Assembly: GCA_947629165.1 (NCBI GenBank)
Contig: CANRCR010000001.1
Coordinates: 86,246-150,245 of the forward strand
From: an uncultured Bacilli bacterium
GTDB taxonomy: Bacteria; Bacillota_I; Bacilli_A; RF39; UBA660
Reading direction: 5' to 3'
DNA: 64,000 bases
Positions 1-64,000 of this stretch are shown here, piece after piece. The notes below the pieces were generated by a model. It was given only the letters and a program-made list of their open reading frames with translations. It was not told the origin of the DNA and searched no databases. The position numbers and the translations under genes were made by a program. Numbering within the stretch: the first letter of the stretch is position 1; every line of letters begins with the position of its first letter.

Positions 1-704
1 GCATCGATGAAAAAGGAATTTTTTATAATCCCGCTTCGCAAGAAGTGCGGGATTTGGTAGTGGCAGGGGTGGAAGAAATTTTAAAAAATTATGATGTCGA
101 TGGTATTCTTTTCGATGATTATTTTTATCCGGATGCTTCGATTGATTTAGATAATTATCAAGATTATGTAGCTTCGGGAGGTAATCTTTCTTTGACAGAT
201 TATCGCCTCGATCAAGTTAATCAGTTAGTTCGGGCAGTTTATGAAATGGTTCATTCTTATCATAAGGTTTTTAGTATCAGTCCCGAAGGAAACATAGATA
301 ACAATTATGAAATAAACTATGCAGATACTAAACGATGGATGCAAGAAGATGGGTATATTGATTACATTATTCCACAAATATATTTTGGGTTTGATAACGA
401 ACGAAAACCTTTTTATGAAACGGTACGAGAATGGAATAATATGATTACAAATGATTCCGTTCAATTGCTTCCGGCCTTGGCTTTTTATAAAGCGGGAACG
501 GAAGATTATTATGCTTTACAAGGTTCTAAAGAGTGGCAATTACATCAAGATATTATTCGAAGACAGATTATTACTTCCCGTGCTGTTAGCCATTATAAAG
601 GCTTTGCTTTGTTTCGATACGAGTATGTTTTTGGAACTCGTTATGAAAATGATTCGGTTTTAAAAGAACGTGAAGCACTTGTCTCTTTATTACAACTCCC
701 ATAA
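1..704 (+). CDS. Glycosyl-hydrolase-like 10 (GHL10/YngK-type) family protein, C-terminal part; 5' end lies outside the window
   Basis: The reading frame is open from the window edge. The motif DGILFDDYFYP and the overall composition match the GHL10 family (B. subtilis YngK-like lipoproteins). Confidence 0.55.
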   Translation, partial: IDEKGIFYNPASQEVRDLVVAGVEEILKNYDVDGILFDDYFYPDASIDLDNYQDYVASGGNLSLTDYRLDQVNQLVRAVYEMVHSYHKVFSISPEGNIDNNYEINYADTKRWMQEDGYIDYIIPQIYFGFDNERKPFYETVREWNNMITNDSVQLLPALAFYKAGTEDYYALQGSKEWQLHQDIIRRQIITSRAVSHYKGFALFRYEYVFGTRYENDSVLKEREALVSLLQLP

Positions 705-762
705 TTCTTGACATTTTTAACTTTTTATGTTATAATGTTGACAATTTAAAGGGGGTGGCATC

Positions 763-1623
763 ATGAATTTACCAGAATATTATAATAGTGAAAAAATGAG
801 TCAAGAAGAAGCGTTTGAATGTATTGAATTCCTTTTTGATGGATATAAGACGCGCCGTCGTAAAAAAGATCTTTATCACCCGAACGATCCTGTTCCTCGG
901 ATGATTATTGGAACGTATTATCGTTTTATTGAAAATCCGGATTTTGATGAAATTTTCGATTCATTTAAGAAAAATTATATTACCAATGAAAGTAGACTTG
1001 AAGAAGTGACTACGATTAAGGAAAGACAAGGATTAGGAGTTGTTTACGATTATATTCGGTCGTTTGATGTAAATTCATCGATGAATGTTTACACTTTATT
1101 AAAATTACATCAATTACTTTTTTCGAAAGCGCCTCATCCTGAATGTGCGGGATCTTTACGTACTTACGATGTTTATTTACCGAATACGGGTATTACTGTT
1201 CCGACGTGGACAGATGTTCCGAAAATGATGCAACAATTATATTTCGATTCGCTTCCACTTTTCCAAGAAGGAAAATACATTCGTGAAAGTAAAGATATGA
1301 GTCATTTGATTCCTTATATTGATCATTGTATCGAATTAAACTGTAAACTAATCCAAATACAACCTTTTATAGATGGAAATAAACGAACTAGTCGTGCATT
1401 AATGAATTTGATGTTTAAAACAGTTAATATTCCACCGGTTTATGTAAAGATTAGTGAAGCGGAAGAGTATGGACGAGCAATGAATAAGGCCATCAATGAA
1501 CAAGATTATACGGATATTAAAACCTTTTATTACTATAAAATATGCGATTCTATTTATGAACTTGGTGTTAAACCTAAAAAGAATATGGCGTCTACCGATC
1601 CTGCTAAAGTGATAAAAAAGTAA
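763..1623 (+). CDS. Fic/Doc family protein (putative AMPylase/toxin-type)
   Basis: Fic core motif HPFIDGNKRTSRAL, a variant of HxFx(D/E)GNGRxxR. It has its own promoter-like sequence and an RBS (aagggggtg) upstream. Confidence 0.75.
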   Translation: MNLPEYYNSEKMSQEEAFECIEFLFDGYKTRRRKKDLYHPNDPVPRMIIGTYYRFIENPDFDEIFDSFKKNYITNESRLEEVTTIKERQGLGVVYDYIRSFDVNSSMNVYTLLKLHQLLFSKAPHPECAGSLRTYDVYLPNTGITVPTWTDVPKMMQQLYFDSLPLFQEGKYIRESKDMSHLIPYIDHCIELNCKLIQIQPFIDGNKRTSRALMNLMFKTVNIPPVYVKISEAEEYGRAMNKAINEQDYTDIKTFYYYKICDSIYELGVKPKKNMASTDPAKVIKK

Positions 1624-1701
1624 ATTAAAAAAAGAAATTCTATCTTAGGACTTCCTTTTTTTTTGGTTTTCAGTTATAATTGTTAATAGTAGGAGGTCAA
1701 T

Positions 1702-2235
1702 ATGAAAGATAAGAGAGGATTTACATTAGTTGAACTTTTGGCAGTACTCGTTGTTTTGGGAATCATTATGTTAATTGCTGTTCCTAATGTATTATCGACG
1801 ATGGATAATAATAAGAAAGAAATTTATATTACGGATGCAGGTAAGATGGTTACAATGGCGGAATACGCTATTCGATCGAATACGGATATTGCTTTACCAA
1901 CGGCCACTGAAATATTAATTCTTCCTTTATCAACCATTAACAATGGGGACTTGGAAGAAGATCCTGAAGGACGTACTTATTCACCTACCGACTCTTATGT
2001 TGCTATTATGAAGAATAATGGATTTGATGAGTATTGGGTGAATTTGGTTGGCGAAGAAGGAACGAGAAATCGTGGTATTCGTCTTACCAAATACGATGAT
2101 TTAAAAAAATCAGATCGTTTGAATCGCGTAGTTCTTGACATGAATGTTATAAAGACGACAAATACGGGTGGTATTGCACAAACCATGTGTGGTACTACTA
2201 GTTGTAAAACAGTTCGTGTTTATGCTTCAAAATAG
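1702..2235 (+). CDS. Prepilin-type N-terminal cleavage/methylation domain protein (type IV pilin / ComG-like pseudopilin) 1
   Basis: N-terminus MKDKRGFTLVELLAVLVVLGIIMLIAVP is a class III signal (G|FTLxE plus a hydrophobic helix). RBS taggaggt upstream. Confidence 0.8.
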   Translation: MKDKRGFTLVELLAVLVVLGIIMLIAVPNVLSTMDNNKKEIYITDAGKMVTMAEYAIRSNTDIALPTATEILILPLSTINNGDLEEDPEGRTYSPTDSYVAIMKNNGFDEYWVNLVGEEGTRNRGIRLTKYDDLKKSDRLNRVVLDMNVIKTTNTGGIAQTMCGTTSCKTVRVYASK

Positions 2236-2248
2236 GGGGGTATCTGTT

Positions 2249-2800
2249 ATGAAAAAGAAGAATGGTTTTACCTTAATTGAACTTTTGATTGTTGTAGTTA
2301 TTTTAGGTATTATGATTTTACTATCTACTTATATTCTTACGAATACCATCAATAATTCTCGAAAGGATTCTTTTATTCGAACCGTCGATAGTTATATAGC
2401 GCATGCGCGGACACAAATGTATTCGACAACTTATCCGATGCCTTTTAACCCGGATACGGCTGTTATTGTAAGTTTGCGTAGTCTCGATTTGGATGGACAA
2501 GATTCTGCTACTGCCAAATCGCCTTATGATGAACTTTGGGATATGGACGAAACATATACGGCAGCATATGTCGTTATTCACAACTACAATACGGCGGCTA
2601 ATCCACAGTGGACTTACTACTTTATTGCAAGAGATAAAGGCGGAAATTGTATTGAAATGACCGAAGAGGGACAAGCTACTAGAGAGAAGATTACGGTTGG
2701 TTGTGATATTCCTATTATTACTGCTGATTCTAAGACGTTATATATCCCTAATGAAGATAAAGAAGTACAGTTGACACCTAATTACATATTTTTGCGATAA
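2249..2800 (+). CDS. Prepilin-type N-terminal cleavage/methylation domain protein 2 (paralog of pilin 3)
   Basis: MKKKNGFTLIELLIVVVILGIMILL. I re-assigned the start to the ATG at 2249 behind RBS gggggg; the ORF-track start at 2168 overlaps the upstream gene. The C-terminal domain is paralogous to the 2867 protein (VVSLRSLDLDG...YVVI.N..TAA.P...YYF.A.D..GNCI). Confidence 0.8.
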   Translation: MKKKNGFTLIELLIVVVILGIMILLSTYILTNTINNSRKDSFIRTVDSYIAHARTQMYSTTYPMPFNPDTAVIVSLRSLDLDGQDSATAKSPYDELWDMDETYTAAYVVIHNYNTAANPQWTYYFIARDKGGNCIEMTEEGQATREKITVGCDIPIITADSKTLYIPNEDKEVQLTPNYIFLR

Positions 2801-2866
2801 GTTGTGTAAAATTGGTTGACCTTAAAAAGAATATATGATAATTTTAAATTAGAAGGAGAATGAAAT

Positions 2867-3457
2867 ATGAAAAAGAATTTAAACAAAAAAGGTTTTACTT
2901 TAGTTGAATTACTTGCTGTTATCGTTATTTTAGGTATTATTATGTTAATTGCTATTCCAAGTATTGCAGGAATTATTACCAATGCTCGGAAAGACTCATT
3001 TGTACAATCAATGGGACAATACATCAAAGCTGTTCACACAATGGATATTTCTCAAACTGTAGAAAGACAATACGATCCTACAAAGGCTACGGTTGTTAGT
3101 TTGAGAGCGGTTGACTTGGATAACAAAGAAGGAGATAAAGCTACATCGACATTTGGTGCTGCTTGGGATGCTTCCGATACTGAAACAAGAGCTTATGTAG
3201 TTATTTGGAACCGTCGTACTGCTGCTGACCCGGATTTCAAATATTACTTTGCTGCAGCCGATATGGCTGGTAACTGCATCGCTTTAACACTTGAAGGTGA
3301 TGCTGAACGTACAGATATTCAAACTGGTTGTACGATTACTCCAATTAATGAAAATACTTCGACATTAACAATTAATGTAGATGGCTCGGAATCAAAAACG
3401 GTAAACCTTGACAAAGATCATATCTATTTAACAAGAGCTTCTTATGGAAATGAATAA
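2867..3457 (+). CDS. Prepilin-type N-terminal cleavage/methylation domain protein 3
   Basis: MKKNLNKKGFTLVELLAVIVILGIIMLIAIP. Own promoter (ttgacc..17..tatgataat) and RBS aggagaa. A terminator hairpin follows. Confidence 0.8.
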   Translation: MKKNLNKKGFTLVELLAVIVILGIIMLIAIPSIAGIITNARKDSFVQSMGQYIKAVHTMDISQTVERQYDPTKATVVSLRAVDLDNKEGDKATSTFGAAWDASDTETRAYVVIWNRRTAADPDFKYYFAAADMAGNCIALTLEGDAERTDIQTGCTITPINENTSTLTINVDGSESKTVNLDKDHIYLTRASYGNE

Positions 3458-3484
3458 TTTTTAGAGAAGATAATTAAGTAATCT

Positions 3485-3518
3485 AAAGATTAAAACAAAA
3501 AGTTTTGATCTTTTTTTG
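3485..3518 (+). terminator. Rho-independent terminator after the pilin trio
   Basis: Imperfect hairpin agattaaaac/gttttgatct followed by a T-run. Confidence 0.5.
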
Positions 3519-3576
3519 TAAATGTGCTTCAACAGTCTCTTTCTTTTTAGTATAATTAATTTGAAGGAGTGATATT

Positions 3577-4470
3577 ATGTTAATCATTGGTTCACACGTT
3601 TCCTTTGGGAAAGATAAGCAATTGTTAGGAAGTGTTGAAGAGGCCCTTTCTTACGGAAGTAACACTTTTATGTTTTATACGGGTGCTCCTCAAAATACAG
3701 TTCGTTATCCACTTTCGGATACATTAAAAAAGGAAGCTCTAGAAAAAATGACTGAAGCAGGAATTGATTTTCATAATGTCGTTGTTCATGCTCCTTATAT
3801 TATCAATTTAGCTAATCCAGATCCTTCGAAATACGATTTTTCAGTTCGTTTTTTAGAAGAAGAGATAAAACGTTGTGATTTTTTAGGCATTTCGCGTATG
3901 GTTCTTCATTCGGGAAGTCATGTGGGAGTTTCGTTAGATATTGGGATTAAATCCATTATTCAAGGTTTAAATCAGTTATTATCGACTGATTCAAAAGTGA
4001 TGATTCTTCTAGAGACCATGGCTGGAAAAGGGAATGAAGTTGGTCGTACACTCGAAGAAGTAAAACAAATAATTGATGGCGTTCAAAATAAAGAACGTAT
4101 CGGTGTTTGTATCGACACTTGTCATTTGAATGATGCAGGATACGATTTGTCCGATTTTGATGCTTTTTTAAATTTATTCGATCAAATAATTGGTCTTTCT
4201 TACATTCAATGTGTTCATGTAAACGATAGTAAGAACGAACGAGGAAGTCATAAGGATCGTCATGAAAATATTGGCTTTGGAACGATTGGTTTTGATACCT
4301 TACAATCAATTATTTATCATCCGGCTTTAGAAAAGGTTCCTAAAATTTTAGAAACGCCGTATGTAGATCGTCTTTTTCCTCCTTACAAAGAAGAAATTCA
4401 GATGATTCGAAATCGAAATTTTGATCCGGATTTAATTGAAAAAATACGAATTACAAAAACCGACGAATAA
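3577..4470 (+). CDS. nfo: Endonuclease IV (deoxyribonuclease IV, AP endonuclease family 2)
   Basis: 297 aa, MLIIGSHVSF..., HAPYIINLANPD, metal-binding His/Asp/Glu pattern typical of Nfo. RBS gaaggagtg. Confidence 0.85.
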   Translation: MLIIGSHVSFGKDKQLLGSVEEALSYGSNTFMFYTGAPQNTVRYPLSDTLKKEALEKMTEAGIDFHNVVVHAPYIINLANPDPSKYDFSVRFLEEEIKRCDFLGISRMVLHSGSHVGVSLDIGIKSIIQGLNQLLSTDSKVMILLETMAGKGNEVGRTLEEVKQIIDGVQNKERIGVCIDTCHLNDAGYDLSDFDAFLNLFDQIIGLSYIQCVHVNDSKNERGSHKDRHENIGFGTIGFDTLQSIIYHPALEKVPKILETPYVDRLFPPYKEEIQMIRNRNFDPDLIEKIRITKTDE

Positions 4471-4516
4471 TTATTTTCATTCTATTTTGAATGTGTTACA
4501 ATGAATATAGGAGGTT

Positions 4517-5149
4517 TTGTGTATGTTATGGTTAATGAAAGATAATCAAAATGTTTTACAAGGGAATCGTATTACGGTTACGAATTTAACAGGAGCTAAA
4601 AAATTAAATGAAATATTGAATGAGAACTACCATTTGGTTCGTTCTAGTTATTATAAAACAATTGCTACAGCTAATCCTGGGAAGGATTATTTAGTTATTG
4701 ATACCGAAGTGGGAACGCATCGCTTTTATTTGATGAATACAACAGCTGTTTCGAATCGAATTCTTCGCTCGGCGCTCGGTTTAAGAGAGAAGGGCGATAG
4801 TGCACTTATCTCTTTTATGGATTTATTCCCTCGAAGAGAGGAACATTTTAAATTAGCACAGTCTTTATTCGAGCAATTACCCTTTGCTGATTACGAAGCA
4901 ACGATTTCATCGATGATGCCTGATTTTGATTGCTTTTATCGTCAAGTTTTACCAGTTGTTTCATTTGAGGAAAAAAGTTCTTACGATCTCGATTATTTAA
5001 AACAATTGGAATTACAAGCAAAAGCGGATGAAATTCCCCTTAAATTTGATCATCTTTTTGAAAAAGAAGCCGTGGCTCGGTCGAATCAGGCGGTTTATGA
5101 TTTTACCCAAAAGGTACTTACCAAGAAAAAGGAAACTACGGAAGCGTAG
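4517..5149 (+). CDS. Hypothetical protein (tandem paralog A)
   Basis: 210 aa ORF with RBS taggaggtt. It shares a motif (FPDF.CFYRQV.P) with the next gene. Confidence 0.5.
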   Translation: MCMLWLMKDNQNVLQGNRITVTNLTGAKKLNEILNENYHLVRSSYYKTIATANPGKDYLVIDTEVGTHRFYLMNTTAVSNRILRSALGLREKGDSALISFMDLFPRREEHFKLAQSLFEQLPFADYEATISSMMPDFDCFYRQVLPVVSFEEKSSYDLDYLKQLELQAKADEIPLKFDHLFEKEAVARSNQAVYDFTQKVLTKKKETTEA

Positions 5150-5209
5150 TTTTTTCTTGTGCTTTTGGTCAAATTATGGTATAATTAGAACGTTTTAGGG
5201 GGTTATACC

Positions 5210-5668
5210 ATGATATTATTAGTGAATGATCAAGCTTTAACACACAACTATGTGTTAAGTAAGGATTTAGGAAAATTGAAATCTTGTCAAATTTTATGTG
5301 ATGACTATTCTTTTAGACTAAAACATAATGCTTCGATGGCGGTCGTCGAGGAAGCATTAAGTGTATCTTCTGGACTTTTTCGTAGAAAAATTAATTTTGA
5401 AGATATGATTCATCATAATATTTCGAATTTGTCTTTAATCGAAGATATGATTGAACATTTATCGACGGAACATTGTACTATTGCACTTTCTCGATTATTC
5501 CCTGACTTTAGTTATTTTTATCGAGAAGTGTATCCTTTTATTGAAATTCGTACCAACGATGTTTGTTCGTTCGATATTGCTCGACGAACTCATTCAAAAG
5601 ATCTTTCCATTGCCGAAACGAATTCCAAAGTATTGTCTTTAGTGGACCGTGCTTTTCAATTAAAATAA
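5210..5668 (+). CDS. Hypothetical protein (tandem paralog B)
   Basis: 152 aa, RBS tagggggtt. Motif FPDFSYFYREVYP parallels MPDFDCFYRQVLP of the upstream protein. Confidence 0.5.
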   Translation: MILLVNDQALTHNYVLSKDLGKLKSCQILCDDYSFRLKHNASMAVVEEALSVSSGLFRRKINFEDMIHHNISNLSLIEDMIEHLSTEHCTIALSRLFPDFSYFYREVYPFIEIRTNDVCSFDIARRTHSKDLSIAETNSKVLSLVDRAFQLK

Positions 5669-5700
5669 AAATTACGGATGATTATCCGTAATTTTATTTT
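5667..5700. terminator. Bidirectional rho-independent terminator between convergent genes
   Basis: Perfect hairpin aaaattacggatgattatccgtaatttt flanked by an A-run and a T-run. Confidence 0.7.
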
Positions 5701-5938
5701 GATATTCTTTCCATAAATCAATTCCTAATTGATAGGTGGCAGGCTCTAATTTTCCTTTTAACGCTGCAATAATGGACTCTGGATTTCCTTTATAAAAAAC
5801 TTTCCACTTTTTTTGCGCAGTGTCGAGTAGTAATTGTGCATCTTGCATACTTATTTGAACCCCTTTTTCTTTCGCATACTGGATAATGTCTTTTGTCGTT
5901 AAATTTTTTATATATTGACTGATTAGGTATTCGTACAT
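5672..5938 (-). CDS. Small hypothetical protein (88 aa)
   Basis: Intact ORF on the minus strand, convergent with paralog B. RBS aggagga (rev-comp tcctcct) immediately upstream of the ATG. Confidence 0.5.
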   Translation of the reverse strand: MYEYLISQYIKNLTTKDIIQYAKEKGVQISMQDAQLLLDTAQKKWKVFYKGNPESIIAALKGKLEPATYQLGIDLWKEYQNKITDNHP

Positions 5939-6008
5939 GATTTCCTCCTATCTTAAAATATGAGGATAATTTAAAGAAAATAACCGAAACTATAGATGAG
6001 GGATATAC

Positions 6009-8063
6009 ATGAAAAGAAAACGAAAGAAAAAGATACCATCTCGTTATGTTAAGTATCATTTTGAACGACGTTTTTTATTCGTTCAAATGCTTTTTCTTGG
6101 ACTTTTTTTACTTTTGAGTTTTTATCTTACGAAAATATTTGTTTTAGAAAAAGATTTTTATCAAGAAAAATTATTATCTTTGACAGATAAGATTGTTGAA
6201 GGAGAAAGTGCACCTCGTGGTAGAATATATGATCGCAATTATAAATTACTAGTAGATAATGTACAAGTTCCGACGATTTATTATCAGGATAGTAAGGATT
6301 ATAGTACTCAAGAAAAAATCAATCTTGCTTATCGATTAGGAGAGGTCATTGAGGTTCCTTTTGAAAAATTAGCATTAATTAATTTAAAAGAGTTTTTTTT
6401 AGCGGAGTATCCGAATGTTGGAAAAAGTAAAATCACAGAGGAAGAATGGAAAGCTTATGAAGAACGAAAATTATCTTCTCGCGATATTGAAAAATTAAAA
6501 ATCGAACGTATTACTTCCGACGATTTAGCAATTTATAATGATTCATCGAAGAAGGCGGCTTACTTTTATTATTATATGAATAAAGGCTATATTTATCAGA
6601 AAAAAACTTTAAAAACAAATGCTTCTGTAGAAGAGATTGCCTATCTTGCCGAACACAGTACGATGTTTGAAGGAATCAGTGTGGAACAAAACTGGGAAAG
6701 AGTTTATTATTACGGCGATACTTTTCGATCGATTTTAGGAACGGTTTCCAGTTCTTTTCAAGGATTACCGAGCGAGGAAGTAGCGATGTATCTTGAAAAA
6801 GGGTACGCCTTAAACGACCGCGTGGGGACTAGTTACTTAGAAAAGCAATACGAATCCTTACTTAAAGGAACCAAAGCGAAGTATCGTGTTACGAATAGTG
6901 ACGAGATGACGCTTATAGAAGAAGCCAAACGTGGAAAAGATATCGTGCTTACAATCGATATTGAATTACAGCAGGAAGTTGATCGCATTTTAAGTGAACA
7001 GTTAATCCGCGCTAAATCGGAGCCCAATACTGGTTACTTTAATCGCAGTTTTGTAGTTATTCAAGAACCGAATACCGGGGAGATTTTAGCAATGAGTGGG
7101 AAACAAGTTATAAAAGAGATGGACACTTGGGTAGTACGAGACTATACGCCGGGTATATTGACTTCTCCGATGACTCCTGGAAGTGTCGTCAAAGGGGCTA
7201 CCATGTTAGTAGGTTATAACACGGGTGTCCTTCAAATTGGAGAGGTCATGCAGGATGAATGTATTAAAATAGCGGGTACTCCTAAAAAATGTTCGCATGC
7301 TAATCTCGGCCGCATTAACGATATTATGGCACTTGCCCAATCTTCCAATGTTTATCAGTTTAAAATTGCGATGCGTGTTGCAGGAGCAACTTATCGTTAC
7401 AACCAACCTTTATATATTAATCCTGTCGCTTTTTCTATTTATCGTAAGACGTTAGGCGAGTTTGGATTAGGCGTAAAGACAGGAATCGATTTACCTGTTG
7501 AAAGTTTAGGTTATATCGGAACTAAAACGGATCCTGGGTTACTTTTAGATTTGTCGATGGGACAGTATGATACGTATACACCTATTCAATTATCGCAATA
7601 TATTACTACACTAGCGTCTAACGGGGTACGTTATCAACCACATCTTTTAAAAGAAGTTCATAGTTCTACTTCATCGAACGAATTAGGTGCATTAGAGCAA
7701 ACTTTTGTACCGGTTGTTTTAAATACGGTCACCACAGAAGAACGCTTTTTAAATCGTATCAAAGAAGGATTTCGAGCAGTGATGACGGTTGGTCTTGGAA
7801 AAGGAGTGATGGGAACGAGTCCCAATCCGGCCGGAAAAACGGGAACCAGTGAATCTTTTCTCGATACCGATGGAGATGGTGTTATCGATAGTGCATCGGT
7901 CAGTAACGCTTTCGTCGGGTTCGCCCCTTACGATCACCCTCGAATGACGATTACGGTTACTTCTCCCGATGTCGAAAAACCTTCTGGATATACTTATCAC
8001 AGTTATGTCAATCGTCGTATTGCCCGTGAAATATCGAGTCGTTTTTTTGAACTTTATCCTTAA
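6009..8063 (+). CDS. Class B penicillin-binding protein (transpeptidase, PBP2B/SpoVD-like)
   Basis: 684 aa. N-terminal membrane anchor. Transpeptidase motifs SVVK (SxxK), SSN and KTGT are all present in the correct order. Confidence 0.85.
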   Translation: MKRKRKKKIPSRYVKYHFERRFLFVQMLFLGLFLLLSFYLTKIFVLEKDFYQEKLLSLTDKIVEGESAPRGRIYDRNYKLLVDNVQVPTIYYQDSKDYSTQEKINLAYRLGEVIEVPFEKLALINLKEFFLAEYPNVGKSKITEEEWKAYEERKLSSRDIEKLKIERITSDDLAIYNDSSKKAAYFYYYMNKGYIYQKKTLKTNASVEEIAYLAEHSTMFEGISVEQNWERVYYYGDTFRSILGTVSSSFQGLPSEEVAMYLEKGYALNDRVGTSYLEKQYESLLKGTKAKYRVTNSDEMTLIEEAKRGKDIVLTIDIELQQEVDRILSEQLIRAKSEPNTGYFNRSFVVIQEPNTGEILAMSGKQVIKEMDTWVVRDYTPGILTSPMTPGSVVKGATMLVGYNTGVLQIGEVMQDECIKIAGTPKKCSHANLGRINDIMALAQSSNVYQFKIAMRVAGATYRYNQPLYINPVAFSIYRKTLGEFGLGVKTGIDLPVESLGYIGTKTDPGLLLDLSMGQYDTYTPIQLSQYITTLASNGVRYQPHLLKEVHSSTSSNELGALEQTFVPVVLNTVTTEERFLNRIKEGFRAVMTVGLGKGVMGTSPNPAGKTGTSESFLDTDGDGVIDSASVSNAFVGFAPYDHPRMTITVTSPDVEKPSGYTYHSYVNRRIAREISSRFFELYP

Positions 8064-8189
8064 GAAATACTCGAAAATAAGCAAAAATTGAGAATAGGGT
8101 TGCAAAACACCGGTAAATATGATAAAATTCTTTTGCAATTGGAGGAGAAACTCTGATATAATAGAAAAAGGAAATGAGGAGGGAAGACC

Positions 8190-8354
8190 ATGGCAAAAGT
8201 AGGAAATAGACAATTAAAAACACTTGTTTGTTCCGTTTGTAACAACGAAAATTATCGTACTGAAAAAAATGTTAGAAACACGACTGACCGTTTAACGCTC
8301 AATAAATATTGTCCTGTTTGCAAAAAACATACAGAACACAAGGAAAAGAAATAA
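8190..8354 (+). CDS. rpmG: 50S ribosomal protein L33
   Basis: 54-aa ORF, below the ORF-track cutoff: [54 protein letters not shown]. It has the CxxC...CxxC zinc ribbon, and the '(D/E)RLxLxKYCP' segment is typical of L33. Promoter TTGCAA-17-TATAAT and RBS gaggaggg upstream. Confidence 0.85.
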
Positions 8355-8383
8355 AATAGTATAGAAAGGGCGTGTAAGCCATG

Positions 8384-8941
8384 ATGATCAGTGTTAATGA
8401 TTTTAAAACAGGAATGACCATTATTTATGAAGATGCCATTTATCAAGTATTGGAATTCCAACATGTAAAACCTGGAAAAGGTGCTGCATTTGTAAAAGCA
8501 AAATTACGTAATTTAAGAACAGGTTCTATTATTGAAAAAACTTTTAATTCTTCTGTTCGTGTTGAACAGGCTAGAATTGAAAAAAGAGATATGCAATTTT
8601 TATATTCACAAGGCGATTCTTATTTCTTTATGAATATGGAAACTTACGATCAAGTTGAACTTACTGAAAAACAATTAGGTGATGAGATTAAGTTCTTAAA
8701 AGAAAATTTAATCGTTACTATTTCTTTCTACGAAGGAGAAGTTTTAGGACTTATTTTACCGGATAAAATTGAGATGAAGATCGTACATTCGGAACCTGCA
8801 GTAAAAGGAAATACTTCAAGTGGAGCGATGAAAGATGCGACGCTTGAAACTGGAATGGTTATTAAAGTTCCATTGTTTGTCGAAGAAGGAGAAACCGTTG
8901 TTATCTCTACTTCGGATGGAAAATATGTATCTCGTGCATAA
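8384..8941 (+). CDS. efp: Elongation factor P
   Basis: MISVNDFKTGMTI...KPGKGAAFVKAKLRNL matches EF-P, including the conserved Lys loop (PGKG). The start is chosen at the second Met. Confidence 0.9.
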   Translation: MISVNDFKTGMTIIYEDAIYQVLEFQHVKPGKGAAFVKAKLRNLRTGSIIEKTFNSSVRVEQARIEKRDMQFLYSQGDSYFFMNMETYDQVELTEKQLGDEIKFLKENLIVTISFYEGEVLGLILPDKIEMKIVHSEPAVKGNTSSGAMKDATLETGMVIKVPLFVEEGETVVISTSDGKYVSRA

Positions 8942-8942
8942 G

Positions 8943-8966
8943 AAGTAATTTACTTCTTTTTTCTTT
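8943..8966 (+). terminator. Rho-independent terminator after efp
   Basis: Hairpin gaagtaatttacttc followed by a T-run. Confidence 0.6.
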
Positions 8967-9030
8967 GCCCAAAAAAATGTCATATCTTTTTTCTTCGTTC
9001 ATATAGTGTATTAGAAATGAGGGAAAATGA

Positions 9031-9540
9031 GTGATTAACAAGCAAAATTTGTGGTTCTTAACATTATTTAGTTTGATTTTAGTATTAAGTGTTTATTACA
9101 TTACGATGCCGAGTGAATTGCTTCTTACCAATAACAGTAATTACGATACGAATGTTTCTAGTGATTCGGATACCGATGTTGTTCAGATCGAAGAAAGCGA
9201 TTTACTAACGGCCATGCGTGTCAGTTTAGATGAAGAACGACTTGAGTTACAAAATACACTTCAGGAAACTTTAACATCTACTTCTTCTTCGACCGAGGAT
9301 AAGAATGAAGCTTATGAAAAATTAAGACATCTCGACGAAGTAAAAGGAAAAGAAGAGACACTCGAAAATAAAATAAAAACAAATTTTAAACTGGATAACT
9401 TTATTAAAATTGATGGTAGTGAAATTCAAGTAGTTGTTGTTGCACAAGAACATAGTAGTGAACTTGCGAATAACATTATGCGTAGCATACAAGAAGAGTT
9501 TCCAGAAAAAGTATATGTGACTGTAAAATTTGAAAAGTAA
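9031..9540 (+). CDS. spoIIIAH: Stage III sporulation protein AH-like (SpoIIIAH family)
   Basis: GTG start. The N-terminus MINKQNLWFLTLFSLILVLSVYYI closely parallels B. subtilis SpoIIIAH (…WLLTMLSLVVVLSVYYI…). Single TM segment followed by a YscJ/FliF-like domain. It sits directly downstream of efp, as the spoIIIA operon does in Bacillus. Confidence 0.65.
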   Translation: MINKQNLWFLTLFSLILVLSVYYITMPSELLLTNNSNYDTNVSSDSDTDVVQIEESDLLTAMRVSLDEERLELQNTLQETLTSTSSSTEDKNEAYEKLRHLDEVKGKEETLENKIKTNFKLDNFIKIDGSEIQVVVVAQEHSSELANNIMRSIQEEFPEKVYVTVKFEK

Positions 9541-9633
9541 AATAATTTAGGCAAAATTACTATGCTTTTACCCTTCGAACTCATAAAATAATATGAGTCT
9601 ATATCAAAATGTTTTAGGAGAAGGAGTGAAAGT

Positions 9634-9843
9634 GTGCGCAAAGGTATTTTAACGAAAAGAGAAAAAGAAGTATTTAATCTCTTGGTTTTAAATAAAACGA
9701 CAAAAGAAATTGCTTTTGATTTAGGTATCAGTGAGAAAACCGTTCGTAATCATATTTCGAATGCTATGCAAAAATTGGGCGTTAAAGGTAGGGCAGGAGC
9801 GGTTGTCGAATTGTTAAAACTAAATGAAATCAGTCTCTCGTAA
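9634..9843 (+). CDS. gerE: Sporulation transcription regulator GerE (LuxR/FixJ-type HTH)
   Basis: 69 aa. ...LLTKREKEVFNLLVLNKTTKEIAFDLGISEKTVRNHISNAMQKLGVKGRAGAVVELL is nearly identical across its length to B. subtilis GerE. GTG start behind RBS aggagaaggag. Confidence 0.85.
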   Translation: MRKGILTKREKEVFNLLVLNKTTKEIAFDLGISEKTVRNHISNAMQKLGVKGRAGAVVELLKLNEISLS

Positions 9844-9870
9844 GAAAGATATAAAAATCTTTCTTTTTTG
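9843..9870 (+). terminator. Rho-independent terminator after gerE
   Basis: Hairpin agaaagatataaaaatctttct followed by a T-run. Confidence 0.65.
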
Positions 9871-9914
9871 TTATTTTAAAAACTTTCATTTCATACAATT
9901 GATTAGGTGATAAC

Positions 9915-10859
9915 ATGTTAAAACAAAAGGCCTTACGTAAAATTTTAGTAACTACTTTTGCCGTTTTTATTTTGTTTGTACTTTATTTAATTCCGGATAT
10001 TCAACCTACGAATCGGTTAAATCCTGTCACGGAAGTAGAATATGTCGACGAATTAAATACCAATGTTGTCTATCTCTTAAGTAATGATCGTTATTTAGTA
10101 AAAGCGCATCTTTTGCTAGAGGGAAATGATACTTTAAGTAAAGCGAAAAGCATTGTAAAAACTTTAACGATTAATCAAAATAAAAATTTACCAAGTGGTT
10201 TTACAGGAATTATTCCTGAAAAAACAATTTTAGAGGAAGTTACATTTGATAAAGGAATTTTAACACTTAATTTTAATAAAGAACTTTTATCGATCGATGC
10301 TGATTTAGAAGAACGAATGGTGGAGGCACTCGTTTATAGTCTTACTTCTTTGGATGGCGTAGAAGGAATTACGATCCGTGTAGAAAACGAAGTTTTAGAA
10401 GCTTTGCCACATCGTAAAAAGCCCCTTTCTTCTATTCTTACTACTGATTTTGGAATTAATAAAGTGTACGAATTTTCTCAAAAAGACGATATTCATAAAG
10501 TTGTTGTTTACTATCTTTTAGAAAATGATGATACGTATTATGTTCCCGTAACGAAATATGTAAATGATAGTCGTGATAAGATTGAAATTATTATTGATAA
10601 CTTATCGAGTAGTTATATTTATCAACCTAATTTGACTTCTTTTTTGGATCGAGAAGCAAGTTTGTTAAATTATGAAATTTCGGATGGATTAATGATTTTG
10701 GAGTTTAATGATCATCTTTTTGATGGCAATCAAAAAGTGTTAGAAGAGGTACTTTATACCATTTCGTATTCTGTTTTTGATAACTATGATGTCAATGAAG
10801 TACTATTTCAAGTAGGAGAGGAATCGGTCTTTAAACAGTTACGCACGGAACTACCATAA
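9915..10859 (+). CDS. gerM: GerM-like sporulation/germination protein (two GerMN domains, N-terminal membrane anchor)
   Basis: N-terminal TM helix. There are two repeats with the GerMN pattern (VVYLL...; IPEKT.LEEVTFDKGILTLNF...VYSLTSLDGVEGITIRVENE; and a second copy VVVYYLLENDD...GLMILEFNDHLF...LYTISYSVFDNYDVNEVLFQV). Confidence 0.55.
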   Translation: MLKQKALRKILVTTFAVFILFVLYLIPDIQPTNRLNPVTEVEYVDELNTNVVYLLSNDRYLVKAHLLLEGNDTLSKAKSIVKTLTINQNKNLPSGFTGIIPEKTILEEVTFDKGILTLNFNKELLSIDADLEERMVEALVYSLTSLDGVEGITIRVENEVLEALPHRKKPLSSILTTDFGINKVYEFSQKDDIHKVVVYYLLENDDTYYVPVTKYVNDSRDKIEIIIDNLSSSYIYQPNLTSFLDREASLLNYEISDGLMILEFNDHLFDGNQKVLEEVLYTISYSVFDNYDVNEVLFQVGEESVFKQLRTELP

Positions 10860-10901
10860 AAATTAATCCCTAAATTAAGCATAAAATGGAGCTATCTTCG
10901 A

Positions 10902-10929
10902 GGGAAGTTTAAAATACTTCCCTTTTTGT
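10902..10929 (+). terminator. Rho-independent terminator after the gerM-like gene
   Basis: Hairpin gggaagtttaaaatacttccc followed by ttttg. Confidence 0.65.
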
Positions 10930-11012
10930 CGTATCTTTTTCGAAAAAAAGATTGAATTATATCCTTTAGTTGTTGTATAATGAGAGTGCAAAATGAATTT
11001 ATTTTGTTTTAT

Positions 11013-11089
<77 letters not shown>

Positions 11090-11126
11090 TTTCGTTTTTT
11101 ACTCGATTGTTCGAGTTTGATTAAAT

Positions 11127-11152
11127 ACGACTTTTTTAAGTCGTTTTTTTCT
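11127..11152 (+). terminator. Rho-independent terminator after tRNA-Arg
   Basis: Hairpin acgacttttttaagtcgt followed by a T-run. Confidence 0.6.
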
Positions 11153-11244
11153 TTTCTTGACGATTATTTGTCAATTCATTTTTACTTTTTTTATTATTTC
11201 GAATATAATAAAATTAAAGTTATAAAAATAGAAAGGAGTATTTA

Positions 11245-11385
11245 TAACTAGCGCTAGGACCAGGATGGTTGACGAGGTTAACAGTGGTCGAAAGATTCAG
11301 CGGATGCTGTTACGGATACTACGTTCGTTAGACTATTCAAAAAAGACAAAATTAAAATTGTAACAAAGGAATAGTTTAGTAGTAG
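11245..11385 (+). ncRNA. glmS ribozyme (GlcN6P-responsive self-cleaving riboswitch) in the glmS leader
   Basis: Leader contains AGCGCUAGGACCAGG...GACGAGG...CGGAUGC, which matches the conserved glmS ribozyme core blocks (AGCGCC.G..., GACGAGG, GGAUGCC). It is positioned directly 5' of glmS, as in Gram-positives. Confidence 0.65.
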
Positions 11386-11396
11386 GAGGTTATAAT

Positions 11397-13163
11397 ATGT
11401 GTGGTATTGTAGGATACCTAGGAAATAGAAAAGCAATTCCTGTAATTATGCAGGGGTTAAAGAGTTTGGAATATCGTGGTTACGATTCTTCTGGAATTGC
11501 GTACGTTCAAGATCAGATGATTCACGTACTAAAAAAAGAAGGAAAAATAGAAAATTTAGATACCCTGTTGGATTATGATACGGATACCTATTTAGGAATC
11601 GCCCATACAAGGTGGGCTACGCATGGGAAGGCAAACGATATTAATGCTCATCCTCATACTTCAGGAAAAATCACTTTAGTTCATAATGGAATTATTGAAA
11701 ATTATGCCCAATTAAAGAAAAAACTCATTGAAAAAGGAAAAACTTTTGTCAGTGAAACCGATACGGAAGTCGTTGCTTGTTTACTCGATACTCTTTATGA
11801 AGAAACCAAAGATTTACTTAAAGCAATTGCACTTTTATCTGAAAAGGTAATCGGTTCTTATGCGTTAAATATTCTTTGTGAAGATGAACTCGATACTTTG
11901 TATGCCGTTCGAAAAGATAGTCCTTTGATTGTTGGAAGGGGGAATCAGGAATTTATTTTAGCGAGTGATATTCCAGCTTTACTTCCTGTTACGAATCATT
12001 ATTATCTTTTAGATAATTATGAAATTGTTAAAATAACCAAAGAAGGGATTTCTTTCTATGATCAAAAGTTAAATAAAATTACGAAAGTAGAACAGGAATA
12101 TACGGGTGACTTGGAAGTTTCTTCTAAAAAAGGATACGACCACTTTATGTTAAAGGAAATCAATGAACAACCGGAAGTAATTAAAAACTTACTTGCAAAA
12201 TATGTTGTAGAAGATCATCTTCAAAATGTTTTCGATATCAAAAAATATCAAACCATTGAAATTGTTGCCTGTGGAAGTGCCTATCATGCAGGTTTAATTG
12301 GCAAGTATTATTTGGAAAATTTAGCATCGATTCCAACGCGTGTCACTTATTCTTCCGAATATCGTTATCAGAAGAATTTCTTTGATAAGAATAATTTAGT
12401 TATTGTAATTTCACAATCTGGAGAAACGGCGGACACGTTAGCTGCTTTGAAATTAGCCAAAGAGCATGGAATCGACACGTTAGCGATTGTCAATGTGGTT
12501 TCTTCTTCGATTGCCCGTGAAGCAGATCATGTATTTTATACGGATGCCGGTATTGAAGTTGCGGTAGCGACTACCAAAGCTTATTTTGCTCAAGTAGTAT
12601 CGTTATTACTTCTTGCCGTGGCAACCTTAAAAGAACAAGCATCGATTCTTGCTTCATTGAAACAACTACCTTCGCTTATTTCGAAATATATTCATCATTT
12701 TGATTATGAAACACTTGCGAAACGTTTTATAGGTCGGGAACATATTTTCTATTTAGGAAGAGGCGTTGACTTTTCACTCGCAATGGAAGGAAGTTTAAAA
12801 TTAAAAGAAATTTCTTATATCCATAGTGAAGCTTATCCTGCTGGAGAATTAAAACATGGAACGATTTCACTAGTGGACGAAGAAACTGGAATTATTGCGG
12901 TTGTACTCGATCATACCATTAAAGAAAAGACGATTAGTAACTTGAAAGAAGTTGCTTCAAGGGGTGCTCAAGTGGTTGCTATTACGAACGATGCTACCGA
13001 TGAATTTTGTGATGAAAAAATACTTCTCGAAGATTATGATGCAGTGATTAATCCGTTAGTTGCGATTATTCCTATGCAATTATTAGCTTATCATGTTGCC
13101 AAGTTAAAAAAATGTGATATTGATAAACCACGCAATCTTGCGAAATCGGTTACCGTGGAATAA
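11397..13163 (+). CDS. glmS: Glutamine--fructose-6-phosphate aminotransferase
   Basis: N-terminal MCGIVGY (Ntn Cys). Two SIS domains. 588 aa. RBS taggaggtt. Confidence 0.9.
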   Translation: MCGIVGYLGNRKAIPVIMQGLKSLEYRGYDSSGIAYVQDQMIHVLKKEGKIENLDTLLDYDTDTYLGIAHTRWATHGKANDINAHPHTSGKITLVHNGIIENYAQLKKKLIEKGKTFVSETDTEVVACLLDTLYEETKDLLKAIALLSEKVIGSYALNILCEDELDTLYAVRKDSPLIVGRGNQEFILASDIPALLPVTNHYYLLDNYEIVKITKEGISFYDQKLNKITKVEQEYTGDLEVSSKKGYDHFMLKEINEQPEVIKNLLAKYVVEDHLQNVFDIKKYQTIEIVACGSAYHAGLIGKYYLENLASIPTRVTYSSEYRYQKNFFDKNNLVIVISQSGETADTLAALKLAKEHGIDTLAIVNVVSSSIAREADHVFYTDAGIEVAVATTKAYFAQVVSLLLLAVATLKEQASILASLKQLPSLISKYIHHFDYETLAKRFIGREHIFYLGRGVDFSLAMEGSLKLKEISYIHSEAYPAGELKHGTISLVDEETGIIAVVLDHTIKEKTISNLKEVASRGAQVVAITNDATDEFCDEKILLEDYDAVINPLVAIIPMQLLAYHVAKLKKCDIDKPRNLAKSVTVE

Positions 13164-13256
13164 GAGATAAAAGTACTTGTTAAAACAAGTGCTTTTTGTT
13201 TACTTTTGAATATTGCTATGTTATGATAATAATTATCATTATTAGGAGGTTTTGGA

Positions 13257-13733
13257 ATGAAAAAGATAATGTCTGTAGCAGGAGCAGCTGCTTTAGGAGT
13301 TACTTCTTTGGCAGGAACTGCGGCTATTGTTGCAAAAGGATGTATTGATGTTACCGCACATATGGTAGATAAAGGATATAAATTAAATAAGGATGCTTAT
13401 TTAGCTTATTCAAAAGAGCATAATGCATCGAAAGAAAAAGAAAAGACTTTTAAAGACACCTTATGTACTTTTCTTACTTACGTGCCGGTAGTTAATGTCG
13501 GAATATCACTTTACGTAATGCACGAAGTTACTAAAATGTTTGATGATGTAGAGGAGATATCTCCTTATCTTGAACCTTTAACAGAAAATGAAAAAATCGA
13601 ACGTGCTGGACTTCATAATAATTTTGAAAAAGCAATGTATTTTATAGAAGCTTCCGGATTAACCAAGGACGAAATCGAGTCATGTCTCGCAGAAGAAAAA
13701 GGTCCTACGTATATTAAACTTCCAACTGAATAG
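13257..13733 (+). CDS. Hypothetical protein with N-terminal hydrophobic/signal-like segment
   Basis: 158 aa, RBS taggaggtt, N-terminus MKKIMSVAGAAALGVTSLAGTAAIVA. A terminator follows. Confidence 0.5.
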   Translation: MKKIMSVAGAAALGVTSLAGTAAIVAKGCIDVTAHMVDKGYKLNKDAYLAYSKEHNASKEKEKTFKDTLCTFLTYVPVVNVGISLYVMHEVTKMFDDVEEISPYLEPLTENEKIERAGLHNNFEKAMYFIEASGLTKDEIESCLAEEKGPTYIKLPTE

Positions 13734-13736
13734 ATG

Positions 13737-13767
13737 AAAACGTATTTTTAAAATACGTTTTTTTTTG
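13737..13767 (+). terminator. Rho-independent terminator
   Basis: Hairpin aaaacgtatttttaaaatacgtttt followed by a T-run. Confidence 0.65.
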
Positions 13768-13824
13768 TAAAAAAAATTAGTATTCGTTTTATTTTTTCGG
13801 AATGATATCTTTGGAGGTGAAAAA

Positions 13825-15912
13825 ATGAAACATTACGAATGTGTTCGACAAGATGGAACGAAAGATTGTGGAATTGCTTCTTTACTTACTATTGTAAAAA
13901 CGTATGGTGGCTCCGTTTCGAAAGAGTATTTACGCACACTTACTAGGACAGGGAAGAATGGAGTGAATGCCTATTACTTACTCGAAGCAGGAAAAACATT
14001 AGGTTTTATGGCACAAGGAGTAGAAGCAGATTTTCGTACTTTTTCGAATCAAAATTTACCTTGTATTGCGCATATTACCGTTAATGAAAGTTATCAACAT
14101 TTTGTCGTCATTCATGCTATTCAAAAGGAAAAAGAATATCTTGTGGTAGCAGATCCAGCCGTTGGTATTCGAACGATTTCTTTTGCTGAATTCGACCGAT
14201 TATCTACTGGAAAATATTTGCTTTTTACTTTAACGAAACCCTTATTACAACAACAAAAGAGTCCATCTACTAAAAAGATTATTAACCTCACTTTAAAAAA
14301 CCATTATAAACTCTTGATTTTGATTTTCATATTTTCCTTTATTTATCTTTTTTTAGAGTTATTGACTTCTTTTGCATTTCAACTATTTCTTGAAGAAGGA
14401 ATGATTGGTTCCATCAAGCAAAATTTATTACTCGCTTTTGTTACTTTTTTAGGATTTACTTTTTTTCTTGAAGTGTTTCAATATCTTCGAAGAGTTTTTG
14501 TTTTTTACCTTTCTAATCATATCGATTTCGTACTTTTTAAACAACTCATCGAACATCTTTTTTCACTTCCGTATCTTTATTTTAAAAATCGCCCAACAGG
14601 AGAAGTTTTAGCGCGTCTTTCCGATCGACAGCAATTACAAGAAGGAATCACCCAATTCTTTTTATCTTTTTGTTTTGACGCCTTGGCCTTTTTATTTTTG
14701 TTTTTCTTTTTAAGTTGGTTTTTAAATTCGTTTTTTTGGGTACTTATCATCGGTTTTGTATTATTCGCTTTTGTATCCTATTATTTATTTCGACCAATCA
14801 AAGAAAAAATAGCTATTTGGACTAAAGAACGTGGAATGCATTTTTCTATGTTAACCGAGTCTCTTCGAGGAATTAGTTCCTTACAACATCTTGATCTTAC
14901 TACTTCTCATAGTCACTCTTTAATCTATGCGTATCGAAAGATACTAGGAGAACAAAATATTTTACAGAAGGATTTATCTCGTTTATTCGTATTTCGTGAA
15001 TTCGTTCAAAAAATATTATTACTCATCTATCTCTATTGGGGTGGTTTACAAGTCGTTCAAGGAACTTTATCTTTTGGTCGTTTTTTTGTTTGTTATACGT
15101 TTATTCATTATTTTATTGATCATTTTTCAAATTTACTTTTCTTTTTTGAAAATTATCAATCGATGGGGATTGTTATCGATCGACTCGATGAATTATTGCA
15201 GTGTCCTTCTCAAGAATTCCTATTTGAAGTAGGTGCCTCCCTAAAGAAATGGGAGCAAGGTATATCGATTCGAAACTTATCGTATTCCTATATTCCTCAT
15301 GACTTTGTTATTCGAAATTTTTCACTCGAAATAAAACCAGGTATGCGCCTTTTAATCTATGGAGAAAGTGGTAGTGGCAAAAGTACGTTGGCTAAACTGC
15401 TATTACGTTATTTTGAAGTTGCTCCTCATACCATTTATATCGACAATACGGATCTATCTGATTTTAATCTCTTACAATTACGGCAACAAATTTCTTATCT
15501 TTCTCAAGAAGAATTTCTTTTTACAGATAGTGTTTATCAAAATGTAGTACTGTATCGGGATGTTTCGTACGATGCTTTTTTAAAAGTGGCTAGGCTCGTC
15601 CGACTTGATTTTATTAAAGATAAAAGTAGTCTAGGATATCATTACTTACTGGAAGAAGATGGATTTAATTTAAGTGGTGGAGAAAGGCAACGTATTTTAT
15701 TAGCTCGAGCTTTATTAAAAGAGGCACAATTATATATTTTTGATGAAAGTTTTAGTGAAATTGATGTTCCTACTGAAAGAAAAATTTTAAAAGATCTTTT
15801 TCATACTTATCCGAATAAGACTTTTCTTATTATTTCTCATCGGCTATCCAATCAAGATTTATATGACCGAAAAATTTGTTTCCAAAAGGAGGGGATTCGT
15901 CGTGCAGTATGA
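13825..15912 (+). CDS. Bacteriocin-processing ABC transporter with N-terminal C39 peptidase domain (ComA/LagD/SunT type; ATP-binding plus permease)
   Basis: N-terminal C39 domain (QDGTKDCGIASL... catalytic Cys; H in HFVVIHA; D in ADPAVG). Six-helix TM region. ABC ATPase with Walker A GESGSGKST, signature LSGGERQRILLARAL, Walker B LYIFDES and H-loop ISHRLS. Confidence 0.85.
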   Translation: MKHYECVRQDGTKDCGIASLLTIVKTYGGSVSKEYLRTLTRTGKNGVNAYYLLEAGKTLGFMAQGVEADFRTFSNQNLPCIAHITVNESYQHFVVIHAIQKEKEYLVVADPAVGIRTISFAEFDRLSTGKYLLFTLTKPLLQQQKSPSTKKIINLTLKNHYKLLILIFIFSFIYLFLELLTSFAFQLFLEEGMIGSIKQNLLLAFVTFLGFTFFLEVFQYLRRVFVFYLSNHIDFVLFKQLIEHLFSLPYLYFKNRPTGEVLARLSDRQQLQEGITQFFLSFCFDALAFLFLFFFLSWFLNSFFWVLIIGFVLFAFVSYYLFRPIKEKIAIWTKERGMHFSMLTESLRGISSLQHLDLTTSHSHSLIYAYRKILGEQNILQKDLSRLFVFREFVQKILLLIYLYWGGLQVVQGTLSFGRFFVCYTFIHYFIDHFSNLLFFFENYQSMGIVIDRLDELLQCPSQEFLFEVGASLKKWEQGISIRNLSYSYIPHDFVIRNFSLEIKPGMRLLIYGESGSGKSTLAKLLLRYFEVAPHTIYIDNTDLSDFNLLQLRQQISYLSQEEFLFTDSVYQNVVLYRDVSYDAFLKVARLVRLDFIKDKSSLGYHYLLEEDGFNLSGGERQRILLARALLKEAQLYIFDESFSEIDVPTERKILKDLFHTYPNKTFLIISHRLSNQDLYDRKICFQKEGIRRAV

Positions 15913-16330
15913 AAAAGTGTACTATAAAGATGCTCTTACTTTTCCGTTAGTTCCTATCTTTATAGGAATAGTATTTGTTTTTTTAATTATTTTCTTTGGT
16001 TGGTTGATTCAATTCTTTTATTATCATTCGGCACTTACTGTACAAGGTGCATTTACCAAGGAAGAAAAAATGTATATTCTTTTTCCGAGTGCTTATGAAT
16101 CTACCATTTTTAAAAGTTCTTCAGTAACGATTGCCAATCAAACGATTCCGGTTTTAACAATCGAAGTGATTGGAAATAAAGTGATCGATGGAAACTTATA
16201 TACCGAAGCCTATTTGCATCTCGAATCCAGTTCTTTTTTGCCTTATCATTATTACGAAGTTACTTTGTTAGGTGAAAAGAAAAACTTTTGGGATTATCTC
16301 ATCAGTTATGGAAAGGAGGTGATGGCATGA
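15902..16330 (+). CDS. Small membrane protein co-transcribed with the bacteriocin ABC exporter (accessory or immunity candidate)
   Basis: In-frame GTG at 15902 overlaps the transporter stop. There is a long hydrophobic N-terminal segment (LVPIFIGIVFVFLIIFFGWLIQFFYY) followed by a soluble domain of about 100 aa. No recognisable HlyD fold. Confidence 0.45.
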   Translation: MQYEKVYYKDALTFPLVPIFIGIVFVFLIIFFGWLIQFFYYHSALTVQGAFTKEEKMYILFPSAYESTIFKSSSVTIANQTIPVLTIEVIGNKVIDGNLYTEAYLHLESSSFLPYHYYEVTLLGEKKNFWDYLISYGKEVMA

Positions 16331-16470
16331 GAGTGTTATCTTCCCAAGAACTCGTTCAGATGGAAGGAGGGAGTATTTCTTTATGGGTGAGTTGTGGGAT
16401 TGTTGCTTTGGTTGTTTTAGCCGCGGGTATTATCGATGGTTTCACCCGACCATTAAAATGTAATGATTAA
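16327..16470 (+). CDS. Double-glycine-leader bacteriocin precursor peptide A
   Basis: ATG at 16327 behind RBS aaggaggtg. MRVLSSQELVQMEGG | SISLWVSCGIVALVVLAAGIIDGFTRPLKCND. The leader fits the LSxxELxxIxGG consensus. The mature peptide is a 33-aa hydrophobic peptide with a GxxxG motif and 2 Cys. Confidence 0.75.
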   Translation: MRVLSSQELVQMEGGSISLWVSCGIVALVVLAAGIIDGFTRPLKCND

Positions 16471-16480
16471 AGGAGGTATT

Positions 16481-16648
16481 ATGAAATTATTAACGACGGA
16501 TGAATTATTGCAAATAGAAGGTGGTGTATCTCTTTCGGGGTCACTTATTAATGCCGTAGGTAGTATTATTAAGATTGTACTCGAAGTAGGACGAAGTATC
16601 GGAAGTGGGCTACGTCGTTTATATGACGATTCTATGTGCACTTTATGA
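16481..16648 (+). CDS. Double-glycine-leader bacteriocin precursor peptide B
   Basis: ATG at 16481 behind RBS aaggaggt. MKLLTTDELLQIEGG | VSLSGSLINAVGSIIKIVLEVGRSIGSGLRRLYDDSMCTL. Canonical GG leader. The mature peptide is 41 aa, amphipathic and Gly-rich, with a GxxxG motif. Confidence 0.75.
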   Translation: MKLLTTDELLQIEGGVSLSGSLINAVGSIIKIVLEVGRSIGSGLRRLYDDSMCTL

Positions 16649-16818
16649 GAACCTTTTTCGTAACCCATAAAAAGACTTTTTTTCTTGGTGGACAAATTCT
16701 CTTTATTCTAATTTTTATCCTTTATGGTGTTCCTATATTATTTCATGTTGGGACTTATATCGGATCTTTTTTACGGTATGTTTTTATCGTTTTTTATAAA
16801 TTGGCACACCTGTTGTAA
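16636..16818 (+). CDS. Small two-helix hydrophobic protein (candidate bacteriocin immunity protein)
   Basis: 60 aa: ...FFLGGQILFILIFILYGVPILFHVGTYIGSFLRYVFIVFY. Located immediately 3' of the peptide genes. Confidence 0.4.
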   Translation: MHFMRTFFVTHKKTFFLGGQILFILIFILYGVPILFHVGTYIGSFLRYVFIVFYKLAHLL

Positions 16819-16891
16819 ATTTTTTGTCAAATTAGTGGTATTTCTTTTGTTTCTTTACTATAATAGAAAGTATTAGAAATGAGGAAAGAAA

Positions 16892-17293
16892 ATGACAGAA
16901 AAAAAAGATTTTGATGTAACAACTATTTACGATGTTTTTGATTATTACACTTTTGAAGGTGTTGAAAGAGATGATCCAACGGCTCAAATGATTAAACGTT
17001 TAGGAACTATCGTTGTAGCCGAGGAATTGGGAGGTATTTTACCCGAAACAGAAAAAACAGTTTATCAACAAGTTTCGGTAGAAACGATCGACCGTGTCAA
17101 AGAAGCTATTTATCGTCATCCACTCGAGATGATTGAAAAAATGTTTTTCCCTGTAACCGACGCCTGGCGTGTATCGGGTTATGCTTTGTTTCCGAACGGT
17201 TACCAACAAATTAAAGAACAATTTTTAAAAGAAGTTTCTTCCGTTCAAACATCGTCAGCAAACGTATCGACTCAAAAGGTCAAAAAACGTTAA
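16892..17293 (+). CDS. Hypothetical protein (133 aa)
   Basis: Intact ORF with RBS gaggaaag. No family recognised. Confidence 0.5.
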   Translation: MTEKKDFDVTTIYDVFDYYTFEGVERDDPTAQMIKRLGTIVVAEELGGILPETEKTVYQQVSVETIDRVKEAIYRHPLEMIEKMFFPVTDAWRVSGYALFPNGYQQIKEQFLKEVSSVQTSSANVSTQKVKKR

Positions 17294-17381
17294 TTTTTTT
17301 GCAAAAAAAGTAAAAAATTGTTGAAATATCAAGGAGTTTTTGCTATAATCGATTTTAGTAATGCGGAAGGGAGGGGAAATA

Positions 17382-17621
17382 ATGAATACAGTAACCGTTA
17401 AAAATGGTAATTTGGACATGGCTTTAAGAAAGTTCAAACAAAAACAAGCTAGAGACGGAGTCCCTTCTGAATGCAAAAAAAGAGAAGCTTACGATAAACC
17501 TGGAGTTCGTAGAAGATTAGCGAAAAAAGAAGGTATTAAAAATACTCGTAAGCGTAATAAAGCATCAAAAACTGGACATGTTTCACACGGAGGACATGGA
17601 TCACATGATTATAATGACTAA
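17382..17621 (+). CDS. rpsU: 30S ribosomal protein S21 with a His/Gly-rich C-terminal tail
   Basis: MNTVTVKNGNLDMALRKFKQ...REAYDKPGVRRRLAKKEG matches S21. The start is taken at the ATG behind ggaagggagggg. Promoter TTGAAA-17-TATAAT. Extra tail KTGHVSHGGHGSHDYND. Confidence 0.85.
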   Translation: MNTVTVKNGNLDMALRKFKQKQARDGVPSECKKREAYDKPGVRRRLAKKEGIKNTRKRNKASKTGHVSHGGHGSHDYND

Positions 17622-17670
17622 GAAATTAGTCTTTTTTTTTCGCTCGTTTTTGATATAATTAAAGAAGGAG

Positions 17671-18123
17671 ATGAATGATATGAATTTAGTAGAACGTCTT
17701 GAAAACGATTTAAAAGAAGCAATGCGGAATCGTGATAAAGATACCCTTGCTACTTTACGTATGGTAAAAGGAGCGCTTCAATTAGAAAAAATCAATAATA
17801 AGAAAGAGATTGACGATGCGCTTGTAATCGATGTTATCATGAAACAAATTAAAACGCGCAATGAGTCGATTAAAGAATTTGAAAAAGGAAACCGGATGGA
17901 TTTAGTTGCTCAAACACAAAAAGAAATTGCTTTATTAGAGCCTTATTTGCCTCAACCATTGAGTGATGAGGAATTAAATAGTATTATTGATCAAGTATTT
18001 GCTAAAGTACAACCTACCGGTCCTTCGGATATGGGTAAAGTAATGCGTGAGGTAACGCCTTTAGTAAAAGGAAAAGCCGATATGGGTAAGGTTTCTGCTT
18101 TGATTAAAGAACGTTTAAATTAA
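17671..18123 (+). CDS. yqeY: GatB/YqeY domain protein
   Basis: LVERLENDLKEAMRNRDKDTLATLRMVKGAL... matches YqeY. Adjacent to rpsU as in Bacillus. The real start is possibly the third ATG at 17680. Confidence 0.8.
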   Translation: MNDMNLVERLENDLKEAMRNRDKDTLATLRMVKGALQLEKINNKKEIDDALVIDVIMKQIKTRNESIKEFEKGNRMDLVAQTQKEIALLEPYLPQPLSDEELNSIIDQVFAKVQPTGPSDMGKVMREVTPLVKGKADMGKVSALIKERLN

Positions 18124-18185
18124 TTATTTAAGTACCGGATTTCGGTACTTTTCTTTTACTAACTTTTCTTTTCGATACATATACT

Positions 18186-18446
18186 TTGATAGGTGAGTTT
18201 ATGTTAAAACAAGTTAAAAATTATTGTCTTGATTCCACCTTTCAATTTCATTATCAAAACGGGCAATTAGATGTCATCAATTACCTTGAACTTGTGGTGC
18301 TCGAGGCGAGTCGTATTTCATTGCGATGTGATATGGGACTTTTTATCGTTAAAGGGGAAGATTTAACGATTCAAAAATTACTCGATCAAGAGATACTTAT
18401 CTCCGGTCAAATTCATACGATTGAAATCGAGGAATCTTATGCTTGA
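18186..18446 (+). CDS. yqfC: Sporulation protein YqfC
   Basis: 86-aa protein directly upstream of yqfD, with YqfC-like size and position. Confidence 0.6.
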   Translation: MIGEFMLKQVKNYCLDSTFQFHYQNGQLDVINYLELVVLEASRISLRCDMGLFIVKGEDLTIQKLLDQEILISGQIHTIEIEESYA

Positions 18447-19605
18447 GAATCGTTATCTAGTTAAAATTGAGGGAAAAGATCCGCATCGTTTTTTGTTAAA
18501 CTTAATTAAAATGAATTTTCAATTTTATCGGATAAAAGAAAAATCCTCCAGTTTAGAATTATTACTTAACGAAGCAAACTACCAACGTTTAATGGAAATG
18601 AAAACGATCTATCAGATCACTTTAAAACGGATTTATGGACCTAAAGCGCTTTGGCAACAAATTTGGAATAAGCGTATTTTTGGGGGCTCCTTTTTGCTTG
18701 GATGTTTAGTCTTTTTTCTTTTGACACATATCATTTTTAGTGTCGAAGTAATTCATACAAAAAAAGTTATTCGCGATATGTTATACGAGGAACTTGCTCA
18801 ATATGGCATCACGCGATTTCATTTTTGTGTTTCATTTGAACAGAAAGAAAAGATTCGGTCCGAAATATTGGCGAAGCATAAAGATATCCTCGAGTGGATG
18901 GAAATCGAACGAATAGGAACCAAGTATGTTGTTCGAGTCGAAGAGCGAATGTTAAATGATCCTACCGAGACACCTACCGTTCGCGATATTGTTGCTCGAA
19001 AAGATGGAATCATTACACGTATTGAAGCTTCTCAAGGAGAAATCGTCACTAAAAAAGATCAATATGTTCGAAAAGGAGATCTTTTAATTACGGGCGTAAT
19101 TCATAATAAAGAAGAGGCGCAAGCTTATGTGATGGCAAAAGGAAACGTATATGCTGAGACCTGGTATAAAGTTACCGTTTCTATGCCACTTCATTATCAT
19201 GAAGAAAAAACAACGGGTAAAAAGACTCGATTGTTACAAGTAAATTTTTTAAATCATACTTTTTCATTGTTTGATTTTGCCCATTATAGAAATAAAAAAT
19301 CAACCGTCACCAATCTATTAAAAAATCCTTTATTTCCACTTTCTTTTGATTATGTTGTCGAACAGGAAATGGAGGTGATTGACGAAAATTATACGCCGGA
19401 AGAAGCTACTCAAAAAGCAAATGAAATGGCGGCTTCAAAAGTGCTCGAACAGTTAAATGTCAATGGTCGTATCCTCCAGCAAAAAGATTTGAAAATTACG
19501 CAAGAAGATAGTAAAATAGTAATAGAAGTATTCTTGAAGGTGGAAGAGGATATTACCGATTTTAGACCAATCGTTCTTCCTAATCAAGAGTCGAGCGAGG
19601 AGTAG
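18439..19605 (+). CDS. yqfD: Sporulation protein YqfD (stage IV sporulation-like)
   Basis: About 390 aa, MLENRYLVKIEGKDPHRFLNL..., central TM segment. The yqfC-yqfD pair is syntenic with Bacillus. The start is taken at the ATG at 18439, overlapping yqfC. Confidence 0.7.
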   Translation: MLENRYLVKIEGKDPHRFLLNLIKMNFQFYRIKEKSSSLELLLNEANYQRLMEMKTIYQITLKRIYGPKALWQQIWNKRIFGGSFLLGCLVFFLLTHIIFSVEVIHTKKVIRDMLYEELAQYGITRFHFCVSFEQKEKIRSEILAKHKDILEWMEIERIGTKYVVRVEERMLNDPTETPTVRDIVARKDGIITRIEASQGEIVTKKDQYVRKGDLLITGVIHNKEEAQAYVMAKGNVYAETWYKVTVSMPLHYHEEKTTGKKTRLLQVNFLNHTFSLFDFAHYRNKKSTVTNLLKNPLFPLSFDYVVEQEMEVIDENYTPEEATQKANEMAASKVLEQLNVNGRILQQKDLKITQEDSKIVIEVFLKVEEDITDFRPIVLPNQESSEE

Positions 19606-19615
19606 AGGTGATACT

Positions 19616-20233
19616 ATGATGCCATCCCTTACATCTTTAGATCATACCATTCGTGGGGTGATGTCTTTTACTTGGCCGATGATTGTCGTCAGTGTACTTA
19701 CGGTTGCTTCTTTGCGAATTGTTTATTTAGTAAAGAATAAAAAACCATTTGTTTTCTACCGAGAACTTTTGGCTTTATTCTTTTTAATTTATATTTTGTG
19801 TTTATTCCAAGTAGTTACAGTACAAGATGTTTCGCAATATGGCGAAGGAAGTAATTTTATTCCTTTTCAAGAAATCTTTCGATATCGTTTTGGAAGTAGA
19901 CTTTTTCTAAAACAAGTAATTGGAAATGTCCTCATGTTTGTTCCTTATGGATTTTTTGCTTCCTATTACATCCGTTCCGATCGTCCATGGATTCCACTTT
20001 TTTTAATTAGCTTTGCTTCGTTATCTATCGAGGTTACACAATTGATGATTGGACGTATTTTTGATATCGATGATATTATTTTAAATATCGTTGGAGGAAT
20101 GTTTGGTTATTTTGTTTATCGATTATCTATGCATATACGAAATCTTCTTCCACGCAAAGAATGGATTTTAAATATGGTCTCTCTCGTGATTGTTATCGTA
20201 TTTATTTTTTATCTTTATAGGTTGGTGATATAA
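19616..20233 (+). CDS. VanZ-like family membrane protein
   Basis: Motifs GNVLMFVPYGFF, EVTQL and RIFDIDDIILNIVGGMFGY are typical of VanZ. Confidence 0.7.
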   Translation: MMPSLTSLDHTIRGVMSFTWPMIVVSVLTVASLRIVYLVKNKKPFVFYRELLALFFLIYILCLFQVVTVQDVSQYGEGSNFIPFQEIFRYRFGSRLFLKQVIGNVLMFVPYGFFASYYIRSDRPWIPLFLISFASLSIEVTQLMIGRIFDIDDIILNIVGGMFGYFVYRLSMHIRNLLPRKEWILNMVSLVIVIVFIFYLYRLVI

Positions 20234-20679
20234 TGAATAAAGTGTGTGTTTTTAATGAAACGAAAGAAGATCTTCGCACTTATGAAAAAGAAGTTAAAAA
20301 ATTACTTGTTTACGCTTTAAAAAAAGAGCAAGTTAAGAAATCTGAATGTAATGTCATATTTGTTGATAACGAACGAATTCAAGAAATAAATCGTACGTAT
20401 CGAAAAATTGACCGGGTTACCGATGTTATTAGTTTTGCCCTCGAGGATAATTTAGAAATAACTTTGGAAGTACGTATTTTAGGAGATATTTATATTTCGA
20501 TTGATCGTGCTCGTGAACAGGCTTCTAGTTATGGTCATTCTTTACAACGAGAAATTTGCTTTTTAGCCGTGCATGGGCTTTATCATCTGCTAGGTTATAA
20601 TCACGAGAAAAAAGAAGAAGAGAAAATCATGTTTCAAAAGCAGGAGGAGGTTTTAGCTGCCTATGGGATTGTTCGATAG
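20233..20679 (+). CDS. ybeY: Endoribonuclease YbeY (rRNA maturation factor)
   Basis: HGLYHLLGYNHE zinc-binding H3 motif. 148 aa. Confidence 0.85.
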   Translation: MNKVCVFNETKEDLRTYEKEVKKLLVYALKKEQVKKSECNVIFVDNERIQEINRTYRKIDRVTDVISFALEDNLEITLEVRILGDIYISIDRAREQASSYGHSLQREICFLAVHGLYHLLGYNHEKKEEEKIMFQKQEEVLAAYGIVR

Positions 20680-21085
20680 ATTTAGAAAAAATAAGAAAAT
20701 TATTCGTAATAAAGATACAGGAACTCCTATCGAGCGTTATCGTAAGAGTTTCTTTCATGCCATCGATGGCTTTGTTTATGCGGTTAAAGAAGAGCATAAC
20801 ATGATCATTATCGTTTTAGCTGCTATTCTTGTTACCATTGCTGGATTTTGTTATTCGATTTCGGAAAGTGAGTGGCTATTTGTGATTATTGTGGTCGGAA
20901 TGACCGCTGCCAGTGAAATGATCAATACGGCTATTGAAGCTACGATCGATTTGGCAATGCCTCAGATTCATCCACTTGCTAAAATTGCCAAAGATACGGC
21001 CTCGACGGCAACCTTAATCTGTTCTATTACTGCTTTTGTGGGAGGTTGTGTTATTTTTATTCCAAAAGTAATCGCTTTGTTATAG
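20663..21085 (+). CDS. dgkA: Diacylglycerol/undecaprenol kinase
   Basis: 140 aa, three TM helices, motifs EEHNM and AASEMINTAIE. Follows ybeY as in Bacillus. Confidence 0.8.
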   Translation: MGLFDRFRKNKKIIRNKDTGTPIERYRKSFFHAIDGFVYAVKEEHNMIIIVLAAILVTIAGFCYSISESEWLFVIIVVGMTAASEMINTAIEATIDLAMPQIHPLAKIAKDTASTATLICSITAFVGGCVIFIPKVIALL

Positions 21086-21096
21086 GAGTTGATAAT

Positions 21097-21489
21097 ATGA
21101 ATATTAAAGATGAATTAAAAGATTTATTAGATCATAGTTATGCCCCTTATTCTAATTTTCATGTGGCAAGTATTGTCGTTATGAAAGATGGCACTTGTTT
21201 TAAGGGAGTCAATGTCGAAAATGCTAGTTATGGTGCTACGATTTGTGCGGAACGGGTAGCGATTACAGCAGCCGTTACGGCCGGTTATCAAAAAGGTGAT
21301 TTCGAGCGACTTTATGTCATGGTCGATAGCGATAAGATCAGTTCTTCTTGCTTTCTATGCCGTCAAGTCATCAGTGAGTTTTTTGCTCGAGATGCCGAAA
21401 TAATTTTTAGTAATCGGTTAGGTGACGCCAAACGTTATACAGTGGAAGAATTATGTCCAGTTCCTTTTGACAGTGAGGATTTGTTATGA
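21097..21489 (+). CDS. cdd: Cytidine deaminase
   Basis: Zinc-binding motifs CAERVAI and SCFLCRQ. Start taken at the ATG at 21097 behind taggag. Confidence 0.85.
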   Translation: MNIKDELKDLLDHSYAPYSNFHVASIVVMKDGTCFKGVNVENASYGATICAERVAITAAVTAGYQKGDFERLYVMVDSDKISSSCFLCRQVISEFFARDAEIIFSNRLGDAKRYTVEELCPVPFDSEDLL

Positions 21490-22367
21490 AAAGTGGATTT
21501 GTTAGCATCGTCGGACGTCCCAATGTAGGGAAGAGTACTTTACTAAATAGTTTATTGCAAGCAAAAATTGCGATTACTTCCAACAAGGCTCAAACGACCA
21601 GAAATAGTATTCAAGGAATTTATACCGATTCCGAAGCACAAATCGTTTTTATCGATACGCCGGGTATTCATAAACCGGTTCATAAATTAGGTAATGTGCT
21701 CAATAAAAAAGCATATCAAAGTGTCGAAGATGTCGACGTCGTATTATTTTTAATCGATGTCGAAGGTGGCTTTGGCAAAGGTGATCAATTTATTTTAAAT
21801 CGTCTTAAAGAAGAAAAAGCGAAAGTAATTTTAATTTTAAATAAAGTGGATCGTATTCCAAAGGAAAAACTTTTACCTTTGATCGATTCTTACAAAGATC
21901 TTTATCCATTTGAAGAAATAGTACCGATTTCGGCTTTAAAAGGAGACAATGTTGCCGCTTTAATCGAGGTCGTTAAAAAGTATTTAACAGGAACTGAAAA
22001 GTTGTACGATGAGGATACGATTACGAATGTATCCAACTATTTTTATATTAGTGAGATTGTTCGGGAAAAGGTATTACGTTTTACCGAAAAGGAAGTACCT
22101 CATGCCGTTACTTGTTACGTCGAAACGTATGAAGATAAAGAAGATTATATTGAAATTGGTGTCGTTTTAGTAGTTGACCGTGATAATCTTAAAAAGATTA
22201 TTATTGGAAAACAGGGAAGTATGTTAAAACAAATTGGCAGTGCTGCCCGGGTCGATTTAGAAGAATATTTAGGGAAAAAAGTTTTTTTAAAAACGTATGT
22301 TAAAACGATGGAGGATTGGCGTGATAAAGAAAATATCCTTACGGAACTAGGACTTAAAGACGAATAA
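21486..22367 (+). CDS. era: GTPase Era
   Basis: G1 GRPNVGKST, G3 DTPG, G4 NKVD, C-terminal KH domain. Confidence 0.9.
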   Translation: MKSGFVSIVGRPNVGKSTLLNSLLQAKIAITSNKAQTTRNSIQGIYTDSEAQIVFIDTPGIHKPVHKLGNVLNKKAYQSVEDVDVVLFLIDVEGGFGKGDQFILNRLKEEKAKVILILNKVDRIPKEKLLPLIDSYKDLYPFEEIVPISALKGDNVAALIEVVKKYLTGTEKLYDEDTITNVSNYFYISEIVREKVLRFTEKEVPHAVTCYVETYEDKEDYIEIGVVLVVDRDNLKKIIIGKQGSMLKQIGSAARVDLEEYLGKKVFLKTYVKTMEDWRDKENILTELGLKDE

Positions 22368-22410
22368 AAAAAGATGGTTTACCTCATTATAAAAATAGAG
22401 GTGAACGAAT

Positions 22411-22497
22411 ATGACTAAGTTATTATGGGAACTTTTTCAAAAAACAGGAAATATCCGTTATTATTTACTTGCCAAGAAAATACAGGAAAAGAAGTGA
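22411..22497 (+). CDS. yqzL: YqzL-like small protein (28 aa)
   Basis: MTKLLWELFQKTGNIRYYLLAKKIQEKK with RBS agaggtga. It has the same position (era-yqzL-recO) and the W..F..TGN...YLL motif as Bacillus YqzL. It falls below the ORF-track cutoff. Confidence 0.6.
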   Translation: MTKLLWELFQKTGNIRYYLLAKKIQEKK

Positions 22498-22501
22498 TTA
22501 T

Positions 22502-23239
22502 ATGGCTCTTATTGAAGTAGAAGGAATTGTTATCGGGGAAACGAATTACAGTGAATCTTCGAAAATTCTAACGGTCCTTACAGAATCTTATGGAAAAATC
22601 GGTGTTCTTTCGAAAGGATGCCGTTCCCTTAAAAGTAAACTTCGGAGTGTCAGTACCCGATTTACCTATGGTACTTTTCATCTTTATTATAAAAAAGAAG
22701 GACTTTCTACTTTACGTTGTGTTGATGTACTTCATCCTTTTTCACATCTGTTGAGTGATATAACGAAAATTAGTTATGCGACTTATTTAATTGATTTAGC
22801 GGATCAAGTTCTTTCTCAAACCGAAACTTCTACGGGGTATACGATTTTAATCGAAAGTTTAAAAAAGATAGATGAGGGGATGGATCCTCGTTTAATAACT
22901 TCGATTGTCGAACTAAAATTTTTAGATGAATTAGGGGTTCGTCCAAATATCGACGGTTGCAATGTTTGTGGCAATACGAAAAATATTGTGACTATCAATG
23001 TAGAGGCTGGAGGCTATCTCTGTGCGAACTGTTATCATCAAGAAAAAATATACAGTGATAAAATGGTTCAATTAATGCGTCTTTTTTACTATGTCGATAT
23101 TGCAAAAATTTCTTCTTTGTCCGTGCGCGATTCTGTAAAAAAAGAAATCGAAGAATTTATTGATGCTTATTACGATCAATATACGGGTCTTTATTTAAAA
23201 AGCAAACAATTTTTGAACAATTTGAAAAAACTAGGATAG
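22502..23239 (+). CDS. recO: DNA repair protein RecO
   Basis: MALIEVEGIVIGETNYSESSKIL (OB fold) plus a C-terminal Cys4 zinc motif CNVCG...CANC. Confidence 0.85.
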   Translation: MALIEVEGIVIGETNYSESSKILTVLTESYGKIGVLSKGCRSLKSKLRSVSTRFTYGTFHLYYKKEGLSTLRCVDVLHPFSHLLSDITKISYATYLIDLADQVLSQTETSTGYTILIESLKKIDEGMDPRLITSIVELKFLDELGVRPNIDGCNVCGNTKNIVTINVEAGGYLCANCYHQEKIYSDKMVQLMRLFYYVDIAKISSLSVRDSVKKEIEEFIDAYYDQYTGLYLKSKQFLNNLKKLG

Positions 23240-25948
23240 GTGAAGTATATGAAGAAACAACGAAATGTTCGGCCATATCTTATTACGAGTGGTATTATAT
23301 TAGGTATTTTTACACTTTTATTTTGTGTCAAAGGAATTTATCCTTTTGGTAATAATTCACTTATTTGGGGCGATATGCACGACCAAGTAACCGCTTTTTA
23401 TTATCATTTTTATGATGTCTTTCATGGCGATGCTTCTTTACTTGTCAATTTCAGTACGAGTGGAGGTATCAATTTTTTAGGAATTTTAGCTTATTATCTA
23501 TTAAGTCCCATCAGTTTTTTGATATTACTTTTTCCACGAAATGATATCTATCAAGCAATCTCTATTTTAATTGCAATTAAAGTATTACTATCGGGTTTAA
23601 CTTGTCTTTACTTTATTCGAACTTATTTTAAAAATACCCCTCATTATATCAGTGTTTTACTAGCTATCTTATATGCTTTTTCAGGCTATCAACTATTACT
23701 TTATCAAATTACGGCTTGGATCGATATCGTATACTTATTCCCACTTTTATTAATTGGACTTAAAAAGGTACTTGATCTTGAAAGTCCGGTAGGTTATACG
23801 CTTCTTCTTGCACTTTGTTTTATCTTTTCATTTTATTTAGCCGTACTTTTAGTTTTCTTCTTATTCTTTGTATCTTTCATTTATCTTTATTATTTTCGTC
23901 CGAAAGAAACACATAAGAAGGCAATTGTCGGTTTAGGAATATCGACGGTTCTCGCTTTGCTTTTATCTTGTTTCGTTTTACTTCCAGCGGTTGGACAAAT
24001 TTCGGTTTCATCTCGTGTTGGATTTAATATTAATACTTTATTAAATTCAAAGTTTGGGGCATTAAACGATAAACTTTGTTTCTTTATTACTGCTTCTTTT
24101 TCGATTGTCGGCGCACTTCTTTTGATGGTTACTGGATGGAAGAAAAAGAAACATAAAAATGTGGTTTTGTTCTTTTTAACTTGTTTTGTTCTTTTACTTA
24201 TTCCGGTCTTTATCGAACCCGTAAATAAGATGTGGCATCTCGGATCTTATGCTTTTTTCCCTCTTCGAACGGGATTTGTTCTTTTGTTTTTATTATTAAT
24301 TGCCACGCTTTACTATTTTACCCATTTATCGAAAGAAAAACCGTTTCCGAAAAAGAATATTATTTATGCTATTTTGATTACGATTGCTGTCGTAGTTACC
24401 AACGTTACGATTACGGTATGTAACTATCGCTTTTTACAAAATAAAATCTATGGTATCTCTTTAGGAAAAGATGTTCAGGTAGCGGCAACGTTATTAATCA
24501 TGATGGCTATTTTTGCCCTTGGTATTTTCTTAATTCTTTGGCTACATCATTTCTGTTATAGTAAACTTACTTTCACTTTTATTTGGATTTTAGCTTTGAC
24601 TAATATTTTGTGTTGTTCTTTCTTGTACTTTGGTATCGATTCTCATCAAAAAGAATTAACCGGAGTCTATGTCGACATGCAAGAGATGAGTACTTCTTAT
24701 CAAGAAGACGATTATATGCGCGTGAAGGATTTATATCCAAAGTTAGTTATGAATAATGGAATGGTTACTCGGTATCATACGTTAGATCATTTTACTTCGT
24801 TAACCGATAAAAGTAATATGGAAACGTTAAAGAAGATGGGTTATTCTTCCTATTGGGTTAAAACTTATTCGATTGGCGGAACTCTTTTCAGTGATGCGGT
24901 TCTTGCTAACCAATATTTGATTAGTAAAGATCCGTATATTAATCCTTACTATTCTTATGTAACTAACTATGGTGATTTCTTATTCTATCGTCATAATTTG
25001 GAGATTCCGTACGGTCTTATGATCGATCATGATGTTTCAATTATGGACTTTGACAATGCTTTTGAAATTCAAAATGCCATTTATCAAGGTATCACTGGGG
25101 AAGCGGATTCTATATTTACAATCAGTGATACTCCTTGGACTAGAAAGAATTTATTCTGTTTTAAAGAAAAAGAGACGGATACTTTCAATCGGTATCTTAT
25201 TCGTAAAAATGAACGAATTGCTTATTTAGAAAAAGAAATTGATGTTAAAGGAAGACAAAATTTATATTTGGAATTGTTACTTTCGATCGACAACACGAAA
25301 AATAGTGAGATTTTAGAAAGTACCAATATTTATATCAATGGCAAACTTTATCGGGAAAAGTTCCCAGAAGAGATCGATAACGGTTTACTTGACTTAGGTA
25401 TCTTCGAGGATGAAAAAGTAAAAATTCGAATCGAATTCAATAAATCGACTTATTTTAGCGTTATCGAAGTAGGAATGTTGGATTTAGACCGATATGAATC
25501 TTTTGTTGCTAACGAAAAACTTCCACTTACTATCGACTTTACTAGAAATGAAATTCATGTTCAAGTTCCGAGTGATAAAGCGGGTGTACTGTTCTTACCG
25601 ATTGCTTATAACGACGGTTATGACGTTACCGTTAATGGAACGCATCAAGAAGTCCTCGATTTGTTCGATAACTTTTTAGGAGTCAAGGTCGAAGAAGGGG
25701 ATAATGAGATTGTCTTCACTTATACTCCTCCTTACTTTAAAATCGGATGTCTTATTAGTATCGTTGCCCTTATCGGTATGCTTCTTCTTTATGGTACACG
25801 GCTTTACGAACGAATTTTATCATTTCACCTTCTTCAGAATATTGCTTATTATCTTTATTTAGGAATCTATTTGATACTACTCGTAGCCTTTTATATCGTA
25901 CCAATTTTAGGATTCTTGTTATCTTTCTTCTTTTATATTAAATTATAG
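23240..25948 (+). CDS. YfhO-family polytopic membrane protein (putative glycosyltransferase for cell-envelope glycopolymers)
   Basis: 902 aa with more than 12 TM helices. The N-terminal region (GIYPFGNNSLIWGDMHDQ...) is typical of the YfhO family. Confidence 0.65.
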   Translation: MKYMKKQRNVRPYLITSGIILGIFTLLFCVKGIYPFGNNSLIWGDMHDQVTAFYYHFYDVFHGDASLLVNFSTSGGINFLGILAYYLLSPISFLILLFPRNDIYQAISILIAIKVLLSGLTCLYFIRTYFKNTPHYISVLLAILYAFSGYQLLLYQITAWIDIVYLFPLLLIGLKKVLDLESPVGYTLLLALCFIFSFYLAVLLVFFLFFVSFIYLYYFRPKETHKKAIVGLGISTVLALLLSCFVLLPAVGQISVSSRVGFNINTLLNSKFGALNDKLCFFITASFSIVGALLLMVTGWKKKKHKNVVLFFLTCFVLLLIPVFIEPVNKMWHLGSYAFFPLRTGFVLLFLLLIATLYYFTHLSKEKPFPKKNIIYAILITIAVVVTNVTITVCNYRFLQNKIYGISLGKDVQVAATLLIMMAIFALGIFLILWLHHFCYSKLTFTFIWILALTNILCCSFLYFGIDSHQKELTGVYVDMQEMSTSYQEDDYMRVKDLYPKLVMNNGMVTRYHTLDHFTSLTDKSNMETLKKMGYSSYWVKTYSIGGTLFSDAVLANQYLISKDPYINPYYSYVTNYGDFLFYRHNLEIPYGLMIDHDVSIMDFDNAFEIQNAIYQGITGEADSIFTISDTPWTRKNLFCFKEKETDTFNRYLIRKNERIAYLEKEIDVKGRQNLYLELLLSIDNTKNSEILESTNIYINGKLYREKFPEEIDNGLLDLGIFEDEKVKIRIEFNKSTYFSVIEVGMLDLDRYESFVANEKLPLTIDFTRNEIHVQVPSDKAGVLFLPIAYNDGYDVTVNGTHQEVLDLFDNFLGVKVEEGDNEIVFTYTPPYFKIGCLISIVALIGMLLLYGTRLYERILSFHLLQNIAYYLYLGIYLILLVAFYIVPILGFLLSFFFYIKL

Positions 25949-26070
25949 TTTGAAAAGGAATAAAGTAATTGACTTTGTTCTTTTTTTTAATTAGAATAAT
26001 TGACTACAATTAGTTTCATATAAACATGGATTAATTATTTGGTAAATCCATTTTGAAGAGAGTGATTCTT

Positions 26071-26904
26071 ATGGAAAAATTTACTTTAACTCTTTTAACG
26101 GCGCAAGAAATTGGACGGGTAGGAGCAACTGATTCCGTTGAACCAATTTATTATTTGGAATGTAGGCCAACTTCCTTTGCACTTGCGACGGGTGCTTATA
26201 ATGAGGGCTTTTATTGGACTCGTTCTTGGCGTGACTCAGGAGGCCTTTTCTGTTCTCGTAATGGCGATCCTGCCACTTGCCGTTACGAGGGGATTCGTCC
26301 GGTTTTATGTCCGAAAGATGAAAGTTTCTATCAACAACTTTTAGATGAAAGTACGATTTTTCAAAGTTCGCTTTACCATGATCATGCACCGCTTGTATTT
26401 TATGGCGAATATCCGTGTGAAAAGGTTTCGGATGAGGAACAACTTAATTTAGAAACGGATTATAAAAATGAACGTTTGAGCACTACTTCAAAAATATATA
26501 CGTTTGATTCCAATGTCCCACATGCGTCGGGATTTGCTTTTGCTCCTGAAACTTATCTGGAATTTGAATGTTTAGGAGAAAAATATATTCGTTATAAGAG
26601 TTATTACTCAAAATATGAAGGAAATTGGTTTCGAGTACAACCCATTCCGTGGTATATCGATTTAAAAAATCATCGTTTAATTTCGCAAAATATTCTTGTT
26701 GCCGGTATTCAGTTTAACGATCTTTTACAACCGGATGGTATCGATTTTGAAAAGACCCGTATGAAATGGTATCTCGATACTCATTTAGCTCCTAATATTT
26801 TGCCTTCGCACGAAAGCATCTTACAGCAAAATGAACCTTTACGACAATTTGTTTATCGTAAATCTTATTCTAATCGACAAAAAAAGGAAAACGAAGATAG
26901 GTGA
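26071..26904 (+). CDS. DUF6273-like family paralog 1 (function unknown)
   Basis: Start taken at the ATG at 26071 (MEKFTLTLLT...). Shares WT/WYW and RYEGIRPV N-terminal signatures, and C-terminal FYGEYP...WFRVQPIPWYIDL...LISQNILVAGIQF, with four other proteins in this window. Confidence 0.6.
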   Translation: MEKFTLTLLTAQEIGRVGATDSVEPIYYLECRPTSFALATGAYNEGFYWTRSWRDSGGLFCSRNGDPATCRYEGIRPVLCPKDESFYQQLLDESTIFQSSLYHDHAPLVFYGEYPCEKVSDEEQLNLETDYKNERLSTTSKIYTFDSNVPHASGFAFAPETYLEFECLGEKYIRYKSYYSKYEGNWFRVQPIPWYIDLKNHRLISQNILVAGIQFNDLLQPDGIDFEKTRMKWYLDTHLAPNILPSHESILQQNEPLRQFVYRKSYSNRQKKENEDR

Positions 26905-26908
26905 TTTT

Positions 26909-27775
26909 ATGGATTTTAAGATATCAATTCCTAGTGCTTACGATATTGGAAGAGCATCCTCTATTTCGAAAGCAGATAATAATCCGCCTTCCTATTTAAG
27001 TGCTTATGCCATGTTTAAAATACATCCTAAGTTAGCTATTCCACTTACTGATTTTGCAATGGTGGTTACACCGAGTCGCTATTCGACTCCGTTTTGGACT
27101 AAAACACCTTTTGATGATCAAATGTATAATTCTTCGTATTTTTCTTATCCGTATGCTACTAATATTTCCGTTTTACCAACATTAAAACCTTCGGAGTCGC
27201 TCTATAAAGATTTGTTTTTAGAGGGAAATTTTTCAGAATCGATTCCAACGGTTCAATTTGGTACCTATCCACAAAATTATGTAACAGATGTAGCTCTTTG
27301 GACAGAATTGAACGAAGCATATCAAGCTAGGACATTACCCAAGACAGGAAACCAATATACTTTTTATCGGAACGAAGCACTCGGAAATTATAAGACGGGA
27401 AGGCTTTGCACTTATGAATCTTTTACTTGGGAAGATCGACAATTTCTTTTTCTTCCAAGTCTTAGAGAAACATTTGCTATTACCTATGATATTTTAGTTC
27501 TTCCCAATCAGCCTATTTGGATTGAAATTCTTCCGGTCGAGTGGAAGATCGATACAAAGCATCAGGTGCTTGTTGCTAGTAAAGTTTTACTTTCAGGTAT
27601 ACCACTTCACAATGACGACTGGTATTCGGGCGATTTTGAAGATAGTTTTTTATATGGCTATCTCAATCATCATTTTAAAAAGCAATTACTTTTTTCTTCA
27701 ACTCCCGTTTCATCCTTGGTCGATACGCATGAAGATTTAAATAAGTTGATGTATAAAAAATTTGGAAAAAGATAA
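26909..27775 (+). CDS. DUF6273-like family paralog 2 (divergent)
   Basis: Start at the ATG at 26909. C-terminal block FGTYPQ...PIWIEILPVEWKIDTKHQVLVASKVLLSGIPL parallels the other paralogs. The N-terminal part is more divergent. Confidence 0.55.
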   Translation: MDFKISIPSAYDIGRASSISKADNNPPSYLSAYAMFKIHPKLAIPLTDFAMVVTPSRYSTPFWTKTPFDDQMYNSSYFSYPYATNISVLPTLKPSESLYKDLFLEGNFSESIPTVQFGTYPQNYVTDVALWTELNEAYQARTLPKTGNQYTFYRNEALGNYKTGRLCTYESFTWEDRQFLFLPSLRETFAITYDILVLPNQPIWIEILPVEWKIDTKHQVLVASKVLLSGIPLHNDDWYSGDFEDSFLYGYLNHHFKKQLLFSSTPVSSLVDTHEDLNKLMYKKFGKR

Positions 27776-27855
27776 TTTTGTTAAAATTTAATTTCGTTTT
27801 ATTTTATCGAACAGTTATGCTTGACGAATTCATTTTAATGTAATAAAATGTAAGT

Positions 27856-27980
27856 AATTGATGCGATGACGGGCTTGGAAACCTAACAGCAATATAGTTT
27901 GAGGGATTCTTATGGAATAAGTAGAGTGGAACCGCGGAGAAACCGTCTCTACAAAATAAGGGTCTTTTTTATTTTCAAGG
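27856..27980 (+). promoter_or_regulatory. T-box riboswitch leader (likely tRNA-Pro-responsive) controlling proS
   Basis: Promoter TTGACG-17-TAAAAT at 27821-27849. Conserved T-box sequence AGAGUGGAACCGCGG at 27923-27937. A candidate specifier CCU (Pro) sits in an A-rich loop around 27882. A U-rich terminator region lies before the RBS. Confidence 0.6.
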
Positions 27981-27990
27981 AGGAATGTTT

Positions 27991-29415
27991 ATGAAAAACA
28001 AAAGTATTACCCCAAGAGATGAAGATTTTGGAAAGTGGTATACCGATGTCGTACAAGCGGCTCATTTAGCGGCTTATTCGAATGTTAAAGGTTGTATTGT
28101 AATGGAACCGAACGGATATGCAATTTGGGAAAATATTCAAAAAGGTTTGGATCGTATGTTTAAGGAAACAGGACATCAAAATATTTGTATGCCTTTATTA
28201 ATTCCTGAAAACTTACTTCGTAAAGAGAGTGATTTAATTAATGGTTTTGCTCCCGAAGTGGCTTGGGTAACGAAAGGGGGAGAAAAAGAACTCGAAGAAC
28301 GGATGTGTATTCGTCCCACTTCGGAAACCCTTTTTAGCGATTACTATAGTACTCTTGTTAAAAGTTATCGTGATTTACCTGTAAAGTACAATCAGTGGTG
28401 TAATGTACTTCGTTGGGAAAAAGAAACACGTCCTTTTTTGCGAGGAAGAGAATTCTTGTGGCAGGAAGGTCATACGATTCATGAAACGAGTGAAGAAGCA
28501 GAACAAGAAACGAGACAGATGTTAGCTATCTATCGTCGGTTCTTTGAAGAGTATTTAGCGATTCCTGTCATTACCGGTAGAAAGACAGAAAAAGAAAAAT
28601 TTGCTGGCGCTGAATACACTTTAACGGTCGAAGCGATGATGCATAGTGGTGTCTCTCTCCAATCGGCTACGAGTCATTATTTTGGACAAAAGTTTTCGCG
28701 CGCATACGACATCAAATTTTTAGATCGAAATAACGAATGGCAATATGCTTATCAAACTTCGTGGGGTGCATCTACACGAATGATTGGTGGACTTATTATG
28801 GTTCATAGCGATGATAATGGATTAGTACTTCCGCCAAAGATTGCGCCTCAACAAGTAGTTATTATTCCAATTAAAGAAAGCGATGCTGTTAACCAATATA
28901 TCGAACCTCTTTTTGAAGCACTTAAAGCAAGTGGTTTAACCGTTCGCGTGGATCGAAGTGATAAATCGGCAGGATTTAAATTCGCCGAGGCGGAAGTCAA
29001 TGGTATTCCAGTTCGAATCGAAGTAGGGGACCGGGATTTACAAGAAGGAAAAGTGACCCTTGTCCGTCGTGATACGAGAGAAAAAATAAACGTAGATAAA
29101 GATAGTGATGTGGTCTCTACCGTTCTCGATTTGTTAGATACAATTCAAAAAGATATGTATTTACGTGCTAAAGAAAATAGAGATCGTTATACCTATGAAG
29201 CCCATACTTTCGAAGAAGTTCAAAAGATTATGGAAACGCATCCCGGTTTTGTTAAAGCAATGTGGTGTGGCGATGAAGCTTGTGAACTTAAGATGAAAGA
29301 GATTAAGGGAACCAAATCTCGTTGTATTTTAGAAGATGCCGAACCGATTGATGATAAGTGTGTTGTTTGTGGCAAGGAAGCAAAACATTTAGTTGTTTGG
29401 GATATTCAATATTAG
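27991..29415 (+). CDS. proS: Proline--tRNA ligase (archaeal/eukaryotic-type ProRS)
   Basis: About 475 aa, class II motifs, C-terminal zinc-binding domain (CGDEAC...CVVCG). Start taken at the ATG at 27991 behind aaggagga. Confidence 0.85.
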   Translation: MKNKSITPRDEDFGKWYTDVVQAAHLAAYSNVKGCIVMEPNGYAIWENIQKGLDRMFKETGHQNICMPLLIPENLLRKESDLINGFAPEVAWVTKGGEKELEERMCIRPTSETLFSDYYSTLVKSYRDLPVKYNQWCNVLRWEKETRPFLRGREFLWQEGHTIHETSEEAEQETRQMLAIYRRFFEEYLAIPVITGRKTEKEKFAGAEYTLTVEAMMHSGVSLQSATSHYFGQKFSRAYDIKFLDRNNEWQYAYQTSWGASTRMIGGLIMVHSDDNGLVLPPKIAPQQVVIIPIKESDAVNQYIEPLFEALKASGLTVRVDRSDKSAGFKFAEAEVNGIPVRIEVGDRDLQEGKVTLVRRDTREKINVDKDSDVVSTVLDLLDTIQKDMYLRAKENRDRYTYEAHTFEEVQKIMETHPGFVKAMWCGDEACELKMKEIKGTKSRCILEDAEPIDDKCVVCGKEAKHLVVWDIQY

Positions 29416-29424
29416 GAGGATGTC

Positions 29425-30795
29425 ATGGAAAAATTAACAATGGAAAAGTTAGTCAATTTTTGTAAACAGTACGGTTTTATTTTTCAGGGAAGTGAAATAT
29501 ATGGAGGACTTGCTAATACGTGGGATTACGGTCCTTTAGGAAGCCGTTTAAAAAATAATATTAAAGATACTTGGCGAAAACGTTTTATTCAAGAAAGACC
29601 CAATGCTTACGAAGTGGATGCCGCTATTTTAATGCATCCTCGTGTTTGGGAAGCCAGTGGCCATGTTGCTAGTTTCTCAGACCCTTTAATCGATTGTAAA
29701 AATTGTAAGATGCGGCATCGTGTCGATAACTTAATTGATGATTTTGATAAAAACGCTCATGCGGACGGAATGACGCAAGATGAAATGATGGCCTATGTTA
29801 AAGAACATAAAGTTCCATGCCCTAAGTGCGGAAAGAGTGACTTTACTCCTATTCGACAATTTAATCTTATGTTTGAAACTTATCGTGGGGTAACCGAAGA
29901 TAGTAAGAATAAAATTTACTTGCGTCCTGAAAATGCGCAAGGAGAGTACGTTAACTTTTTAAATGTACAACGTTCGATGCGCGCAAAACTTCCTTTTAGT
30001 ATCGGTCAGGTTGGAAAAGCTTTTCGAAACGAAATTACACCAGGTAATTTTACTTTTCGAACAATCGAATTTGAACAAATGGAATACCAAACTTTCTGTA
30101 AAGAAGGTACGGATAGTGAACTTTATGCCTATTTCAAGGAATATGCTAAAAAATATTTTATGGATTTAGGACTTCCTGAAAATAAACTTCGTTATCACGA
30201 TCATGAAAAACTAGCTCATTATGCGAAAGAAGCTTGTGATATCGAATACGAATTTAATTTTGGTTGGGGTGAGATTAACGGAACCCATAATCGTACAGAT
30301 TACGATTTGAGTCGTCACCAAGAATATTCGACCGAATCGCAAGCATATTTGGATCCGGATACCAACGAAAAATATATTCCATATATTATTGAATCTACGG
30401 TCGGATGTGATCGTTTGGTTTTAGCTATTTTAGATCAATGTTACGAGGAAGAAACATTGAAAGATGGAACGACGCGCGAAGTAATGCATTTTCATCCATT
30501 CCTTGCTCCTTACAAAGTAGCCGTATTACCACTCGTTAAGAAATTCCATAGCGAAAAAGCAAGTGAGATTTATACTATGTTAAGTAAACATTTTATGACG
30601 AGTTACGATGAAGCAGGAAACATCGGAAAACGTTATCGTAGACAAGATGCCGTTGGAACTCCTTTTGTAATCACCGTGGATGATGAAACTTTAAATCATA
30701 ATACCGTAACGCTTCGTTTCCGGGATTCTATGGAACAAATCACTTTACCACTCGATGAAGTAGTCGATTATATTCAAGCGCGAATCACATTTTAA
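29425..30795 (+). CDS. glyQS: Glycine--tRNA ligase (homodimeric alpha2 type)
   Basis: EIYGGLANTWDYGPLG signature. 456 aa. Confidence 0.9.
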   Translation: MEKLTMEKLVNFCKQYGFIFQGSEIYGGLANTWDYGPLGSRLKNNIKDTWRKRFIQERPNAYEVDAAILMHPRVWEASGHVASFSDPLIDCKNCKMRHRVDNLIDDFDKNAHADGMTQDEMMAYVKEHKVPCPKCGKSDFTPIRQFNLMFETYRGVTEDSKNKIYLRPENAQGEYVNFLNVQRSMRAKLPFSIGQVGKAFRNEITPGNFTFRTIEFEQMEYQTFCKEGTDSELYAYFKEYAKKYFMDLGLPENKLRYHDHEKLAHYAKEACDIEYEFNFGWGEINGTHNRTDYDLSRHQEYSTESQAYLDPDTNEKYIPYIIESTVGCDRLVLAILDQCYEEETLKDGTTREVMHFHPFLAPYKVAVLPLVKKFHSEKASEIYTMLSKHFMTSYDEAGNIGKRYRRQDAVGTPFVITVDDETLNHNTVTLRFRDSMEQITLPLDEVVDYIQARITF

Positions 30796-30824
30796 AAGAC
30801 CTATTTATCTATAGGTCTTTTGTT
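30795..30824. terminator. Bidirectional terminator between glyQS and the convergent gene
   Basis: Perfect hairpin aaagacctatttatctataggtcttt. Confidence 0.65.
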
Positions 30825-31826
30825 TGCCGATTTCGAATTACGATAGACGTATTGTAACGCTGGATTTTCTTTTTTAATCTTGGAAATTATTTTTTCATCA
30901 ATTATTTTTTTAGTTTGTACTAGTTGATCGTATAATTGATCCCGTTCGAAAGGAGTCATTGGTCGCGATAGAAATGAGTCCGTGTTTATTCCATTTTTTG
31001 CGATGGTGCCATAAGTAAGATTGTAAGTCCATTCTTCTTGCTTATTATTTTCTTCTCGATAGACGATTACTTTCTCGTGGTTATCAACTACATCGTGCGA
31101 GATTTCTATGATAGAATGATCTTTCTTAGTTGTTGAATAGTGGCTAAAATAACGTAAACTAGAGCGATGAAACCATGTTTTCATACCATTTTCATCATCT
31201 ATACATTCAAAGTATATACTGTCGTCTCCATTTCCACTAAAGTGGACTTTATCATCTATAGTTATATAATTTTTTAAAGTAATACTGGAGTCTAGATAAG
31301 GATTTACCGCTTTATCAAAGTTCGTAAGGGCTTCTCGAAAATATCTTCCTAGTGTCGTACTTTTACTTTTTTGGATACTTTCTTTTACCGCATTCATCGA
31401 CTGCCTAGTTAGCCACTCATCGAGGGTAAGCGAAGGATTCAACTGCTCTAGTAGCCAGGCATTTAGTTTGACTTTGTTTTCTTCTATCTTTTGAACACTC
31501 GTAGCTTCTTTTCCTTTCTCTTCATCATAGGCATCTTTAAGATGAGACAACACGATTAAAATATTTTCCATTGAATCAGTAAAATAGGTATAATGTCCTT
31601 GATCAATTAATTCACTAAAAACGAACTTTTCTTTACCATAGATCCTCAGTTTAGAAATGACTTTGTAAGGAAGCCTTCCACTAATACACATGGTCTTTTT
31701 TTTCTTTCCTGTTGTAATAACAATCGGGGAGTCCTGTCTTAGGATGATTTCTCCTGTTGTTTTCTTTACTTCATAGTCTTTAAAAGATAAAAGATCAAGT
31801 ATTTGTTGGATGATTTCGATTTGCAT
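30801..31826 (-). CDS. Hypothetical protein (341 aa)
   Basis: Intact minus-strand ORF with RBS aggaggt. No family recognised. Confidence 0.5.
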   Translation of the reverse strand: MQIEIIQQILDLLSFKDYEVKKTTGEIILRQDSPIVITTGKKKKTMCISGRLPYKVISKLRIYGKEKFVFSELIDQGHYTYFTDSMENILIVLSHLKDAYDEEKGKEATSVQKIEENKVKLNAWLLEQLNPSLTLDEWLTRQSMNAVKESIQKSKSTTLGRYFREALTNFDKAVNPYLDSSITLKNYITIDDKVHFSGNGDDSIYFECIDDENGMKTWFHRSSLRYFSHYSTTKKDHSIIEISHDVVDNHEKVIVYREENNKQEEWTYNLTYGTIAKNGINTDSFLSRPMTPFERDQLYDQLVQTKKIIDEKIISKIKKENPALQYVYRNSKSANKRPIDK

Positions 31827-31886
31827 AAGAACCTCCTTTTGGAAATGCCTCTATTGTACCATAAACATCGTTAAAGCAAAAGAACC

Positions 31887-32657
31887 TTAAGTTAAAAAGG
31901 TTCTAATGATCTTATATACATAGTAGGGATTTTCTAAATAGGGAAAGTGTCCTGTTCCTTCAATTAAAACAAGTCCTGAATCCGAAATTTCTGCTTTCAT
32001 CTTTTTGCCATCTTCAAAAGGAGTAGTGGCATCTTTTTCACCCCAAATCAGTAATGTTGGAGCATTTATTTCTTTTAAATAGGGAAAGAGATCCTCTTTG
32101 ACAACATTTTGAAAAGTTTTTCGCATATCGATGGGAAGACTTCGATAATCACTCGAACCAAACTTTTGAAGTAACCATTCAAGGTATTTTTTCTGTTGTT
32201 TTTTAGGAAAAATAGTTCCTAGTTTTTTTAAGATTCGATAAATTTTATTTTTTATTTTTTGATAGAAAGTTTGGGTAGGAAGAATACCGGCACTATCTAA
32301 GAGGATGATTTTAGAAATTGGTAAGTGGTAGTATCCTGCTAAAAGGATGGCGATTCTTCCACCAAAGGAGTGTCCTATTAAAATAGGTTCTTTGAGTTCT
32401 TCTTTTTCGACAAAGGCTTTGATTAGTAACGCATAGTCATAAATTGTTAAATCGTGATGGGGAAACTTCGTGTTTCCAAATCCGGGGTAGTCAAAGATAT
32501 AGATGGTGTGTTCTTTTTGTAATTCTTCAAGGAGATAATGAAAAGTTTTTCTAGTGTCTCCCCATCCAGGTAGTAGAAGAATGGCATGCTCTTTTTCTTC
32601 TCCGTATTTTTCATAATAAAGCGAAATATCTTGATTATCAAAATACATTATCTTCAC
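31887..32657 (-). CDS. Alpha/beta-hydrolase fold protein (esterase/lipase-like)
   Basis: Nucleophile elbow GHSFGG. 256 aa. Confidence 0.7.
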   Translation of the reverse strand: MKIMYFDNQDISLYYEKYGEEKEHAILLLPGWGDTRKTFHYLLEELQKEHTIYIFDYPGFGNTKFPHHDLTIYDYALLIKAFVEKEELKEPILIGHSFGGRIAILLAGYYHLPISKIILLDSAGILPTQTFYQKIKNKIYRILKKLGTIFPKKQQKKYLEWLLQKFGSSDYRSLPIDMRKTFQNVVKEDLFPYLKEINAPTLLIWGEKDATTPFEDGKKMKAEISDSGLVLIEGTGHFPYLENPYYVYKIIRTFLT

Positions 32658-32754
32658 CTAGTATAATGTATGTTTGGAGTGGTTTTATTGTTCCAAAGTG
32701 ACAAATGAAGAAAAATTAGTATATTTTTTTACAAATTATGATATAATAGAATTG

Positions 32755-32972
32755 TCTAGAGGGTTTTCGATTGTTATCCAATATAAAACCGACTAAAATA
32801 ACGATACGGGAGTTCGGATCAGTCGTCGGTGTTGAAGACCTTTTCCTTTTCGATTAGGGATCCTAATGGCGGCGTATGGACACCCACCTGTACATGGGTG
32901 CAGGTTTTATCGTTGATAGCGTCGACCCTTTGGACTTATTTGATATGTTACAAGCGCCTGCTTGTTTTTTTC
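32755..32972 (+). ncRNA. Candidate stand-alone structured small RNA (unassigned; 6S-like size)
   Basis: Extended -10 promoter (TGATATAAT at 32739-32747). About 215 nt with several strong local hairpins (attagg/cctaat; cacccA/Tgggtg), visibly GC-richer than the flanks. Ends in a clean intrinsic terminator (acaagcgcctgcttgt plus T7 at 32950-32972). The downstream gene has its own TTGCTT-17-TATAAT promoter. Confidence 0.45.
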
Positions 32973-33030
32973 TTGCTTTTTTTATAATTCATTTATATAA
33001 TGTCTATAGGTAGTAAGGCGGTTAGATAAC

Positions 33031-33723
33031 ATGTATTATTTTCCGGTATTAAATAAAAATCATATGGATTTATACAAATTAGTTTTAAAGGATGCCCGTT
33101 TTGAAAAACAAACGGGGAGTCGGTCGATCGACGACTTGAAACTTTCTTTTGTACCCAAAGATGAAGAAACTGTCTGTGAAGTACCTTTTTATGGAAATGA
33201 TTTGTTACCTTGGGATATCGTATCTACTTTAGCTCAAAGTACTCGTGATACTTACTGTATAAAAGGTCGGGAAGGGGATTATATTATTCCTATTCCTACT
33301 TTATCAACGGCTTATGGATTTCGGGCGATGGCACGAGGAACGCTCTATTATCATTTGCTTTATCAGATGGCGGATGAAACGATGCAGGATGAATTTTTTG
33401 ATCTAGCTCATTTTGTCAATCGAAAGGGCGCTTTTCAAACAGTCATTGATTCTTTCGAACAAACTGGATTTTGTCCTTGGAAACAAAAAGATAAAAATGT
33501 GCTTCCTTCTTTTGTAGAACCTGTTTTAGTGAAAAGTTTACCGGTGGTTCGACTTGCCACTTTTACTAAAAAAGAACGAATGTATACTTGGAACCGGTAT
33601 TGGAATAATTATTTATCTCTTGCCAAGCAAAATGGAGATATTATCTATCCAGAACTAATCGATACTATTCCTCCTGTTGAACAAGAAGTAGATCAAGCCG
33701 TTTTCCAAAAAATATTAAAGTAG
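33031..33723 (+). CDS. Hypothetical protein (230 aa)
   Basis: Intact ORF with its own promoter and RBS ggcgg. Confidence 0.5.
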   Translation: MYYFPVLNKNHMDLYKLVLKDARFEKQTGSRSIDDLKLSFVPKDEETVCEVPFYGNDLLPWDIVSTLAQSTRDTYCIKGREGDYIIPIPTLSTAYGFRAMARGTLYYHLLYQMADETMQDEFFDLAHFVNRKGAFQTVIDSFEQTGFCPWKQKDKNVLPSFVEPVLVKSLPVVRLATFTKKERMYTWNRYWNNYLSLAKQNGDIIYPELIDTIPPVEQEVDQAVFQKILK

Positions 33724-33730
33724 GGATGAT

Positions 33731-34417
33731 ATGCGAAAAGAATTTGAACGATTTGAAAAATTAATAGGAACGGAATCACTTTTAAATCTTTCTCGTAAAA
33801 CCGTTTGTATCGTCGGTTTGGGAGGGGTTGGAGGTTACGTTCTTGAAGCCTTGGCACGAAGTGGTATCACGTCTTTTGTGTTAGTAGATTTTGATGTTGT
33901 CGATAGGACCAATATCAACCGACAAATTATTGCTTTACAGTCGACTATCGGACAAAAGAAAATCGAGGCTTGGAAAAAGCGGTTACTGGATATTAATCCC
34001 GAAATTCGTGTCATTACTTATGACTTTTTCTATCAGGATACTTATGAAGCGACACTTTTTCAAAATAAAATCGACTTTTTAGTCGATGCTTGTGATTCGA
34101 TTCCTGCTAAAGAGAATTTAATACAGGCTTGTCTTACGCGAAAGATTCCTTTTATTTCCAGTATGGGAACCGGGAAGAGGTTAGATCCTAGTAAATTGTA
34201 TATTACCGATTTGACCAAGACTTCTTACGATCCGATTGCACGTATTTTAAGAAAATGGGCAAAAGATCAAGGGATAAAAGCTAAAATACCGGTTTTAACT
34301 TCCACGGAAATTCCTCGTAAAAGTGAAGGGACGACCGTTTCTTCGTGTGCTTTTGTTCCATCGAGTGCCGGGTTACTTATCGCTTCCTATGTCGTATCTC
34401 AACTACAAAAAAAATAG
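33731..34417 (+). CDS. ThiF/MoeB-family E1-like adenylyltransferase (TcdA/CsdL-like tRNA t6A dehydratase candidate)
   Basis: Nucleotide-binding motif VCIVGLGGVGGYVLEALARSGI and DFDVVDRTNINRQ. Confidence 0.7.
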   Translation: MRKEFERFEKLIGTESLLNLSRKTVCIVGLGGVGGYVLEALARSGITSFVLVDFDVVDRTNINRQIIALQSTIGQKKIEAWKKRLLDINPEIRVITYDFFYQDTYEATLFQNKIDFLVDACDSIPAKENLIQACLTRKIPFISSMGTGKRLDPSKLYITDLTKTSYDPIARILRKWAKDQGIKAKIPVLTSTEIPRKSEGTTVSSCAFVPSSAGLLIASYVVSQLQKK

Positions 34418-34443
34418 AGTTCCACGGGAACTCTTTTTCTTTT

Positions 34444-35061
34444 TTATAATTTTCTATATAATCCTACGACTTTTCCTAAAACCGTTACGTTTGCTAAGAT
34501 AATTGGTGCCATCGTATCATTTTCTGGTTGAAGGCGAAAGTGATCTTTTTCTTTATAAAAAGTTTTTACTGTCACTTCGTTTTGATCAGTCATCGCTACT
34601 ACGGTATCTCCGTTATTTGCCGTCGACTGTCTTTGAACAATTAAGATATCACCATCGTAAATACCGACGTTAATCATAGATTCACCACTTACTTTAAGGG
34701 TAAAAACTTCTTTTTTATTCGGAATTAAATTGATTGGTAGGGCAAAGAACTCATCGGGAACTTCGATTGCTTCAATCGGATTTCCTGCAGTTACTTTACC
34801 AAGTAAAGGTACTTGCACCACATCTTCTTTCGTTTCTTCGTATTCGTTTGGCACTAATAGTTCGATGGTTCTATTTTTGGATGCATCTTTTTTAATGTAT
34901 CCTTTTTCTTCGATTTTTTTAAGATGAAAATGGATGGTAGCGGGTGACTTTAAATCAAGCATAGCACCGATTTCTCGAACGGTAGGTGGGAAGCCTTTTT
35001 TAGCAATAAATTCTTTTACAGCTTTTAATATATCACTTTGACGTTTAGTTAGTTTTTCCAT
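34444..35061 (-). CDS. lexA: LexA repressor
   Basis: Start chosen at the Met behind a perfect RBS (rev-comp ggaggag). Winged HTH plus S24 peptidase with Ser/Lys dyad (GESM...K). Cheo-like boxes in its upstream region. Confidence 0.85.
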   Translation of the reverse strand: MEKLTKRQSDILKAVKEFIAKKGFPPTVREIGAMLDLKSPATIHFHLKKIEEKGYIKKDASKNRTIELLVPNEYEETKEDVVQVPLLGKVTAGNPIEAIEVPDEFFALPINLIPNKKEVFTLKVSGESMINVGIYDGDILIVQRQSTANNGDTVVAMTDQNEVTVKTFYKEKDHFRLQPENDTMAPIILANVTVLGKVVGLYRKL

Positions 35062-35136
35062 TTTATCTCCTCCTTCTATTTCTACTTTACCATAAGATGT
35101 GTCAATTGTCAAACAAATGTTCAAAAAACTATTGAC

Positions 35137-35150
35137 CGAACAGTTGTTCG
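35137..35150. promoter_or_regulatory. LexA (Cheo) box CGAACAGTTGTTCG inside the spacer of a TTGACC-17-TATAAT promoter
   Basis: Exact match to the Gram-positive SOS box CGAACRNRYGTTCG. It is flanked by a -35 at 35132-35137 and a -10 at 35155-35160. A second degenerate box AAACAAATGTTC lies at 35111-35123, toward lexA. Confidence 0.75.
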
Positions 35151-35189
35151 ATAATATAATGGAAGTATAAGAAAGAGAGGTAATGAAAA

Positions 35190-35339
35190 ATGAAATTGAA
35201 AAGACAAGTTAAAATGGTTTTAGTAGGATATCTTGTGGTCGCGCTTATTTCTGTGATTGCAATGAACCGAATCGAAAAATTAGAAAGTATGGAAGATGTT
35301 GCTACTTGTAATGAAAAAGTAGCACTTAATGTACAATAG
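35190..35339 (+). CDS. Small SOS-regulated membrane protein (49 aa), candidate cell-division inhibitor (YneA/SosA analog)
   Basis: MKLKRQVKMVLVGYLVVALISVIAMNRIEKLESMEDVATCNEKVALNVQ. Single TM segment, RBS gagagg, transcribed divergently from lexA and downstream of the Cheo box. Below the ORF-track cutoff. Confidence 0.5.
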   Translation: MKLKRQVKMVLVGYLVVALISVIAMNRIEKLESMEDVATCNEKVALNVQ

Positions 35340-35350
35340 TGGAGGCGTTT

Positions 35351-35734
35351 ATGCGTAGAGAATGTTATTATGTATCTGTTCTTACGATGGACCCTTCGAC
35401 TGGAAGAGTTCTTTTTATTTATCCTTCTAAGCGAAAACGATGTACTTTGCCTCAACTGAAAATTCTTTCCAATCAAGTGGCACCTTCGTATTTGAAAGAA
35501 AAAATTAAACGATGTACCGGATATGATATTTCTTTTTTAGGTCCTGTCCAAGAAAGCATTTTGGATTCTTACTTTAAAAAGAAGATTCCACATATTCAAT
35601 ATGTCGCTTATGTAACCGGTGGTTTTCCTTTAGATAATCAAAATAATTTTGTATGGCTAAACATTCATGAAATGGTCGAACGAAAGATTTCTCCAACGAT
35701 TATTGCAAGTGCTCGTTATTTCGGATGTTATTGA
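35351..35734 (+). CDS. Hypothetical protein (127 aa) in the LexA-regulated operon
   Basis: ATG at 35351 behind ggagg. No family recognised. Confidence 0.45.
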   Translation: MRRECYYVSVLTMDPSTGRVLFIYPSKRKRCTLPQLKILSNQVAPSYLKEKIKRCTGYDISFLGPVQESILDSYFKKKIPHIQYVAYVTGGFPLDNQNNFVWLNIHEMVERKISPTIIASARYFGCY

Positions 35735-35790
35735 AGTTTTTTATTTTGTCTCTCATGGAAACATGATATAATACCAATAGGTGATACTCA

Positions 35791-38436
35791 ATGAAAAAGG
35801 TAATTTTAATCGATGGAAATAACATCTTATTTCGAAGTTATTATGCCACCGCCTACAGTGGTAGCAATTTAAAAAATTCGAAAGGGTTTCCAACGAATGC
35901 ACTTTATGGATTTATCAATATGCTCAACAAAATTTTGAATGAAGAAAAACCGGAATACGTTATGATTGCTTTTGATAAAGGAAAAACTTTTCGCCATGAA
36001 AAGTATCCGGATTATAAAGGAGGAAGAGGTGCTACTCCCGAAGAGTTATTGCTGCAATTCCCTGTTGCCAAGCAGTTGACGGAAGCGATGGGAATGACTT
36101 ATGTCGAGACGGATTTGTACGAGGCCGATGATATTATTGGAACGTATGCTAAACGAATTGAAGAGGATGATCAATTTATTGGAACGATTATCAGTAGTGA
36201 TAAAGATTTATTACAATTAATATCGGATGAAATCGATGTAAAACTTTTAAAACAGGTCGGTTTTGTTCGAATGAATGTAGCTTCGTTTCGGGAAACCTAT
36301 GGCGTGGATCCTATTCGAATGATTGATTTAAAAGCCTTAATGGGAGACTCGAGTGATAATATTCCCGGGGTCAAAGGAATCGGTGAAAAGACCGCTATTT
36401 CACTTTTAAAAACGTATGACAATGTCGATAATTTATACGATCATATCGATGAGATAAAAGGAAAAGTACAAGAAAAATTAATTCTCGGAAAAGATTCTTG
36501 TTACATGAGTAAAGATTTAGCAACGATATATCGCGAAGTACCTATCGATACGGATTTAGAAAAAATTGCTTATCGTGGTATTGACCCTTTAAAGTACATT
36601 GCTTTATTAGAAGATTTGGAGTTTTATTCTCTAATTAAAAAAATTGATATTCCAAAAGATTTGATTCAGGAAGAAGAAAAGAAGCCGGAAGAGGATTCTC
36701 TTTCCGTTCAAATGATAAATGATAAAAAGGCGTTAGAAGCATTAAAATTAGATGAACCTTTTGCTTTTTATCTTGAAATATTAGGAAATAATTATCATCG
36801 TGATAAGAAGTTGGGATTTGGAATATATAATTCGAAAGTTCAAGCTTTTATTCCTTTTTCAGTACTTGCTAGTTGTCCTCATTTTTTTGATACTGCGGTC
36901 GATAAATATACGTATGATTTGAAAAAGATATTAGTTCCTTTTCTATATGCCAATTATACGATTAATGGAAATGTTTTCGATACGATGATTGCTGCTTATC
37001 TTTTAAATAAAAATATCAAAGATGATGTTTCTTATTTAGCTAATCAGATGCATTATTCGATTCCTTTTTATGAAGAAGTGTTTGGAACAAGTAATGTCAA
37101 TAGCCGCTTAAAAGAACCGGAATTAGAAGTGGTTGCTCAATTAGCCGTTCAAAAAGCTAAATTTATTTATGAGACACATGATTCTTTCGTCGAAGAATTA
37201 AAACAAGAAGAAGCCTATCCGCTTTTTGAAAAAATTGAGATGCCTTTAACTTATGTTTTGGCAGATATGGAGTATACCGGTATTTTAGTTGATCAACCTT
37301 ATTTGAAAACGATGAGTGAAGAATTAAAACAACAGATGGATGCTATCGAAAAAGAAATATTTACGCTAGCGGGATCCGAATTTAATTTGATGAGTCCTAA
37401 ACAATTGGGAGATGTTCTTTTTGACCAGTTAAAAATACCGTATCCTAAAAAGATTAATCAAGGACAACGTTATTTGACCAATAAAGAAATATTAGAAAAG
37501 TTAGCTCCTTCTTATCCGATTGTACAAAAGGTGCTCGAATACCGAACGGTTTCAAAGCTTTATACGACTTATGCCATCGGTTTGATGAATGAAATTCATG
37601 CCGATGGACGTATTCATACGATTTATACGCAGACGCTTACTCGAACAGGAAGACTTTCTTCTATTAATCCTAACTTACAAAATATTCCAGTACGGCTCGA
37701 ATATGGTCGTCTTATTCGTAAGGCCTTTATTCCATCGCCGGGTTGTTTCTTATTATCGAGCGACTATTCCCAAATCGAGTTACGGATGTTTGCCCATATG
37801 GCCCATGCAACTAATTTAATCGAAGCATTCCGAGAAGGAAAAGACATTCATATGAAGACTGCCATGGATATCTTTCATGTCCGTGAAGACCAAGTTACAA
37901 AGGATATGCGTCGTAGTGCTAAGGCTGTCAATTTTGGAATCTTGTATGGAATTAGCAGTTTCGGTTTAAGTGAAGATTTAGGTATCGATATTGCTAGTGC
38001 GAAAAATTTTATTAACGATTATTTGAATACGTATCCAGGAATTCGTGAATATATGAATGAAGTAATCGAGAAAGCCCACAAGTTGGGTTACGTTAAAACG
38101 ATTATGAATCGTAAGCGAACGATCGAAGAACTTCATAATAAGAACTATATGATTCGTAGTCAAGGAGAACGTATGGCATTAAATACACCGGTGCAAGGAA
38201 GTGCTGCCGACTTGTTAAAGAAAGCGATGATTGAAATTTTCGACGCGTTTAACGAAAAAGGTTTAAAAAGTAAAATGCTTTTACAAGTTCATGACGAATT
38301 AGTCTTTGATGTCGTACAAGAAGAAGCGGATGTAGTAAAACAAATTGTACAAGATATCATGGAAAATACGTATCAATTAGATGTTCCTCTCAAAGTTGAT
38401 ATTGAGACTGGAAGTAACTGGTACGAAGCGAAGTAG
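35791..38436 (+). CDS. polA: DNA polymerase I
   Basis: 881 aa. 5'-3' exonuclease N-terminal domain, 3'-5' exonuclease-like domain, and polymerase motifs (RRSAKAVNFGILYG; QVHDELVF). Confidence 0.95.
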   Translation: MKKVILIDGNNILFRSYYATAYSGSNLKNSKGFPTNALYGFINMLNKILNEEKPEYVMIAFDKGKTFRHEKYPDYKGGRGATPEELLLQFPVAKQLTEAMGMTYVETDLYEADDIIGTYAKRIEEDDQFIGTIISSDKDLLQLISDEIDVKLLKQVGFVRMNVASFRETYGVDPIRMIDLKALMGDSSDNIPGVKGIGEKTAISLLKTYDNVDNLYDHIDEIKGKVQEKLILGKDSCYMSKDLATIYREVPIDTDLEKIAYRGIDPLKYIALLEDLEFYSLIKKIDIPKDLIQEEEKKPEEDSLSVQMINDKKALEALKLDEPFAFYLEILGNNYHRDKKLGFGIYNSKVQAFIPFSVLASCPHFFDTAVDKYTYDLKKILVPFLYANYTINGNVFDTMIAAYLLNKNIKDDVSYLANQMHYSIPFYEEVFGTSNVNSRLKEPELEVVAQLAVQKAKFIYETHDSFVEELKQEEAYPLFEKIEMPLTYVLADMEYTGILVDQPYLKTMSEELKQQMDAIEKEIFTLAGSEFNLMSPKQLGDVLFDQLKIPYPKKINQGQRYLTNKEILEKLAPSYPIVQKVLEYRTVSKLYTTYAIGLMNEIHADGRIHTIYTQTLTRTGRLSSINPNLQNIPVRLEYGRLIRKAFIPSPGCFLLSSDYSQIELRMFAHMAHATNLIEAFREGKDIHMKTAMDIFHVREDQVTKDMRRSAKAVNFGILYGISSFGLSEDLGIDIASAKNFINDYLNTYPGIREYMNEVIEKAHKLGYVKTIMNRKRTIEELHNKNYMIRSQGERMALNTPVQGSAADLLKKAMIEIFDAFNEKGLKSKMLLQVHDELVFDVVQEEADVVKQIVQDIMENTYQLDVPLKVDIETGSNWYEAK

Positions 38437-38447
38437 AGGAGAATTTT

Positions 38448-39263
38448 ATGCCAGAAAAACCCGAAGTAATTACGGTTGCTAAATGTTTGGAACCGAAGAT
38501 TGTTGGAAGAACAATCGAACAAGTTCAAGTGTATTGGGATAATATCATTGCTTCTCCTTCGGTCGAACAATTTCAAAAACAACTATTACATCAAAAAATA
38601 ACGTCTATTTCGACGCGTGGCAAATGGATTTTAGTGTTTCTTTCGCAAGATTTATTACTCATTCATTTACGGATGGAAGGAAAATTCTTTTTCCGTAAAG
38701 AAGGAACTGTTCGCAATAAACACGAACATGTTGTGTTTACTTTAGATAATGGAATCGAGTGGCGTTTCCACGACGTTCGTAAATTTGGAAAGATGTGGCT
38801 TCTTCCAAAAGAAAATGCTTTTTTGGAAAAACCACTTTGTGATTTAGGACTCGAGTATGACGACGTTCATTTGACAGGGCAATATCTTTACGAAAAAATA
38901 CATGATCGTTCATTACCAATTAAAACGGTTTTACTCGATCAGTCGATTATCGCTGGAATCGGTAATATTTACGACGACGAAATCTTGTTTTTAAGTAAAA
39001 TTCGTCCTGCGACGAAAGCTCGACGCATTTCCAAAAAACAATGTGAATCACTCGTCATACATACCAAAGAAATATTAGATCGAGCCGTGTCTTTAGGAGG
39101 AACTACGATTCGTTCTTTCTCTTCAGAAGAAGGGGTTCACGGCTTATTTCAAAATGAATTATGTATTCACGGACAAAAAATATGTCCTCTCTGTCACGGA
39201 CCTGTTAAGAAGATTGTGGTCGGAGGAAGAGGAACTTATTACTGTCCGGTTTGTCAAAAATAA
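38448..39263 (+). CDS. mutM: Formamidopyrimidine-DNA glycosylase
   Basis: N-terminal MPEKPEV (catalytic Pro2/Glu), H2TH, C-terminal zinc finger CPLC...CPVC. Confidence 0.9.
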   Translation: MPEKPEVITVAKCLEPKIVGRTIEQVQVYWDNIIASPSVEQFQKQLLHQKITSISTRGKWILVFLSQDLLLIHLRMEGKFFFRKEGTVRNKHEHVVFTLDNGIEWRFHDVRKFGKMWLLPKENAFLEKPLCDLGLEYDDVHLTGQYLYEKIHDRSLPIKTVLLDQSIIAGIGNIYDDEILFLSKIRPATKARRISKKQCESLVIHTKEILDRAVSLGGTTIRSFSSEEGVHGLFQNELCIHGQKICPLCHGPVKKIVVGGRGTYYCPVCQK

Positions 39264-39284
39264 AAAAGTAAGAAGAGGTGTATT

Positions 39285-40688
39285 ATGAAAAAAACAAAAA
39301 TTATTTGTAGTATTGGTCCCGCATCGGATCGTTGGGAAGTTTTTAGTGGATTAGTGAAAGCTGGAATGAATGTGGCACGAATTAATTTTTCTCATGCGAC
39401 GGAAGAGGAGACTGCGAATGTTATTCAACTTGTTGAACGTGCCAATCAAGAATTACATGCCAATGTCGGTATTTTATACGATACGAAAGGACCAGATTTA
39501 AGAACGGGAGCATTCGCTCAAGACGAAATCGAATTGGTTGCAGGAAAAACGATTCGAATTGTCGAAACAGAAATAGTTGGAACGAACGAAGCATTTTCTT
39601 TAAACTATCGAGGAATATTATCTAAACTTTCGGTTGGAAATTCTATTTTACTCGATGATGGTTTTTATAAATTAAAAGTTATTTCTAAAGAAGAAGATGG
39701 CGTTACCTGTGAGATATTAAATTCCGGTAAAATAAAGAGTCATCGTGGAGTATGTATTCCTGGCGTTAAACTAGATTTACCTTTCTTGTCGGAAAAGGAT
39801 GAGGAAGATATTCGGTATGCCTGTACGCACGATGGGGACTTTTTAGCCTTATCTTTTGTTAATACCAAAGAAGATGTTTTATCGGCTCGCGCTCTATGCG
39901 AAAAGTATGGTCGAGGAGATATGACAATTATTTCGAAGATCGAGAGTCAATATGCCATTGATAATTTGCAAGAAATTATCGATGTTTCCGACTATCTTAT
40001 GGTTGCAAGAGGTGATTTAGGAATTGAAACAGGCATTGAAAATCTTCCTATTTACCAACAAAAAATGATTGATTTATGTCATGCTAATGGTGTCGGCGTC
40101 ATCATGGCTACCCAAATGATGTACAGTATGAAAAATAGTATTCGTCCAACGAATGCCGAAGTGACTGATGTGGCCAATGCCATTTTAGCTGGATGTGATG
40201 CGATTATGACGAGTGATGAAACAACGATTGGAAATTATCCTATCGAGACCGTTCAGGTTATGACTTCGATTGCCGAAAAGGTGGAACCGATTACTAAATA
40301 TAATTTAAGTGATTACAAACTTCGGGGAACAGAAATTCATAATACGATTGCTGAATGTGCTGTTAAAGCTACGACATCGCTTCCAATTCAAGCTGTCGTC
40401 GTATCTACTTTAACGGGTAAGACGGCCCTTGATATGGCGTCTCTTCGTCCTAATGCCATTATTGTTGCTACTGTGACGAATGAACGAGTAGCTCGAAGCC
40501 TATCGCTTAAATGGGGAATATATCCGCAACTCGTTCCATTACTCGACGATACCGATAGTATTGTGCGTGTCGGTACGATTGTAGCCAAAGATGTACTTCA
40601 TTTAAATCCATCCGATTTGATTGTTCTCATTGGAGGATTTCCTACCGAAGCCCATACTAACTTCATGAAAATAGAAGAAATTAAATAA
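39285..40688 (+). CDS. pyk: Pyruvate kinase
   Basis: MKKTKIICSIGPAS...MNVARINFSH...DTKGPDLRTG, 467 aa. Confidence 0.85.
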   Translation: MKKTKIICSIGPASDRWEVFSGLVKAGMNVARINFSHATEEETANVIQLVERANQELHANVGILYDTKGPDLRTGAFAQDEIELVAGKTIRIVETEIVGTNEAFSLNYRGILSKLSVGNSILLDDGFYKLKVISKEEDGVTCEILNSGKIKSHRGVCIPGVKLDLPFLSEKDEEDIRYACTHDGDFLALSFVNTKEDVLSARALCEKYGRGDMTIISKIESQYAIDNLQEIIDVSDYLMVARGDLGIETGIENLPIYQQKMIDLCHANGVGVIMATQMMYSMKNSIRPTNAEVTDVANAILAGCDAIMTSDETTIGNYPIETVQVMTSIAEKVEPITKYNLSDYKLRGTEIHNTIAECAVKATTSLPIQAVVVSTLTGKTALDMASLRPNAIIVATVTNERVARSLSLKWGIYPQLVPLLDDTDSIVRVGTIVAKDVLHLNPSDLIVLIGGFPTEAHTNFMKIEEIK

Positions 40689-40695
40689 AAAAAGA

Positions 40696-41853
40696 TCAAG
40701 ACTTTAACGGAGGAGTTTGATATTCCATTCGCGTTAATTGTTCTTGATCTTTTTTATCGAAACAAGTCGCGTAAATAGACGTTACTTGTTTTTCTTTTTG
40801 TAAAAGTGCATCCGCTTTTTTAAATTTGGTAATGAGAGGTAAAGTCATCTCTTTTTTTCTTTTATTTAATTCTTTTCTTCCTTGGGTACTAAAGCCTAGA
40901 ATACGAATATAGGGAACTTCTTTCCACCTCTTCGCTTCCTCTTTGGTAAACCCACATAAGATATGAGTAGCCATGCGACCGATTCGAGCATAGGTGTAAC
41001 GTTTGGATTTTACTTGCGCTACAAATTCTTCATAACTATGTACTTGGTCGATAATTTTTTCAATTCGTTTTTCAATTCCTTCTTCAACTGTTTGAAATTG
41101 GTCGAGATGATTTCGATTTACTTGAATTTGATATTTTAAGAAAGGAAAATAATCTTCCATCGTCGGTAATTTTTTCTTTAAATAAGGTAGTACCAAAGTA
41201 GGTACAACATCATTGATCTTGTTGCCTTTTTTTAAAGCTTGTCTAATACTGGTTGCGCTGGCTACCGCTTGGGTTATTTCGGTATCGTGATATTCTGTAG
41301 TCCGTTTGATACAGATGGGAGTAATTGCGGCATTTTGTCTTTTAATTTCACGAATGTAACTGAGCCCTAGAATATCGTTCGGTTCTTGAATCGTCCGATT
41401 TCCATTATTTTTTAAAGCATTTGCTAAGGCAGTTGGATAATTATTTCCTTTTTTTAATTCTTTTTTAATTTCTTCTTGATAGTCATTTGTCAATTGTACC
41501 TCGGCTAAATTAACTAGTTTTTTAATATCGTTGGATTCACTTCCAAATACTAAGTAATCTACTTTTAATTCTTTTAGAATTGTAATTGCCCCTTTGGCAA
41601 AAATATCGGCACTTTGCGTAGCAAACGGGAAGGGGAGTTCTACTACTAAATCCACTCCATAATGAAGCGCAATTTCCGTCTTGTCCCATTTATTTAAAAT
41701 ACTGGGGATTCCTCGCTCGGTAAAATGACCGGATAAAACAAGCACAATCAAACTATCAGGGAACCTTTTTTTAACTTGTTCTAAATGATAAAGATGTCCA
41801 TTATGGAAAGGATTGTATTCTGCAATAATACCTACTTTTTTCATTTTTTTCAC
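40696..41853 (-). CDS. tmcAL: tRNA(Met) cytidine acetate ligase (UPF0348/YlbM family nucleotidyltransferase)
   Basis: N-terminus GIIAEYNPFHNGHLYHL (HxGH nucleotidyltransferase motif), about 385 aa, YlbM-like. Confidence 0.75.
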   Translation of the reverse strand: MKKMKKVGIIAEYNPFHNGHLYHLEQVKKRFPDSLIVLVLSGHFTERGIPSILNKWDKTEIALHYGVDLVVELPFPFATQSADIFAKGAITILKELKVDYLVFGSESNDIKKLVNLAEVQLTNDYQEEIKKELKKGNNYPTALANALKNNGNRTIQEPNDILGLSYIREIKRQNAAITPICIKRTTEYHDTEITQAVASATSIRQALKKGNKINDVVPTLVLPYLKKKLPTMEDYFPFLKYQIQVNRNHLDQFQTVEEGIEKRIEKIIDQVHSYEEFVAQVKSKRYTYARIGRMATHILCGFTKEEAKRWKEVPYIRILGFSTQGRKELNKRKKEMTLPLITKFKKADALLQKEKQVTSIYATCFDKKDQEQLTRMEYQTPPLKS

Positions 41854-41952
41854 CTAGCGATATCATATCACAAAATAATGATTAAGCAAGTGTTTCGTTG
41901 ACTTTCCTTGCTTCTTATGATAAAATAAGGCTCTCATAAAAGGGGAGTTTTT

Positions 41953-42816
41953 ATGAATCATTTCGAGGATTATGAAAACAAATTAAGGACACTTTTGGCT
42001 AATTCAAAACAGCATCAAACACAAATGATTAATCGTCTCATGAATCAGGTCTTTATTACCCAACAAAGAGGATCGATGGACGATTTATCTTATTTACATC
42101 AAATACAGTTAGAAGAAGCTCCTTACGATGATTTAGCAAGTATTTATTACGTTTGTATGCAATGTGGCGATGATGATTTTTATCAAGAAGTCATTTCGCG
42201 TCTTTCTGGAGGACCTATTATTTATAATTATTTGCAAGATCATACACAAATTCGACCAGATACCCCTAAGACGAATTATATGCGTAATAATCATTTTTTG
42301 TATGCGCCTCATATCAAAGCATTTAAATTTCGTGAGCAACGTATTCAAATTAGTACTACGCTCGGACCGATTTCCTATTACCAAGCGAGTGATCGTTATT
42401 TACAGGATAATTTTGCTCTTAAAAATGCGGTTTTAAATGAACGTATTAAAGATGGCAATTATCGTTGTCATGAATTATCTTTAGATTTCATTCGAACGTA
42501 TCCTTCTAAAGCCGTTACTGGTCTTATCTCTAATACGGGCGGATGTTATTTTCACAGTTGGGTGGAGCAACGTAATTTTTGTATCGATATCGCTCATAAT
42601 TTAGTGCTTAAACGGGATGACTTTTATCGTTTATGTCAACCGGTGGTTTGGCATACTTTAAGTACCGAAGAAGCCGATAAGATGCAGTTGGAACCCTATA
42701 TCGAAATTTCGGTTGCAGGGAAAACTTATCATTATTTTTCACTCTATGCTTTAGCTTTATTAAGACATTATTCTCATAAAGATTTAGCGGAGGTAACTAA
42801 ACACAAAGTGAAATAA
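41953..42816 (+). CDS. Hypothetical protein (287 aa)
   Basis: Intact ORF with RBS aaaggggag. No family recognised. Confidence 0.5.
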   Translation: MNHFEDYENKLRTLLANSKQHQTQMINRLMNQVFITQQRGSMDDLSYLHQIQLEEAPYDDLASIYYVCMQCGDDDFYQEVISRLSGGPIIYNYLQDHTQIRPDTPKTNYMRNNHFLYAPHIKAFKFREQRIQISTTLGPISYYQASDRYLQDNFALKNAVLNERIKDGNYRCHELSLDFIRTYPSKAVTGLISNTGGCYFHSWVEQRNFCIDIAHNLVLKRDDFYRLCQPVVWHTLSTEEADKMQLEPYIEISVAGKTYHYFSLYALALLRHYSHKDLAEVTKHKVK

Positions 42817-42875
42817 TTCTTTTTCTTGCAATTTCCTAGAATATTATGTATAATGTTAGTGCCGGTGGTGATAAG

Positions 42876-43340
42876 ATGCTTGATTTAACTGCTTTAAATA
42901 GTCACGTTGTCGAACGAATTGACCTCGATGAAGAAGTAACTTTATCGGAAGATTATTATCGAGATACGGAAGTTTTAAAATTATCTCCTATTCAGGTAAA
43001 GGGATCAATTTATAAAGATAGCAATGATCAGAACGTGATTGATTTGGTTGCCAATGGAACCATGTGGATTCAAGATGCAATCAGTCTTGAAGAGGTGTCT
43101 TATCCATTTTCATTCGAACTTACGGAAGAATCTTTAGAAACCGAAGAAAGTAATCAAAATAGTCTTGATTTTCCAACACTTTTATGGCAAAATATTGTTT
43201 TAGAGATTCCATTAAAGTTTACCGAAGTGGATGATTTTAGTGAATTTCAAGGGACTGGCTGGAAATTATTAAGCGAGGATGAACTAAAGAATAATCAAAA
43301 TCCTTTTAATGATCTCTTGAGTAAATTTGGAGAGGAGTGA
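42876..43340 (+). CDS. yceD: YceD/DUF177 family protein (23S rRNA accumulation protein, rpmF operon)
   Basis: Acidic DUF177-like protein immediately upstream of rpmF. Start moved to the ATG at 42876 behind ggtggtga; the ORF-track ATG at 42846 lies inside the TTGCAA-17-TATAAT promoter. Confidence 0.7.
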
Positions 43341-43344
43341 TAAA

Positions 43345-43554
43345 ATGTTAAAATTAAACATTCAATTATTTGCGGTACCATTCCATCGTGTATCAAAAAC
43401 TAGAAAGAGAATGAGAAGAGCACACAATGCTTTAACCGCGAACGGAACGGTAAAATGCCCAAATTGTGGTGAAGCAATTCGTCCTCATAGAGTTTGTGCA
43501 AAATGTGGTTACTACAAAGGTAAAGAAGTTGTAGCCGTTAAGAACGAAGACTAA
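43345..43554 (+). CDS. rpmF: 50S ribosomal protein L32
   Basis: ...[21 protein letters not shown]...CPNCGE...[15 protein letters not shown] matches L32 with its Cys4 ribbon. ATG at 43345 behind GGAGAGGAG gives a 9-aa N-terminal extension (MLKLNIQLF). Confidence 0.8.
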
Positions 43555-43566
43555 TCGTTCTTTTTT

Positions 43567-43575
43567 TTCGACAAA
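43567..43575. promoter_or_regulatory. Spo0A-box-like 9-mer TTCGACAAA upstream of spoIIGA
   Basis: Exact reverse complement of the 0A box TTTGTCGAA, about 35 bp upstream of the spoIIGA start. The B. subtilis spoIIG promoter is Spo0A~P-activated. Confidence 0.45.
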
Positions 43576-43607
43576 TTATTGATCTTTTTTTTATTACAAT
43601 AGAACGG

Positions 43608-44399
43608 GTGAGTTTAGTGAAAATATATATCGATCTCGTTCTTTTTTTGAACTTTGCTTTTGATTTCTTCTTGTTATTAGCCGTATCTTATCTTTTGAAA
43701 AGACGCACTAAAATTCGTCGCCTTTTTTTAGGCGCGTTGGTGGGAAGTAGTAGCCTGCTAGCATTATTCTTATCTTTTAATTCTTTTACTTTATTTCTTT
43801 TTAAAATCGGAATCAGTGTTTTCATGATTCTTAGTACTTTTGGATTTCATAACCGAGCTACTTTCTTTAAAAATTTTATTTATCTTTACTTTGTCAGTAT
43901 ATTGCTAGGCGGGGGAATGTATCTTTTAAATATCCAATTTAGTTATAAAAACGAAGGTCTTATTTTTTTCTATCAGGGAATAAGTATCAATTTTTTACTT
44001 TTATTTCTTTTGGGACCTATCTTACTTTATTACTATGTAAAAGAAATCCATCATTTGCCATTCCATCGCTCGGTTTATCATTCGGTTACCCTTTATTTTT
44101 CTTCAAAAAAAATTCTTACATTACAAGGTTATTTAGATACAGGTAATCAGTTGTATGATCCTTATCATCATCGACCTATCTTGTTGGTTTCAAGTGCGTT
44201 TTTACATATTCCTTACGAAAAAGCGATTTTAGTTCCTTATGAAACCGTACAAGGAAAAGGAGTACTTCGATGTCGTAAAATTAAAAAAATGGTTATCGAT
44301 GAAGAAAATGTTTTTAAAAATGTATTAATTGCGCAAAGTAATAAAGAATTTCATTTACATGGAGCTGAGGTAATAATTCATCCGGATTTTATGAAGTAG
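43608..44399 (+). CDS. spoIIGA: Sporulation sigma-E processing aspartic protease SpoIIGA
   Basis: N-terminal five-helix membrane domain (KIYIDLVLFLNFAFDFFLLLAV...LGALVGS) and catalytic DTGN motif (YLDTGNQLYDP), 263 aa. Confidence 0.85.
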   Translation: MSLVKIYIDLVLFLNFAFDFFLLLAVSYLLKRRTKIRRLFLGALVGSSSLLALFLSFNSFTLFLFKIGISVFMILSTFGFHNRATFFKNFIYLYFVSILLGGGMYLLNIQFSYKNEGLIFFYQGISINFLLLFLLGPILLYYYVKEIHHLPFHRSVYHSVTLYFSSKKILTLQGYLDTGNQLYDPYHHRPILLVSSAFLHIPYEKAILVPYETVQGKGVLRCRKIKKMVIDEENVFKNVLIAQSNKEFHLHGAEVIIHPDFMK

Positions 44400-44406
44400 T
44401 CTTTCT

Positions 44407-44415
44407 TTCGACAAA
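44407..44415. promoter_or_regulatory. Second TTCGACAAA Spo0A-box-like 9-mer between spoIIGA and sigE
   Basis: Exact 9-mer, 8 bp after the spoIIGA stop. Confidence 0.35.
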
Positions 44416-44485
44416 ATAAAAGTAACGGTTTCTTTATAATATATTTATCATGTTTGACATAAGATGAATTAAAGGAGGGACATTC

Positions 44486-45175
44486 ATGATTACTTTATGG
44501 TTGTTCGTTAGTAAGTTGATGGAAAAAATTAATGTTTTATTCTATGTAGGAGCAACGGATGTTCTGCCTGAACCTTTATCGAAAGAGGAAGAAGAATATT
44601 ATCTTACCATGGCGGAAGATGGCGATTTATTTGCCCGTGATAAACTAATCGAGCATAATCTTCGACTCGTCGTTTTTCTTGCAAAGAAGTACGATAATAC
44701 CCGAGTCGATTTAGAAGATTTGGTGAGTATTGGTACCATCGGTTTGATTAAAGGTATCAAAACGTATCAGATGGATAAGAATATTAAACTGGCCACTTAT
44801 GCTTCCCGTTGTATCGACAATGAAATTTTAATGTATTTAAGAAAAAATAAAAAGGTTCGAACGGAAGTTAGTTTTGATGAATCTTTAAGTTTTGATCCAG
44901 ATGGAAATGAACTTCATTTAGAAGATATTTTAGGAACGGATGCCGATATTGTAACGCGGGGATTAGAAGAAGAAACCGAACGCGATTTAATGATGCAAGA
45001 AATTAATAAACTCGATTCGCGCGATCAAGAAATTATTAAATTACGTTACGGACTAGATGGTAAAGAAGAAATGACTCAAAAAGATGTGGCCGATCTATTA
45101 GGTATCAGTCAATCTTATATTTCACGTATTGAAAAAAAGGTCATTAAGCGATTAAAAAGTGTCGTCAAGTGTTAA
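44486..45175 (+). CDS. sigE: RNA polymerase sporulation sigma factor E precursor (pro-sigma-E)
   Basis: Pro-sequence plus YVGATDVLPEPLSKEEEEYYL...LIEHNLRLVVFLAKKY matches pro-sigma-E. Regions 2-4 are present. Confidence 0.85.
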   Translation: MITLWLFVSKLMEKINVLFYVGATDVLPEPLSKEEEEYYLTMAEDGDLFARDKLIEHNLRLVVFLAKKYDNTRVDLEDLVSIGTIGLIKGIKTYQMDKNIKLATYASRCIDNEILMYLRKNKKVRTEVSFDESLSFDPDGNELHLEDILGTDADIVTRGLEEETERDLMMQEINKLDSRDQEIIKLRYGLDGKEEMTQKDVADLLGISQSYISRIEKKVIKRLKSVVKC

Positions 45176-45275
45176 AAAAATAACTTTTTAATAAGTTGTT
45201 TTTTTATTGGCATAAAATTTTAGAAAGACTCGTTCGTTTTAAAAATCTATGTTATACTTTCTTTAGGTGAAGTTT

Positions 45276-45986
45276 ATGCAACGTTATTTTGTTACGAAGA
45301 AGAAAGATGATATTTTTTCTTTTTCGACAGAAGATAATCATCATATTAAAAATGTTATGCGCATGGAAATAGGGGAATGTGTCGAAATTGTCTATGAAAA
45401 TAATCTTTACCGGGCACATATTATTTCATTAGAACCGGTGCAAGCTCAAATTGCGGAAGAAGTACCTTCGAAGGATGCTATGAAGCCCTATATTACGCTT
45501 GCACAAGCACTGGTCAAAGAACAAAAGATGGATTTTATCTTGCAAAAGACGACGGAATTAGGAATCGATGAGATTATTCCTTTGACTACTGTGCGATCGG
45601 TGGTTAAAACTAATGATAAGACCTGTCAAAAAGTTGTTCGATGGCAACGTATTGTAAAAGAAGCAAGCGAACAATCGAAGCGGACAAGCATTCCCAAAGT
45701 TAATCTACCGAAATCGGTAAAAGAGGTCGCTTTACTCGATTACGATTTGAAAATTCTTTGTACTGTAAATGAGTTGTCAAAAAATTTAAATAAGGTATTA
45801 TCAAACCTTTCTAAGCGTGCTAGAATATTATTTGTAATAGGGGCGGAAGGTGGCTTTACAAAGGAAGAAGAGCAATATTTTCTTGACCACGGTTTTGTCT
45901 CTTGTTCGTTAGGTTCACTTGTTTTAAGAACCGAAACCGCATCCCTTTATGTAATGAGTGTTATCCAATTTTTATTGTCGAGGTGA
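45276..45986 (+). CDS. rsmE: 16S rRNA (uracil1498-N3)-methyltransferase RsmE
   Basis: MQRYFV... start and SPOUT-class fold. Start taken at the ATG at 45276 behind aggtga. Confidence 0.75.
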   Translation: MQRYFVTKKKDDIFSFSTEDNHHIKNVMRMEIGECVEIVYENNLYRAHIISLEPVQAQIAEEVPSKDAMKPYITLAQALVKEQKMDFILQKTTELGIDEIIPLTTVRSVVKTNDKTCQKVVRWQRIVKEASEQSKRTSIPKVNLPKSVKEVALLDYDLKILCTVNELSKNLNKVLSNLSKRARILFVIGAEGGFTKEEEQYFLDHGFVSCSLGSLVLRTETASLYVMSVIQFLLSR

Positions 45987-45991
45987 AGTCT

Positions 45992-46846
45992 ATGTCTTTC
46001 TTTAACGGTACTGTGATTAACCAAATTTATATTGTTTATGGTCTCATCGCGTTAGTATTAGTGTTGATTCTTATTTTAGTAATACTTGATCGAAGAGAAA
46101 AGAAAAAATGTTCCAAAAGTTTTATGGAACCCGTTTTGAAAAAAGACAAAGAAGAAGTAGCACCCCCTGTGACCACTAATGTTGAAATTCCGATTATCGA
46201 GCCGGTAGAACCGGATCCACCAATAGCGTCTATCAAAGAAGATAATACTCCTAATGAAGTAGTAGATGAAACGCTCGATACGATGGAAGAAGATCCCGAT
46301 TTAGAAAAAACGCAAGCTCAAATTGAAATTCAACAGCTTACAAAAGCGTTAGAAAAAGCGGAAGAAGAAGACGATAAGATTAAACTTACGCATTTTGAAC
46401 AAGAACAAGAAGCCAATGCGATTATCAGTATTAATGAGTTAATGAAAAAGAGTAATGATCTCTATCAAAAAAATGAGACGGTTCAGTATATGGATGAAGG
46501 AAATGAACCGATTAATTTAGAAGAATTAAAAGCAAAATATGAACAAGAAAGTACTCCGGTAGAAGAAACTCTTTCTGTTTCGGCAACCAAAGAGAAGTTA
46601 CCTGATTTTGCAACCGAAAAAGAATTAGCTACGGCGAAAGAAAATAATCGTAAACCATCGAAATTTAAAAGCAGTCCTATTATCTCTCCCGTTTATGGAA
46701 TTGAAAAAGGGACGGAATCAACTCCTCGTAAGGAGCCGCCTATCGAATTAGAAAATACGGCGGATCTCGATCAATTAGATGATGAAATTCGAAAGACTAA
46801 TGAATTTTTACGAATTTTAAAAGAATTAAAAAAGAATCTTCAGTAA
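45992..46846 (+). CDS. Membrane-anchored acidic low-complexity protein (284 aa)
   Basis: ATG at 45992 behind gaggtga. N-terminal TM (IYIVYGLIALVLVLILILVIL) then an E/D/K-rich coiled-coil-like region. The ORF-track start at 45902 overlaps rsmE. Confidence 0.5.
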   Translation: MSFFNGTVINQIYIVYGLIALVLVLILILVILDRREKKKCSKSFMEPVLKKDKEEVAPPVTTNVEIPIIEPVEPDPPIASIKEDNTPNEVVDETLDTMEEDPDLEKTQAQIEIQQLTKALEKAEEEDDKIKLTHFEQEQEANAIISINELMKKSNDLYQKNETVQYMDEGNEPINLEELKAKYEQESTPVEETLSVSATKEKLPDFATEKELATAKENNRKPSKFKSSPIISPVYGIEKGTESTPRKEPPIELENTADLDQLDDEIRKTNEFLRILKELKKNLQ

Positions 46847-46859
46847 GAGATTCTTTTTT

Positions 46860-47777
46860 TTATATAATTAATGTTCTAAGAATACGTCCCGTATTTAGAA
46901 AGTTTAGTTTTGCTACTTCATTTAATTTTTCTTTGCCATATTTTTCGACGATTTCTTGTCCAATTGCGTCGACATTACTTCCTGCTCCTTTTGGAAGCGG
47001 AATATGAAGTTCATCACTTAATTTATCAAATTCTTTAATAAAAATGTAACGTGATATGACACTGGCACAAGCGACTGCTAGATTTTTATCTTCGGCTTTG
47101 GTCATAAAAGTTATTCCTCTTTGAATATGGGTACTATCTTGAATATATTCATAATATTTATGTTCTTTTGCAAATTCATCGACGATGATATAATCGTATG
47201 TCGGTTTTTCTTCTTGAATTAATTGATATAACATTTTATTATGTAAAATCGCTTTAATCTTATTCATATTGACATCTGTACTATATTTTTCGTTATACTC
47301 TTTATTCGATAGAATAATGCTTCGATATTTAATTCGTTTGGCAATTTGGGGAGCTAGTTTTAATATTTTTTCATCCGTTAATTTTTTTGAATCACGAATA
47401 CCTAATTCGGTTAAATAGGGGACGTCTTCTTTCGTTACATAAGCACTTGTTACGACAATGGGACCAAAATAATCTCCGGTTCCTACCTCATCACTTCCAA
47501 CGGAAGAACAATTATAGTATTTTCTTTCTTTTTTTTCTTTTTCTTCGGCTGTTTCTCCATCGGCACTTTGTCCATCTACGGATTTCCACATATTTGCATC
47601 GACATCGGCACTGGTCCCTTGAAACATTACTTTTCCAGACTCGTACATCGTAATGACGGTATCTTCTTCTTCCGCTTGAAAAATAGCATAAGGAATGACT
47701 TTATCTCTTTTTTTATCTTTATAGTAATCAATCATTTTTGCTTTGGTTTCGTCGCTTACTTTAATAACTACGTTCAT
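46860..47777 (-). CDS. rnhC: Ribonuclease HIII
   Basis: N-terminal TBP-like domain plus RNase HII/HIII catalytic domain (DEVGTGDYFGP), 305 aa. Confidence 0.85.
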   Translation of the reverse strand: MNVVIKVSDETKAKMIDYYKDKKRDKVIPYAIFQAEEEDTVITMYESGKVMFQGTSADVDANMWKSVDGQSADGETAEEKEKKERKYYNCSSVGSDEVGTGDYFGPIVVTSAYVTKEDVPYLTELGIRDSKKLTDEKILKLAPQIAKRIKYRSIILSNKEYNEKYSTDVNMNKIKAILHNKMLYQLIQEEKPTYDYIIVDEFAKEHKYYEYIQDSTHIQRGITFMTKAEDKNLAVACASVISRYIFIKEFDKLSDELHIPLPKGAGSNVDAIGQEIVEKYGKEKLNEVAKLNFLNTGRILRTLII

Positions 47778-47930
47778 ATATATATTCCTCCCGTTTTATC
47801 TATTTCTATTATAGCGGTAAATGGAAACGTTTTTAAAGAGTTTTTACACATTTCTTATAAAGAAATATGGTTTTGTTGGTAAATTTTACAACTATCGGTT
47901 ATAATATTATTATAGAAGGAAGGGAAGTAA

Positions 47931-48647
47931 ATGAATATTGTTGATGCTATTATTATTTTACTTATTTTAATGTTTGGGGTTATTGGTTTTAAAAGAGGTG
48001 TATTTGAATCTTTAGTAACTACGGTCGGAACGATCATTGTATTGATACTTGCTTTTTATTTAAAGAACCCGGTTGCTAGTTTCTTATGTGATATGTTCCC
48101 ATTTTTTGAATTTTGGGGACCCTTTTCAGGACTCACTTCATTAAATATTGTCTTGTATCAATTACTTGCATTTTTAATTGTTTGTGTCATTTTATATGCT
48201 TTGTTAAATGCTTTGATTCGGATGACGGGTGTATTGGAAAAGATTTTAAAATGTACGATTATTTTAGGAATTCCTTCTCAATTATTGGGAGCAGTAGTTG
48301 GATTTATCGAAGGATTTGTCGTTGTCTTTGTTGCTTTGTTTTTCTTGAATCAACCGGCATTTAATATTGGTATAGTACAAGGCTCTCAACTTAAAGATCC
48401 GATTTTAAATAGTACGCCATTCTTATCTTCAATCGTATCGGACTTCAATCAGGCTTTTACGGATATTTACGAATTATCTCATCATTATGAAGAAAACGCA
48501 GATAAAAACAGTTTCAATTTGGAAACCATTAATATTTTATTAAAATACAATATTGCCGAGGTTGATTTTGTCGATCATTTAGTAAGAAATGGAAAACTTG
48601 AAATTACAGGAATCGATTCGGTTTTAAATCAGTATCGGGAGGATTAA
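47931..48647 (+). CDS. cvpA: CvpA family membrane protein
   Basis: MNIVDAIIILLILMFGVIGFKRG. Four TM helices. rnhC-cvpA neighbourhood as in Bacillus. Confidence 0.75.
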   Translation: MNIVDAIIILLILMFGVIGFKRGVFESLVTTVGTIIVLILAFYLKNPVASFLCDMFPFFEFWGPFSGLTSLNIVLYQLLAFLIVCVILYALLNALIRMTGVLEKILKCTIILGIPSQLLGAVVGFIEGFVVVFVALFFLNQPAFNIGIVQGSQLKDPILNSTPFLSSIVSDFNQAFTDIYELSHHYEENADKNSFNLETINILLKYNIAEVDFVDHLVRNGKLEITGIDSVLNQYRED

Positions 48648-48648
48648 T

Positions 48649-48948
48649 ATGTTAATTCATTTCAAAAATGAAAAATTTGATGATCTTATTAAAGAAGGGA
48701 AGGTCGTCGTCGATTTTTATGCGGATTGGTGTGGACCTTGTAAAATGTTAGCACCTATTATCGAAACATTAGCACAAGAAAATGAAAAAATCACTTTTGT
48801 TAAAGTGAATGTCGACGAACAAGAAGAACTTGCTCAAAGTTATGGTGTAATGTCAATTCCTACTATCCTTTTATTTAAAGAGGGTAATTTAGAAAAAAAA
48901 CAAATCGGTTTTATGCCAAAAGAAGTGTTGGAAGAATGGATAAAGTAA
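48649..48948 (+). CDS. trxA: Thioredoxin
   Basis: WCGPCK active site, 99 aa. Confidence 0.9.
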   Translation: MLIHFKNEKFDDLIKEGKVVVDFYADWCGPCKMLAPIIETLAQENEKITFVKVNVDEQEELAQSYGVMSIPTILLFKEGNLEKKQIGFMPKEVLEEWIK

Positions 48949-48980
48949 GCAAAATTGTTGCTTACTTTTCTTTTTTTATA
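48946..48980. terminator. Bidirectional terminator between trxA and yigZ
   Basis: Hairpin agtaagcaaaattgttgcttact followed by a T-run. Confidence 0.6.
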
Positions 48981-49564
48981 TCGATTGTTTCGAGGATTTG
49001 GATGTGGTATCCTTTTTCTTTGAGTTCTTTGGCTAATTCTTTTGTAACTTCTACATCGTAGGTGATTGTACTTTCAAAATTTTTTTTACGAATGGTATTT
49101 TCTTTTAGTAGGTAATCTATTTTCCCTTGGGCTTCATAAGGAAAAGAAAGTTGTATTAAATAACCTTTTTGTAAATCGATTATCAAAGCTCTATTTAATG
49201 CTTCCATCGTGGCTTTTGTATAGGCTCTCACTAATCCGCCCGTACCTAATTTTATTCCTCCAAAATACCGAATAACGACTCCACATACATGATCTAATCC
49301 CTGTTGTTTTAAGACGTTTAGAATAGGGAATCCCGCTGTTTTGGCAGGTTCTTTATCATCGCTACAATAGATTTCTTGATCAATTATATACGCGTAACAG
49401 TAATGACTTGCGTTCGGATAAAGTTGTTTCCATTTTTCCATCTTTTCTTTTACTTCTTCTTTTTGATTTACGCGGTCTAGGATGGCAATAAAACGGGACT
49501 TTTTTTCTTCGATTTCATGTATTACTTGTTTTTCTATGGATTTCATCTTATCATCCTCTTGCAT
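48962..49564 (-). CDS. yigZ: IMPACT/YigZ family protein (UPF0029)
   Basis: ...GFPILNVLKQQGLDHVCGVVIRYFGGIKLGTGGLVRAY is the IMPACT core. Confidence 0.75.
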   Translation of the reverse strand: MQEDDKMKSIEKQVIHEIEEKKSRFIAILDRVNQKEEVKEKMEKWKQLYPNASHYCYAYIIDQEIYCSDDKEPAKTAGFPILNVLKQQGLDHVCGVVIRYFGGIKLGTGGLVRAYTKATMEALNRALIIDLQKGYLIQLSFPYEAQGKIDYLLKENTIRKKNFESTITYDVEVTKELAKELKEKGYHIQILETIDIKKEK

Positions 49565-49633
49565 TAATTATAATCGTTTCGAAAATACCCTGTCAAATTA
49601 TTTCCTTTTTTGGTATAATATTTATAGTTTTGG

Positions 49634-51427
49634 ATGGGAGGGATGACTATGAATGAAGAGACCAAGCGACATATTAAAGAAAAACTTGCCTTGGTACCGA
49701 ATTTACCGGGTAGTTATCAGATGAAAAATAAAGATGGTTTAATTATTTATGTCGGTAAAGCAAAAAATTTAAAAAATCGTTTAAAAAGTTACTTTACCGG
49801 TACTGTGACTGGAAAAACGGCTATGCTCGTTCAAGATATTGCAACGTTTGAATACATTGTCACTTCTTCCGAATTAGAATCCCTTATCTTAGAAATTACA
49901 TTAATTAAAAAATATAATCCTAAATATAATATTTTATTAAAAGATGATAAAAGTTATCCTTATATCGAACTTACGAATGAAAATTATCCGCGGTTACGTG
50001 TCGTTCGAAATGTGAATCGAAAACGGCATAAGAGCCGGTTGTTTGGACCTTATCCGAACGTGACTAGTGCCCGTAAAACAGTAGAGATGTTAGGAAGAAT
50101 GTATCCTTTACGAAAATGTGATCGTCTTAAAAAAGATGTTTGTCTATACTACCATTTAGGAGAATGTTTGGGGTACTGTAAAAAAGAAGTCAATTCGCAA
50201 GAAGTCCAACAGATGGTCGATGAAATTACCACTTTCTTAAAAGGCGATAGTAGTATTTTAACAAAACGAATTAAAGAAGATATGGAAAAAGCAAGTGCTA
50301 TGATGAATTATGAAAAAGCACTCGAACTTAAAACGATGCTCGATGATATCGAGATTACCTTACGACATCAAAAAATCGACCTTAATCGAAATTATAATTT
50401 TGATTTATTTGCGTATTATGAAGACAAAAACTTTTTATCGATCCAATGCTTTTTTATTCGGGAAGGATTGCTTTTTGGAAGACACAGTGATATTATAGCG
50501 ACGTTGGATGATTCCAAGGAAGAAATGATGGAATATATTATCAAATTCTATGAAAAAAACAGTATTCTTCCGAAAGAAATTGTCGTTCCAGACACGTTGG
50601 ATAGTGCCTTGCTACAAGACTATTTGCAAGTGAAAGTGATTAGTCCAACCCGAGGGGATATTAAAAAATTAATTTTATTAGCTTCGGATAATGCGAAAGT
50701 AGCCTTAGAAGAGAAAGAGGATTTATTAAAACAAAATGATGAAGCAAGATTGGAAGCAATCGAAGAATTAAAGAAGTTGTTAGGATTAGAAAAAGTATCT
50801 CGGATGGAAGCTTTTGATAACTCTCATTTGTTTGGAACCTTTTACGTTGGGGGAATGGTTGTATTCGATGATTTTTTACCTTTAAAAAATGAATATCGAA
50901 AGTTTAAAATATCGACGGAGGTAAAAGATGATTTAGGGGCAATGCGGGAAGTTATCTACCGTCGTTATTACCGCGTGTTGATGGAAAACCTTACAAAACC
51001 AGATTTGATTATCATGGATGGTGGGGAAACGCAGGTCGCAGTTTGTAAAGAAATTATTGATTCTCTTCATTTGGATATTCCGATTATCGGTTTAAAGAAA
51101 GATGAACACCATCGAACGAATATCTTAATTAATATGTATGGAGAAGTTTTGCCATGTGATCCCAAAAGTCATTTATTTGTTTTTCTTTCCAAGATTCAGG
51201 AAGAAGTCCATCGTTATGCCATCAGTTATCACCGTACGTTAAAACAAAAAGGCAGTCTTGCTAGTTTACTCGATGTAGTACCGGGAGTTGGCGAAGTAAG
51301 ACGAAAAGAACTTTTACGAAAATTTGGTTCTTTAAAGAAAATGAAGGAAGCTTCGATCGAGGATTTAGCAACGGTCGTAAATCGTGACGTTGCCGAGGCG
51401 TTGTATCATTATTTACGGGAATTATAG
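49634..51427 (+). CDS. uvrC: Excinuclease ABC subunit C
   Basis: N-terminal GIY-YIG (PGSYQMKNKDGLIIYVGKAKNLKNR), UvrBC domain, RNase H-like, C-terminal HhH. 597 aa. Confidence 0.9.
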   Translation: MGGMTMNEETKRHIKEKLALVPNLPGSYQMKNKDGLIIYVGKAKNLKNRLKSYFTGTVTGKTAMLVQDIATFEYIVTSSELESLILEITLIKKYNPKYNILLKDDKSYPYIELTNENYPRLRVVRNVNRKRHKSRLFGPYPNVTSARKTVEMLGRMYPLRKCDRLKKDVCLYYHLGECLGYCKKEVNSQEVQQMVDEITTFLKGDSSILTKRIKEDMEKASAMMNYEKALELKTMLDDIEITLRHQKIDLNRNYNFDLFAYYEDKNFLSIQCFFIREGLLFGRHSDIIATLDDSKEEMMEYIIKFYEKNSILPKEIVVPDTLDSALLQDYLQVKVISPTRGDIKKLILLASDNAKVALEEKEDLLKQNDEARLEAIEELKKLLGLEKVSRMEAFDNSHLFGTFYVGGMVVFDDFLPLKNEYRKFKISTEVKDDLGAMREVIYRRYYRVLMENLTKPDLIIMDGGETQVAVCKEIIDSLHLDIPIIGLKKDEHHRTNILINMYGEVLPCDPKSHLFVFLSKIQEEVHRYAISYHRTLKQKGSLASLLDVVPGVGEVRRKELLRKFGSLKKMKEASIEDLATVVNRDVAEALYHYLREL

Positions 51428-51440
51428 GAGGTTATGGTGA

Positions 51441-51845
51441 ATGGAAAGAGGAGAAGGCTTTGAATATAATATCAACCGAAAAGTAACCAATAATTCGGAT
51501 AAGTTTTGTCCTTTTGTCACCGGATCTGTTTATTTTGATAAGTTCATTAACTATTACCGTCTTGCTACTTTTATAGATAAAAAAGGAAAAGATCATTATT
51601 ATATCGTGTACGATAAAAATGCGAGTGCGGGGTTTGGTTCTTTTCATGAGTTGACGGAGGTCGAAAGTGGGGTTACCATCTTCCATGGAACTTTCTATGA
51701 TAATGATGCCCCTTCTACGATAGAAGAGTTAAAAGCATACTTAATCACGTATGAGATGTTACAATTAGAATATCAGTTTTCAGATGTAGAGCACTTACTT
51801 CAATTGATTCGTGAAGATAAAAAAGAAAAAACGTTAATACGTTAA
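51441..51845 (+). CDS. Hypothetical protein (134 aa)
   Basis: Intact ORF between uvrC and mutL. No family recognised. Confidence 0.45.
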   Translation: MERGEGFEYNINRKVTNNSDKFCPFVTGSVYFDKFINYYRLATFIDKKGKDHYYIVYDKNASAGFGSFHELTEVESGVTIFHGTFYDNDAPSTIEELKAYLITYEMLQLEYQFSDVEHLLQLIREDKKEKTLIR

Positions 51846-51864
51846 AAAAGAAAGAGGGAACTGT

Positions 51865-53652
51865 ATGAGTGTCATTCAAATTATGGAGGAAGATCTTGCG
51901 AATAAGATTGCCGCTGGAGAAGTAGTCGAACGAACTATGAATGTCGTCAAAGAATTAGTAGAAAATTCCATCGATGCTCAAAGTACCGAAATTAAAATTG
52001 AATTAGTCGATGCGGGTGTTAAAGAAATTCGGGTCATCGATAATGGAGTAGGGATGAGTAAAGAAGATGCGGTATTATCTTTTTCTCGACACGCGACTTC
52101 AAAACTAAAAAATATTGACGACTTATTTCATATTCATTCGCTCGGGTTTCGGGGAGAAGCACTCCCTTCGATTGCCGCTGTATCGCATCTTACGATGAAA
52201 ACAAGTAATCAAGAAGAGGGAACTTATATCGAAATTAATGGCGGTAAACTCGAAAAAGTAACGGCGTGTGATTTACGTCAAGGAACGGATATTACTGTTT
52301 CGGATTTATTTTACAATACGCCTGTCCGCCTTAAATATTTAAAAAATCTTTATACGGAACTTGCCCATATTACCGATTATGTTCATAAGATGGCGTTATC
52401 GTATCCTGCTATCCAATTCGTCTTAAAAAATAACGGAAAGCTTCTTTTGAGTACGGATGGAAGTAATCGTTTACTAAAAGTAATTAATGATATCTATGGA
52501 TTATCGGTCACTAAAAAGATGGTCGAAATCAAAGGTGAAAATGATGATTATACTGTTTCTGGATATATTTCTTATCCCGAACTTATGAAAAGTAATCGTA
52601 ATGCGGTTACTATCTTAGTTAATGGGCGATTTATTAAAAATACTGAACTTTTACGAACGATTGTCGATTGTTATCACACGTATATGCCACCGGATAAATA
52701 TCCGATTGTCGTTCTTAATATCGAAGCAGATCCGATTTTAATCGATGTAAATGTTCATCCTACAAAAATGGATATTAAGTTTTCTAAAATAGATTCTTTA
52801 AAAACTTTACTAACGTCTTTAATTACTGATCAGTTAGAACATCTCACTTTAATTCCCGATGCGTCTACTTCGACGGTCATGGAAGGAAACGAAACAAAGA
52901 TCAGTAATCATTACAGTACTCCTGCGGTCGATACTTTTAATCCTTCCGAAAAAGAACAAGAGTATGCGTCTTTTGAGAAAATGACATTCGATCTTGAAGT
53001 AAAAGAAGAAGATGCTATTACGGACCGATTAAAAGAAGAATTACCTTTCGAAGACGAAGAAGAAACTCCTCGTATTAAAGAAATGTATCCCGTTGGTTTA
53101 GTTCACGCGACTTATATTGTGGCCGAAAATGAAGGTGGTATGTTTTTGATTGATCAACATGCAGCGAACGAGCGAATTAACTACGAATATTATTTAAAAG
53201 AGATGAGTCGACCTAAAAAAGAAAAAATGGATTTATTGGTTCCGATTACTGTCGAGTTACCGAGTGATGAATATCTTATCTTAAAAGAAAATTTTGATGT
53301 GTTGGAACGGCTCGGTTTTGAGTTTGAAGAATTCGGATTTAACAGTATTGTCATTCGCACGATGCCCATTTGGTTACAACGAGCTCGTCAAGAGGATGCC
53401 ATTCATAAAATTATTGATATTATTATTGAAACCGAAGATTTTAATAGTGAAAAGTTCTTTCATTATATTGCAGCAACCGTGGCTTGTAAAGCTTCGATTA
53501 AAGCGAATGATTATATTACACTCGATGAGATGCGAACATTATTATCGCGCTTAAGAGCTTGTAAAAATCCATTTACTTGTCCACATGGAAGACCTACTAT
53601 TATTACGTATTCGAAATATGAGTTGGAACGTTTATTTAAACGTGCTATGTAG
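51865..53652 (+). CDS. mutL: DNA mismatch repair protein MutL
   Basis: GHKL ATPase N-terminus (IAAGEVVERTMNVVKELVENSIDAQ) and C-terminal dimerisation domain with DQHAANERI. Confidence 0.9.
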   Translation: MSVIQIMEEDLANKIAAGEVVERTMNVVKELVENSIDAQSTEIKIELVDAGVKEIRVIDNGVGMSKEDAVLSFSRHATSKLKNIDDLFHIHSLGFRGEALPSIAAVSHLTMKTSNQEEGTYIEINGGKLEKVTACDLRQGTDITVSDLFYNTPVRLKYLKNLYTELAHITDYVHKMALSYPAIQFVLKNNGKLLLSTDGSNRLLKVINDIYGLSVTKKMVEIKGENDDYTVSGYISYPELMKSNRNAVTILVNGRFIKNTELLRTIVDCYHTYMPPDKYPIVVLNIEADPILIDVNVHPTKMDIKFSKIDSLKTLLTSLITDQLEHLTLIPDASTSTVMEGNETKISNHYSTPAVDTFNPSEKEQEYASFEKMTFDLEVKEEDAITDRLKEELPFEDEEETPRIKEMYPVGLVHATYIVAENEGGMFLIDQHAANERINYEYYLKEMSRPKKEKMDLLVPITVELPSDEYLILKENFDVLERLGFEFEEFGFNSIVIRTMPIWLQRARQEDAIHKIIDIIIETEDFNSEKFFHYIAATVACKASIKANDYITLDEMRTLLSRLRACKNPFTCPHGRPTIITYSKYELERLFKRAM

Positions 53653-53662
53653 AGGGGATTTT

Positions 53663-54265
53663 ATGGAAATTAAATTTAATATGCAGACTGAGTATCAACG
53701 TGCTATGAAACTACGGCGAAAGGAATTTCCGTACGAGGCATTTGTTCAAGAACGAAAAGAACAAGCGAAAGTTTTTTTTGATACGTATTTCGATTTTTAT
53801 GGACCCGTGCTCGATACGGATTTGGTCGAATTTACGATGGATACCAATACGGGAGTGAGTGATTATTTTATTAATCCCGAAAAGAAATACAAAATGCGGT
53901 ATATCAGTCAAATTTCGATTGAGAACCGGCTTTCGAATAAAGTACCATACTTTTTGTTACCGGAATATTCTACGATTGTGGCCGCAGGGAGTTATCCTTT
54001 GTTAAATCGTTCAATTTTTGAAATGGCTACGCAAGAAGCAAGTTTCTTTTTCATGGGTGGTGTTTACGGTTCTATCCGAGATCCTTATTTTCTTCGTCAA
54101 GTTCAAAGTTACGAAAAATTAGCCGATCAATTAATGACTTATTATCGATTACCAGAATCGATTTTGGACCGGGTTCATTATGGTCCCGACAAACAATTTG
54201 TCTATGTCAATTATATGCAAGATATCGTCATTCCGTCTCCCAAATATTTTCGCTATTTGAGTTAG
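53663..54265 (+). CDS. Hypothetical protein (200 aa)
   Basis: ATG at 53663 behind gagggga; the ORF-track start overlaps mutL. Confidence 0.45.
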   Translation: MEIKFNMQTEYQRAMKLRRKEFPYEAFVQERKEQAKVFFDTYFDFYGPVLDTDLVEFTMDTNTGVSDYFINPEKKYKMRYISQISIENRLSNKVPYFLLPEYSTIVAAGSYPLLNRSIFEMATQEASFFFMGGVYGSIRDPYFLRQVQSYEKLADQLMTYYRLPESILDRVHYGPDKQFVYVNYMQDIVIPSPKYFRYLS

Positions 54266-54273
54266 GAGGTTCT

Positions 54274-55149
54274 ATGATTCCGATTATTGTTATTTGTGGT
54301 CCTACGGCAGTAGGGAAAACCGCTTTAAGTATCGCTCTTGCCAAACGATTTCATGGTGAAATAATCAATGCCGACAGTATGCAATTTTACAAAGGATTAG
54401 ATATCGGTACCGCCAAGATTCGTCCGGAAGAAAAAGAAGGCGTTATTCATCATCTACTCGATTGTTGTGATGTTACTTGCTTTTATACAGTTTATCAGTA
54501 TCAAAAAGAAGCTCGTAAATGTATCGAAGAAATTCGTAGTAGGGGACATGTTCCTATTTTTGTAGGAGGAACGGGACTTTATATTAAAGCGGCTTTATAC
54601 GATTATGAATTTCAAGAAGAAAAGAAAGTTTCTTGTCCGTTATCGGATGAAGAACTCTATACCTTTGTTCAAACACACTTACCGGATGCTCAAATACATC
54701 CTCATAATCGCCGTCGCTTAGAACGAGCTTATACGCAAATTCAAAATAAAAGTTATCATCATGGAAAAAAGGAACAAGCGCTTTACGATTTTATCTGTAT
54801 TGGACTTACGACCGATCGAAAACTTCTCTACGAAAAAATTAATGAACGGGTCGATACCATGGTTCGTCAAGGATTGATCGAAGAAGTTTCCCAGTTTTAT
54901 CAAAAAAACATTCGTAGTAAAGCTTTGATGACCGGAATTGGATATAAAGAACTTTATCGTTATTTCGATGGTGAAATTCAGCTAGTGGAAGCAATCGATT
55001 TAATTAAGAAGAATTCTCGCCATTATGCTAAACGACAATATACTTTCTTTACGCATCAACTTCCTGTACAATGGATTACTACCGATTATGACGATTTTTC
55101 AAAAACCGTGGAAGAAGCGAGTAATTTAATCAATAAAAAAAGAAGCTAA
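54274..55149 (+). CDS. miaA: tRNA dimethylallyltransferase
   Basis: P-loop GPTAVGKT and DSMQFYKGLDIGTAK. Confidence 0.9.
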   Translation: MIPIIVICGPTAVGKTALSIALAKRFHGEIINADSMQFYKGLDIGTAKIRPEEKEGVIHHLLDCCDVTCFYTVYQYQKEARKCIEEIRSRGHVPIFVGGTGLYIKAALYDYEFQEEKKVSCPLSDEELYTFVQTHLPDAQIHPHNRRRLERAYTQIQNKSYHHGKKEQALYDFICIGLTTDRKLLYEKINERVDTMVRQGLIEEVSQFYQKNIRSKALMTGIGYKELYRYFDGEIQLVEAIDLIKKNSRHYAKRQYTFFTHQLPVQWITTDYDDFSKTVEEASNLINKKRS

Positions 55150-55635
55150 ATAAACTTCTTTTAATTTTCTTGGATAATTCCTTTCATATCTTTCTTCTTT
55201 TAAGATAGGCCCAAAGTTCCTGCTATCCAAAGAAATAGTTCGATTATCTCCTAAAACATAATATTCATTTTCTTTTAACGTAACGGTTATATTTTCTTCC
55301 GATGAAAACGTTTGAAAGTCATCTTTAATTTCTTTTCCATTGATTAGAACGGTTCCATTTTTTATCGTAACAGTTTCACCAGGTAATCCATATACTCTTT
55401 TAATAAGTACTTCATTTTCTTTATTAAAACAAACAATATCGTATCGTTTTATGGAATTACTTACGATATATGTTTTTATTTCACCATTTTTTAAAGTGGG
55501 TTCCATGGAATCTCCCGTTACTTTAACCCGAAGTTGATTGGTATCGGTTGAAAAGGCAGGGACTATGATTTGAAAGATTGCTAGTGCACCTAGTATTCCA
55601 ATTATGATCCATATAATGCTATTTTTCGATTTCAT
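55126..55635 (-). CDS. lepB: Signal peptidase I
   Basis: S26 motifs GDSMEPTL (Ser) and ...K..YVLGDNR. N-terminal TM. Confidence 0.85.
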   Translation of the reverse strand: MKSKNSIIWIIIGILGALAIFQIIVPAFSTDTNQLRVKVTGDSMEPTLKNGEIKTYIVSNSIKRYDIVCFNKENEVLIKRVYGLPGETVTIKNGTVLINGKEIKDDFQTFSSEENITVTLKENEYYVLGDNRTISLDSRNFGPILKEERYERNYPRKLKEVYLASFFID

Positions 55636-55655
55636 AGGAATTCCTCGTTTTATAT

Positions 55656-56582
55656 TTAAATGGCTTCTTTGTAAACGTTTTTATCAAAAGTATGTTGGTT
55701 TGTTTTTAAATTTTCTAATTCTTCTGTAGTAATTAAGAAGAAATTGTATTCGAGAATATCTTTTCCGTTTTGTGATACGGGATCATCCCAGGTTAAGTCT
55801 AGGTGATACCAATCTCCATTAATATAAACGAGATTCCATACATGATTTTCACTAGCAATTTTATAATTTGGAATATTTAGACGATCTAGGAAAATCTTCA
55901 TACTATCGGTGTAGCCACCACAAATACCATATCCTTGAATTAAATTTCCATAGGCAGTATCCGAATCATATTTTGCAATTTGATCGTCCGCCCGTTCACT
56001 ATCGTATTTACTATTATTGATTATATAATCGTGTACTGCTTTAATTTTTTCTTCATCGCTCATCTCTGGTTGATAAATTTCTTTTTCAATTTCTTCTACT
56101 TTTTTGTTAATCTCATCGATTTTTTCTTGAGAGTAGGTATGGGTTATATGAATATCGACTCTTCCTAATTTATCGTATTCGGTTTTAATACTTTTAAATC
56201 CATTATAAGCGTGTACAAAATTATTAATATGGGATACTAATGTTTTATCGTTCGATATATCAATTACATCATTAATACAATCTTTATATTTATCCTCACA
56301 ATAGAAGGTAAAGTCCGTTAAACCAGAATTTAGAATCGTATAATATATATTTAGTAAATCTTGTTTATTTTGAGGCTGAAACGAATCGGTATTTTTTATA
56401 AATTCGAATTGGTAATCGAGATAGTATTCGTTTTTTTGTTCCTTTTCTAATAATACAGTATGATCGCTACGATCAAATGTTTTCATAACGAAAGTAATTA
56501 TATTTTCTCGGTATAAAAAAACGATTCCAAAAATTAATAGAACGAATCCTAGTGTCGCAATTTTTTTATTTATATTGTTCAT
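55656..56582 (-). CDS. Membrane-anchored transglutaminase-like cysteine protease domain protein
   Basis: N-terminal TM. Core GICGGYTDSMKIF...HVWNLV...WYHLDLTWDD (Cys-His-Asp). Confidence 0.7.
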   Translation of the reverse strand: MNNINKKIATLGFVLLIFGIVFLYRENIITFVMKTFDRSDHTVLLEKEQKNEYYLDYQFEFIKNTDSFQPQNKQDLLNIYYTILNSGLTDFTFYCEDKYKDCINDVIDISNDKTLVSHINNFVHAYNGFKSIKTEYDKLGRVDIHITHTYSQEKIDEINKKVEEIEKEIYQPEMSDEEKIKAVHDYIINNSKYDSERADDQIAKYDSDTAYGNLIQGYGICGGYTDSMKIFLDRLNIPNYKIASENHVWNLVYINGDWYHLDLTWDDPVSQNGKDILEYNFFLITTEELENLKTNQHTFDKNVYKEAI

Positions 56583-56635
56583 ATTTTCACCCTAATAATA
56601 TTATAGCAAAGAAGCCACAAAAAAAGAAGTAAAAA

Positions 56636-56899
56636 TTACTTCATTTCGTTTACCATTTTAGTTAATCTTGATTTATCACGTGCTGCTTTATTTGTTTTGA
56701 TGATTCCACTAGCAAGTGCTTTATCAATTTTTTTATTTGCGGTTGTTAAATTTTTACTAGCAGCCTCTTTGTTGTTTTCTTTTACGGCTTTTTCTACTTT
56801 TTTAACCGCTGATTTCATACTTGACTTTACAACGGTATTGTTATCTCCTTTTTTGGCATTCGTTATAACGCGCTTTTTAGCACTTTTAATATTTGGCAT
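56636..56899 (-). CDS. rpsT: 30S ribosomal protein S20
   Basis: MPNIKSAKKRV...KNKAARDKSRL matches S20. Confidence 0.9.
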   Translation of the reverse strand: MPNIKSAKKRVITNAKKGDNNTVVKSSMKSAVKKVEKAVKENNKEAASKNLTTANKKIDKALASGIIKTNKAARDKSRLTKMVNEMK

Positions 56900-57000
56900 T
56901 TTTTCACCTCACTTTTTGTAACATCTTAATTCTAGCAAAAAATAAGGAAAAAAGCAAATAGAAAATGTTTCTTTTGCCATAATAATAAAGGTGATAGTAA

Positions 57001-58041
57001 ATGAAACATGAAATTGACCTCAGTCTTTATTCTATTCGAACGGATTTAGTTATCGATACCATTACGCAAGAACAGGCTTCTTTAGTTACCGAAAAGAAAA
57101 CAGCATACGATGCTATTTCTGTTTCCGAGGTAAATATCGATTCAAAAAACAGTGCACTTTTAGGCAAAAAAGAAGGAAAGTATATCACGATTAAATTTGA
57201 GGATGTCACCGATCACGTGAATCGGGCCAATTTAATTGAAGTGGTGACCCAAGAGTTACGGGAATTACTGGATTATTTGCATATTGCTCCTTCGGATAAA
57301 TGCTTTGTCGTAGGACTTGGAAATCGTAATTCTACGCCGGATGCTTTAGGCCCTAAAACACTCGATCAATGTTTTATTACCAAATATTTATTTGATATGG
57401 AAGGGGCAGAAGTGGAACCGGGAATTCGTAATGTATCTGGTTTTGTTCCTGGCGTCATGGGAAGTACAGGAATCGAAAGTAGCGATGTTATTTTAGGTAT
57501 TGTCGAAAAGACGAGGCCGGATTTTATTTTGGCTATCGATGCGTTAGCTTCTTCGAGTATGGAACGACTTTCTAAAACAATTCAAATGACCGATACTGGA
57601 ATCCATCCTGGAAGTGGGGTGGGAAATAGTCGGAAAGAAATCTCGCAAGCTACGATTGGAATTCCGGTGATTGCAATCGGTATTCCGATGGTCGTCGATT
57701 TGGCCACCATCGTGTCCGATACGATTCATTATTTTTTAAGACAGATGAGTTATAATAAAGAAAACTATTCGAAGGGAAGTCATAAATTAACGCCGGTTAC
57801 GGCAAGAAACTATTTGAAGCATCAAGAACATCTTTCTAAGGAAGAAAAAGAAAAATTACTGGGAATGGTTGGAACTCTTTCGGAAGAAGCTATTAAATCG
57901 TTAATGTTCGAAGTGTTAACGCCCATCGGTTTTAATATGATGGTAACTCCTAAGGAAGTCGATTTTGTCGTCGATTATTTAAGTGAAGTTTTAGGAAAAA
58001 GTATCAATCAGTCATTACATACTAAATCTTTGTCGAATTAA
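57001..58041 (+). CDS. gpr: Germination protease GPR (spore SASP endopeptidase)
   Basis: ...DLSLYSIRTDLVID...VVGLGNRNSTPDALGPKT...VPGVMGSTGIESSDVILGIV...PDFILAIDALAS...DTGIHPGSGVGNSRKEIS...IGIPVIAIGIP is collinear with B. subtilis GPR. Divergent from rpsT as in Bacillus. Confidence 0.85.
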   Translation: MKHEIDLSLYSIRTDLVIDTITQEQASLVTEKKTAYDAISVSEVNIDSKNSALLGKKEGKYITIKFEDVTDHVNRANLIEVVTQELRELLDYLHIAPSDKCFVVGLGNRNSTPDALGPKTLDQCFITKYLFDMEGAEVEPGIRNVSGFVPGVMGSTGIESSDVILGIVEKTRPDFILAIDALASSSMERLSKTIQMTDTGIHPGSGVGNSRKEISQATIGIPVIAIGIPMVVDLATIVSDTIHYFLRQMSYNKENYSKGSHKLTPVTARNYLKHQEHLSKEEKEKLLGMVGTLSEEAIKSLMFEVLTPIGFNMMVTPKEVDFVVDYLSEVLGKSINQSLHTKSLSN

Positions 58042-58068
58042 GCCTTTTAAATAAGGTTTTTTTCTTTT

Positions 58069-58077
58069 GTTCGACAA
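58069..58077. promoter_or_regulatory. Third TTCGACAAA Spo0A-box-like 9-mer upstream of spoIIP
   Basis: Exact 9-mer about 58 bp upstream of the spoIIP start. Confidence 0.3.
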
Positions 58078-58134
58078 AAAGAGTACGTCTTTCTTGCTAA
58101 AATAATTCATATCTTATTAAAAGGAGGGATCCTA

Positions 58135-59127
58135 TTGTATCATCGTAAAAAAATCTATAAAAAATCACACCATCGTTCAATCTCATTAAAAATAAAATTA
58201 CTCTTTCTTTGTACTATTTTAATAAGTTGTATCTACTTTCTCTATCAAGGTGTTTTATGGCTTACCCAAACATCTTTTCATCTATCTTTTTTAGAACAAG
58301 TTTTAGAAGAAAGTATCCCTTATCCAAAGGAAAATAATTATTCTTTCAAGTGGGTTTCTTCACTTACGCATTTTTTAACACGTGTCAATGTTCAAGAACC
58401 TTCTTCTATTTTAAGTCAAGGTTCCGTTTATTTTGCAGAAAATGTTCCTCAAGAAGAACTTGTTTTTGATTCCCCTTTGCCATCACAAGAAGTTGCTCAA
58501 GATGATCCTCTTCCGATTGTTTATCTTTACAATAGTCATCCGAACGAAGAGTATAGTGCATCCAATCTTGAACCTTACAATATTACTCCTAACGTGACCA
58601 TGATCAATTATATTTTAAAGGAAAATTTAGCTAAACAAGGTATTTATTCCATAGTTGAAGAACAGAGTGTTCCTGAAATATTACGACTCCATCAATGGAA
58701 TTATGCTTCGAGTTACAAGGCGACTCGTCTCTTAATGGAAGATGCAAAAGAAAAGAATCCTCAACTTGTCTATTTTATCGATCTTCATCGAGATTCGGTT
58801 GGAAAAAGTATTTCGACCGCGACGATTCAAGGCCTTACTTATGCAAAAGTGCTATTTTTAATCGGTTTGGAAAATGAAAACTATGCTCCCAATCTCGCTT
58901 TTACTGAAAAAATCAACCAACGATTAGAAAGTACTTATCCCGGAATCAGTCGGGGTATCTATAAAAAAGAAGGTCCTGGAGTGAATGGGGTTTATAATCA
59001 AGATTTTAGTCCGCGAACGATTTTGATCGAAGTGGGTGGACAAGCGAATACTATCGATGAAGTTTTCCGTACTACGGAAGCGATTAGTAATGTATTAGGG
59101 GCCATTATTAAGGAGGAATCGGTATGA
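58135..59127 (+). CDS. spoIIP: Stage II sporulation protein P (SpoIIP, engulfment amidase/peptidase)
   Basis: 330 aa, N-terminal TM, located directly after gpr (Bacillus synteny). SpoIIP-like size and composition. Confidence 0.65.
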   Translation: MYHRKKIYKKSHHRSISLKIKLLFLCTILISCIYFLYQGVLWLTQTSFHLSFLEQVLEESIPYPKENNYSFKWVSSLTHFLTRVNVQEPSSILSQGSVYFAENVPQEELVFDSPLPSQEVAQDDPLPIVYLYNSHPNEEYSASNLEPYNITPNVTMINYILKENLAKQGIYSIVEEQSVPEILRLHQWNYASSYKATRLLMEDAKEKNPQLVYFIDLHRDSVGKSISTATIQGLTYAKVLFLIGLENENYAPNLAFTEKINQRLESTYPGISRGIYKKEGPGVNGVYNQDFSPRTILIEVGGQANTIDEVFRTTEAISNVLGAIIKEESV

Positions 59128-59450
59128 ATTGGAATCAGTTTGCAGGAATTAGTTTTTTACTTTTGTTTTTAGTTTTTGTAGGTCTTTATTTTACGGCTTC
59201 TAGTGGCTATTACGAAACGGAGGAACGTAAGAAGATGACCCTTACGGAAGAACAGATTGCGCTTTTTGAAAAAGATGTAGCGGAAGGAAAACAGATCGAT
59301 ATCGAAGATTACTTATCACTTCATGAAAAACATTATGACAATGCGATTTCGTCTACCACTTTATCTTTATCGCATAAGATTGGAGAATATTTTGAACAGG
59401 GACTCAACGCCTTTTTTGAAGCGATGGCAAGTGCTATGAATTCACAATAG
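59124..59450 (+). CDS. yqxA: YqxA-like small membrane protein (DUF3679)
   Basis: 108 aa, N-terminal TM, overlaps the spoIIP stop. It is in the position of B. subtilis yqxA. Confidence 0.5.
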   Translation: MNWNQFAGISFLLLFLVFVGLYFTASSGYYETEERKKMTLTEEQIALFEKDVAEGKQIDIEDYLSLHEKHYDNAISSTTLSLSHKIGEYFEQGLNAFFEAMASAMNSQ

Positions 59451-59494
59451 CACTTGTTTTTTTTAATTTTCCGTTATACTATAATAATTGTAGG

Positions 59495-60100
59495 GTGGTG
59501 TTTGGAATGAAGGAATCGGTTTTACCGAAAATTGTTTTCATCGATCAGGACGAATGTCTCGTTTCCGGAGGATGGCTTTATTTATTGAACGAATTTTTAG
59601 GAACACATTATGTTATGAGTGATTTTTCATCTTATTTTATCGAAGAGGAAGCCATTCAAGATCCGATGCTTCGAAAAGAGTTTTATCAATATCTTTTAAA
59701 TAAAAATATATATCGTTATGTCGAATATTTACCGGGTGCTTTAGCGGCCATGGAAAAGTTATGCCGAAGTTCTTTGTATCGGCCGTATATTCTAACAAGT
59801 TACAGTATTCCTCAAGTGTATGAATCGTGTGGTATTTTAGCTGCCCAAAAGCATGATTTCTTTGTTCGAACAATGCCTTTTTTACCACGTGGTCGGCTTT
59901 TATTGACGAGCGGGGATAAGATGATTTTTCGAGGCGATATTCGAATCGACGATCTCGTTAAAAATTTAGAAAATGCCGATCAAAAAATATTGATGACTTC
60001 ATTTCATAACGAAAAGGTGCCTATTCAAACACTAGAAGAACAGGGAATTATTCGAGTGAAAGATTGGTATGAAGTTGAAAAAGTATTAAAATTAAAGTAG
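59495..60100 (+). CDS. HAD-superfamily 5'(3')-deoxyribonucleotidase-like protein (putative)
   Basis: 201 aa. N-terminal KIVFIDQDECLVSG resembles a DxDx(T/V/C) HAD motif I of the NT5C-type. Confidence 0.35.
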   Translation: MVFGMKESVLPKIVFIDQDECLVSGGWLYLLNEFLGTHYVMSDFSSYFIEEEAIQDPMLRKEFYQYLLNKNIYRYVEYLPGALAAMEKLCRSSLYRPYILTSYSIPQVYESCGILAAQKHDFFVRTMPFLPRGRLLLTSGDKMIFRGDIRIDDLVKNLENADQKILMTSFHNEKVPIQTLEEQGIIRVKDWYEVEKVLKLK

Positions 60101-60113
60101 GGAGTGAATTTAA

Positions 60114-60752
60114 ATGAAAGAAAAAGAATATAATACTTCGGTTATCATAACGCATTTTGATGTCGATTGGATGCGCATTAAATCTGCCTGTATGACAACG
60201 ATTAGTAAACAGGCTGGAACTAAAGAACCATCGGGATTATGGAAAAAGAAACTTTTAATCTGTCGCCATTCTCCTATCCGAAGAGGGGAAGTGAGTTGGA
60301 AATGGCCACAAATACCTTACGCTATTTCGACACATTTTGCACGGCATCACGAAGGATGCGAAAAGTTTATTGGAACGGAACGTACGGATCGTACGAATGT
60401 CGATCGTGAAACAAGAAGTCAAATGAATTATGTTCCAATGGAAATGGATGCCAATTTACAAGCGTTAATGAGTATTTCAGAACGGCGACTCTGTACGAAT
60501 GCCGACCCGCTTACTCGCAAATATTGGAGTTCACTTGTGGATGCACTTCAAGCCTATGATCCTTATGTCGCTTGGAGTAACGTTCCTCAATGTGTTGTTC
60601 GAGGGGGATGTTGTGAACCTTTCAGTCCTTGTCTTTTCTATGACAACTTAATGAAAGATGCCACCGAAGAAGAAAAAACATCACTTATTAAACGTTACGA
60701 TTTTTATAATCGAAAAACACGGGGATTAGTTCTTCCAACCGATACGAAATAA
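60114..60752 (+). CDS. Cys/His/Arg-rich hypothetical protein with elevated GC
   Basis: 212 aa with RBS tagggagtg. Composition is visibly GC-richer (about 40+%) than the flanks. No family recognised with confidence. Confidence 0.5.
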   Translation: MKEKEYNTSVIITHFDVDWMRIKSACMTTISKQAGTKEPSGLWKKKLLICRHSPIRRGEVSWKWPQIPYAISTHFARHHEGCEKFIGTERTDRTNVDRETRSQMNYVPMEMDANLQALMSISERRLCTNADPLTRKYWSSLVDALQAYDPYVAWSNVPQCVVRGGCCEPFSPCLFYDNLMKDATEEEKTSLIKRYDFYNRKTRGLVLPTDTK

Positions 60753-60843
60753 ATCCTTTGAAAAGGCTTTTTTCTTTACTTTTAAAACTAAAGAAATTAT
60801 AATAAAAAGTACTTTATTTTATCGATTAAGGAGCAATTTTTCT

Positions 60844-61692
60844 ATGAATAATTATGAACTTTCTATACTTTCCTATAAAGATGTGCATGGCGATGAAAAT
60901 ACGGATTCCATTATTAAAAATCATAGAAAAGCGGAAATTACGGATTTTGCGCTTCTTTTAGGTGGGGAAAGTACCGAGACAGGAACTTGGTGGTATTGGA
61001 TTAATGGAGTCAATACTCCTTACAGTGCTGTCGATTCTACTGGGCGTTTCTGTAATACCCGTCTTTCTCGGCGTAGTGGCGGAATACGTCCTTGTTTAAA
61101 AGTTTCTAACTTGAGTCGGATTCCTTACGAAATAATCGAAAATAGATTTGTAGAAGAAGTGATTTTCGGCGAATATCCGCAGTTTTCTGCTCGTACTTTG
61201 TCTCCTATATTAGAAAATGAGTATCAAAATGGTTTGCTTTCGGAAAGTGGTAAATATTACTCGAGTGATTCTCAAGAATGGACAGAGGAAGAGGGACCTT
61301 TTAAAGAACGCCGATTCACCGAATATATTTATCATAATCGGAAATTTATTCGTGTCATCGGGGATGAGAATGGCATAAATAATCATTTAAGTGATGGGGA
61401 AACTGTATATGTTGGGACCCCTTATTGGTTGGAAGTAACCCCTGTTCATTGGTATTTAGATGAAGCAAACCAGCAACTTATTTCACGTTATATTTTAGTT
61501 TCTGGTGTTCGTTATAGTAATCGTTCGAGTAAAATTATTACTGAGAGTGAAATTTATCATTTTTTACAAGATTATATGTTAGGTAATATTTATAATTCTT
61601 CTGATACTTCAATTTTGGGCCATAACAAGGATTTACGTAGCTTTGTCTATCGAAAAAAGATGTCCAAAAAAGCCACGTCAGGGGATGAGTAA
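60844..61692 (+). CDS. DUF6273-like family paralog 3
   Basis: N-terminus YELSILSYKDV...ITDFALLLGG...TWWYWING...RRSGGIRPCLKV. C-terminus FGEYPQF...YWLEVTPVHWYLD...LISRYILVSGVRY. Confidence 0.6.
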   Translation: MNNYELSILSYKDVHGDENTDSIIKNHRKAEITDFALLLGGESTETGTWWYWINGVNTPYSAVDSTGRFCNTRLSRRSGGIRPCLKVSNLSRIPYEIIENRFVEEVIFGEYPQFSARTLSPILENEYQNGLLSESGKYYSSDSQEWTEEEGPFKERRFTEYIYHNRKFIRVIGDENGINNHLSDGETVYVGTPYWLEVTPVHWYLDEANQQLISRYILVSGVRYSNRSSKIITESEIYHFLQDYMLGNIYNSSDTSILGHNKDLRSFVYRKKMSKKATSGDE

Positions 61693-62490
61693 ATGAATAC
61701 TTTCAAATTGTCTTTACCTACGTATCAAGATTTACATGAAGGAGTTTATTATCCGCTCGATGTTTGTGCAAGAGCTACAGATTATGCTTTTCTAACTGGA
61801 TGTGGCGGTTCCTTTGATCATTACGGTTGGTACTGGCTCAAAGCAGATAATAGTTCCGTTAATTCGGTTTCTACGACAGGTGGGATTTCTTCAGAAAATA
61901 AAGGACGTCGTTGTGGGGGAATACGACCTTCTATTTATGTTGCATCGTTACTTCCTTCTTCTAAGAAAATTATATCTTTCGGTGAATATCCTCAATTTTA
62001 CGATTATAGCGATAATGAGGAAATCGAATCTGCCTTTCAACGCAATCAACTTAGTCCTACTGGAAAGTTCTATTCGCTCGATAGTTGTCATTGGAATGAT
62101 GTCGATTCTCCTTTTCAACTTCGAAGATTTCCTGAATATAAATATAATAACAAAAAATATATCCGCTTGGTCGGGGATTTTAATAGCGATGGCGCTATTC
62201 TTAATAATGGAGAACGAGTCGTCGAAAATAATCCGTATTGGATCAAGGTAGAACCGATTCTTTGGATTCCTGATTATGACCACCATCTACTTCTATCAAA
62301 ATATGTTCTTTTATCGGGAATTCGTTATCATAGCGACATCTTTTATGATTCTTTTGATAATACTGAAATGAATAACTATCTTAGTAAATATATGACGCAA
62401 GAAATTAGCCCAGATGCATATCAGTCGACAGTTATTGATCATCATCCTAATTTACAACAATTTATTTACCGTAAACTTCCTAGAAAATAA
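61693..62490 (+). CDS. DUF6273-like family paralog 4
   Basis: FKLSLPTYQDL...ATDYAFLTGCGG...YGWYWLKAD...RRCGGIRPSIYV; FGEYPQF...YWIKVEPILWIPD...LLSKYVLLSGIRY. Start is 1 nt after the paralog 3 stop. Confidence 0.6.
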   Translation: MNTFKLSLPTYQDLHEGVYYPLDVCARATDYAFLTGCGGSFDHYGWYWLKADNSSVNSVSTTGGISSENKGRRCGGIRPSIYVASLLPSSKKIISFGEYPQFYDYSDNEEIESAFQRNQLSPTGKFYSLDSCHWNDVDSPFQLRRFPEYKYNNKKYIRLVGDFNSDGAILNNGERVVENNPYWIKVEPILWIPDYDHHLLLSKYVLLSGIRYHSDIFYDSFDNTEMNNYLSKYMTQEISPDAYQSTVIDHHPNLQQFIYRKLPRK

Positions 62491-62536
62491 TTTACTTTAA
62501 TCGATACCAGCGTTATAATAGGTATACTTTCTCGTT

Positions 62537-63340
62537 TTGTGGGGTGAATCTATGGAAAAATATAAACTCACTTTAATGAATAAAGATGATTTTCAATTTC
62601 TTTCGGGAAACTATGCTATTATGATCGATAGTGAAGCACGTGCGACCGATTTACATATTCTTTCAGGGGGTGGAGCCACCTCTCGCTTTGTTGCTTGGTA
62701 TTGGATTACGAGGTGCAATAACAATTCGAATAATTGTGTCAATTCGGATGAACATATTTCTGTTGAACGTGAAACCCGTCGTTGTGGAGGCATTCGTCCG
62801 GTTATTGAAGTGGAAGATTTAAATGATATTTCTTATATCCCTCAAGATAATGGGAAAGTTCTTTTTGGGGAGTACCCACAATTTTATGTTCCAGATCTTA
62901 GTCCCGAGTTAGAAAGAGTTTATCAAAACGGAATGCTTTCTACTACGGAAAGACATTATTCGCTCGATGGTACCTTTTGGCAATATGAGTCTCCTGATTT
63001 TAAACTTCGCACTTTTCGTGAATACACTTATAAGGATCGTCATTTTATTCGCTTTGTGGGGGACGAGAACGGTTGCCATGAAAATTTATGGAACTTGGAT
63101 AAAATAGAAATGAATAAAGCTTATTGGATTGAGGTAAAACCGGTTACTTGGTATTTAGATGAAAATAGACAACGACTTATTTCCAAATATGTTCTTCTTT
63201 CGGGCATTCGTTATGTCGATTTAGAATCCTATTTAAAATTATATATGACTCCGGAAATTGCTTCACGCCGTTCCAATTCATTTATTTTAGATTCGAATCA
63301 AGATTTACGTAGTTTGGTATATCGTAAAATTAAAAAATAG
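62537..63340 (+). CDS. DUF6273-like family paralog 5
   Basis: YKLTLMNKDDF...ATDLHILSGGG...VAWYWITRCN...RRCGGIRPVIEV; FGEYPQF...YWIEVKPVTWYLD...LISKYVLLSGIRY. Confidence 0.6.
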   Translation: MWGESMEKYKLTLMNKDDFQFLSGNYAIMIDSEARATDLHILSGGGATSRFVAWYWITRCNNNSNNCVNSDEHISVERETRRCGGIRPVIEVEDLNDISYIPQDNGKVLFGEYPQFYVPDLSPELERVYQNGMLSTTERHYSLDGTFWQYESPDFKLRTFREYTYKDRHFIRFVGDENGCHENLWNLDKIEMNKAYWIEVKPVTWYLDENRQRLISKYVLLSGIRYVDLESYLKLYMTPEIASRRSNSFILDSNQDLRSLVYRKIKK

Positions 63341-63417
63341 AAAAAAAGGGAAGGAAACTTTACCTTTTCTTTTGGTTTAATTTTTAGTATAATAAGTTTA
63401 GTTTAGAGGTGGATTCC

Positions 63418-64000
63418 ATGCGACAAGATTTTATTCGAAATTTTTCTATTATTGCCCATATCGACCATGGGAAAAGTACCTTGGCAGATCGTATTTTAGA
63501 AGTGACCGGAGCAGTTTCTAAAAGAGAAGCGAAGAATCAACTTTTAGACAACATGGATATCGAACGGGAACGGGGTATCACGATTAAGTTAAATGCCGTT
63601 CAACTAACGTACACCTACCAAAATCAAACGTATTATTTACATCTTATTGATACGCCGGGACACGTCGATTTTAGTTATGAAGTGAGTCGTAGTTTAGCTG
63701 CCTGTGAAGGAGCTCTTCTCGTTGTCGATGCCGCGCAAGGGGTGGAAGCCCAAACATTGGCAAATCTATATCTTGCGATGGAACATGACCTTACGATTAT
63801 TCCCGTGATTAATAAAATTGATTTACCGAATGCCGATGTTGAAAAGGTCAAAAGAGAACTTGTCGAAGAACTTGGCTTTCGGGAAGATGAAATTCTTTTG
63901 ACAAGTGCTAAAAATGGAACTGGAATCGTCGAACTAATCGAAGCCATTATTACACGCATTCCTGCGCCGAAAGGAAATCCTAAAGCACCGTTACAAGGAC
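63418..64000 (+). CDS. lepA: Elongation factor 4 (LepA), N-terminal part; 3' end outside the window
   Basis: [28 protein letters not shown]... (G1), ...DTPGHVDF (G3), NKIDL (G4). RBS agaggtgg. The minus-strand ORF 63675..63959 is an antisense artefact. Confidence 0.9.

Follow-up and report, generated by a model that had tools for sequence, protein, structure and literature searches.

The present analysis concerns three adjacent prepilin genes in a 64-kb stretch of DNA (hereafter the window) from a gut bacterium of the class Bacilli that is uncultured and spore-forming and has a small, low-GC genome. The genes, here called Pil1, Pil2, and Pil3 and together the trio, follow a Fic-domain gene and precede nfo, which encodes deoxyribonuclease IV (Table 1). 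All three proteins begin with a class III signal, i.e. a short basic leader to Gly, Phe at +1, and Glu at +5 ahead of a hydrophobic helix, and all three score above the gathering threshold for Pfam N_methyl PF07963 (E 5e-9 to 2e-8) and above the cut-off for TIGR02532. The motif is not there by chance, because, when all six frames of the window were scanned, it occurred together with a hydrophobic helix in these open reading frames only. The start of Pil2 was taken as the ATG at 2249, which gives the N-terminus MKKKNGFTL; the mechanical ORF list and the gene calls of L001-L003 (192 aa) begin farther upstream. Pil2 and Pil3 share 44% identity from end to end (E 2e-51), whereas Pil1 aligns with Pil3 over the first 48 residues only, corresponding to the N-terminal helix. 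A preliminary description of the window had recognized type IV pilin signals on three genes, the second and third products as paralogs with a divergent first, and the flanking Fic and nfo genes, and on all of these points the profile matches and alignments agree with it. Pil2 lacks the usual Pro at about +22, and Pil3 has two Cys about 21 residues apart in its C-terminal part, suggestive of a D-region-like loop. Pil3 is a candidate major subunit, although we infer the division into major and minor pilins. Codon usage, compared with EF-P and pyruvate kinase, indicated next to no translational selection overall, and no pilin, including Pil3, stood out.

Table 1. Features of the pilin locus and of the window end, in window coordinates.
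Feature	Position	Strand	Details
Promoter candidate, sigma-70-type	708..736	+	TTGACA, 17 nt, TATAAT, upstream TG
Fic-domain gene	763..1623	+	PF02661 E 3.5e-11
Pil1	1702..2235	+	177 aa prepilin, Pil1-type family; C-terminal Cys-x5-Cys
Pil2	2249..2800	+	183 aa prepilin, Pil3-type family; N_methyl E 5.2e-9
Weak internal promoter candidate before Pil3	2816..2844	+	TTGACC (2816-2821), 17-nt spacer, TG-n-TAATTT; by eye
Pil3	2867..3457	+	196 aa prepilin, Pil3-type family
Terminator-like hairpin	3485..3520	+	12-bp A/U-rich stem, 5-nt loop, U-run
nfo promoter candidate	3529-3556
nfo (deoxyribonuclease IV)	3577..4470	+	NF002196 419 bits vs cut-off 333
lepA, 5' part	63409..64000	+	synteny anchor at window end

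A consensus scan of positions 600-4600 returned a single 12/12 promoter match, the candidate upstream of the Fic gene, and no terminator-like structure occurs between it and the end of the third pilin gene. The hairpin downstream of Pil3 (RNA fold -14 kcal/mol, z -2.0) was overlooked by the terminator scan, which demands at least three G-C pairs. Because a perfect promoter lies before Fic and a terminator after Pil3, the Fic gene and the three pilin genes are probably carried on one four-gene transcript with its predicted start at that promoter. The third gene had been credited with a strong promoter of its own, but the consensus scan reported none there and the second hexamer of the candidate picked out by eye matches at 3/6 positions. 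An Rfam scan of positions 1-6000 found no riboswitch and no Rfam family, the only match being a sub-threshold one to an sRNA at 5551-5698.

The predicted structures of Pil1 and Pil3 were confident and place a long N-terminal helix against an antiparallel beta-sheet; Pil2 is a full-length paralog of the modelled Pil3. For Pil1 and Pil3 alike the closest structural match was the Streptococcus sanguinis minor pilin PilA (7o5y), and in structure comparison of the models the head domains resembled solved pilins weakly. A profile search against solved structures matched the N-terminal helix only, with no head-domain sequence match to any solved pilin. All ComG equivalog models fell below their cut-offs for the trio proteins, the best being ComGC with 34 bits (cut-off 75) and ComGD with 30 bits (cut-off 70), again in the N-terminal helix only. 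The proteins likewise fall short of the type II secretion pseudopilin models, with GspG scores of 23-32 bits against a cut-off of 88.85 and GspH, GspI, and GspJ far under theirs. A Tad/Flp pilin identity was also considered and was ruled out by the GFTLxE signal and the large beta-sheet head, since Flp-type pilins are short, lack such a head, and have tadZ/tadA/tadBC as neighbours; the "conserved pilin" locus described for TANB77, a Tad cluster whose machinery genes adjoin it (PMC11680825), is unrelated to the trio. Pil1-type and Pil3-type proteins are new, lineage-specific families of pilin head domain.

The trio belongs to a module kept in many low-GC uncultured Bacilli, in which one Pil1-type gene always comes first and between one and three Pil3-type copies come after it, immediately before nfo. 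Among the related loci (designated L with a number), the module was found with differing upstream contexts in L005, L091, L093, L095, and L181, and pilins adjoin nfo upstream in these and in L012, L015, L023, and L029; in L026 a Fic gene lies between the pilins and nfo. The most conserved neighbour is nfo, with a gap to the pilins that is sometimes only 2-70 bp, and across many lineages the module keeps its place on the chromosome beside nfo, PBP, L33, and efp. The trio occupies the efp neighbourhood, as does comG in Erysipelotrichales, where it lies directly upstream of efp (PMC12786226). Intact full-length orthologs occur at 30-67% identity across dozens of lineages. Neither family varies at F, T, L, or E5, and both have G-1 in at least 90%, with heads down to 30-40% identity; the Pil1-type family is the better conserved of the two. 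Pilin copy number is raised in some genomes, and the C-termini of Pil3-type proteins are variable. A scan of a genome collection with the Pil3 family was swamped by the generic N-terminal motif, and the window's species was absent among the matches listed. As separate observations, IS fragments flank pilin paralogs in L005, and a Pil1-type pair in L011 abuts a conjugation-like block; the ORF lists of the window contained no integrase, repeats, or tRNA boundary.

The Fic gene departs from catalytic members of its family. Its active-site motif reads QPFIDGNKRTSR, with His changed to Gln and Gly to Lys, and the signature HxFx(D/E)GNGRxxR with its catalytic His is not found in the gene. The same Q..K form occurs in an ortholog from L005 (34% identity), likewise upstream of pilins, and in 29/120 motif-bearing relatives. 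Across relatives the slot between GHL10 and the pilins holds a Fic-like gene, an unrelated 240-aa gene (L181), or nothing (L014, L095). The linkage of Fic and pilins is not conserved, and pilins persist where Fic is absent. An obligate partnership of the two was considered and rejected because the L026 Fic, a canonical one that adjoins a pilin, and the window Fic are not orthologs.

The trio had been described as orphaned, and this was correct in so far as PilB, PilT, PilC, PilD, and PilM were not found in the 64-kb window (six-frame search, E<=1e-3). It was not correct for the species, in which a sister strain, represented by L178, encodes an assembly ATPase and two further pilin-like genes. 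L178 is 98.8% identical in nucleotide sequence to window positions 53565-64000 and continues past lepA in the order lepA-hemN-HD-tmk-GDPD, then a T2SSE ATPase on the minus strand, then the pilin-like genes o184 and o188, from which the ATPase is divergently transcribed. This order is repeated in many metagenome loci, with the ATPase and two pilin-like genes about 3-5 kb beyond the lepA end in L178 and relatives, and the ATPase accompanies o184 in 68 related metagenome loci. The L178 ATPase lies about 4.4 kb past the window end and about 65 kb from the trio; it is of PilB/GspE type (422 aa, PF00437 E 2e-124, GspE model 492 bits; PilB HMM 1e-148 vs PilT HMM 3e-40) and intact, with Walker A, His box, and Cys4 motif. 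The signal of o184 is degenerate, and o188 matches N_methyl (E 2.7e-6). The machinery HMMs came from three type IV pilus clusters of Firmicutes and took the place of the Walker-A pattern TGSGK, which was too strict for the L096 ATPase (GATGTGKS) and also flagged unrelated proteins in L011 and L052. The T2SSF platform and A24 prepilin peptidase were not found in the window, L178, and 1.93 Mb of DNA around pilins, ATPase, and comEC in low-GC relatives, the species itself being covered for about 72 kb, and broader iterated HMMs at E<=10 likewise found no PilC or PilD in these sequences. With an ATPase and two more pilin-like genes on L178, the best supported of the three readings originally offered is that the pilins serve machinery encoded elsewhere. 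Another of these, a degenerate comG fragment, does not fit intact genes whose signal motif is conserved over dozens of lineages, and the last, a new use of the pilin fold, is conceivable, although nothing in the evidence demands it.

A connection with competence is indicated in one sub-lineage (L094, L096), where comEA-comEC are immediately preceded by a Pil1-type gene and ComEC is well conserved. We regard this as adjacency only, because a terminator-like element and about 400 bp separate the pilin from comEA in L094. A ComEC search seeded from L094 gave 120 matches in the lineage, with none on trio-bearing contigs, and the genome papers on RF39/RFN20 make no mention of pili or competence. 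Related low-GC loci also contain 102 distinct prepilin-type ORFs, 31 of them of at least 300 aa; among the ten largest, all have the N_methyl start and seven add modules of a surface type, LRR and Ig-like ones among them. The prepilin-type proteins of these loci would depend on a functional peptidase and filament. The window's five unannotated paralogs show no relation to the DUF6273 modules of the large pilins.

Several known systems share features with the trio. Among clostridia with type IV pili (PilA1/PilJ in C. difficile, PilA1-3 in C. perfringens) the main cluster joins pilB, pilC, pilD, and pilMNO, and C. difficile pilA1 is under c-di-GMP riboswitch control, whereas positions 1-6000 of the window yielded no riboswitch. 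Type IV pili of S. sanguinis, with PilE1 and PilE2 as major pilins, are like the trio in their single-membrane host, tandem paralogous pilins, and class III signals. In S. sanguinis, however, all pil genes are at one locus and the major pilins measure about 140 aa, whereas the trio pilins are 177-196 aa and the ATPase is about 65 kb away. The same organism has PilA, PilB, and PilC as minor or modular pilins, the modular ones being pilins that carry adhesin modules (PMC8179133). The type IVa systems of the double-membrane bacteria Neisseria and Pseudomonas resemble the present one in having pilin, ATPase, and accessory genes at separate loci and major pilins with a disulfide-bonded C-terminal region and variable copies, but they possess a secretin in the outer membrane and PilT as an ATPase for retraction; here, in a single-membrane Firmicute, neither was seen. 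Likeness to the Com pilus (comGA-GG plus comC) lies in restriction to Firmicutes, vertical inheritance, the number of pilin-like genes known in the species (five, as there are five Com pilins), and an ATPase that lacks the long N-terminal domain of PilB, as does ComGA. Differences are that the trio genes are outside a single operon, with no adjacent comGA or comGB and with comGB and comC not found, and that their products are longer than ComGC, which has about 100 aa. The major pilins of type IVa systems exceed ComGC by about 40 residues (PMC7212644).

Taken together, the three proteins are best read as pilins of a dispersed yet conventional type IV filament system with new pilin families, and we consider it likely that they are structural subunits of a filament whose genes are scattered around the chromosome. 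A prepilin peptidase would cut after the Gly and methylate Phe at +1, and the ATPase would polymerize the subunits through the wall by way of a platform protein encoded elsewhere. Pil3-type proteins would form the bulk of the fibre, since copy number and C-termini differ among them and the gene in the window is the last before the terminator, and Pil1 and the two ATPase-linked pilins would act as low-abundance or priming subunits. The fibre would probably serve in attachment, including display of the large modular pilins of related genomes, and possibly in DNA uptake through ComEA/ComEC.

It is also conceivable, if unlikely, that no filament is made and that the class III signal acts only as a cleavable tag for export or membrane anchoring, with the trio and the large prepilin-type proteins acting as individual surface proteins at the membrane or wall. 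Archaea make comparable non-filament use of such signals on sugar-binding proteins. Other observations consistent with this are that platform and peptidase genes were not found near any pilin, ATPase, or comEC locus, that the lineage is rich in prepilin-type ORFs with adhesin-like modules, that head domains match solved pilins weakly, and that sortases are reported absent in RFN20 and ML615J-28, orders of small-genome uncultured Bacilli (PMC10868615), a group that may include the window. Against it, species and lineage alike conserve an assembly-type ATPase that is intact and accompanied by pilin-like genes, and the fold predicted for the subunits is the usual helix-on-sheet unit of assembly. 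Moreover, Glu at +5, which is linked to subunit assembly and not to cleavage, is invariant in both families. We hold it very improbable that the trio is what is left, without function, of an ancestral operon of comG or type IV pilus type after loss of its ATPase and platform: the same species retains an ATPase, copy number has risen in some genomes, fold predictions are confident, a promoter and a terminator frame the genes, and full-length orthologs at 30-67% identity keep the processing motif. Such decay would nonetheless be consistent with the location near efp, where Erysipelotrichales keep comG (PMC12786226), with the lack of an ATPase or platform gene adjacent to the trio, and with ComG equivalog scores that are all below cut-off.

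The neighbourhood of the trio suggests two further explanations. As nfo is the most conserved neighbour, at times 2-70 bp downstream, and is a forespore-expressed repair gene in Bacillus subtilis, the trio could be part of a forespore or spore-surface structure co-expressed with nfo and the neighbouring sporulation genes, of which spoIIIAH, gerM, yqfD, spoIIGA, sigE, gpr, and spoIIP are present in the window. We give this very little credence, since nfo in the window has its own promoter candidate with a hairpin between it and Pil3, the operon promoter is a perfect housekeeping-type consensus, and overall collinearity with the yqe-yqh region of B. subtilis accounts for the sporulation genes; we know of no spore structure that uses pilins with class III signals. 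Alternatively, Fic and the trio could be an accessory or mobile island unrelated to any chromosomal pilus system, with Fic as a toxin-like protein or effector, in keeping with the variable contents of the GHL10-pilin slot, the IS fragments around the L005 paralogs, and the conjugation-like block beside the Pil1-type pair of L011. This seems to us extremely improbable, in that the module is fixed next to nfo, PBP, L33, and efp in many lineages, integrase, repeats, and tRNA boundary are absent from the ORF lists, and pilins are present where Fic is missing.

The dispersed filament favored here could be part of something broader, and we offer this extension tentatively, as rather doubtful. In these gut Bacilli with reduced genomes the type IV filament may be a clade-wide surface-display device that replaces wall-anchored proteins, in which the nfo-linked module would be the conserved fibre core, genes scattered by the dozen, whose products range from 140-aa pilins up to 1,200-aa proteins with LRR, Ig-like, and other modules, would share one signal and one dispersed machine, and the co-transcribed Gln/Lys-variant Fic would be a non-catalytic, pilin-specific accessory in some members. 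For pilus biology at large the trio provides one more example and no new principle. It does suggest caution, in that apparently orphan pilin genes in a limited window may have partners just outside it. For these uncultured Bacilli, which are abundant in gut and rumen and known from metagenomes only, the finding would mean that a type IV filament system has been retained, and it provides the clade with candidate surface antigens and adhesins and a possible route of DNA uptake.

Pil1, Pil2 and Pil3, the three consecutive genes between the Fic gene and nfo, encode proteins whose canonical prepilin signals and pilin folds we regard as established. The N-termini read exactly as quoted in the preliminary description, that of Pil2 with the ATG listed in the table chosen as its start; both the mechanical ORF listing and the precomputed calls begin this gene further upstream. 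All three proteins clear the gathering score of Pfam N_methyl (E = 5e-9 to 2e-8) and also match TIGR02532, and when the entire 64 kb was scanned in six frames, the G-F-T-L-x-E motif followed by a hydrophobic helix turned up in no ORF but these three. The paralogy proposed earlier for Pil2 and Pil3 extends end to end (44% identity) and Pil1 is indeed divergent, its likeness to Pil3 being confined to the first 48 residues. Once the N-terminal helix is removed, Pil1 and Pil2/Pil3 fall into two separate head-domain families (Pil1-type and Pil3-type), between which a profile detects no more than a faint relationship. The C-terminal parts of Pil2 and Pil3 each carry two Cys about 21 residues apart, resembling the D-region of classical pilins, and Pil1 ends in Cys-x5-Cys. 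No ComG, Gsp or PilA equivalog model reached its cut-off for the trio, and matches to these models, like sequence matches to solved structures, were limited to the N-terminal helix. The proteins show those hallmarks of the type IV pilin superfamily that could be checked, and membership tests placed them in none of ComG, Gsp and Flp.

Features of the pilin locus and of the ATPase locus on L178, a contig of the same species
Feature	Location	Strand	Description
Sigma-70 promoter candidate	708-736		ahead of Fic; 12/12 match, TG upstream
Fic-like gene	763-1623		
Pil1	1702-2235	+	177 aa
Pil2	2249-2800	+	183 aa; start is ATG at 2249
Pil3	2867-3457	+	196 aa
Terminator-like hairpin	3485-3520		after Pil3; sole one found
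nfo promoter candidate	3529-3556		
ATPase and two pilin-like genes	L178 14822-17308		~68.4-70.9 kb window-equivalent, beyond the window
T2SSE ATPase	L178, window-equivalent ~68.4-69.7 kb	-	422 aa
o184	L178		divergent from ATPase; 184 aa; degenerate prepilin start …NNRAFLLIEF…, Ala at -1
o188	L178		divergent from ATPase; 188 aa; canonical prepilin

The strong promoter formerly attributed to Pil3 was not recovered, the promoter scan reporting none before Pil3 and none ahead of Pil1. Together with the promoter candidate before Fic and a hairpin only after Pil3, this points to Fic, Pil1, Pil2 and Pil3 probably forming a single predicted transcript. The flanks are as previously described, a Fic-domain protein on one side and a true deoxyribonuclease IV (nfo) on the other, and elsewhere the window contains genes for housekeeping functions and sporulation. 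A spoIIIAH homolog (9031-9540) stands alone right after efp, without spoIIIAA-AG alongside, and does likewise in the related loci L005, L093 and L181. An ABC exporter of 695 aa (13825-15912), with an N-terminal region resembling a bacteriocin-processing peptidase domain and small ORFs after it, is possibly a bacteriocin export locus. At 5551-5698 an Aggregatibacter sRNA family of Rfam is matched below threshold (24.5 bits, the gathering score being 97), most likely by chance.

In the motif of the Fic-like protein, QPFIDGNKRTSR, Gln replaces the catalytic His and Lys the second Gly. This could be because the gene has decayed, an explanation that we reject, since the same Q and K occur in the L005 ortholog and co-vary almost perfectly among the best 150 representatives (P0361-P0510); the motif was recognisable in 120, as HPFxDGNGR in 90 and QPFxDGNKR in 29. 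The pattern suggests a conserved non-canonical Fic subfamily. The gene could also be part of the pilin system, and we set this aside because the linkage is not conserved: in L181, a closer relative (63% identity in Pil1), the Fic slot is taken by an unrelated gene of 240 aa, the slot is empty in L014 and L095, and L026 has a canonical, non-orthologous Fic between pilin and nfo.

Database matches numbered 3415 for the Pil3 family and 309 for the Pil1 family, nearly all unnamed metagenome proteins, and the few named matches extending past the N-terminal helix were from MAGs labelled 'Bacilli bacterium' or 'Tenericutes bacterium'. Both families have an invariant F+1, T, L and E+5 and a G-1 conserved to at least 90%, while their heads drop to 30–40% identity. 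The order Pil1-type, Pil3-type (one to three copies), nfo is found again in L005/L006 (a contig of 1.43 Mb), L091, L093, L095 and L181, the genes 5′ of it varying (GHL10 either with Fic or by itself, a DAO/Rieske gene, or ABC exporters). In other low-GC genomes one to three smaller pilins occupy the same slot before nfo (L012, L015, L023, L029, and L026 with Fic between). A remnant peculiar to this genome is ruled out by such recurrence, which argues that the module is an old, maintained feature of a low-GC (23–35%), small-genome Bacilli clade. In L005 (9224-11743 and 13078-13542) three Pil3-type paralogs share roughly their first two thirds without a difference and diverge at the C-terminus only; IS110- and IS200-type transposase fragments are inserted beside them, a hint that the exposed end may recombine or vary. 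In L011 (9316-15511) two pilin genes, one of them Pil1-type, sit directly 5′ of a Gram-positive conjugation-like block with TrbL-like (580 aa), VirB4-like (597 aa) and duplicated cell-wall hydrolase genes.

The reported absence of pilus machinery from the 64 kb was upheld with PilB, PilT, PilC, PilD and PilM HMMs built from pilus clusters of a Sporosarcina, a Paenibacillus and a Thermoanaerobacterium. Nor did any of approximately 45 loci centred on pilins of low-GC Bacilli MAGs have an ATPase, platform or peptidase gene within 10 kb, in contrast to Bacillales, Clostridia and double-membrane loci, where the same scan found machinery near the pilins. In L096 a lone PilB-type ATPase lies about 7 kb beyond comEA-comEC; as a query against metagenome contigs it yielded 516 relatives, and many of the 80 loci inspected had a lepA homolog about 4.7 kb off. 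The window ends inside lepA (start 63409), and its protein 61693-62490 as query led to L178, 98.8% identical to window 53565-64000. That protein is one of five paralogs in two clusters (26053-26904, 26831-27775, 60844-61692, 61693-62490, 62537-63340; 265–314 aa, 25–40% identical) that share a GGIRP-like motif and have neither a Pfam match nor a signal sequence. Past lepA, L178 carries hemN-like, HD-protein, tmk and GDPD genes and then the ATPase, which matches the GspE and PilB models with 492 and 455 bits over the whole catalytic part, scores far better as PilB than PilT, retains Walker A, His box and Cys4 motif, and is missing the long N-terminal domain. The ATPase with divergent o184 is also present in 68 of the related loci, and dozens of metagenome contigs from gut and rumen have the ATPase-pilin unit next to tmk, HD protein, hemN and lepA. 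Since L178 is of the same species, that species possesses an assembly ATPase and no fewer than five pilin-like genes, split between two loci some 65 kb from each other. The argument is weakest in that neither a T2SSF platform nor an A24 peptidase was found in the 2.4 Mb searched (1.93 Mb from low-GC loci), which included no whole genome.

The system is taken to work in the manner of the type IV or Com pili of single-membrane bacteria. By established pilus biology, an A24 peptidase would cleave after Gly-1 and methylate Phe+1, and the ATPase, acting via a platform protein, would draw subunits out of the membrane and polymerise them; invariance of Glu+5 may be a sign of real assembly over mere export. 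Our guess, held at slightly below even confidence, is that Pil3-type proteins are the bulk subunits, because their copy number varies, the L005 C-termini diverge and Pil3 is last before the terminator, with Pil1 and the two ATPase-linked pilins minor or priming. Unusual features are the two head-domain families, which match no characterised pilin in sequence, machinery genes dispersed singly in a Firmicute, and persistent nfo adjacency; none departs from the known type IV pilus kind.

DNA uptake is a plausible, if tentative, role. In one sub-lineage (L094 10001-13683, L096 7101-12031), where ComEC is well conserved (120 clusters at ≥50% identity), a Pil1-type gene overlaps the end of rnc directly 5′ of comEA-comEC. 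The ATPase is of what we take to be ComGA-like length, and the B. subtilis yqe-yqh gene order presumably points the same way. The trio also lies in the efp neighbourhood, where comG is located in Erysipelotrichales (PMC12786226). For surface display, related genomes contain 102 distinct prepilin-type ORFs, 31 of at least 300 aa; all of the ten largest tested had an N_methyl start and seven had surface-type modules (BspA-type LRR, Ig-like, DUF6273, ALK/LTK glycine-rich, Listeria-Bacteroides repeat), which agrees with the established idea of modular pilins borne on a fibre (PMC8179133). Large prepilin-signal proteins span 400–1240 aa in L009 and, around position 10000, in L010, L019, L020, L027, L035, L049, L076 and L086; L009 has five tandem genes of about 685 aa each (1294-12055), and no pilus machinery was found within 10 kb of the large genes in any of these loci. 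Sortases are reported absent from RFN20 and ML615J-28, orders of comparable small-genome Bacilli (PMC10868615), and it is conceivable, at present doubtful, that the filament serves the clade as a general means of surface display, replacing sortase-anchored proteins. The reading we favour is that the trio would contribute to a putative multipurpose surface fibre.

Follow-up and report, generated by a model that had tools for sequence, protein, structure and literature searches.

A conserved five-gene cassette for two double-glycine-leader peptides of predicted class IIb type in uncultured Bacilli

The window analysed here, a stretch of 64 kb from an uncultured Bacilli bacterium, contains a five-gene operon which, judged from its sequence, is genuine and would cut and export two small peptides with double-glycine (GG) leaders, of the two-peptide bacteriocin type. 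The genes encode, in order, a peptidase-C39/ABC exporter (PCAT), an accessory protein, peptides A and B, and a small membrane protein, called peptide C hereafter. All five ORFs had been claimed in the original prediction and were confirmed, each on the + strand. With modest confidence, we favour a class IIb-type two-peptide system that is inherited vertically across a whole lineage and would work as proposed below.

Extent of the operon and its exporter

Upstream, an AU-rich, terminator-like hairpin followed by a U-run (13737..13770, + strand) is both the end of a 158-aa gene and the 5' boundary of the operon. It was overlooked by a GC-based terminator scan, and RNA folding gives it -12 kcal/mol (z -3.96, with 1 of 200 shuffles equally stable). 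No terminator is evident after 16818 by terminator scan and RNA folding, and a hairpin search of 16805-16895 found none between peptide C and the next gene; of the terminators thought to bracket the locus, only the upstream one was thus recovered. This next gene (16892..17293, + strand), between the cassette and rpsU, encodes a 133-aa acidic cytoplasmic protein without Pfam, NCBIfam or PADLOC match; among relatives, just the nearer L011 and L014 have a homologue at this position. Its membership of the system is uncertain.

The flanking genes are indeed core genes, as proposed, but the locus is not a self-contained insert, since the cassette itself belongs to a deeply conserved syntenic block. 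Its composition equals that of the flanks, an Rfam search found no RNA element within it, and no modification enzymes were found near the peptide genes. A defence-system reading was dropped because PADLOC returned no match for the accessory protein, peptide C or the flanking unknown proteins. The locus had been described as unannotated, with wrong starts in the ORF track; both peptides are already predicted proteins in NCBI/ENA records, though nameless.

The PCAT (13825..15912, + strand; GGAGG ribosome-binding site at 13813-17) is a 695-aa protein that combines an N-terminal C39 domain bearing its catalytic residues with the transmembrane and nucleotide-binding domains of an ABC exporter (Peptidase_C39, E 6.7e-31; ABC_membrane, E 2.2e-22; ABC_tran, E 2.3e-25). 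Its best PDB match is PCAT1 (4ry2, E 4.6e-83, residues 2-679), with which the Q/C/H/D catalytic residues align, and the prediction of a C39 peptidase domain on the transporter is borne out. Q9, C15, H92 and D110, as well as the Walker A and B motifs, the signature motif and the H-loop, are invariant across 44 relatives. A scan of genome contigs with the single ABC protein gave only distant, unrelated ABC ATPase matches. The protein scores 348 bits on TIGR01193 (bacteriocin_ABC; cut-off 523.85), on which eight relatives reach 229-466 bits, and 263 bits on NF045998 (cut-off 500), and it is also below the curated cut-off of TIGR03796. Because it stays under these cut-offs, we place it by sequence in a divergent clade outside the curated NCBIfam subfamilies.

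The peptides and their small partners

Two tandem GG-leader peptides, each with its own AGGAGG ribosome-binding site, were predicted and are present, with textbook leaders. The precursor of peptide A (47 aa, 16327..16470, + strand) starts with the leader MRVLSSQELVQMEGG (16327-16371, + strand), and its 32-aa mature part, SISLWVSCGIVALVVLAAGIIDGFTRPLKCND, is a hydrophobic, transmembrane-like helix (KD(19) 2.44) with a GxxxG motif (GIIDG) and a conserved DGFxRPLxC tail. The precursor of peptide B (55 aa, 16481..16648, + strand) has the leader MKLLTTDELLQIEGG (16481-16525, + strand) and a 40-aa mature part, VSLSGSLINAVGSIIKIVLEVGRSIGSGLRRLYDDSMCTL, which is an amphipathic helix (hydrophobic moment 0.76) carrying GxxxG-xxx-RR and one C-terminal cysteine. 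In both leaders, positions -4, -7 and -12 are hydrophobic, position -8 is a glutamate and GG comes last, and in the six frames of the window these two are the sole ORFs that match the GG-leader pattern. The motif G..DG[FYW]...C of peptide A is kept in 63 of 63 unique homologues, all of which have its GxxxG in the form G(I/V)(I/L)DG. For peptide B, every one of 55 unique homologues keeps G...G..hR[R], with the GxxxG as G(R/Q)xxG, and exactly one cysteine within the last 8 residues. In the clade of the window, peptide A carries an additional cysteine and peptide C is cysteine-free. Between strains, the core of peptide B shows synonymous changes only.

The window's own peptides stay under every curated family cut-off: on Bacteriocin_IIc (A, E 1.7e-4; B, E 3.2e-3) and on TIGR03949, the lactobin A/cerein 7B model with a cut-off of 21.5 bits (A, 15.1 bits; B, 16.8 bits, E 4.3e-3). 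Five relatives of peptide A (L067, L019, L054, L028 and L015) reach 22.7-26.4 bits on the latter model, and many members of the peptide families weakly match the lactococcin G/enterocin 1071 families. The YGNG(V/L) box of class IIa (pediocin-like) bacteriocins occurs in neither mature peptide. Two features expected of class IIb are found, namely two adjacent unmodified GG-leader peptide genes (pepA at 16327, pepB at 16481) and a GxxxG packing motif in both products. Because several relatives of peptide A exceed the class IIb cut-off of TIGR03949, a class II bacteriocin is the best-supported default reading of the cassette at the sequence level.

Peptide C (16645..16818, + strand) starts at an ATG overlapping the stop of peptide B (ATGA). 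It had been described as a 60-aa membrane protein; this start is more likely and gives 57 aa, as in the public gene calls, where the product is on record. It has a basic N-terminus and one transmembrane helix and lacks a GG leader. Its C-terminal segment and the C-terminal half of mature peptide B are homologues, with GxxxGxxxR in common: an hhalign comparison of the two families gave a probability of 92% (E 6.6e-7, 32 columns), and G...G is invariant in the alignment of the peptide C family. By sequence, peptide C is thus a paralogue of peptide B. Despite 'LGG' at residues 14-16, we rejected the reading of peptide C as a third GG-leader peptide: in its family no GG is conserved, and the protein is membrane-anchored with a basic N-terminus.

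The accessory gene (15902..16330, + strand) is coupled to the exporter gene as proposed, its GTG start, preceded by GGAGG and also chosen by independent gene callers, overlapping the PCAT stop; its product has 142 aa, not the 143 announced. The model has an N-terminal transmembrane helix (~16-36), an extracytoplasmic beta-barrel (~40-128) and a C-terminal helix, and so the membrane anchor and barrel expected of HlyD-type membrane fusion proteins (MFPs); alpha-hairpin, lipoyl domain and membrane-proximal domain are absent from it. The protein has no Pfam match, no HlyD-type match is among the Pfam families listed for 32 members, its profile found nothing among PDB sequences, and Foldseek gave no significant match for the model. 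Small barrels of this kind are also found in unrelated proteins. We read the protein as a minimal MFP-like adaptor, the likeness being at the level of the predicted fold only; homology to HlyD is not established, because domains are missing, no HlyD-family HMM matches and the Foldseek result is non-significant. The original prediction was right that the locus has no full-length HlyD-like protein. When the accessory protein and peptide B were used as queries, word-indexed searches yielded same-species copies only, while exhaustive phmmer with the accessory protein added three more distant relatives, the rest being low-complexity matches.

Among 45 non-redundant loci, accessory protein and peptide C are both present in 29 and both absent from 12; peptide C never occurs without the accessory protein. 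Their joint absence falls at no fewer than three places on a rough PCAT tree.

Conservation, proposed mechanism and alternatives

The order PCAT, accessory protein, peptides A, B and C is kept in loci whose exporters are 33-52% identical, and it recurs in about 80 metagenome loci. The cassette occupies a fixed site beside rpsU-yqeY across very divergent uncultured Bacilli, its carriers being a wide range of gut, rumen and digester organisms. In their degree of conservation the peptide cores come close to housekeeping proteins, unlike typical bacteriocins: the core of peptide A is more conserved than its own leader and than the exporter, and equals YqeY. In pneumococci, by comparison, just 17% of strains have an intact rtg GG-peptide locus. 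At one locus (L033) the ABC gene and pepB are fragmented, through degradation or sequencing error. In our reading, the cassette is no mobile island but is inherited vertically and found throughout its lineage of uncultured low-GC Bacilli. A full-text literature search on the cassette motifs, related families and PCAT accessory proteins found no earlier description of it.

In the class IIb mechanism that we propose, the PCAT would recognise both leaders, its C39 domain would cut after the GG, and the mature peptides would be exported at the expense of ATP. Outside, the hydrophobic peptide A and the cationic amphipathic peptide B may pack helix to helix via their GxxxG motifs, and the heterodimer would be membrane-active against other bacteria. 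A disulfide between the invariant C-terminal cysteines could lock the pair; conserved cysteines are the sole basis of this suggestion. The accessory protein would be a membrane-anchored, barrel-only remnant or analogue of an HlyD/MacA-type adaptor. Peptide C would reproduce the functional end of peptide B in membrane-tethered form, and would probably shield the producer by occupying peptide A or its target site (immunity by mimicry), jointly with the accessory protein. Its place in the operon and its membrane nature suit an immunity gene, and we regard it as a candidate for immunity or docking; no immunity family in Pfam, NCBIfam or PADLOC matches it, and it is absent from 12 of the 45 loci. 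Since a dozen loci lack both the accessory protein and peptide C, no immunity gene is visible there.

These three-gene versions speak for another possibility, to which we give appreciably less credence: together with the accessory protein and peptide C, the two peptides would serve the producer itself, as a membrane or surface complex or as a self-directed envelope or cell-recognition factor, their bacteriocin features reflecting ancestry only. In that case the PCAT would be dedicated to maturing and inserting the peptides. The constancy of the site beside rpsU-yqeY at such exporter divergence, a peptide A core as conserved as YqeY, the composition shared with the flanks and the single invariant cysteine of each peptide all fit such a role, as does a membrane-anchored paralogue of peptide B, which could be one subunit of a complex. 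Two carrier contigs measure about 0.82-0.83 Mb, which would mean hosts with small genomes if they are near-complete. Yet relatives of peptide A are scored as class IIb bacteriocins, several lineages can do without the accessory protein and peptide C, and at least one locus (L033, sequencing error permitting) seems degraded. We also know of no housekeeping role of this sort for any PCAT substrate pair. A more specific form seems to us somewhat more doubtful still. In it the cassette would be no weapon but an ancient, vertically inherited, near-housekeeping module of a large group of uncultured low-GC Bacilli: the PCAT would mature the peptides of a disulfide-linked A-B pair, which with peptide C and a minimal adaptor would assemble into a membrane or surface complex directed at the producer's envelope or at its kin. 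Homologues might reach as far as the Mycoplasma Mbov_0121/MAG1140 pair.

Bacteriocin biosynthesis is the commonest function of PCATs in Gram-positive bacteria, and pheromones are exported by PCATs too (PMC7018657). Peptide A, peptide B or both could accordingly be ComC/BlpC-type quorum pheromones sensed by a histidine kinase encoded elsewhere, and there are faint leader-level matches to ComC, BlpC and EntF induction-factor models. We consider this improbable. The ComC-type matches are restricted to the leader (Pfam ComC, E 0.099), and the transmembrane-like mature peptide A is ill suited to diffusion. No histidine kinase or response regulator gene lies within about 7 kb in the window, in agreement with the prediction of no such module at the locus, and none is among the called genes of six related loci with Pfam annotations. 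The matching GxxxG motifs and the tethered paralogue argue for a membrane assembly rather than a pheromone. Finally, that chance alone produced the small ORFs, the ABC protein being a generic exporter of other substrates, as the shortness of these ORFs and the window sequences' lack of above-threshold family matches might suggest, is an idea already refuted, and left with practically no credit, by sequence comparison: unique homologues in such numbers for both peptides, invariant motifs, constant order after the PCAT, a peptide B core changing only synonymously, strong ribosome-binding sites and no other ORF in the window with such a leader.

Significance and relation to known systems

Two-peptide bacteriocins, known mainly from lactic acid bacteria, are commonly regarded as accessory weapons that vary from strain to strain. 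The cassette, recognisably of class IIb type, appears to be conserved and syntenic in many uncultured gut, rumen and digester Bacilli; its peptides evolve slowly, its accessory protein resembles a minimal adaptor, and one of the peptides has a tethered copy. Should the peptides kill, they would form a widespread uncharacterised bacteriocin family, probably with a conserved target, and an example of immunity born from toxin duplication. If they do not, the cassette would show the PCAT pathway in a new physiological role.

The exporter shares its three-domain architecture, aligned over the full length, with PCAT1 of Clostridium (Acetivibrio) thermocellum, ComA and other PCATs; it differs from them by its divergent sequence, below the TIGR01193, TIGR03796 and NF045998 cut-offs. 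To our knowledge, PCAT1 has no accessory protein. ComA-type systems have the ~450-aa ComB where the window has its accessory protein of 142 aa, which lacks the hairpin, lipoyl and membrane-proximal domains of HlyD/ComB/LcnD-type and MacA/AcrA-type MFPs. Gram-positive PCATs act alone or with one accessory protein (PMC7018657).

In the Mycoplasma pair Mbov_0121 (NF045998) and MAG1140 (NF045999), a PCAT likewise stands beside a small protein, of ~126 aa. Accessory residues 19-135 align end to end with 10-126 of 126 in the MAG1140 model (14.7 bits, E 0.026), which is also matched by 5 of 10 relatives (best E 0.0012). Scores are far under both curated cut-offs, at 14.7 against 35 bits for the accessory protein and, for cassette PCATs on the Mbov_0121-family model, at 220-330 bits and at most 332 against 500.

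The class IIb loci of lactobin A/cerein 7B, lactococcin G/enterocin 1071 and plantaricins EF/JK likewise have two adjacent unmodified GG-leader peptides with GxxxG, a small membrane protein gene after the peptides and a dedicated C39-ABC transporter. Unlike these strain-variable loci, the cassette has cores conserved across divergent hosts at a fixed chromosomal site; its peptides in the window are below the class IIb cut-off, and peptide B has no curated family; each of the two carries one invariant C-terminal cysteine; and its putative immunity protein and one of its own peptides are paralogues.

Layout of the cassette and its exporter

Five tightly packed, co-oriented genes occupy positions 13825-16818 of the + strand. 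The first (13825-15912, +) encodes a 695-aa peptidase-C39/ABC exporter (PCAT) with Peptidase_C39, ABC_membrane and ABC_tran domains. It is followed by an accessory protein whose GTG start at 15902 (+), with GGAGG eight bases before it, overlaps the exporter stop codon; by peptide A (47 aa, +), whose ATG at 16327 overlaps the accessory protein stop codon; by peptide B (55 aa, start 16481, +), with its own AGGAGG upstream; and by peptide C (+), whose ATG at 16645 overlaps the stop codon of peptide B (ATGA). The original prediction, of a C39-ABC exporter, a small accessory protein, two double-glycine (GG) leader peptides and a small last gene, is borne out, since all are present. Coupling through GTG 15902 stands, but the accessory protein has 142 aa rather than 143, and the last gene, which does follow peptide B, encodes 57 aa from ATG 16645 and not 60 aa from GTG 16636. 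In public assemblies of the same or closely related species, gene callers yield the identical series of 695, 142, 47, 55 and 57 aa, and both GG-leader peptide sequences are already in NCBI as nameless predicted proteins. As to the terminators said to bracket the locus, a terminator-like hairpin is found upstream (13737-13770, z -3.96), but none was evident downstream on hairpin inspection.

The exporter matches Peptidase_C39 (E 6.7e-31) and can be aligned from end to end with PCAT1, an exporter of solved structure (4ry2; E 4.6e-83). Its catalytic Gln, Cys (in 'DCG'), His and Asp coincide with the PCAT1 residues, in agreement with the N-terminal C39 domain originally proposed, and these four residues, together with Walker A, the signature motif, Walker B and the H-loop, are invariant in 44 non-redundant exporter relatives.

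The peptides and the accessory protein

A six-frame scan of the entire 64-kb window for the GG-leader pattern matched peptides A and B only, so that the two predicted GG-leader peptides are the sole such pair. All 63 unique peptide A homologues end in G-(I/V/M)-(I/L)-D-G-(F/Y/W)-x-x-P-x-x-C after about 20 hydrophobic residues, with exactly one Cys in 54 of them; mature peptide A of the window is TM-like (Kyte-Doolittle 19-residue mean 2.44). The motif G-x-x-x-G-x-x-h-R-(R) is found in all 55 unique peptide B homologues, as is a single Cys among the last eight residues; peptide B, with a hydrophobic moment of 0.76, is strongly amphipathic, and the mean net charge of its family is +3.3. GxxxG motifs, which characterise two-peptide (class IIb) bacteriocins, are thus shared by peptides A and B, and the invariant C-terminal Cys of each suggests that the two may be joined by a disulfide.

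In family searches the window peptides stay under every curated cut-off, scoring 22.0 and 17.9 against Bacteriocin_IIc (cut-off 27.1) and 15.1 and 16.8 against TIGR03949, the lactobin A/cerein 7B class IIb family (cut-off 21.5). TIGR03949 is matched by 24 of 27 peptide A relatives; five, checked individually, exceed its cut-off (22.7-26.4 bits) and cover nearly the entire model. The families of lactococcin G / enterocin 1071 were also matched, more weakly. Judged from these profiles, peptide A belongs, as a divergent borderline case, to a known class IIb family, and no curated family covers peptide B.

In peptide C and its relatives the N-terminus is basic, and a single TM helix precedes the stretch 'F-x-x-G-x-x-x-G-T-F-x-R...C'. 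The last 32 columns of this family, GxxxG, Arg and Cys included, match the final 32 of mature peptide B (profile-profile probability 92%, E 6.6e-7); peptide C is thus a paralogue of peptide B that has no leader and is tethered to the membrane. The cysteine pattern is not uniform across the family: mature peptide A of the window clade (16372-16467, and loci L011, L012 and L014) has a second Cys at core position 8, missing in most family members, and peptide C of the window has lost the C-terminal Cys kept in 31 of 41 members.

Pfam has no match for the accessory protein, and by sequence only about five relatives were detectable among 1.84 billion representatives; collected by gene context, however, a single-pass protein of about 125-155 aa occupies this position in most loci. 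In the best of five AlphaFold2 models (mean pLDDT 79.7), for which the alignment was shallow, a TM helix is followed by a beta-barrel and then by a C-terminal helix. A weak but full-length alignment was obtained with the NCBIfam MAG1140 family (NF045999), which in Mycoplasma partners a peptidase-ABC family. We do not class the protein as an HlyD/ComB member; in our reading, it would be a minimal adaptor, anchor and barrel only, that functions like this class and may descend from it.

Of the 45 non-redundant loci whose sequence sufficed for a count, 29 have both the accessory protein and peptide C and 12 have neither; the accessory protein occurs alone in four, at least two of which have undetected peptide C-like ORFs, and peptide C never does. 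On a rough exporter tree (neighbour-joining), the loci lacking both are found at three or more positions. Joint presence or absence of two non-adjacent genes suggests that their products work together. Two of the three-gene loci, those with neither gene (L047, 5338-6606; L052, 1212-2483), have an ORF of about 420 aa after peptide B, whose sequence resembles, by eye, a FemAB-type peptidoglycan-bridge transferase.

A conserved syntenic block

The flanks of the cassette are core genes, as predicted, but the cassette itself is part of a conserved syntenic block and not an island. Upstream lie PBP, EF-P, SpoIIIAH, a Germane-domain protein, tRNA-Arg(TCT) (11013-11089), the glmS ribozyme/riboswitch (11239-11385, +; Rfam RF00234, 64.7 bits, E 1.6e-13), directly 5' of glmS (11397-13163), and a 158-aa protein; downstream lie a 133-aa protein, RpsU, YqeY, YabP, YqfD, VanZ, YbeY, Era and RecO. 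GC content in the cassette (0.29-0.36) is the same as in the flanks. The 158-aa protein (13257-13733, +) has an N-terminal hydrophobic segment, no family match, and homologues in the same or closely related species (L007, L098) but none in more distant syntenic loci. The 133-aa acidic protein (16892-17293, +), also without family match, has homologues at the equivalent position in L011 and L014; no terminator separates its gene from peptide C, and the gene and the cassette may share a transcript.

The closest public exporters show 96%, 52%, 47% and 44% identity, with a long tail of others between 31 and 39%, and two of the source MAGs are labelled 'Bacilli bacterium' in NCBI. Contigs were looked up for six of these exporters; in five, the order PCAT, protein of about 130-145 aa, 45-48-aa peptide, 55-56-aa peptide is kept, directly 5' of rpsU-yqeY in four and adjoining ftsA-ftsZ in one; the sixth lacks the accessory gene. 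A metagenome scan with the peptide A alignment yielded 92 confirmed loci, and 80 of them were retrieved. By scripted HMM annotation, gene order is retained in nearly all of these, and rpsU and yqeY lie downstream on most sufficiently long contigs, two cassette-bearing ones reaching about 0.82-0.83 Mb. By contig name, some are from human gut and one from activated sludge; others are taken, from JGI identifiers, to be rumen and anaerobic-digester samples. In the locus of one relative, L016, an IS605-family OrfB/TnpB (Cas12f-like) gene (9017-10165) is inserted between rpsU and yqeY, so the otherwise fixed block can be interrupted. In the metagenome contig L033 (2605-5316) the exporter is split into five or more pieces and peptide B into two, whereas the near-identical locus L032 is whole; either L033 holds a copy in decay or its long reads contain frameshift errors.

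Function and comparison with known systems

Against the three nearest syntenic relatives, identity is 67-69% for mature peptide A and 65-68% for mature peptide B, 40-67% for the leaders, 45-52% for the exporter and 26-27% for the accessory protein, compared with 62-70% for YqeY, 63-72% for YbeY and 47-56% for YqfD. Mean pairwise identity over 29 non-redundant loci (404 pairs) is 56% for the peptide A core and 44% for its leader, 43% and 46% for those of peptide B, 38% for the exporter, 27% for the accessory protein, 56% for YqeY and 68% for RpsU. The peptide A core therefore evolves like a housekeeping protein, slower than its own leader and the exporter. Between close strains, changes in the peptide B core are synonymous only, whereas about 10% of the amino acids of the accessory protein differ.

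What was observed is synteny, paralogy, co-occurrence, motifs and domain content; the steps that go further are inferred. A class IIb-type system is the best-supported model. PCAT would cut after GG and export peptides A and B, which would pair via their GxxxG faces into a membrane-active heterodimer, possibly disulfide-locked; peptide C, aided by the accessory protein, would mimic peptide B and so protect the producer. As the main rival stands a self-directed role, in a membrane or surface complex of the producer, for which conservation at a housekeeping-like level, the fixed chromosomal position and the three-gene versions without any immunity candidate all argue. A pheromone role is unlikely, because peptide A is TM-like and hydrophobic and, as originally predicted for the locus, there are no histidine kinase/response regulator genes within about 7 kb of the cassette.

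Our literature search found no prior description of the peptide A/B pair, of lineage-wide synteny of the cassette with rpsU, of a barrel-only accessory protein, or of a tethered peptide B-derived paralogue coupled to such a protein. The class IIb-type system proposed here is nevertheless of a known type, in which a PCAT is combined with two GG peptides. In the usual class II bacteriocins the leader is conserved and the core variable, and peptide A shows the reverse. The housekeeping-like conservation of its core also contrasts with the pneumococcal rtg GG-peptide locus, whose transporter is functional in only 17% of strains (PMC7018657).

Follow-up and report, generated by a model that had tools for sequence, protein, structure and literature searches.

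Within the 64-kb window analyzed here (the whole stretch of 64,000 nucleotides), two small membrane proteins, p143 and orf57, are encoded beside the genes of two peptides with double-glycine leaders, which raises the question of whether either would protect the producer from its own peptides. The sequence-only reading had taken both as candidate accessory or immunity factors. The present analysis separates the two: immunity is supported by sequence for orf57, whereas p143 is better read as an accessory. With p143 as the exporter accessory and orf57 as the immunity protein, ABC-p143-pepA-pepB-orf57 would constitute a single translationally coupled class IIb (two-peptide) bacteriocin operon, an assignment that we favor by a modest degree.

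Organization of the locus

The first gene (13825..15912, + strand) encodes a 695-aa peptidase-C39 ABC exporter (PCAT), with Pfam matches to Peptidase_C39 (6.7e-31), ABC_membrane (2.2e-22), and ABC_tran (2.3e-25). It scored 348 bits with the NCBIfam model bacteriocin_ABC, under the cutoff of that model, and 262 bits with NCBIfam NF045998 (Mbov_0121-family C39-ABC transporter), and its identity in diverged loci was 52 to 54%. The precursors of peptide A (16327..16470, + strand; 47 aa) and peptide B (16481..16648, + strand; 55 aa) both carry double-glycine leaders, which the PCAT would cut in exporting the two peptides. Mature peptide A is hydrophobic, with a GxxxG sequence (GIIDG) and two conserved Cys residues, while mature peptide B contains the motif VGRSIGSGLRR and one conserved Cys. 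Matches to Pfam Bacteriocin_IIc were sub-cutoff for both peptides (1.7e-4 for A and 3.2e-3 for B), as was the match of peptide B to TIGR03949 (4.3e-3). Identity across loci was 62 to 76% for peptide A and 49 to 65% for peptide B.

The gene order C39-ABC exporter, p143, peptide A, peptide B, orf57 was kept in 6/6 diverged metagenomic lineages, with glmS on one side of the operon and rpsU on the other in all six. The ABC gene and p143 overlapped by 4 to 19 nt across these lineages, and the overlaps of p143 with pepA and of pepB with orf57 were 4 nt in every locus. The GC content of the operon region was ~31 to 36%, and no compositional island was found at the locus. A scan of GTDB species genomes recovered a single locus, in an uncultured rabbit-gut Bacilli MAG. 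Two JGI metagenome scans, one with orf133 (see below) and one with p143 as the query, gave no matches, and plasmids searched by tblastn with p143 and with orf57 gave none either. As read here, the five genes would form a compact 5-kb cassette without a regulator, movable as a unit, and a candidate source of a new bacteriocin of the two-peptide type from a gut lineage of uncultured Bacilli.

p143 and orf57 are conserved genes

The p143 gene (15902..16330, + strand) starts at GTG 15902, stops at 16328-16330, and encodes a 142-aa single-pass membrane protein. Its Shine-Dalgarno sequence, AAGGAGGGG, was read from the sequence at 15886..15894 (+ strand), within the 3' terminus of the ABC gene, with the core GGAGG at 15888-15892 and a spacer of nine nt to the GTG. 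At its start, p143 shares 11 nt with the 3' end of the ABC gene, and at its stop it runs into the start of peptide A (ATGA). The product had been described as a 143-aa protein with a hydrophobic N-terminal segment followed by a soluble domain, and this was confirmed by hydropathy (a segment at approximately residues 13 to 40, with a Kyte-Doolittle maximum of 2.94) and by a soluble domain that is beta-rich in the model. The AF2 model, built on a nine-sequence alignment that is shallow (~6 distinct sequences), had a pLDDT of 79.3 and predicted a short N-terminal tail, a TM helix at ~16-36, a beta-barrel at 40-128, and a C-terminal helix at 129-141; a single-sequence model, with a pLDDT of 63.8, was too poor for use. 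Homologues of p143 were full-length (142 to 144 aa) at 27 to 40% identity, the lowest value being reached among the six syntenic lineages, and dN/dS was 0.13 to 0.23; p143 is a real gene under purifying selection. It is also the fastest-evolving gene in the operon, compared with 49 to 76% identity for the peptides. Divergence of this speed would also suit an immunity or a recognition role.

The orf57 gene (16645..16818, + strand) has an ATG start that forms an ATGA overlap with the stop of peptide B, has no Shine-Dalgarno sequence of its own, and encodes a 57-aa cationic membrane protein, the proposed immunity protein. The 60-aa ORF of the sequence-only reading, which begins at the alternative start GTG 16636, is present. 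The ATG at 16645 is conserved in 5/6 diverged loci, one of which (L013) has a TGA in frame 9 nt upstream of it; in L009 it is replaced by ATA, leaving the upstream GTG as the only standard start. The translational coupling to peptide B that had been suggested was borne out, and the ATGA overlap is conserved across loci. The product had also been called essentially two TM helices, of which one is clear (KD 1.7 to 2.3), following a cationic N-terminus (+2 to +4), whereas the second segment proved to be an amphipathic tail: the last 22 residues have a KD of 0.3 to 1.1 and a hydrophobic moment of 0.44 to 0.47, with conserved Arg and Lys. The window copy contains five K+R and no D+E, and a conserved motif, Y-x-x-P-x5-G-x-Y-[IL]-G-S-F-x-R, follows the TM helix. 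Homologues were found in every diverged locus at 35 to 47% identity, with a dN/dS of 0.02 to 0.16 and, in two pairs, 15 synonymous versus 4 nonsynonymous differences; orf57 is a real gene under strong purifying selection. Gene callers skipped it in four loci.

The probability that one or both ORFs are chance hydrophobic ORFs of T-rich, low-GC DNA is negligible. Such DNA does yield Phe/Leu/Ile-rich ORFs in several frames, including one that overlaps orf57 in another frame (16724-16876), and the omission of orf57 by gene callers points the same way; however, the rival frame gains a stop in L003, whereas both ORFs are intact in 6/6 lineages at 27 to 47% amino acid identity, with invariant motifs and the substitution patterns given above. 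The chance reading is refuted by these comparative data.

The statement that neither ORF has a recognizable family holds at curated Pfam/NCBIfam thresholds. Of the families that had been named as possible remote relatives (EntA-im, Abi/CAAX, and PedB), none was matched in Pfam or NCBIfam by p143, orf57, orf133, or orf158 (E to 1-10).

p143 and the HlyD-type secretion accessories

From its predicted structure, p143 looks like a minimized member or derivative of the HlyD/MFP-type bacteriocin secretion accessories (LcnD/ComB/AbpD) rather than an immunity protein. The accessory reading is preferred because of the outcome of a fold search, a profile-profile comparison, and the position of the gene overlapping the ABC gene. 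In ten known plasmid systems, an HlyD-type accessory gene lies just 3' of the C39-ABC gene in eight (from a 17-nt gap to an 8-nt overlap), as p143 does; for the other two (L019 and L020), no ABC gene was listed within the fetched flank. The LcnD, ComB/BlpB, and AbpD references are 384 to 474 aa long (ten examples), so that p143 is ~240 to 330 residues shorter. Both begin with a short N-terminal tail containing a conserved aromatic residue, followed by a single TM helix, and both have a first beta-strand motif at residues 42-54 (LTVQGAFT versus ITIQGAGT) and a C-terminal beta-barrel ending in G-x-K-x-x-[FW]-x-Y. The lipoyl (barrel-sandwich) domain and the alpha-helical coiled-coil hairpin of the accessories are absent from p143, in which beta-strand 1 leads directly into the barrel.

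The predicted barrel resembles solved MFP barrels, and the top fold matches in Foldseek were membrane-fusion adaptors; against the PDB, MacA ranked first, with no E-value significant (best 0.053). When p143 was aligned with full-length accessories by hhalign, two parts matched in collinear order, the N-terminus at E 0.0014 and the C-terminal barrel at E 0.044. After removal of the lipoyl/hairpin columns from the accessory alignment (AbpD residues 56-281, with deletion points picked after the sequences had been inspected), residues 5-139 aligned with 10-155 of 160 (Prob 77%, E 2.1e-5). In shuffle controls, the observed score was reached by 0/100 with the TM segment kept and by 1/100 for the soluble domain alone. 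HlyD-type models gave no match to the nine p143 members (Pfam to E 10, NCBIfam to E 1), a plain HMM of full-length or domain-deleted accessories did not retrieve p143 from all ORFs of the window, and no full-length HlyD accessory gene was found within the 64 kb. A profile search of PDB sequences returned noise only, such as the PsbH TM helix. Matches of p143 to the large repeat proteins P0007, P0009, P0010, and P0011 in a representative search were rejected as spurious because their E-values sum many weak repeats; these proteins are heterogeneous (tail fiber, SprB repeats, and Big_2). A PedC/BrcD thioredoxin-like accessory, in which a thioredoxin fold with CxxC follows an N-terminal TM helix, was likewise rejected: p143 of the window has no Cys, its family has no conserved Cys, an all-beta barrel is predicted, and no PedC/BrcD-type match was found in Pfam or NCBIfam.

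On the accessory reading, p143 would retain the beta-barrel next to the membrane, the single TM helix, and a short tail in the cytoplasm, but neither the lipoyl nor the coiled-coil hairpin domain. The TM helix and tail would dock on the PCAT, and the barrel would be placed on the external side of the membrane. The sequence-only reading had named a truncated HlyD/accessory fragment or a pseudogene as a finding that would speak against its proposal for p143. This applies in part: a likeness to HlyD/MFP-type accessories is indicated, but p143 is neither a fragment nor a pseudogene, because its length is conserved across lineages and its dN/dS is low, as given above.

A weak match to another small family was also seen. 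Six of nine p143 members weakly matched the NCBIfam model NF045999 (MAG1140 family, Mycoplasma) over its full length (best E 0.0012). The family is similar in size to p143, with a model of 126 positions, but p143 of the window scored far under the cutoff (14.7 versus 35 bits; residues 19-135 against positions 10-126 of 126). The adjacency of the accessions NF045998 and NF045999 alone suggests that the MAG1140 protein pairs with a C39-ABC transporter; papers mentioning Mbov_0121 do not describe any small protein encoded beside it.

It is unlikely that p143 instead acts in immunity, with an extracellular beta-domain, anchored in the membrane, capturing the mature peptides at the producer surface in the manner of the LanI-type proteins of lantibiotics. 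A small single-pass membrane protein adjoining the structural genes, with a stop that overlaps the start of peptide A and the most rapid divergence in the operon, would be compatible with such a role, p143 is linked to HlyD proteins only weakly by sequence, and accessory proteins "may be involved in immunity and/or secretion" (PMC2850506). However, p143 is coupled in all loci to the ABC gene, where known systems have their accessory genes, its best fold matches and collinear profile alignment are with adaptors and accessories, and orf57, in the canonical immunity position, is the better candidate.

orf57 as a candidate immunity protein

In every class IIb operon studied, an immunity gene is present in the same operon as both peptide genes (PMC2850506). 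The validated short class IIb immunity proteins include AbpIM (55 aa), BrcI (53 aa), and CbnZ, a protein of 42 aa with one TMD that is encoded just 3' of cbnXY and confers 250-fold protection; EnkIaz (52 aa) is listed beside them (PMC6957408). orf57 is a likely self-protection (immunity) protein, since it is conserved, under selection, and coupled to peptide B, shares its position and build with these proteins, and has a profile match and a motif in common with CbnZ. As in CbnZ-type proteins, it lies directly 3' of two structural genes and is small and cationic with a single TM helix. The cationic N-terminus reads MKNFFKKNN in CbnZ and MRTFFVTHKK or MRLFLAKNKK in orf57, and the motif following the TM helix is IGRSIGS in CbnZ and [VI]G-x-Y-[IL]-G-S in orf57. 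In hhalign, residues 1-43 of the orf57 profile aligned with 1-42 of the 42 residues of CbnZ at E 8.5e-5, a score reached by 0/200 shuffles and resting largely on a motif of 7 to 10 residues. HMMER comparison of orf57 and CbnZ over 2117 ORFs gave E 0.63 (rank 11) and E 0.99 (rank 4), which is not significant at database level. No similarity was found between AbpIM and orf57, and no relatives of CbnZ were found on plasmids outside Carnobacterium.

The orf57 profile also matched that of peptide B (E 4e-5, 0/200 shuffles, z 10 to 13, with the peptide A negative control at 5.7), at an identity of ~23%, and peptide B was the second-best match of the orf57 HMM over the 2117 ORFs, after orf57 itself (E 0.021). 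The motif [VI]GxxIGSx[LF] is common to orf57, CbnZ, and peptide B, which suggests a decoy as the most likely mechanism. orf57, as an N-in, single-pass, cationic protein made by termination-reinitiation after peptide B, would occupy the helix-helix contact of peptide B with peptide A or a receptor in the producer membrane, and pore formation would be blocked.

The same similarity could mean that orf57 is a paralogue of peptide B that has diverged, is not cleaved, and serves some other role (third membrane component, exporter regulator, or insertion chaperone), which we consider unlikely. The peptide B match is the strongest signal of orf57, the CbnZ link is marginal by HMMER, and the window copy has LGG at 14-16, near the EGG at 13-15 of the peptide B leader. 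The GG is missing in other lineages, however, and in place of an acidic leader orf57 has a cationic N-terminus, with a true TM helix as the next segment. Position, size, charge, and the single TM helix are as in the validated proteins (PMC6957408), and in an operon class that carries an immunity gene (PMC2850506), this operon offers no other membrane protein for the role.

The downstream gene orf133

Immunity might also reside 3' of orf57, where a conserved soluble protein of 133 aa is encoded at 16892-17293 with its own Shine-Dalgarno sequence. That orf133 is the immunity factor, cytoplasmic like the four-helix-bundle class IIa immunity proteins and with orf57 as an auxiliary, is improbable. 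It is the next gene after orf57 in every locus, neither a terminator nor a stable hairpin having been detected between them, belongs to no known family (Pfam, NCBIfam), and evolves at a rate like that of orf57 (34 to 46% identity). On the other hand, it is 73 nt from orf57, a separation that, with its own Shine-Dalgarno sequence, means that it is not coupled to orf57, and it has no EntA_Immun match. Described class IIb immunity proteins are all membrane-associated (PMC8538875), but no hydrophobic segment is present in orf133, which may be no more than a core gene located upstream of rpsU. The GTDB and JGI scans turned up no relative devoid of the bacteriocin genes that would bear on this point. 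orf158 had no Pfam/NCBIfam match at curated thresholds.

Comparison with known systems

Taken together, the accessory reading of p143 and the immunity reading of orf57 raise a linked pair of proposals, which we regard as less likely than not: PCAT accessories in monoderms may need only a TM helix and a membrane-proximal beta-barrel, and orf57 and CbnZ may form one immunity family that mimics, or is derived from, the beta peptide. If so, "mini-HlyD" subunits would occur naturally in the form of p143, and perhaps of the MAG1140 family in Mycoplasma, and LcnD/ComB-type function would sit at the membrane and not in a channel that spans the periplasm. What the accessory protein does when Gram-positive bacteria export bacteriocins and pheromones (LcnD, ComB, BlpB) continues to be described as unclear (PMC2850506). 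A naturally occurring form made of a TM helix and a beta-barrel would reveal the indispensable part of the accessory and offer structural studies of PCATs a partner that is small and tractable. The way in which class IIb immunity proteins act is likewise unknown (PMC8538875). A motif common to the immunity candidate, its own beta peptide, and CbnZ would make competition for the GxxxG helix contact a mutable hypothesis, in which orf57 and CbnZ would carry the GxxxGS helix-packing motif on an anchored, uncleaved scaffold and act as dominant-negative decoys, as an antiholin does against a holin.

Compared with CbnZ, orf57 is extended at its C-terminus by an amphipathic tail of ~15 residues, and the cognate peptides are distantly related at best (E 0.0032 for pepA versus CbnY with the leader included). 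In the S105/S107 holin/antiholin pair of phage lambda, the antiholin resembles the holin, differs from it by a positively charged N-terminus, and inhibits permeabilization. The antiholin comes from the same gene by alternative translation, whereas orf57 is a separate gene with a proposed inhibitory role, and the parallel is a mechanistic analogy only. For p143, a parallel in architecture is BesA of Borrelia burgdorferi (PDB 4kks), a membrane-fusion protein in which the alpha-hairpin is naturally missing. In BesA the lipoyl and membrane-proximal domains are retained, and its partner is an RND pump in a diderm, whereas p143, as proposed here, would consist of the TM helix and barrel only and serve a PCAT in a monoderm.

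Operon organization

The predicted two-peptide bacteriocin operon was found to comprise five plus-strand genes lying end to end at 13.8 to 16.8 kb of the window. The first encodes a 695-aa peptidase-C39 ABC exporter (PCAT; 13825-15912; Pfam C39, ABC_membrane and ABC_tran) and overlaps by 11 nt the gene for the membrane protein p143 (142 aa; GTG at 15902 to 16330), which is preceded by GGAGG at 15888-15892. The stop of p143 overlaps the start of peptide A (16327-16470) as ATGA, and the stop of peptide B (16481-16648) overlaps in the same way the start of orf57, a small ORF of 57 aa (ATG at 16645 to 16818). Both peptides carry a double-glycine leader and gave weak matches to Bacteriocin_IIc and TIGR03949 (Pfam, NCBIfam). 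The coordinates and features that a sequence-only reading had reported for the two membrane proteins, counted there as 143 and 60 aa, agreed with the window sequence, the 60-aa form corresponding to an alternative start at GTG 16636. A 50-aa hydrophobic ORF in another frame over the 3' half of orf57 (16724-16876, plus strand) was rejected as a T-rich artefact, as it contains a stop in two related loci (L003 and L004) and shows mostly non-synonymous substitutions.

Mature peptide A (16372-16467, plus strand) contains two conserved Cys residues, C8 and C30, and mature peptide B (16526-16645, plus strand) contains one, C38; the pair had three Cys in all lineages. This pattern hints at an intramolecular disulfide in peptide A, with the Cys of peptide B either free or engaged intermolecularly. 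GxxxG motifs were present in both peptides, as GIIDG in A and GRSIG in B.

Upstream of the operon, glmS (11397-13163, plus strand) is preceded by a glmS ribozyme/riboswitch (11239-11385, plus strand; Rfam RF00234, 64.7 bits); besides this and tRNA-Arg(TCT) (11013-11089), the Rfam scan of the 64-kb window gave no gathering-level match. Between glmS and the ABC gene lies orf158, encoding 158 aa of unknown family (13257-13733, plus strand). The window shares this ORF with the near-identical locus L003, whereas the diverged loci L007, L008 and L011 lack it and have the ABC gene immediately after glmS; such a distribution looks more like that of a variable insert than of a gene belonging to the conserved operon.

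Related loci and evidence of coding

Word-indexed searches of 5.8 billion proteins returned near-identical copies only. When 1.84 billion representatives were scanned in full with HMMER, three full-length homologues of p143 with 30-36% identity emerged, and a profile search added three more. The homologues were 142-144 aa long, with the sole exception of P0014 (113 aa), which lies on a 1,370-bp contig. The contigs, drawn from metagenomes of gut type and from two MAGs with the label uncultured Bacilli, all had the gene order glmS, ABC, p143, pepA, pepB, small ORF, an unknown protein of 133-142 aa, rpsU and yqeY. In no lineage was the small ORF disrupted, even in the four loci for which gene calling had missed it.

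Identity to the diverged loci was 83-86% for S21, 72-73% for glmS, 62-76% for pepA, 52-54% for the ABC exporter, 49-65% for pepB, 34-46% for orf133 (the 133-aa protein downstream of orf57), 35-47% for orf57 and 27-40% for p143. Residues Y27, P30, G36, Y38, G40, S41, F42, R44 and A54 were invariant in the orf57 alignment, in which identity was 33-47%. Short ORFs of this kind might be artefacts; the substitution counts, however, are those of coding sequence. For orf57, the window and L003 differed by 5 synonymous and 3 non-synonymous substitutions (dN/dS 0.16), and L007 and L011 by 10 and 1 (dN/dS 0.02), while dN/dS for p143 was 0.13-0.23.

A candidate accessory subunit of the exporter

Hydropathy bore out the description of p143 as a single long hydrophobic stretch with a polar domain after it. 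No member of its family matched Pfam. The NCBIfam model NF045999 ("MAG1140 family protein") matched six of nine members weakly, at full length on the model and well under the cutoff (best E 0.0012), and p143 is possibly related to this uncharacterised Mycoplasma family. An AlphaFold2 model built from the shallow 9-sequence family alignment (pLDDT 79.3) placed a TM helix at residues 16-36, followed by six beta-strands accompanied by a short helix (63-70), and ended in a C-terminal helix.

For comparison, a reference set was assembled from AbpD, the HlyD/MFP-type accessory protein of the abp118 locus (pMP118), and nine HlyD-type bacteriocin accessory proteins from plasmids. The accessory gene lies directly 3' of the C39-ABC gene in 8 of the 10 systems, that is, in all whose fetched flank shows the upstream gene. 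With hhalign, the p143 family gave two weak collinear matches to the reference alignment, one over the N-terminus and first strand (E 0.0014) and one over the C-terminal barrel (p143 53-138 against reference columns 358-455; E 0.044). When the lipoyl and coiled-coil columns were deleted (AbpD residues 56-281, with cut points picked after sequence inspection), a single alignment joined p143 5-139 to positions 10-155 of 160 (Prob 77%, E 2.1e-5). The observed score of 36.7 compared with 20.1 +/- 2.0 (maximum 30.7) when the soluble columns were shuffled and the TM segment was kept; for the soluble domain alone, 19.0 compared with 10.8 +/- 2.2 and was reached in 1 of 100 shuffles. Reversed-sequence controls scored 20.8 and 11.3, respectively. 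A plain HMM of the reference proteins did not retrieve p143, and against curated HlyD/MFP criteria it fell outside the family, having no lipoyl domain, no hairpin domain and no model match.

As a membrane protein encoded beside the peptides, p143 had been put forward as an immunity protein. This reading is not favoured by the profile alignments and predicted barrel; on these grounds the most likely role of p143 is that of an accessory subunit serving the exporter, of HlyD/MFP type but minimised to a TM helix and a beta-barrel. Of the sequence-only reading's alternative, a truncated HlyD/accessory fragment, the accessory type would thus stand; that p143 is not a fragment follows from its conserved length and from the selection acting on it.

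Among plasmid-borne proteins, those closest to the window exporter (31% identity) were staphylococcal PCATs, as on S. aureus plasmid CP027490.1 (L016, 334-2960). There the exporter gene is followed directly by two bacteriocin genes, without an annotated accessory gene, apparently an example of a PCAT working alone.

Anatomy and translational coupling of orf57

The small ORF is strongly hydrophobic and cationic. Its N-terminus (+2 to +4) leads into one clear TM helix, followed by the region of highest conservation, Y-x-x-P-x5-G-x-Y-[IL]-G-S-F-x-R, and by a 22-residue amphipathic C-terminal tail. Of the two TM helices proposed earlier, one therefore holds, while the second is an interfacial or marginal helix. 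No Shine-Dalgarno of its own was found upstream of the orf57 start in the window sequence, and the ATGA overlap with pepB is conserved; both features are consistent with termination-reinitiation once peptide B has been translated, and uphold the suggested translational coupling. Locus L013 has a stop in frame 9 nt before the ATG, which is therefore the start there. In L009, ATAA replaces ATGA at both coupled junctions (p143/pepA at 878-883, pepB/orf57 at 1195-1200). The peptide A start would have to be ATA, 6-7 nt past a perfect AAAGGAGG, and that of orf57 would be ATA or a GTG 9 nt upstream, which suggests either that coupled reinitiation uses non-canonical start codons or that the lineage has a quirk of its own.

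Immunity candidates and comparison with known systems

Two-peptide bacteriocins have their immunity gene in one operon with both peptide genes (PMC2850506), and the known immunity proteins of this class are all membrane-associated (PMC8538875). Downstream of orf57 in every related locus is orf133, an acidic soluble protein (16892-17293, plus strand) with conserved motifs VAEELGG-LP and LFP-x-x-Y and no Pfam or NCBIfam family. No terminator was found between the two genes, and orf133 could be either part of the bacteriocin operon or a core gene upstream of rpsU. Its position would suit a cytosolic immunity factor; its solubility sets it apart from the known membrane-associated proteins.

CbnZ (42 aa, single TMD) is encoded just 3' of cbnXY and gives 250-fold protection; comparably small sizes are given for BrcI (53 aa), EnkIaz (52 aa) and AbpIM (55 aa) (PMC6957408). 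The cbnZ ORF was recovered from a Carnobacterium plasmid (L027, 3614-3742, minus strand), with Leu at residue 41 as in the CbnZ1-L41 construct of PMC6957408. Although an experimentally validated immunity gene, it is absent from the annotation of C. maltaromaticum plasmid LMA_pa (L027 3614-4294, minus strand).

The orf57 profile aligned with CbnZ end to end (1-43 against 1-42; Prob 60%, E 8.5e-5), a score reached by 0 of 200 composition-preserving shuffles. Unexpectedly, it also aligned with the peptide B profile (residues 1-50 against 1-51; Prob 70%, E 4e-5; 0 of 200 shuffles in either direction, z 10-13), whereas the peptide A control scored 5.7. The centre of this match is VGRSIGSGLRR of peptide B, which includes its GxxxG motif. 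Among 2117 ORFs, peptide B was the best non-self match of the orf57 HMM (E 0.021) and CbnZ only the 11th (E 0.63); with CbnZ as query, orf57 ranked 4th and peptide B 6th. From these rankings, the sharing of the motif among the three is judged real at the sequence level, and homology of orf57 and CbnZ is plausible. The peptide B match could also be expected of a non-immunity paralogue of peptide B, a less likely reading; the size, charge, single TM helix and gene position of orf57 are more in keeping with an immunity protein.

With orf57 as the immunity candidate, PCAT would cleave the leaders and export peptides A and B, and p143, by analogy with the HlyD/MFP-type family, would bind PCAT via its tail and TM helix with the barrel on the outer face. 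orf57 would be kept in the producer's membrane, N-terminus inside, where its beta-peptide-like GxxxGS helix may compete with peptide B for peptide A or a receptor and so block pore formation in the producer.

CbnZ and orf57 have in common a basic N-terminus, a TM helix and related motifs, IGRSIGS in CbnZ and [VI]G-x-Y-[IL]-G-S in orf57; the CbnZ motif matches the GRSIGS core of VGRSIGS in the window peptide B. The operon as a whole has the usual outline of a class IIb bacteriocin locus. Two details, obtained by computation and with modest statistics, appear out of the ordinary: a probable accessory protein reduced to TM helix plus barrel, and an immunity candidate whose key motif is common to its own beta peptide and to CbnZ.

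Follow-up and report, generated by a model that had tools for sequence, protein, structure and literature searches.

Within the stretch of 64,000 nucleotides that was analysed here (the window), five genes on the + strand form a cassette, in the order C39 ABC exporter, accessory protein, peptide A, peptide B and small membrane protein C. The original prediction had placed two small ORFs at 16327-16470 and 16481-16648; these coordinates were right, and the ORFs encode the precursors of A and B. The cassette and its flanking signals comprise the following features.

13169-13196: terminator-like hairpin of glmS, which closes glmS
13199..13227, + strand: weak promoter-like site and possible operon start, a consensus match alone (9/12), 3′ of the glmS terminator
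13257-13733: 158-aa ORF between the weak promoter-like site and the ABC gene
13825..15912, + strand: ABC exporter (PCAT), 695 aa, with C39 peptidase, ABC membrane and ATPase domains
15863..16330, + strand: accessory protein (longest ORF: 155 aa), between the exporter and A
16315..16319, + strand: Shine-Dalgarno sequence GGAGG of A, 7 nt before the ATG of A, read from the sequence
16327..16470, + strand: peptide A precursor, 47 aa (leader 16327-16371; 32-aa hydrophobic core 16372-16467)
16472..16476, + strand: Shine-Dalgarno sequence GGAGG of B, 4 nt before the ATG of B, read from the sequence
16481..16648, + strand: peptide B precursor, 55 aa (leader 16481-16525; 40-aa amphipathic core 16526-16645)
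16645..16818, + strand: small membrane protein C, 57 aa, candidate immunity protein
17321-17349: strong promoter-like site, 5′ of rpsU

ATGA overlaps join the start codon of A to the stop codon of the accessory gene and the start codon of C to the stop codon of B, and a gap of 10 nt separates A from B in the window. The accessory, A, B and C genes are translationally coupled. In the L010/L011 lineage ATA replaces ATG at both overlapping junctions. The start of the accessory ORF overlaps the ABC gene by 50 nt, and the true start may therefore lie further downstream. The 158-aa ORF at 13257-13733 had no homologue in the other cassette loci compared, and is thus not conserved. Upstream of the cassette are efp, a spoIIIAH-like gene, a gene for a Germane-domain protein, a tRNA gene, and the glmS ribozyme with glmS; downstream are a 133-aa ORF without an assigned identity, rpsU, yqeY, yabP and yqfD. 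The neighbours are housekeeping and sporulation genes. No gene for a modification enzyme, cyclisation, a kinase or a response regulator was found between efp and yqfD. Lanthipeptides, sactipeptides and circular bacteriocins were rejected as candidates since modification and cyclisation genes are absent from this interval, and a peptide pheromone since no kinase or regulator lies nearby; a class IIa bacteriocin was rejected for want of a YGNGV box.

The precursor of peptide A consists of the leader MRVLSSQELVQMEGG and the core SISLWVSCGIVALVVLAAGIIDGFTRPLKCND, and that of peptide B of the leader MKLLTTDELLQIEGG and the core VSLSGSLINAVGSIIKIVLEVGRSIGSGLRRLYDDSMCTL. Both leaders are 15 residues long and of the double-glycine type, and both fit the consensus L(-12), E(-8), L(-7), I/M(-4), with GG at -2/-1. 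The core of A has GIIDG at residues 19-23, cysteines at residues 8 and 30, and the sequence FTRPLKCND. The core of B contains LEVGRSIGSGLRR, has GRSIG at residues 22-26 and carries a single cysteine at residue 38 of 40. The original prediction had read GIIDG and the two cysteines of A, and GRSIG and the single late cysteine of B, correctly. Its very hydrophobic core of A was borne out by comparison with shuffled sequences: the core contains a hydrophobic stretch like that of a membrane helix, with a mean Eisenberg H of 0.85, a value equalled in 7 of 2000 shuffles. B forms a strongly amphipathic helix (muH 0.76, reached by 1 of 2000 shuffles). In the window the mature form of A is close to neutral rather than cationic, and the net charge of B there is weakly cationic (+1; family mean +3.2). 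B had been described as amphipathic and cationic; the amphipathic part stood, and the cationic part holds weakly in the window. A lone GxxxG is within chance expectation for a core such as A (P = 0.16) or B (P = 0.40). A gene call in which A and B are naturally fused (P0035) gave an AlphaFold2 model with a pLDDT of 57 and two helices only, which is too weak to interpret.

The exporter matched the Pfam families Peptidase_C39 (E=6.7e-31), ABC_membrane (2.2e-22) and ABC_tran (2.3e-25). Its top NCBIfam model was TIGR01193 (bacteriocin_ABC), matched over its full length with 348 bits, below the cut-off of 523.85; despite this score, the domain architecture is that of the TIGR01193 family. The catalytic residues Q9, C15, H92 and D110 were invariant in 75/75 orthologous transporters, and the C39 peptidase is intact. 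The exporter gene lay 5′ of A in every locus with enough upstream sequence. In one strain (L002), two substitutions change GAG to TAA at the Walker-B glutamate of the exporter, giving a stop codon, and the remaining cassette is intact. This natural stop codon indicates that the cassette is dispensable.

The accessory protein has a single N-terminal membrane helix and an outer domain of about 100 aa without cysteine. In most loci a homologue lies between the exporter and A: with duplicates counted, 73 of the 93 scanned sources gave a hit to its HMM. In about 16 non-redundant loci that have no accessory gene the exporter abuts A directly. Profile searches with the accessory family gave no match to Pfam or to PDB sequences, and no similarity to known accessory proteins was found. 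A single-sequence AlphaFold2 model of the protein had a pLDDT of 57 and is too weak to interpret. NCBIfam model NF045999 ('MAG1140 family') was matched by 16 of 31 accessory members, all below its cut-off, with a best E value of 1.9e-6; the accessory protein of the window scored 14.3 bits against a cut-off of 35. The exporter scored 262.6 bits with NF045998 (Mbov_0121 family), again below the cut-off (500). The Mycoplasma Mbov_0121/MAG1140 pair thus resembles the present one in combining an exporter with a small one-helix partner, by matches that are all below cut-off, and these point to a possible relation between the accessory family and the Mycoplasma MAG1140 family, which the original prediction did not contain. 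In the literature Mbov_0121 and MAG1140 were found in gene lists only, with no function.

To collect relatives of A, an A profile was run with HMMER against 1.84 billion representative proteins; this gave 143 clusters (at the 50% identity level) with E <= 0.001. Nearly all were 44-50 aa long and matched from end to end. Word-indexed searches returned a handful of relatives, all with the same gene order and all in "Bacilli bacterium" MAGs. The representatives from the profile scan were aligned with A of the window and one further sequence (P0002), giving an alignment of 120 sequences in which the initiator Met, the two leader glycines, the two glycines of GxxxG, the proline and the C-terminal cysteine are nearly invariant. 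The motif GxxxGxxxPxxC was present in 112 of 118 A representatives. Genomes, one per species, were scanned for [ILV]DG[FIY]xRPLKC, based on a subset of 17 A sequences, and 232 of them encode an A relative. Selection by this pattern biases the A statistics from these loci; those for B and C are not affected by it. The best 80 of the 232 were almost all uncultured "Bacilli", "Mollicutes" and "Tenericutes" MAGs, together with Clostridium sp. CAG:710, and their gut sources were human, mouse, rabbit, roe deer and sheep. A and B therefore belong to a large, unnamed, clade-wide peptide family. They had been put forward as novel peptide sequences; they are not orphans, in view of the 143 clusters and 232 species genomes and of the match of some A relatives to a curated bacteriocin model (TIGR03949, below). 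No publication on the A/B family was found in the literature on the RPLKCN motif, RF39 bacteriocins or Mollicutes PCATs.

The pairing of A with B was highly regular. Local HMMs detected a B homologue in 93/93 sources searched, and in 83/83 non-redundant loci B came after A in the same orientation, each as a single copy. The two genes usually overlap or are separated by a gap of at most about 20 nt; four loci have an insertion of 112 to 1782 nt. Leaders have 13-16 residues in nearly all members of the family, with GG at the cleavage site in 82/83 A and 84/84 B. GxxxG occupies a fixed position in 83/83 A, 83/84 B and 61/61 C proteins of other species, and it is this fixed position that marks the motif as real. 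A is a hydrophobic helix closed by an invariant GxxxG, after which comes RPLKC; B is an amphipathic, cationic helix whose invariant GxxxG precedes RR and a cysteine.

Conservation was assessed by comparing the window with related lineages. Protein identity was 60-71% for YqeY, 47-56% for YqfD, 43-52% for the exporter and 23-33% for the accessory protein; it was 51-64% for A (three lineages with usable coordinates) and 62-71% for B (four lineages). The peptide cores are therefore as conserved as the housekeeping protein YqeY, and the accessory protein evolves rapidly. In their C-terminal halves A and B hardly vary between the lineages compared, which indicates that both peptides are under strong purifying selection. 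Close strain pairs differed in A by 7 synonymous and 2 non-synonymous changes, too few for a useful dN/dS. In 48 of 84 non-redundant loci rpsU lies within 3 kb downstream of the cassette; the sequence available on that side reaches 1.5 kb or more in 70 of the 84. The constant position upstream of rpsU points to long vertical inheritance. Bacteriocin loci are normally patchy in distribution and fast-evolving, and fixed synteny with conserved cores is unusual for them.

The cysteines follow a simple rule across the family. Exactly one is present in 68 of 83 A cores, one or two residues from the C-terminus, and in 78 of 84 B cores, zero to three residues from the end; 62 of 83 A and B pairs have two cysteines in total. 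The register is also fixed: the cysteine of A lies at +7 from the second glycine of GxxxG in 83/83 peptides, partly by ascertainment, and that of B at +12 in 82/84, a figure free of ascertainment. Each peptide thus has one family-wide cysteine at a fixed distance from GxxxG, a feature that the original prediction had not included. What it had suggested was a disulfide between the two cysteines of A. The C-terminal cysteine was found in 83/83 A peptides and is kept by no less than 90% of the 120 members in the alignment. Cys8 of the window occurs in 14/83 only and is not among the conserved positions of the alignment. A Cys8-Cys30 disulfide therefore cannot be a conserved feature. Both cysteines are kept in the clade of the window itself (the window, L001, L007, L010, L013 and L014). 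The presence of one cysteine per partner may point to a link between the peptides or to functional free thiols; the hosts are gut anaerobes, in which the formation of extracellular disulfides is doubtful. The statement that class IIb peptides usually lack cysteine was too strong, since several of them contain it (ABP-118, brochocin C and mutacin IV).

Protein C of the window has a basic N-terminus and a membrane helix, followed by HVGTYIGSFLRY, which contains GxxxG. Its family consists of proteins of 45-60 aa with the same arrangement, in which the membrane helix is followed by h-F-N-h-G-x-Y-h-G-[ST]-h-h-R. Of the 93 sources in the scan, 62 yielded a member, representing 61 distinct sequences, and every one of these genes overlaps the 3′ terminus of B. 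When the B core and C families were compared with hhalign, the C-terminal 29 columns of each were aligned with a probability of 93.4%, E=2.5e-7 and a score of 33.0, and the maximum score in 150 column-permutation controls was 16.2, so that the similarity exceeds what composition would give. In profile-profile comparisons A resembled neither C nor B. A cysteine in the B-like register (+11/+12) is present in 28 of 61 C proteins, and C of the window itself has none. At the level of sequence profiles, then, the second half of C resembles the second half of B, including GxxxG and often the cysteine. This resemblance, which is new with respect to the original prediction, suggests that C is an immunity protein that acts as a membrane-anchored mimic of B.

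Not every locus has such a protein. In the L007-L009 lineage A and B are intact and C is truncated and fused to the next gene, and C was not detectable in about 20 loci. One sub-family in which B ends in cysteine, mostly without the accessory gene, likewise had no detectable C. It follows from the truncated C and from the roughly 20 loci without a detectable one that C is not the sole immunity determinant everywhere. C was also considered as a third peptide with a double-glycine leader; this was rejected because the residues before its 'LGG' (14-16) are basic and not the acidic and hydrophobic ones of the consensus.

Class IIb bacteriocins are defined by adjacent peptide genes, GG leaders of 15-30 residues, a dedicated ABC transporter that cleaves the leader, an immunity gene in the operon, an accessory gene next to that of the transporter, GxxxG or a related motif in each peptide, and synergy at equimolar amounts (PMC2850506). 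In the cassette we found adjacent genes, GG leaders, a dedicated C39 exporter that is predicted to cleave them, and GxxxG in both peptides, and no genomic feature of the definition speaks against a class IIb-style system. The partners are also physically complementary, A being hydrophobic and B amphipathic, both beyond shuffled sequences. The earlier description of A and B as a class IIb-style pair thus held for its genomic part (adjacency, leaders, exporter, GxxxG and complementary partners), and its suggested disulfide in A and its claim to novelty had to be corrected.

A and B of the window scored below the threshold of every curated bacteriocin family. For Pfam PF10439 (Bacteriocin_IIc), with its gathering score of 27.1 bits, A reached 22.0 and B 17.9, and 58 of 120 A relatives matched this model at E<0.01; the likeness consists of the leader and a Gly-rich core. 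With TIGR03949, a class IIb model for lactobin A/cerein 7B, the scores were 15.1 bits for A and 16.8 bits for B, below the cut-off of 21.5, and 85 of 120 members of the A family matched. Some A relatives exceeded this cut-off, with 22.4-28.9 bits over nearly the whole profile (P0020 28.6, P0093 28.9). Common to both are the GG leader and, after it, a hydrophobic core rich in Gly/Ala. The match covers peptide residues 2-38, and most of the C-terminal GxxDGxxRPxKC that characterises the A family falls outside it. The lactococcin G-beta/enterocin 1071B model NF038034 did not match A of the window at E<=0.1; it matched 55 of 120 A relatives weakly, and of ten that were scanned individually two scored about 22 bits, against a cut-off of 37. 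Members of the B family seldom matched any curated model, and B of the window matched the ComC model very weakly (E=0.099). The homology check found no close homologue of a known single-peptide bacteriocin.

The group of lactococcin G, enterocin 1071 and lactococcin Q has in common with the cassette two neighbouring peptide genes with GG leaders, a C39 exporter and GxxxG in both peptides; for the immunity gene and the accessory gene in the operons of that group, the cassette has candidates (PMC2850506). One partner is like the beta peptide in its Trp-containing N-terminus and hydrophobic helix, and the other like the alpha peptide in its basic C-terminal part (PMC2850506). In contrast to that group, the exporter gene here comes first, the accessory protein has about 150 aa and is unrelated, each partner has one conserved cysteine, and the immunity-like protein, with its 45-60 aa, is very small and similar to B. 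The hosts differ as well, being uncultured gut Bacilli or Mollicutes-like bacteria and not lactic acid bacteria.

Taken together, gene order, motifs and profile matches argue, with moderate confidence, that this chromosomal operon encodes an unmodified two-peptide bacteriocin of a class IIb-like kind, with GG leaders and activity on membranes, together with its dedicated exporter and cognate immunity protein. The exporter would cut both precursors after Gly-Gly and secrete A and B in roughly equal amounts. In the target membrane A and B would pack helix against helix, in parallel orientation and through their GxxxG motifs, as in the model for lactococcin G, and the complex would cause leakage, probably by way of a membrane-protein receptor. 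In the producer the B-like helix of C could take the place of B on A or on the receptor, so that the toxic complex is blocked. The single cysteine of each partner, with its fixed register, might provide a covalent bond between A and B or serve as a functional thiol; this is the most speculative step of the scheme.

The same peptides could instead serve the producer itself, in envelope physiology, cell-cell signalling or a process linked to sporulation, with C as a paralogous partner and not an immunity protein; one example would be a membrane-embedded A with a surface-tethered B in envelope physiology. Such a role would fit a single-copy cassette that keeps the same place upstream of rpsU-yqeY across many species-level lineages, and that has relatives in 232 or more species genomes of a clade whose genomes are small. 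It would also fit peptide cores conserved to the level of YqeY beside a fast-diverging accessory protein, and the persistence of A and B without an intact C in the L007-L009 lineage. However, no receptor kinase or regulator lies nearby, the architecture and motifs are of the class IIb bacteriocin type, and the exporter stop codon in strain L002 shows a cassette that can be dispensed with; we consider a self-directed role unlikely. Still less likely is that A folds through an intramolecular Cys8-Cys30 disulfide while B keeps a free thiol. Both cysteines are conserved in the clade of the window, but Cys8 is missing in 68 of 83 A peptides and in most of the 118 representatives, and since the C-terminal cysteine is kept where Cys8 is not, the conserved cysteine must have a role independent of Cys8.

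Many loci for GG-leader peptides encode several unrelated peptides, and with the very weak ComC match of B in mind, A and B might also be two independent one-peptide bacteriocins, or a bacteriocin and a pheromone, that share an exporter. This arrangement is hard to reconcile with the strict order of A then B in single copies at all 83 loci, with their coupled translation and physical complementarity, or with the presence of a single immunity-like gene and no sensor kinase, and we regard it as very improbable. For the class IIb-like bacteriocin, which we prefer, a more specific picture can be drawn: A and B may form a disulfide-linked heterodimer, C a membrane-anchored decoy of B that caps A, and the whole an ancient, vertically inherited clade trait of uncultured small-genome gut Bacilli, related to the uncharacterised exporter pair of Mycoplasma. 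We consider this picture, as a whole, unlikely.

If A and B together are active, they would be the first antimicrobial system described for the abundant and almost wholly uncultured RF39-like Bacilli/"Mollicutes" gut group. Knowledge of class IIb systems would be extended by a fixed cysteine in each partner, a toxin-like immunity candidate and a syntenic spread like that of the core genome, and this core-like distribution bears on the question of whether such loci are weapons or conserved physiological devices. The possible link to MAG1140/Mbov_0121 offers a starting point, open to testing, for work on two unannotated genes of Mycoplasma. As the mature peptides are short and unmodified (32 and 40 residues), they can be synthesised and tested cheaply. 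The MAGs of the RF39-like Bacilli/"Mollicutes" group come from human, mouse, rabbit and ruminant guts.

In one related locus, L002 (MAG GCA_036657055.1), a TAA stop at approximately 3806–3808 replaces the codon for the Walker-B glutamate (ILDE) of the C39-peptidase exporter, cutting its ATPase domain short. The stop reflects two substitutions within one codon. The adjacent double-glycine-leader peptide genes A and B and the candidate immunity gene C are all undamaged in L002, and the exporter gene is full length in the other sampled strains of the same species. L002 appears to be a naturally occurring exporter knockout in a species that otherwise keeps the gene in the strains sampled.

The overlapping junctions of the cassette differ in the related L010/L011 lineage, where ATAA replaces the ATGA of the window at both the accessory/A and the B/C overlaps. 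The sites concerned are:

L010 880–882, ATAA junction
L010 1197–1199, ATAA junction
L011 3202–3204, ATAA junction

The start codon of A and C would therefore be ATA. Despite this, both reading frames are unbroken, and A differs between L010 and L011, which come from two samples, by four synonymous and no non-synonymous changes. These junctions suggest either that reinitiation tolerates a non-ATG start, or that TGA stops are avoided.

In several of the loci without C (L028, L029, L040, L067, L071, L080 and L085), a protein of 205–281 aa is encoded instead, 50–110 nt downstream of B; most of these loci also lack the accessory gene. Its N-terminus (M-K-K-N-G-F-I-A-I-S-L-I-Y-S-F) appears prepilin-like. 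This protein may serve in place of C, as an immunity protein or a partner, or may have no connection with the system. A-type and B-type precursors are joined in a single reading frame, with the leader of B as linker, in P0035, a 102-aa metagenomic gene call from ENA. It could be a genuine fusion, or an artefact of sequencing or gene calling on its contig of 506 nt.

The following features flank the cassette in the window:

11013–11086, tRNA gene preceding the glmS ribozyme
11239–11385, glmS ribozyme (64.7 bits), directly 5′ of glmS
11397–13163, glmS
13257–13733, 158-aa ORF downstream of the glmS terminator and upstream of the exporter gene
16892–17293, 133-aa ORF between the cassette and rpsU
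17361–17621, rpsU, longest ORF (86 aa)

The 158-aa ORF has a hydrophobic N-terminus; it matches nothing in Pfam or NCBIfam, and none of the other loci contains a homologue. The 133-aa ORF, also without a family match, is conserved only in the close relatives L007, L010, L013 and L014; in L007–L009 its counterpart is fused to a remnant of C. The longest rpsU ORF encodes 86 aa in the window, whereas those of related loci encode 66–67 aa, and translation likely starts at an internal ATG at 17382. The window product also carries an additional His/Gly-rich C-terminal tail (GHVSHGGHGSHDYND), absent from relatives. The glmS ribozyme and the tRNA gene are ordinary.
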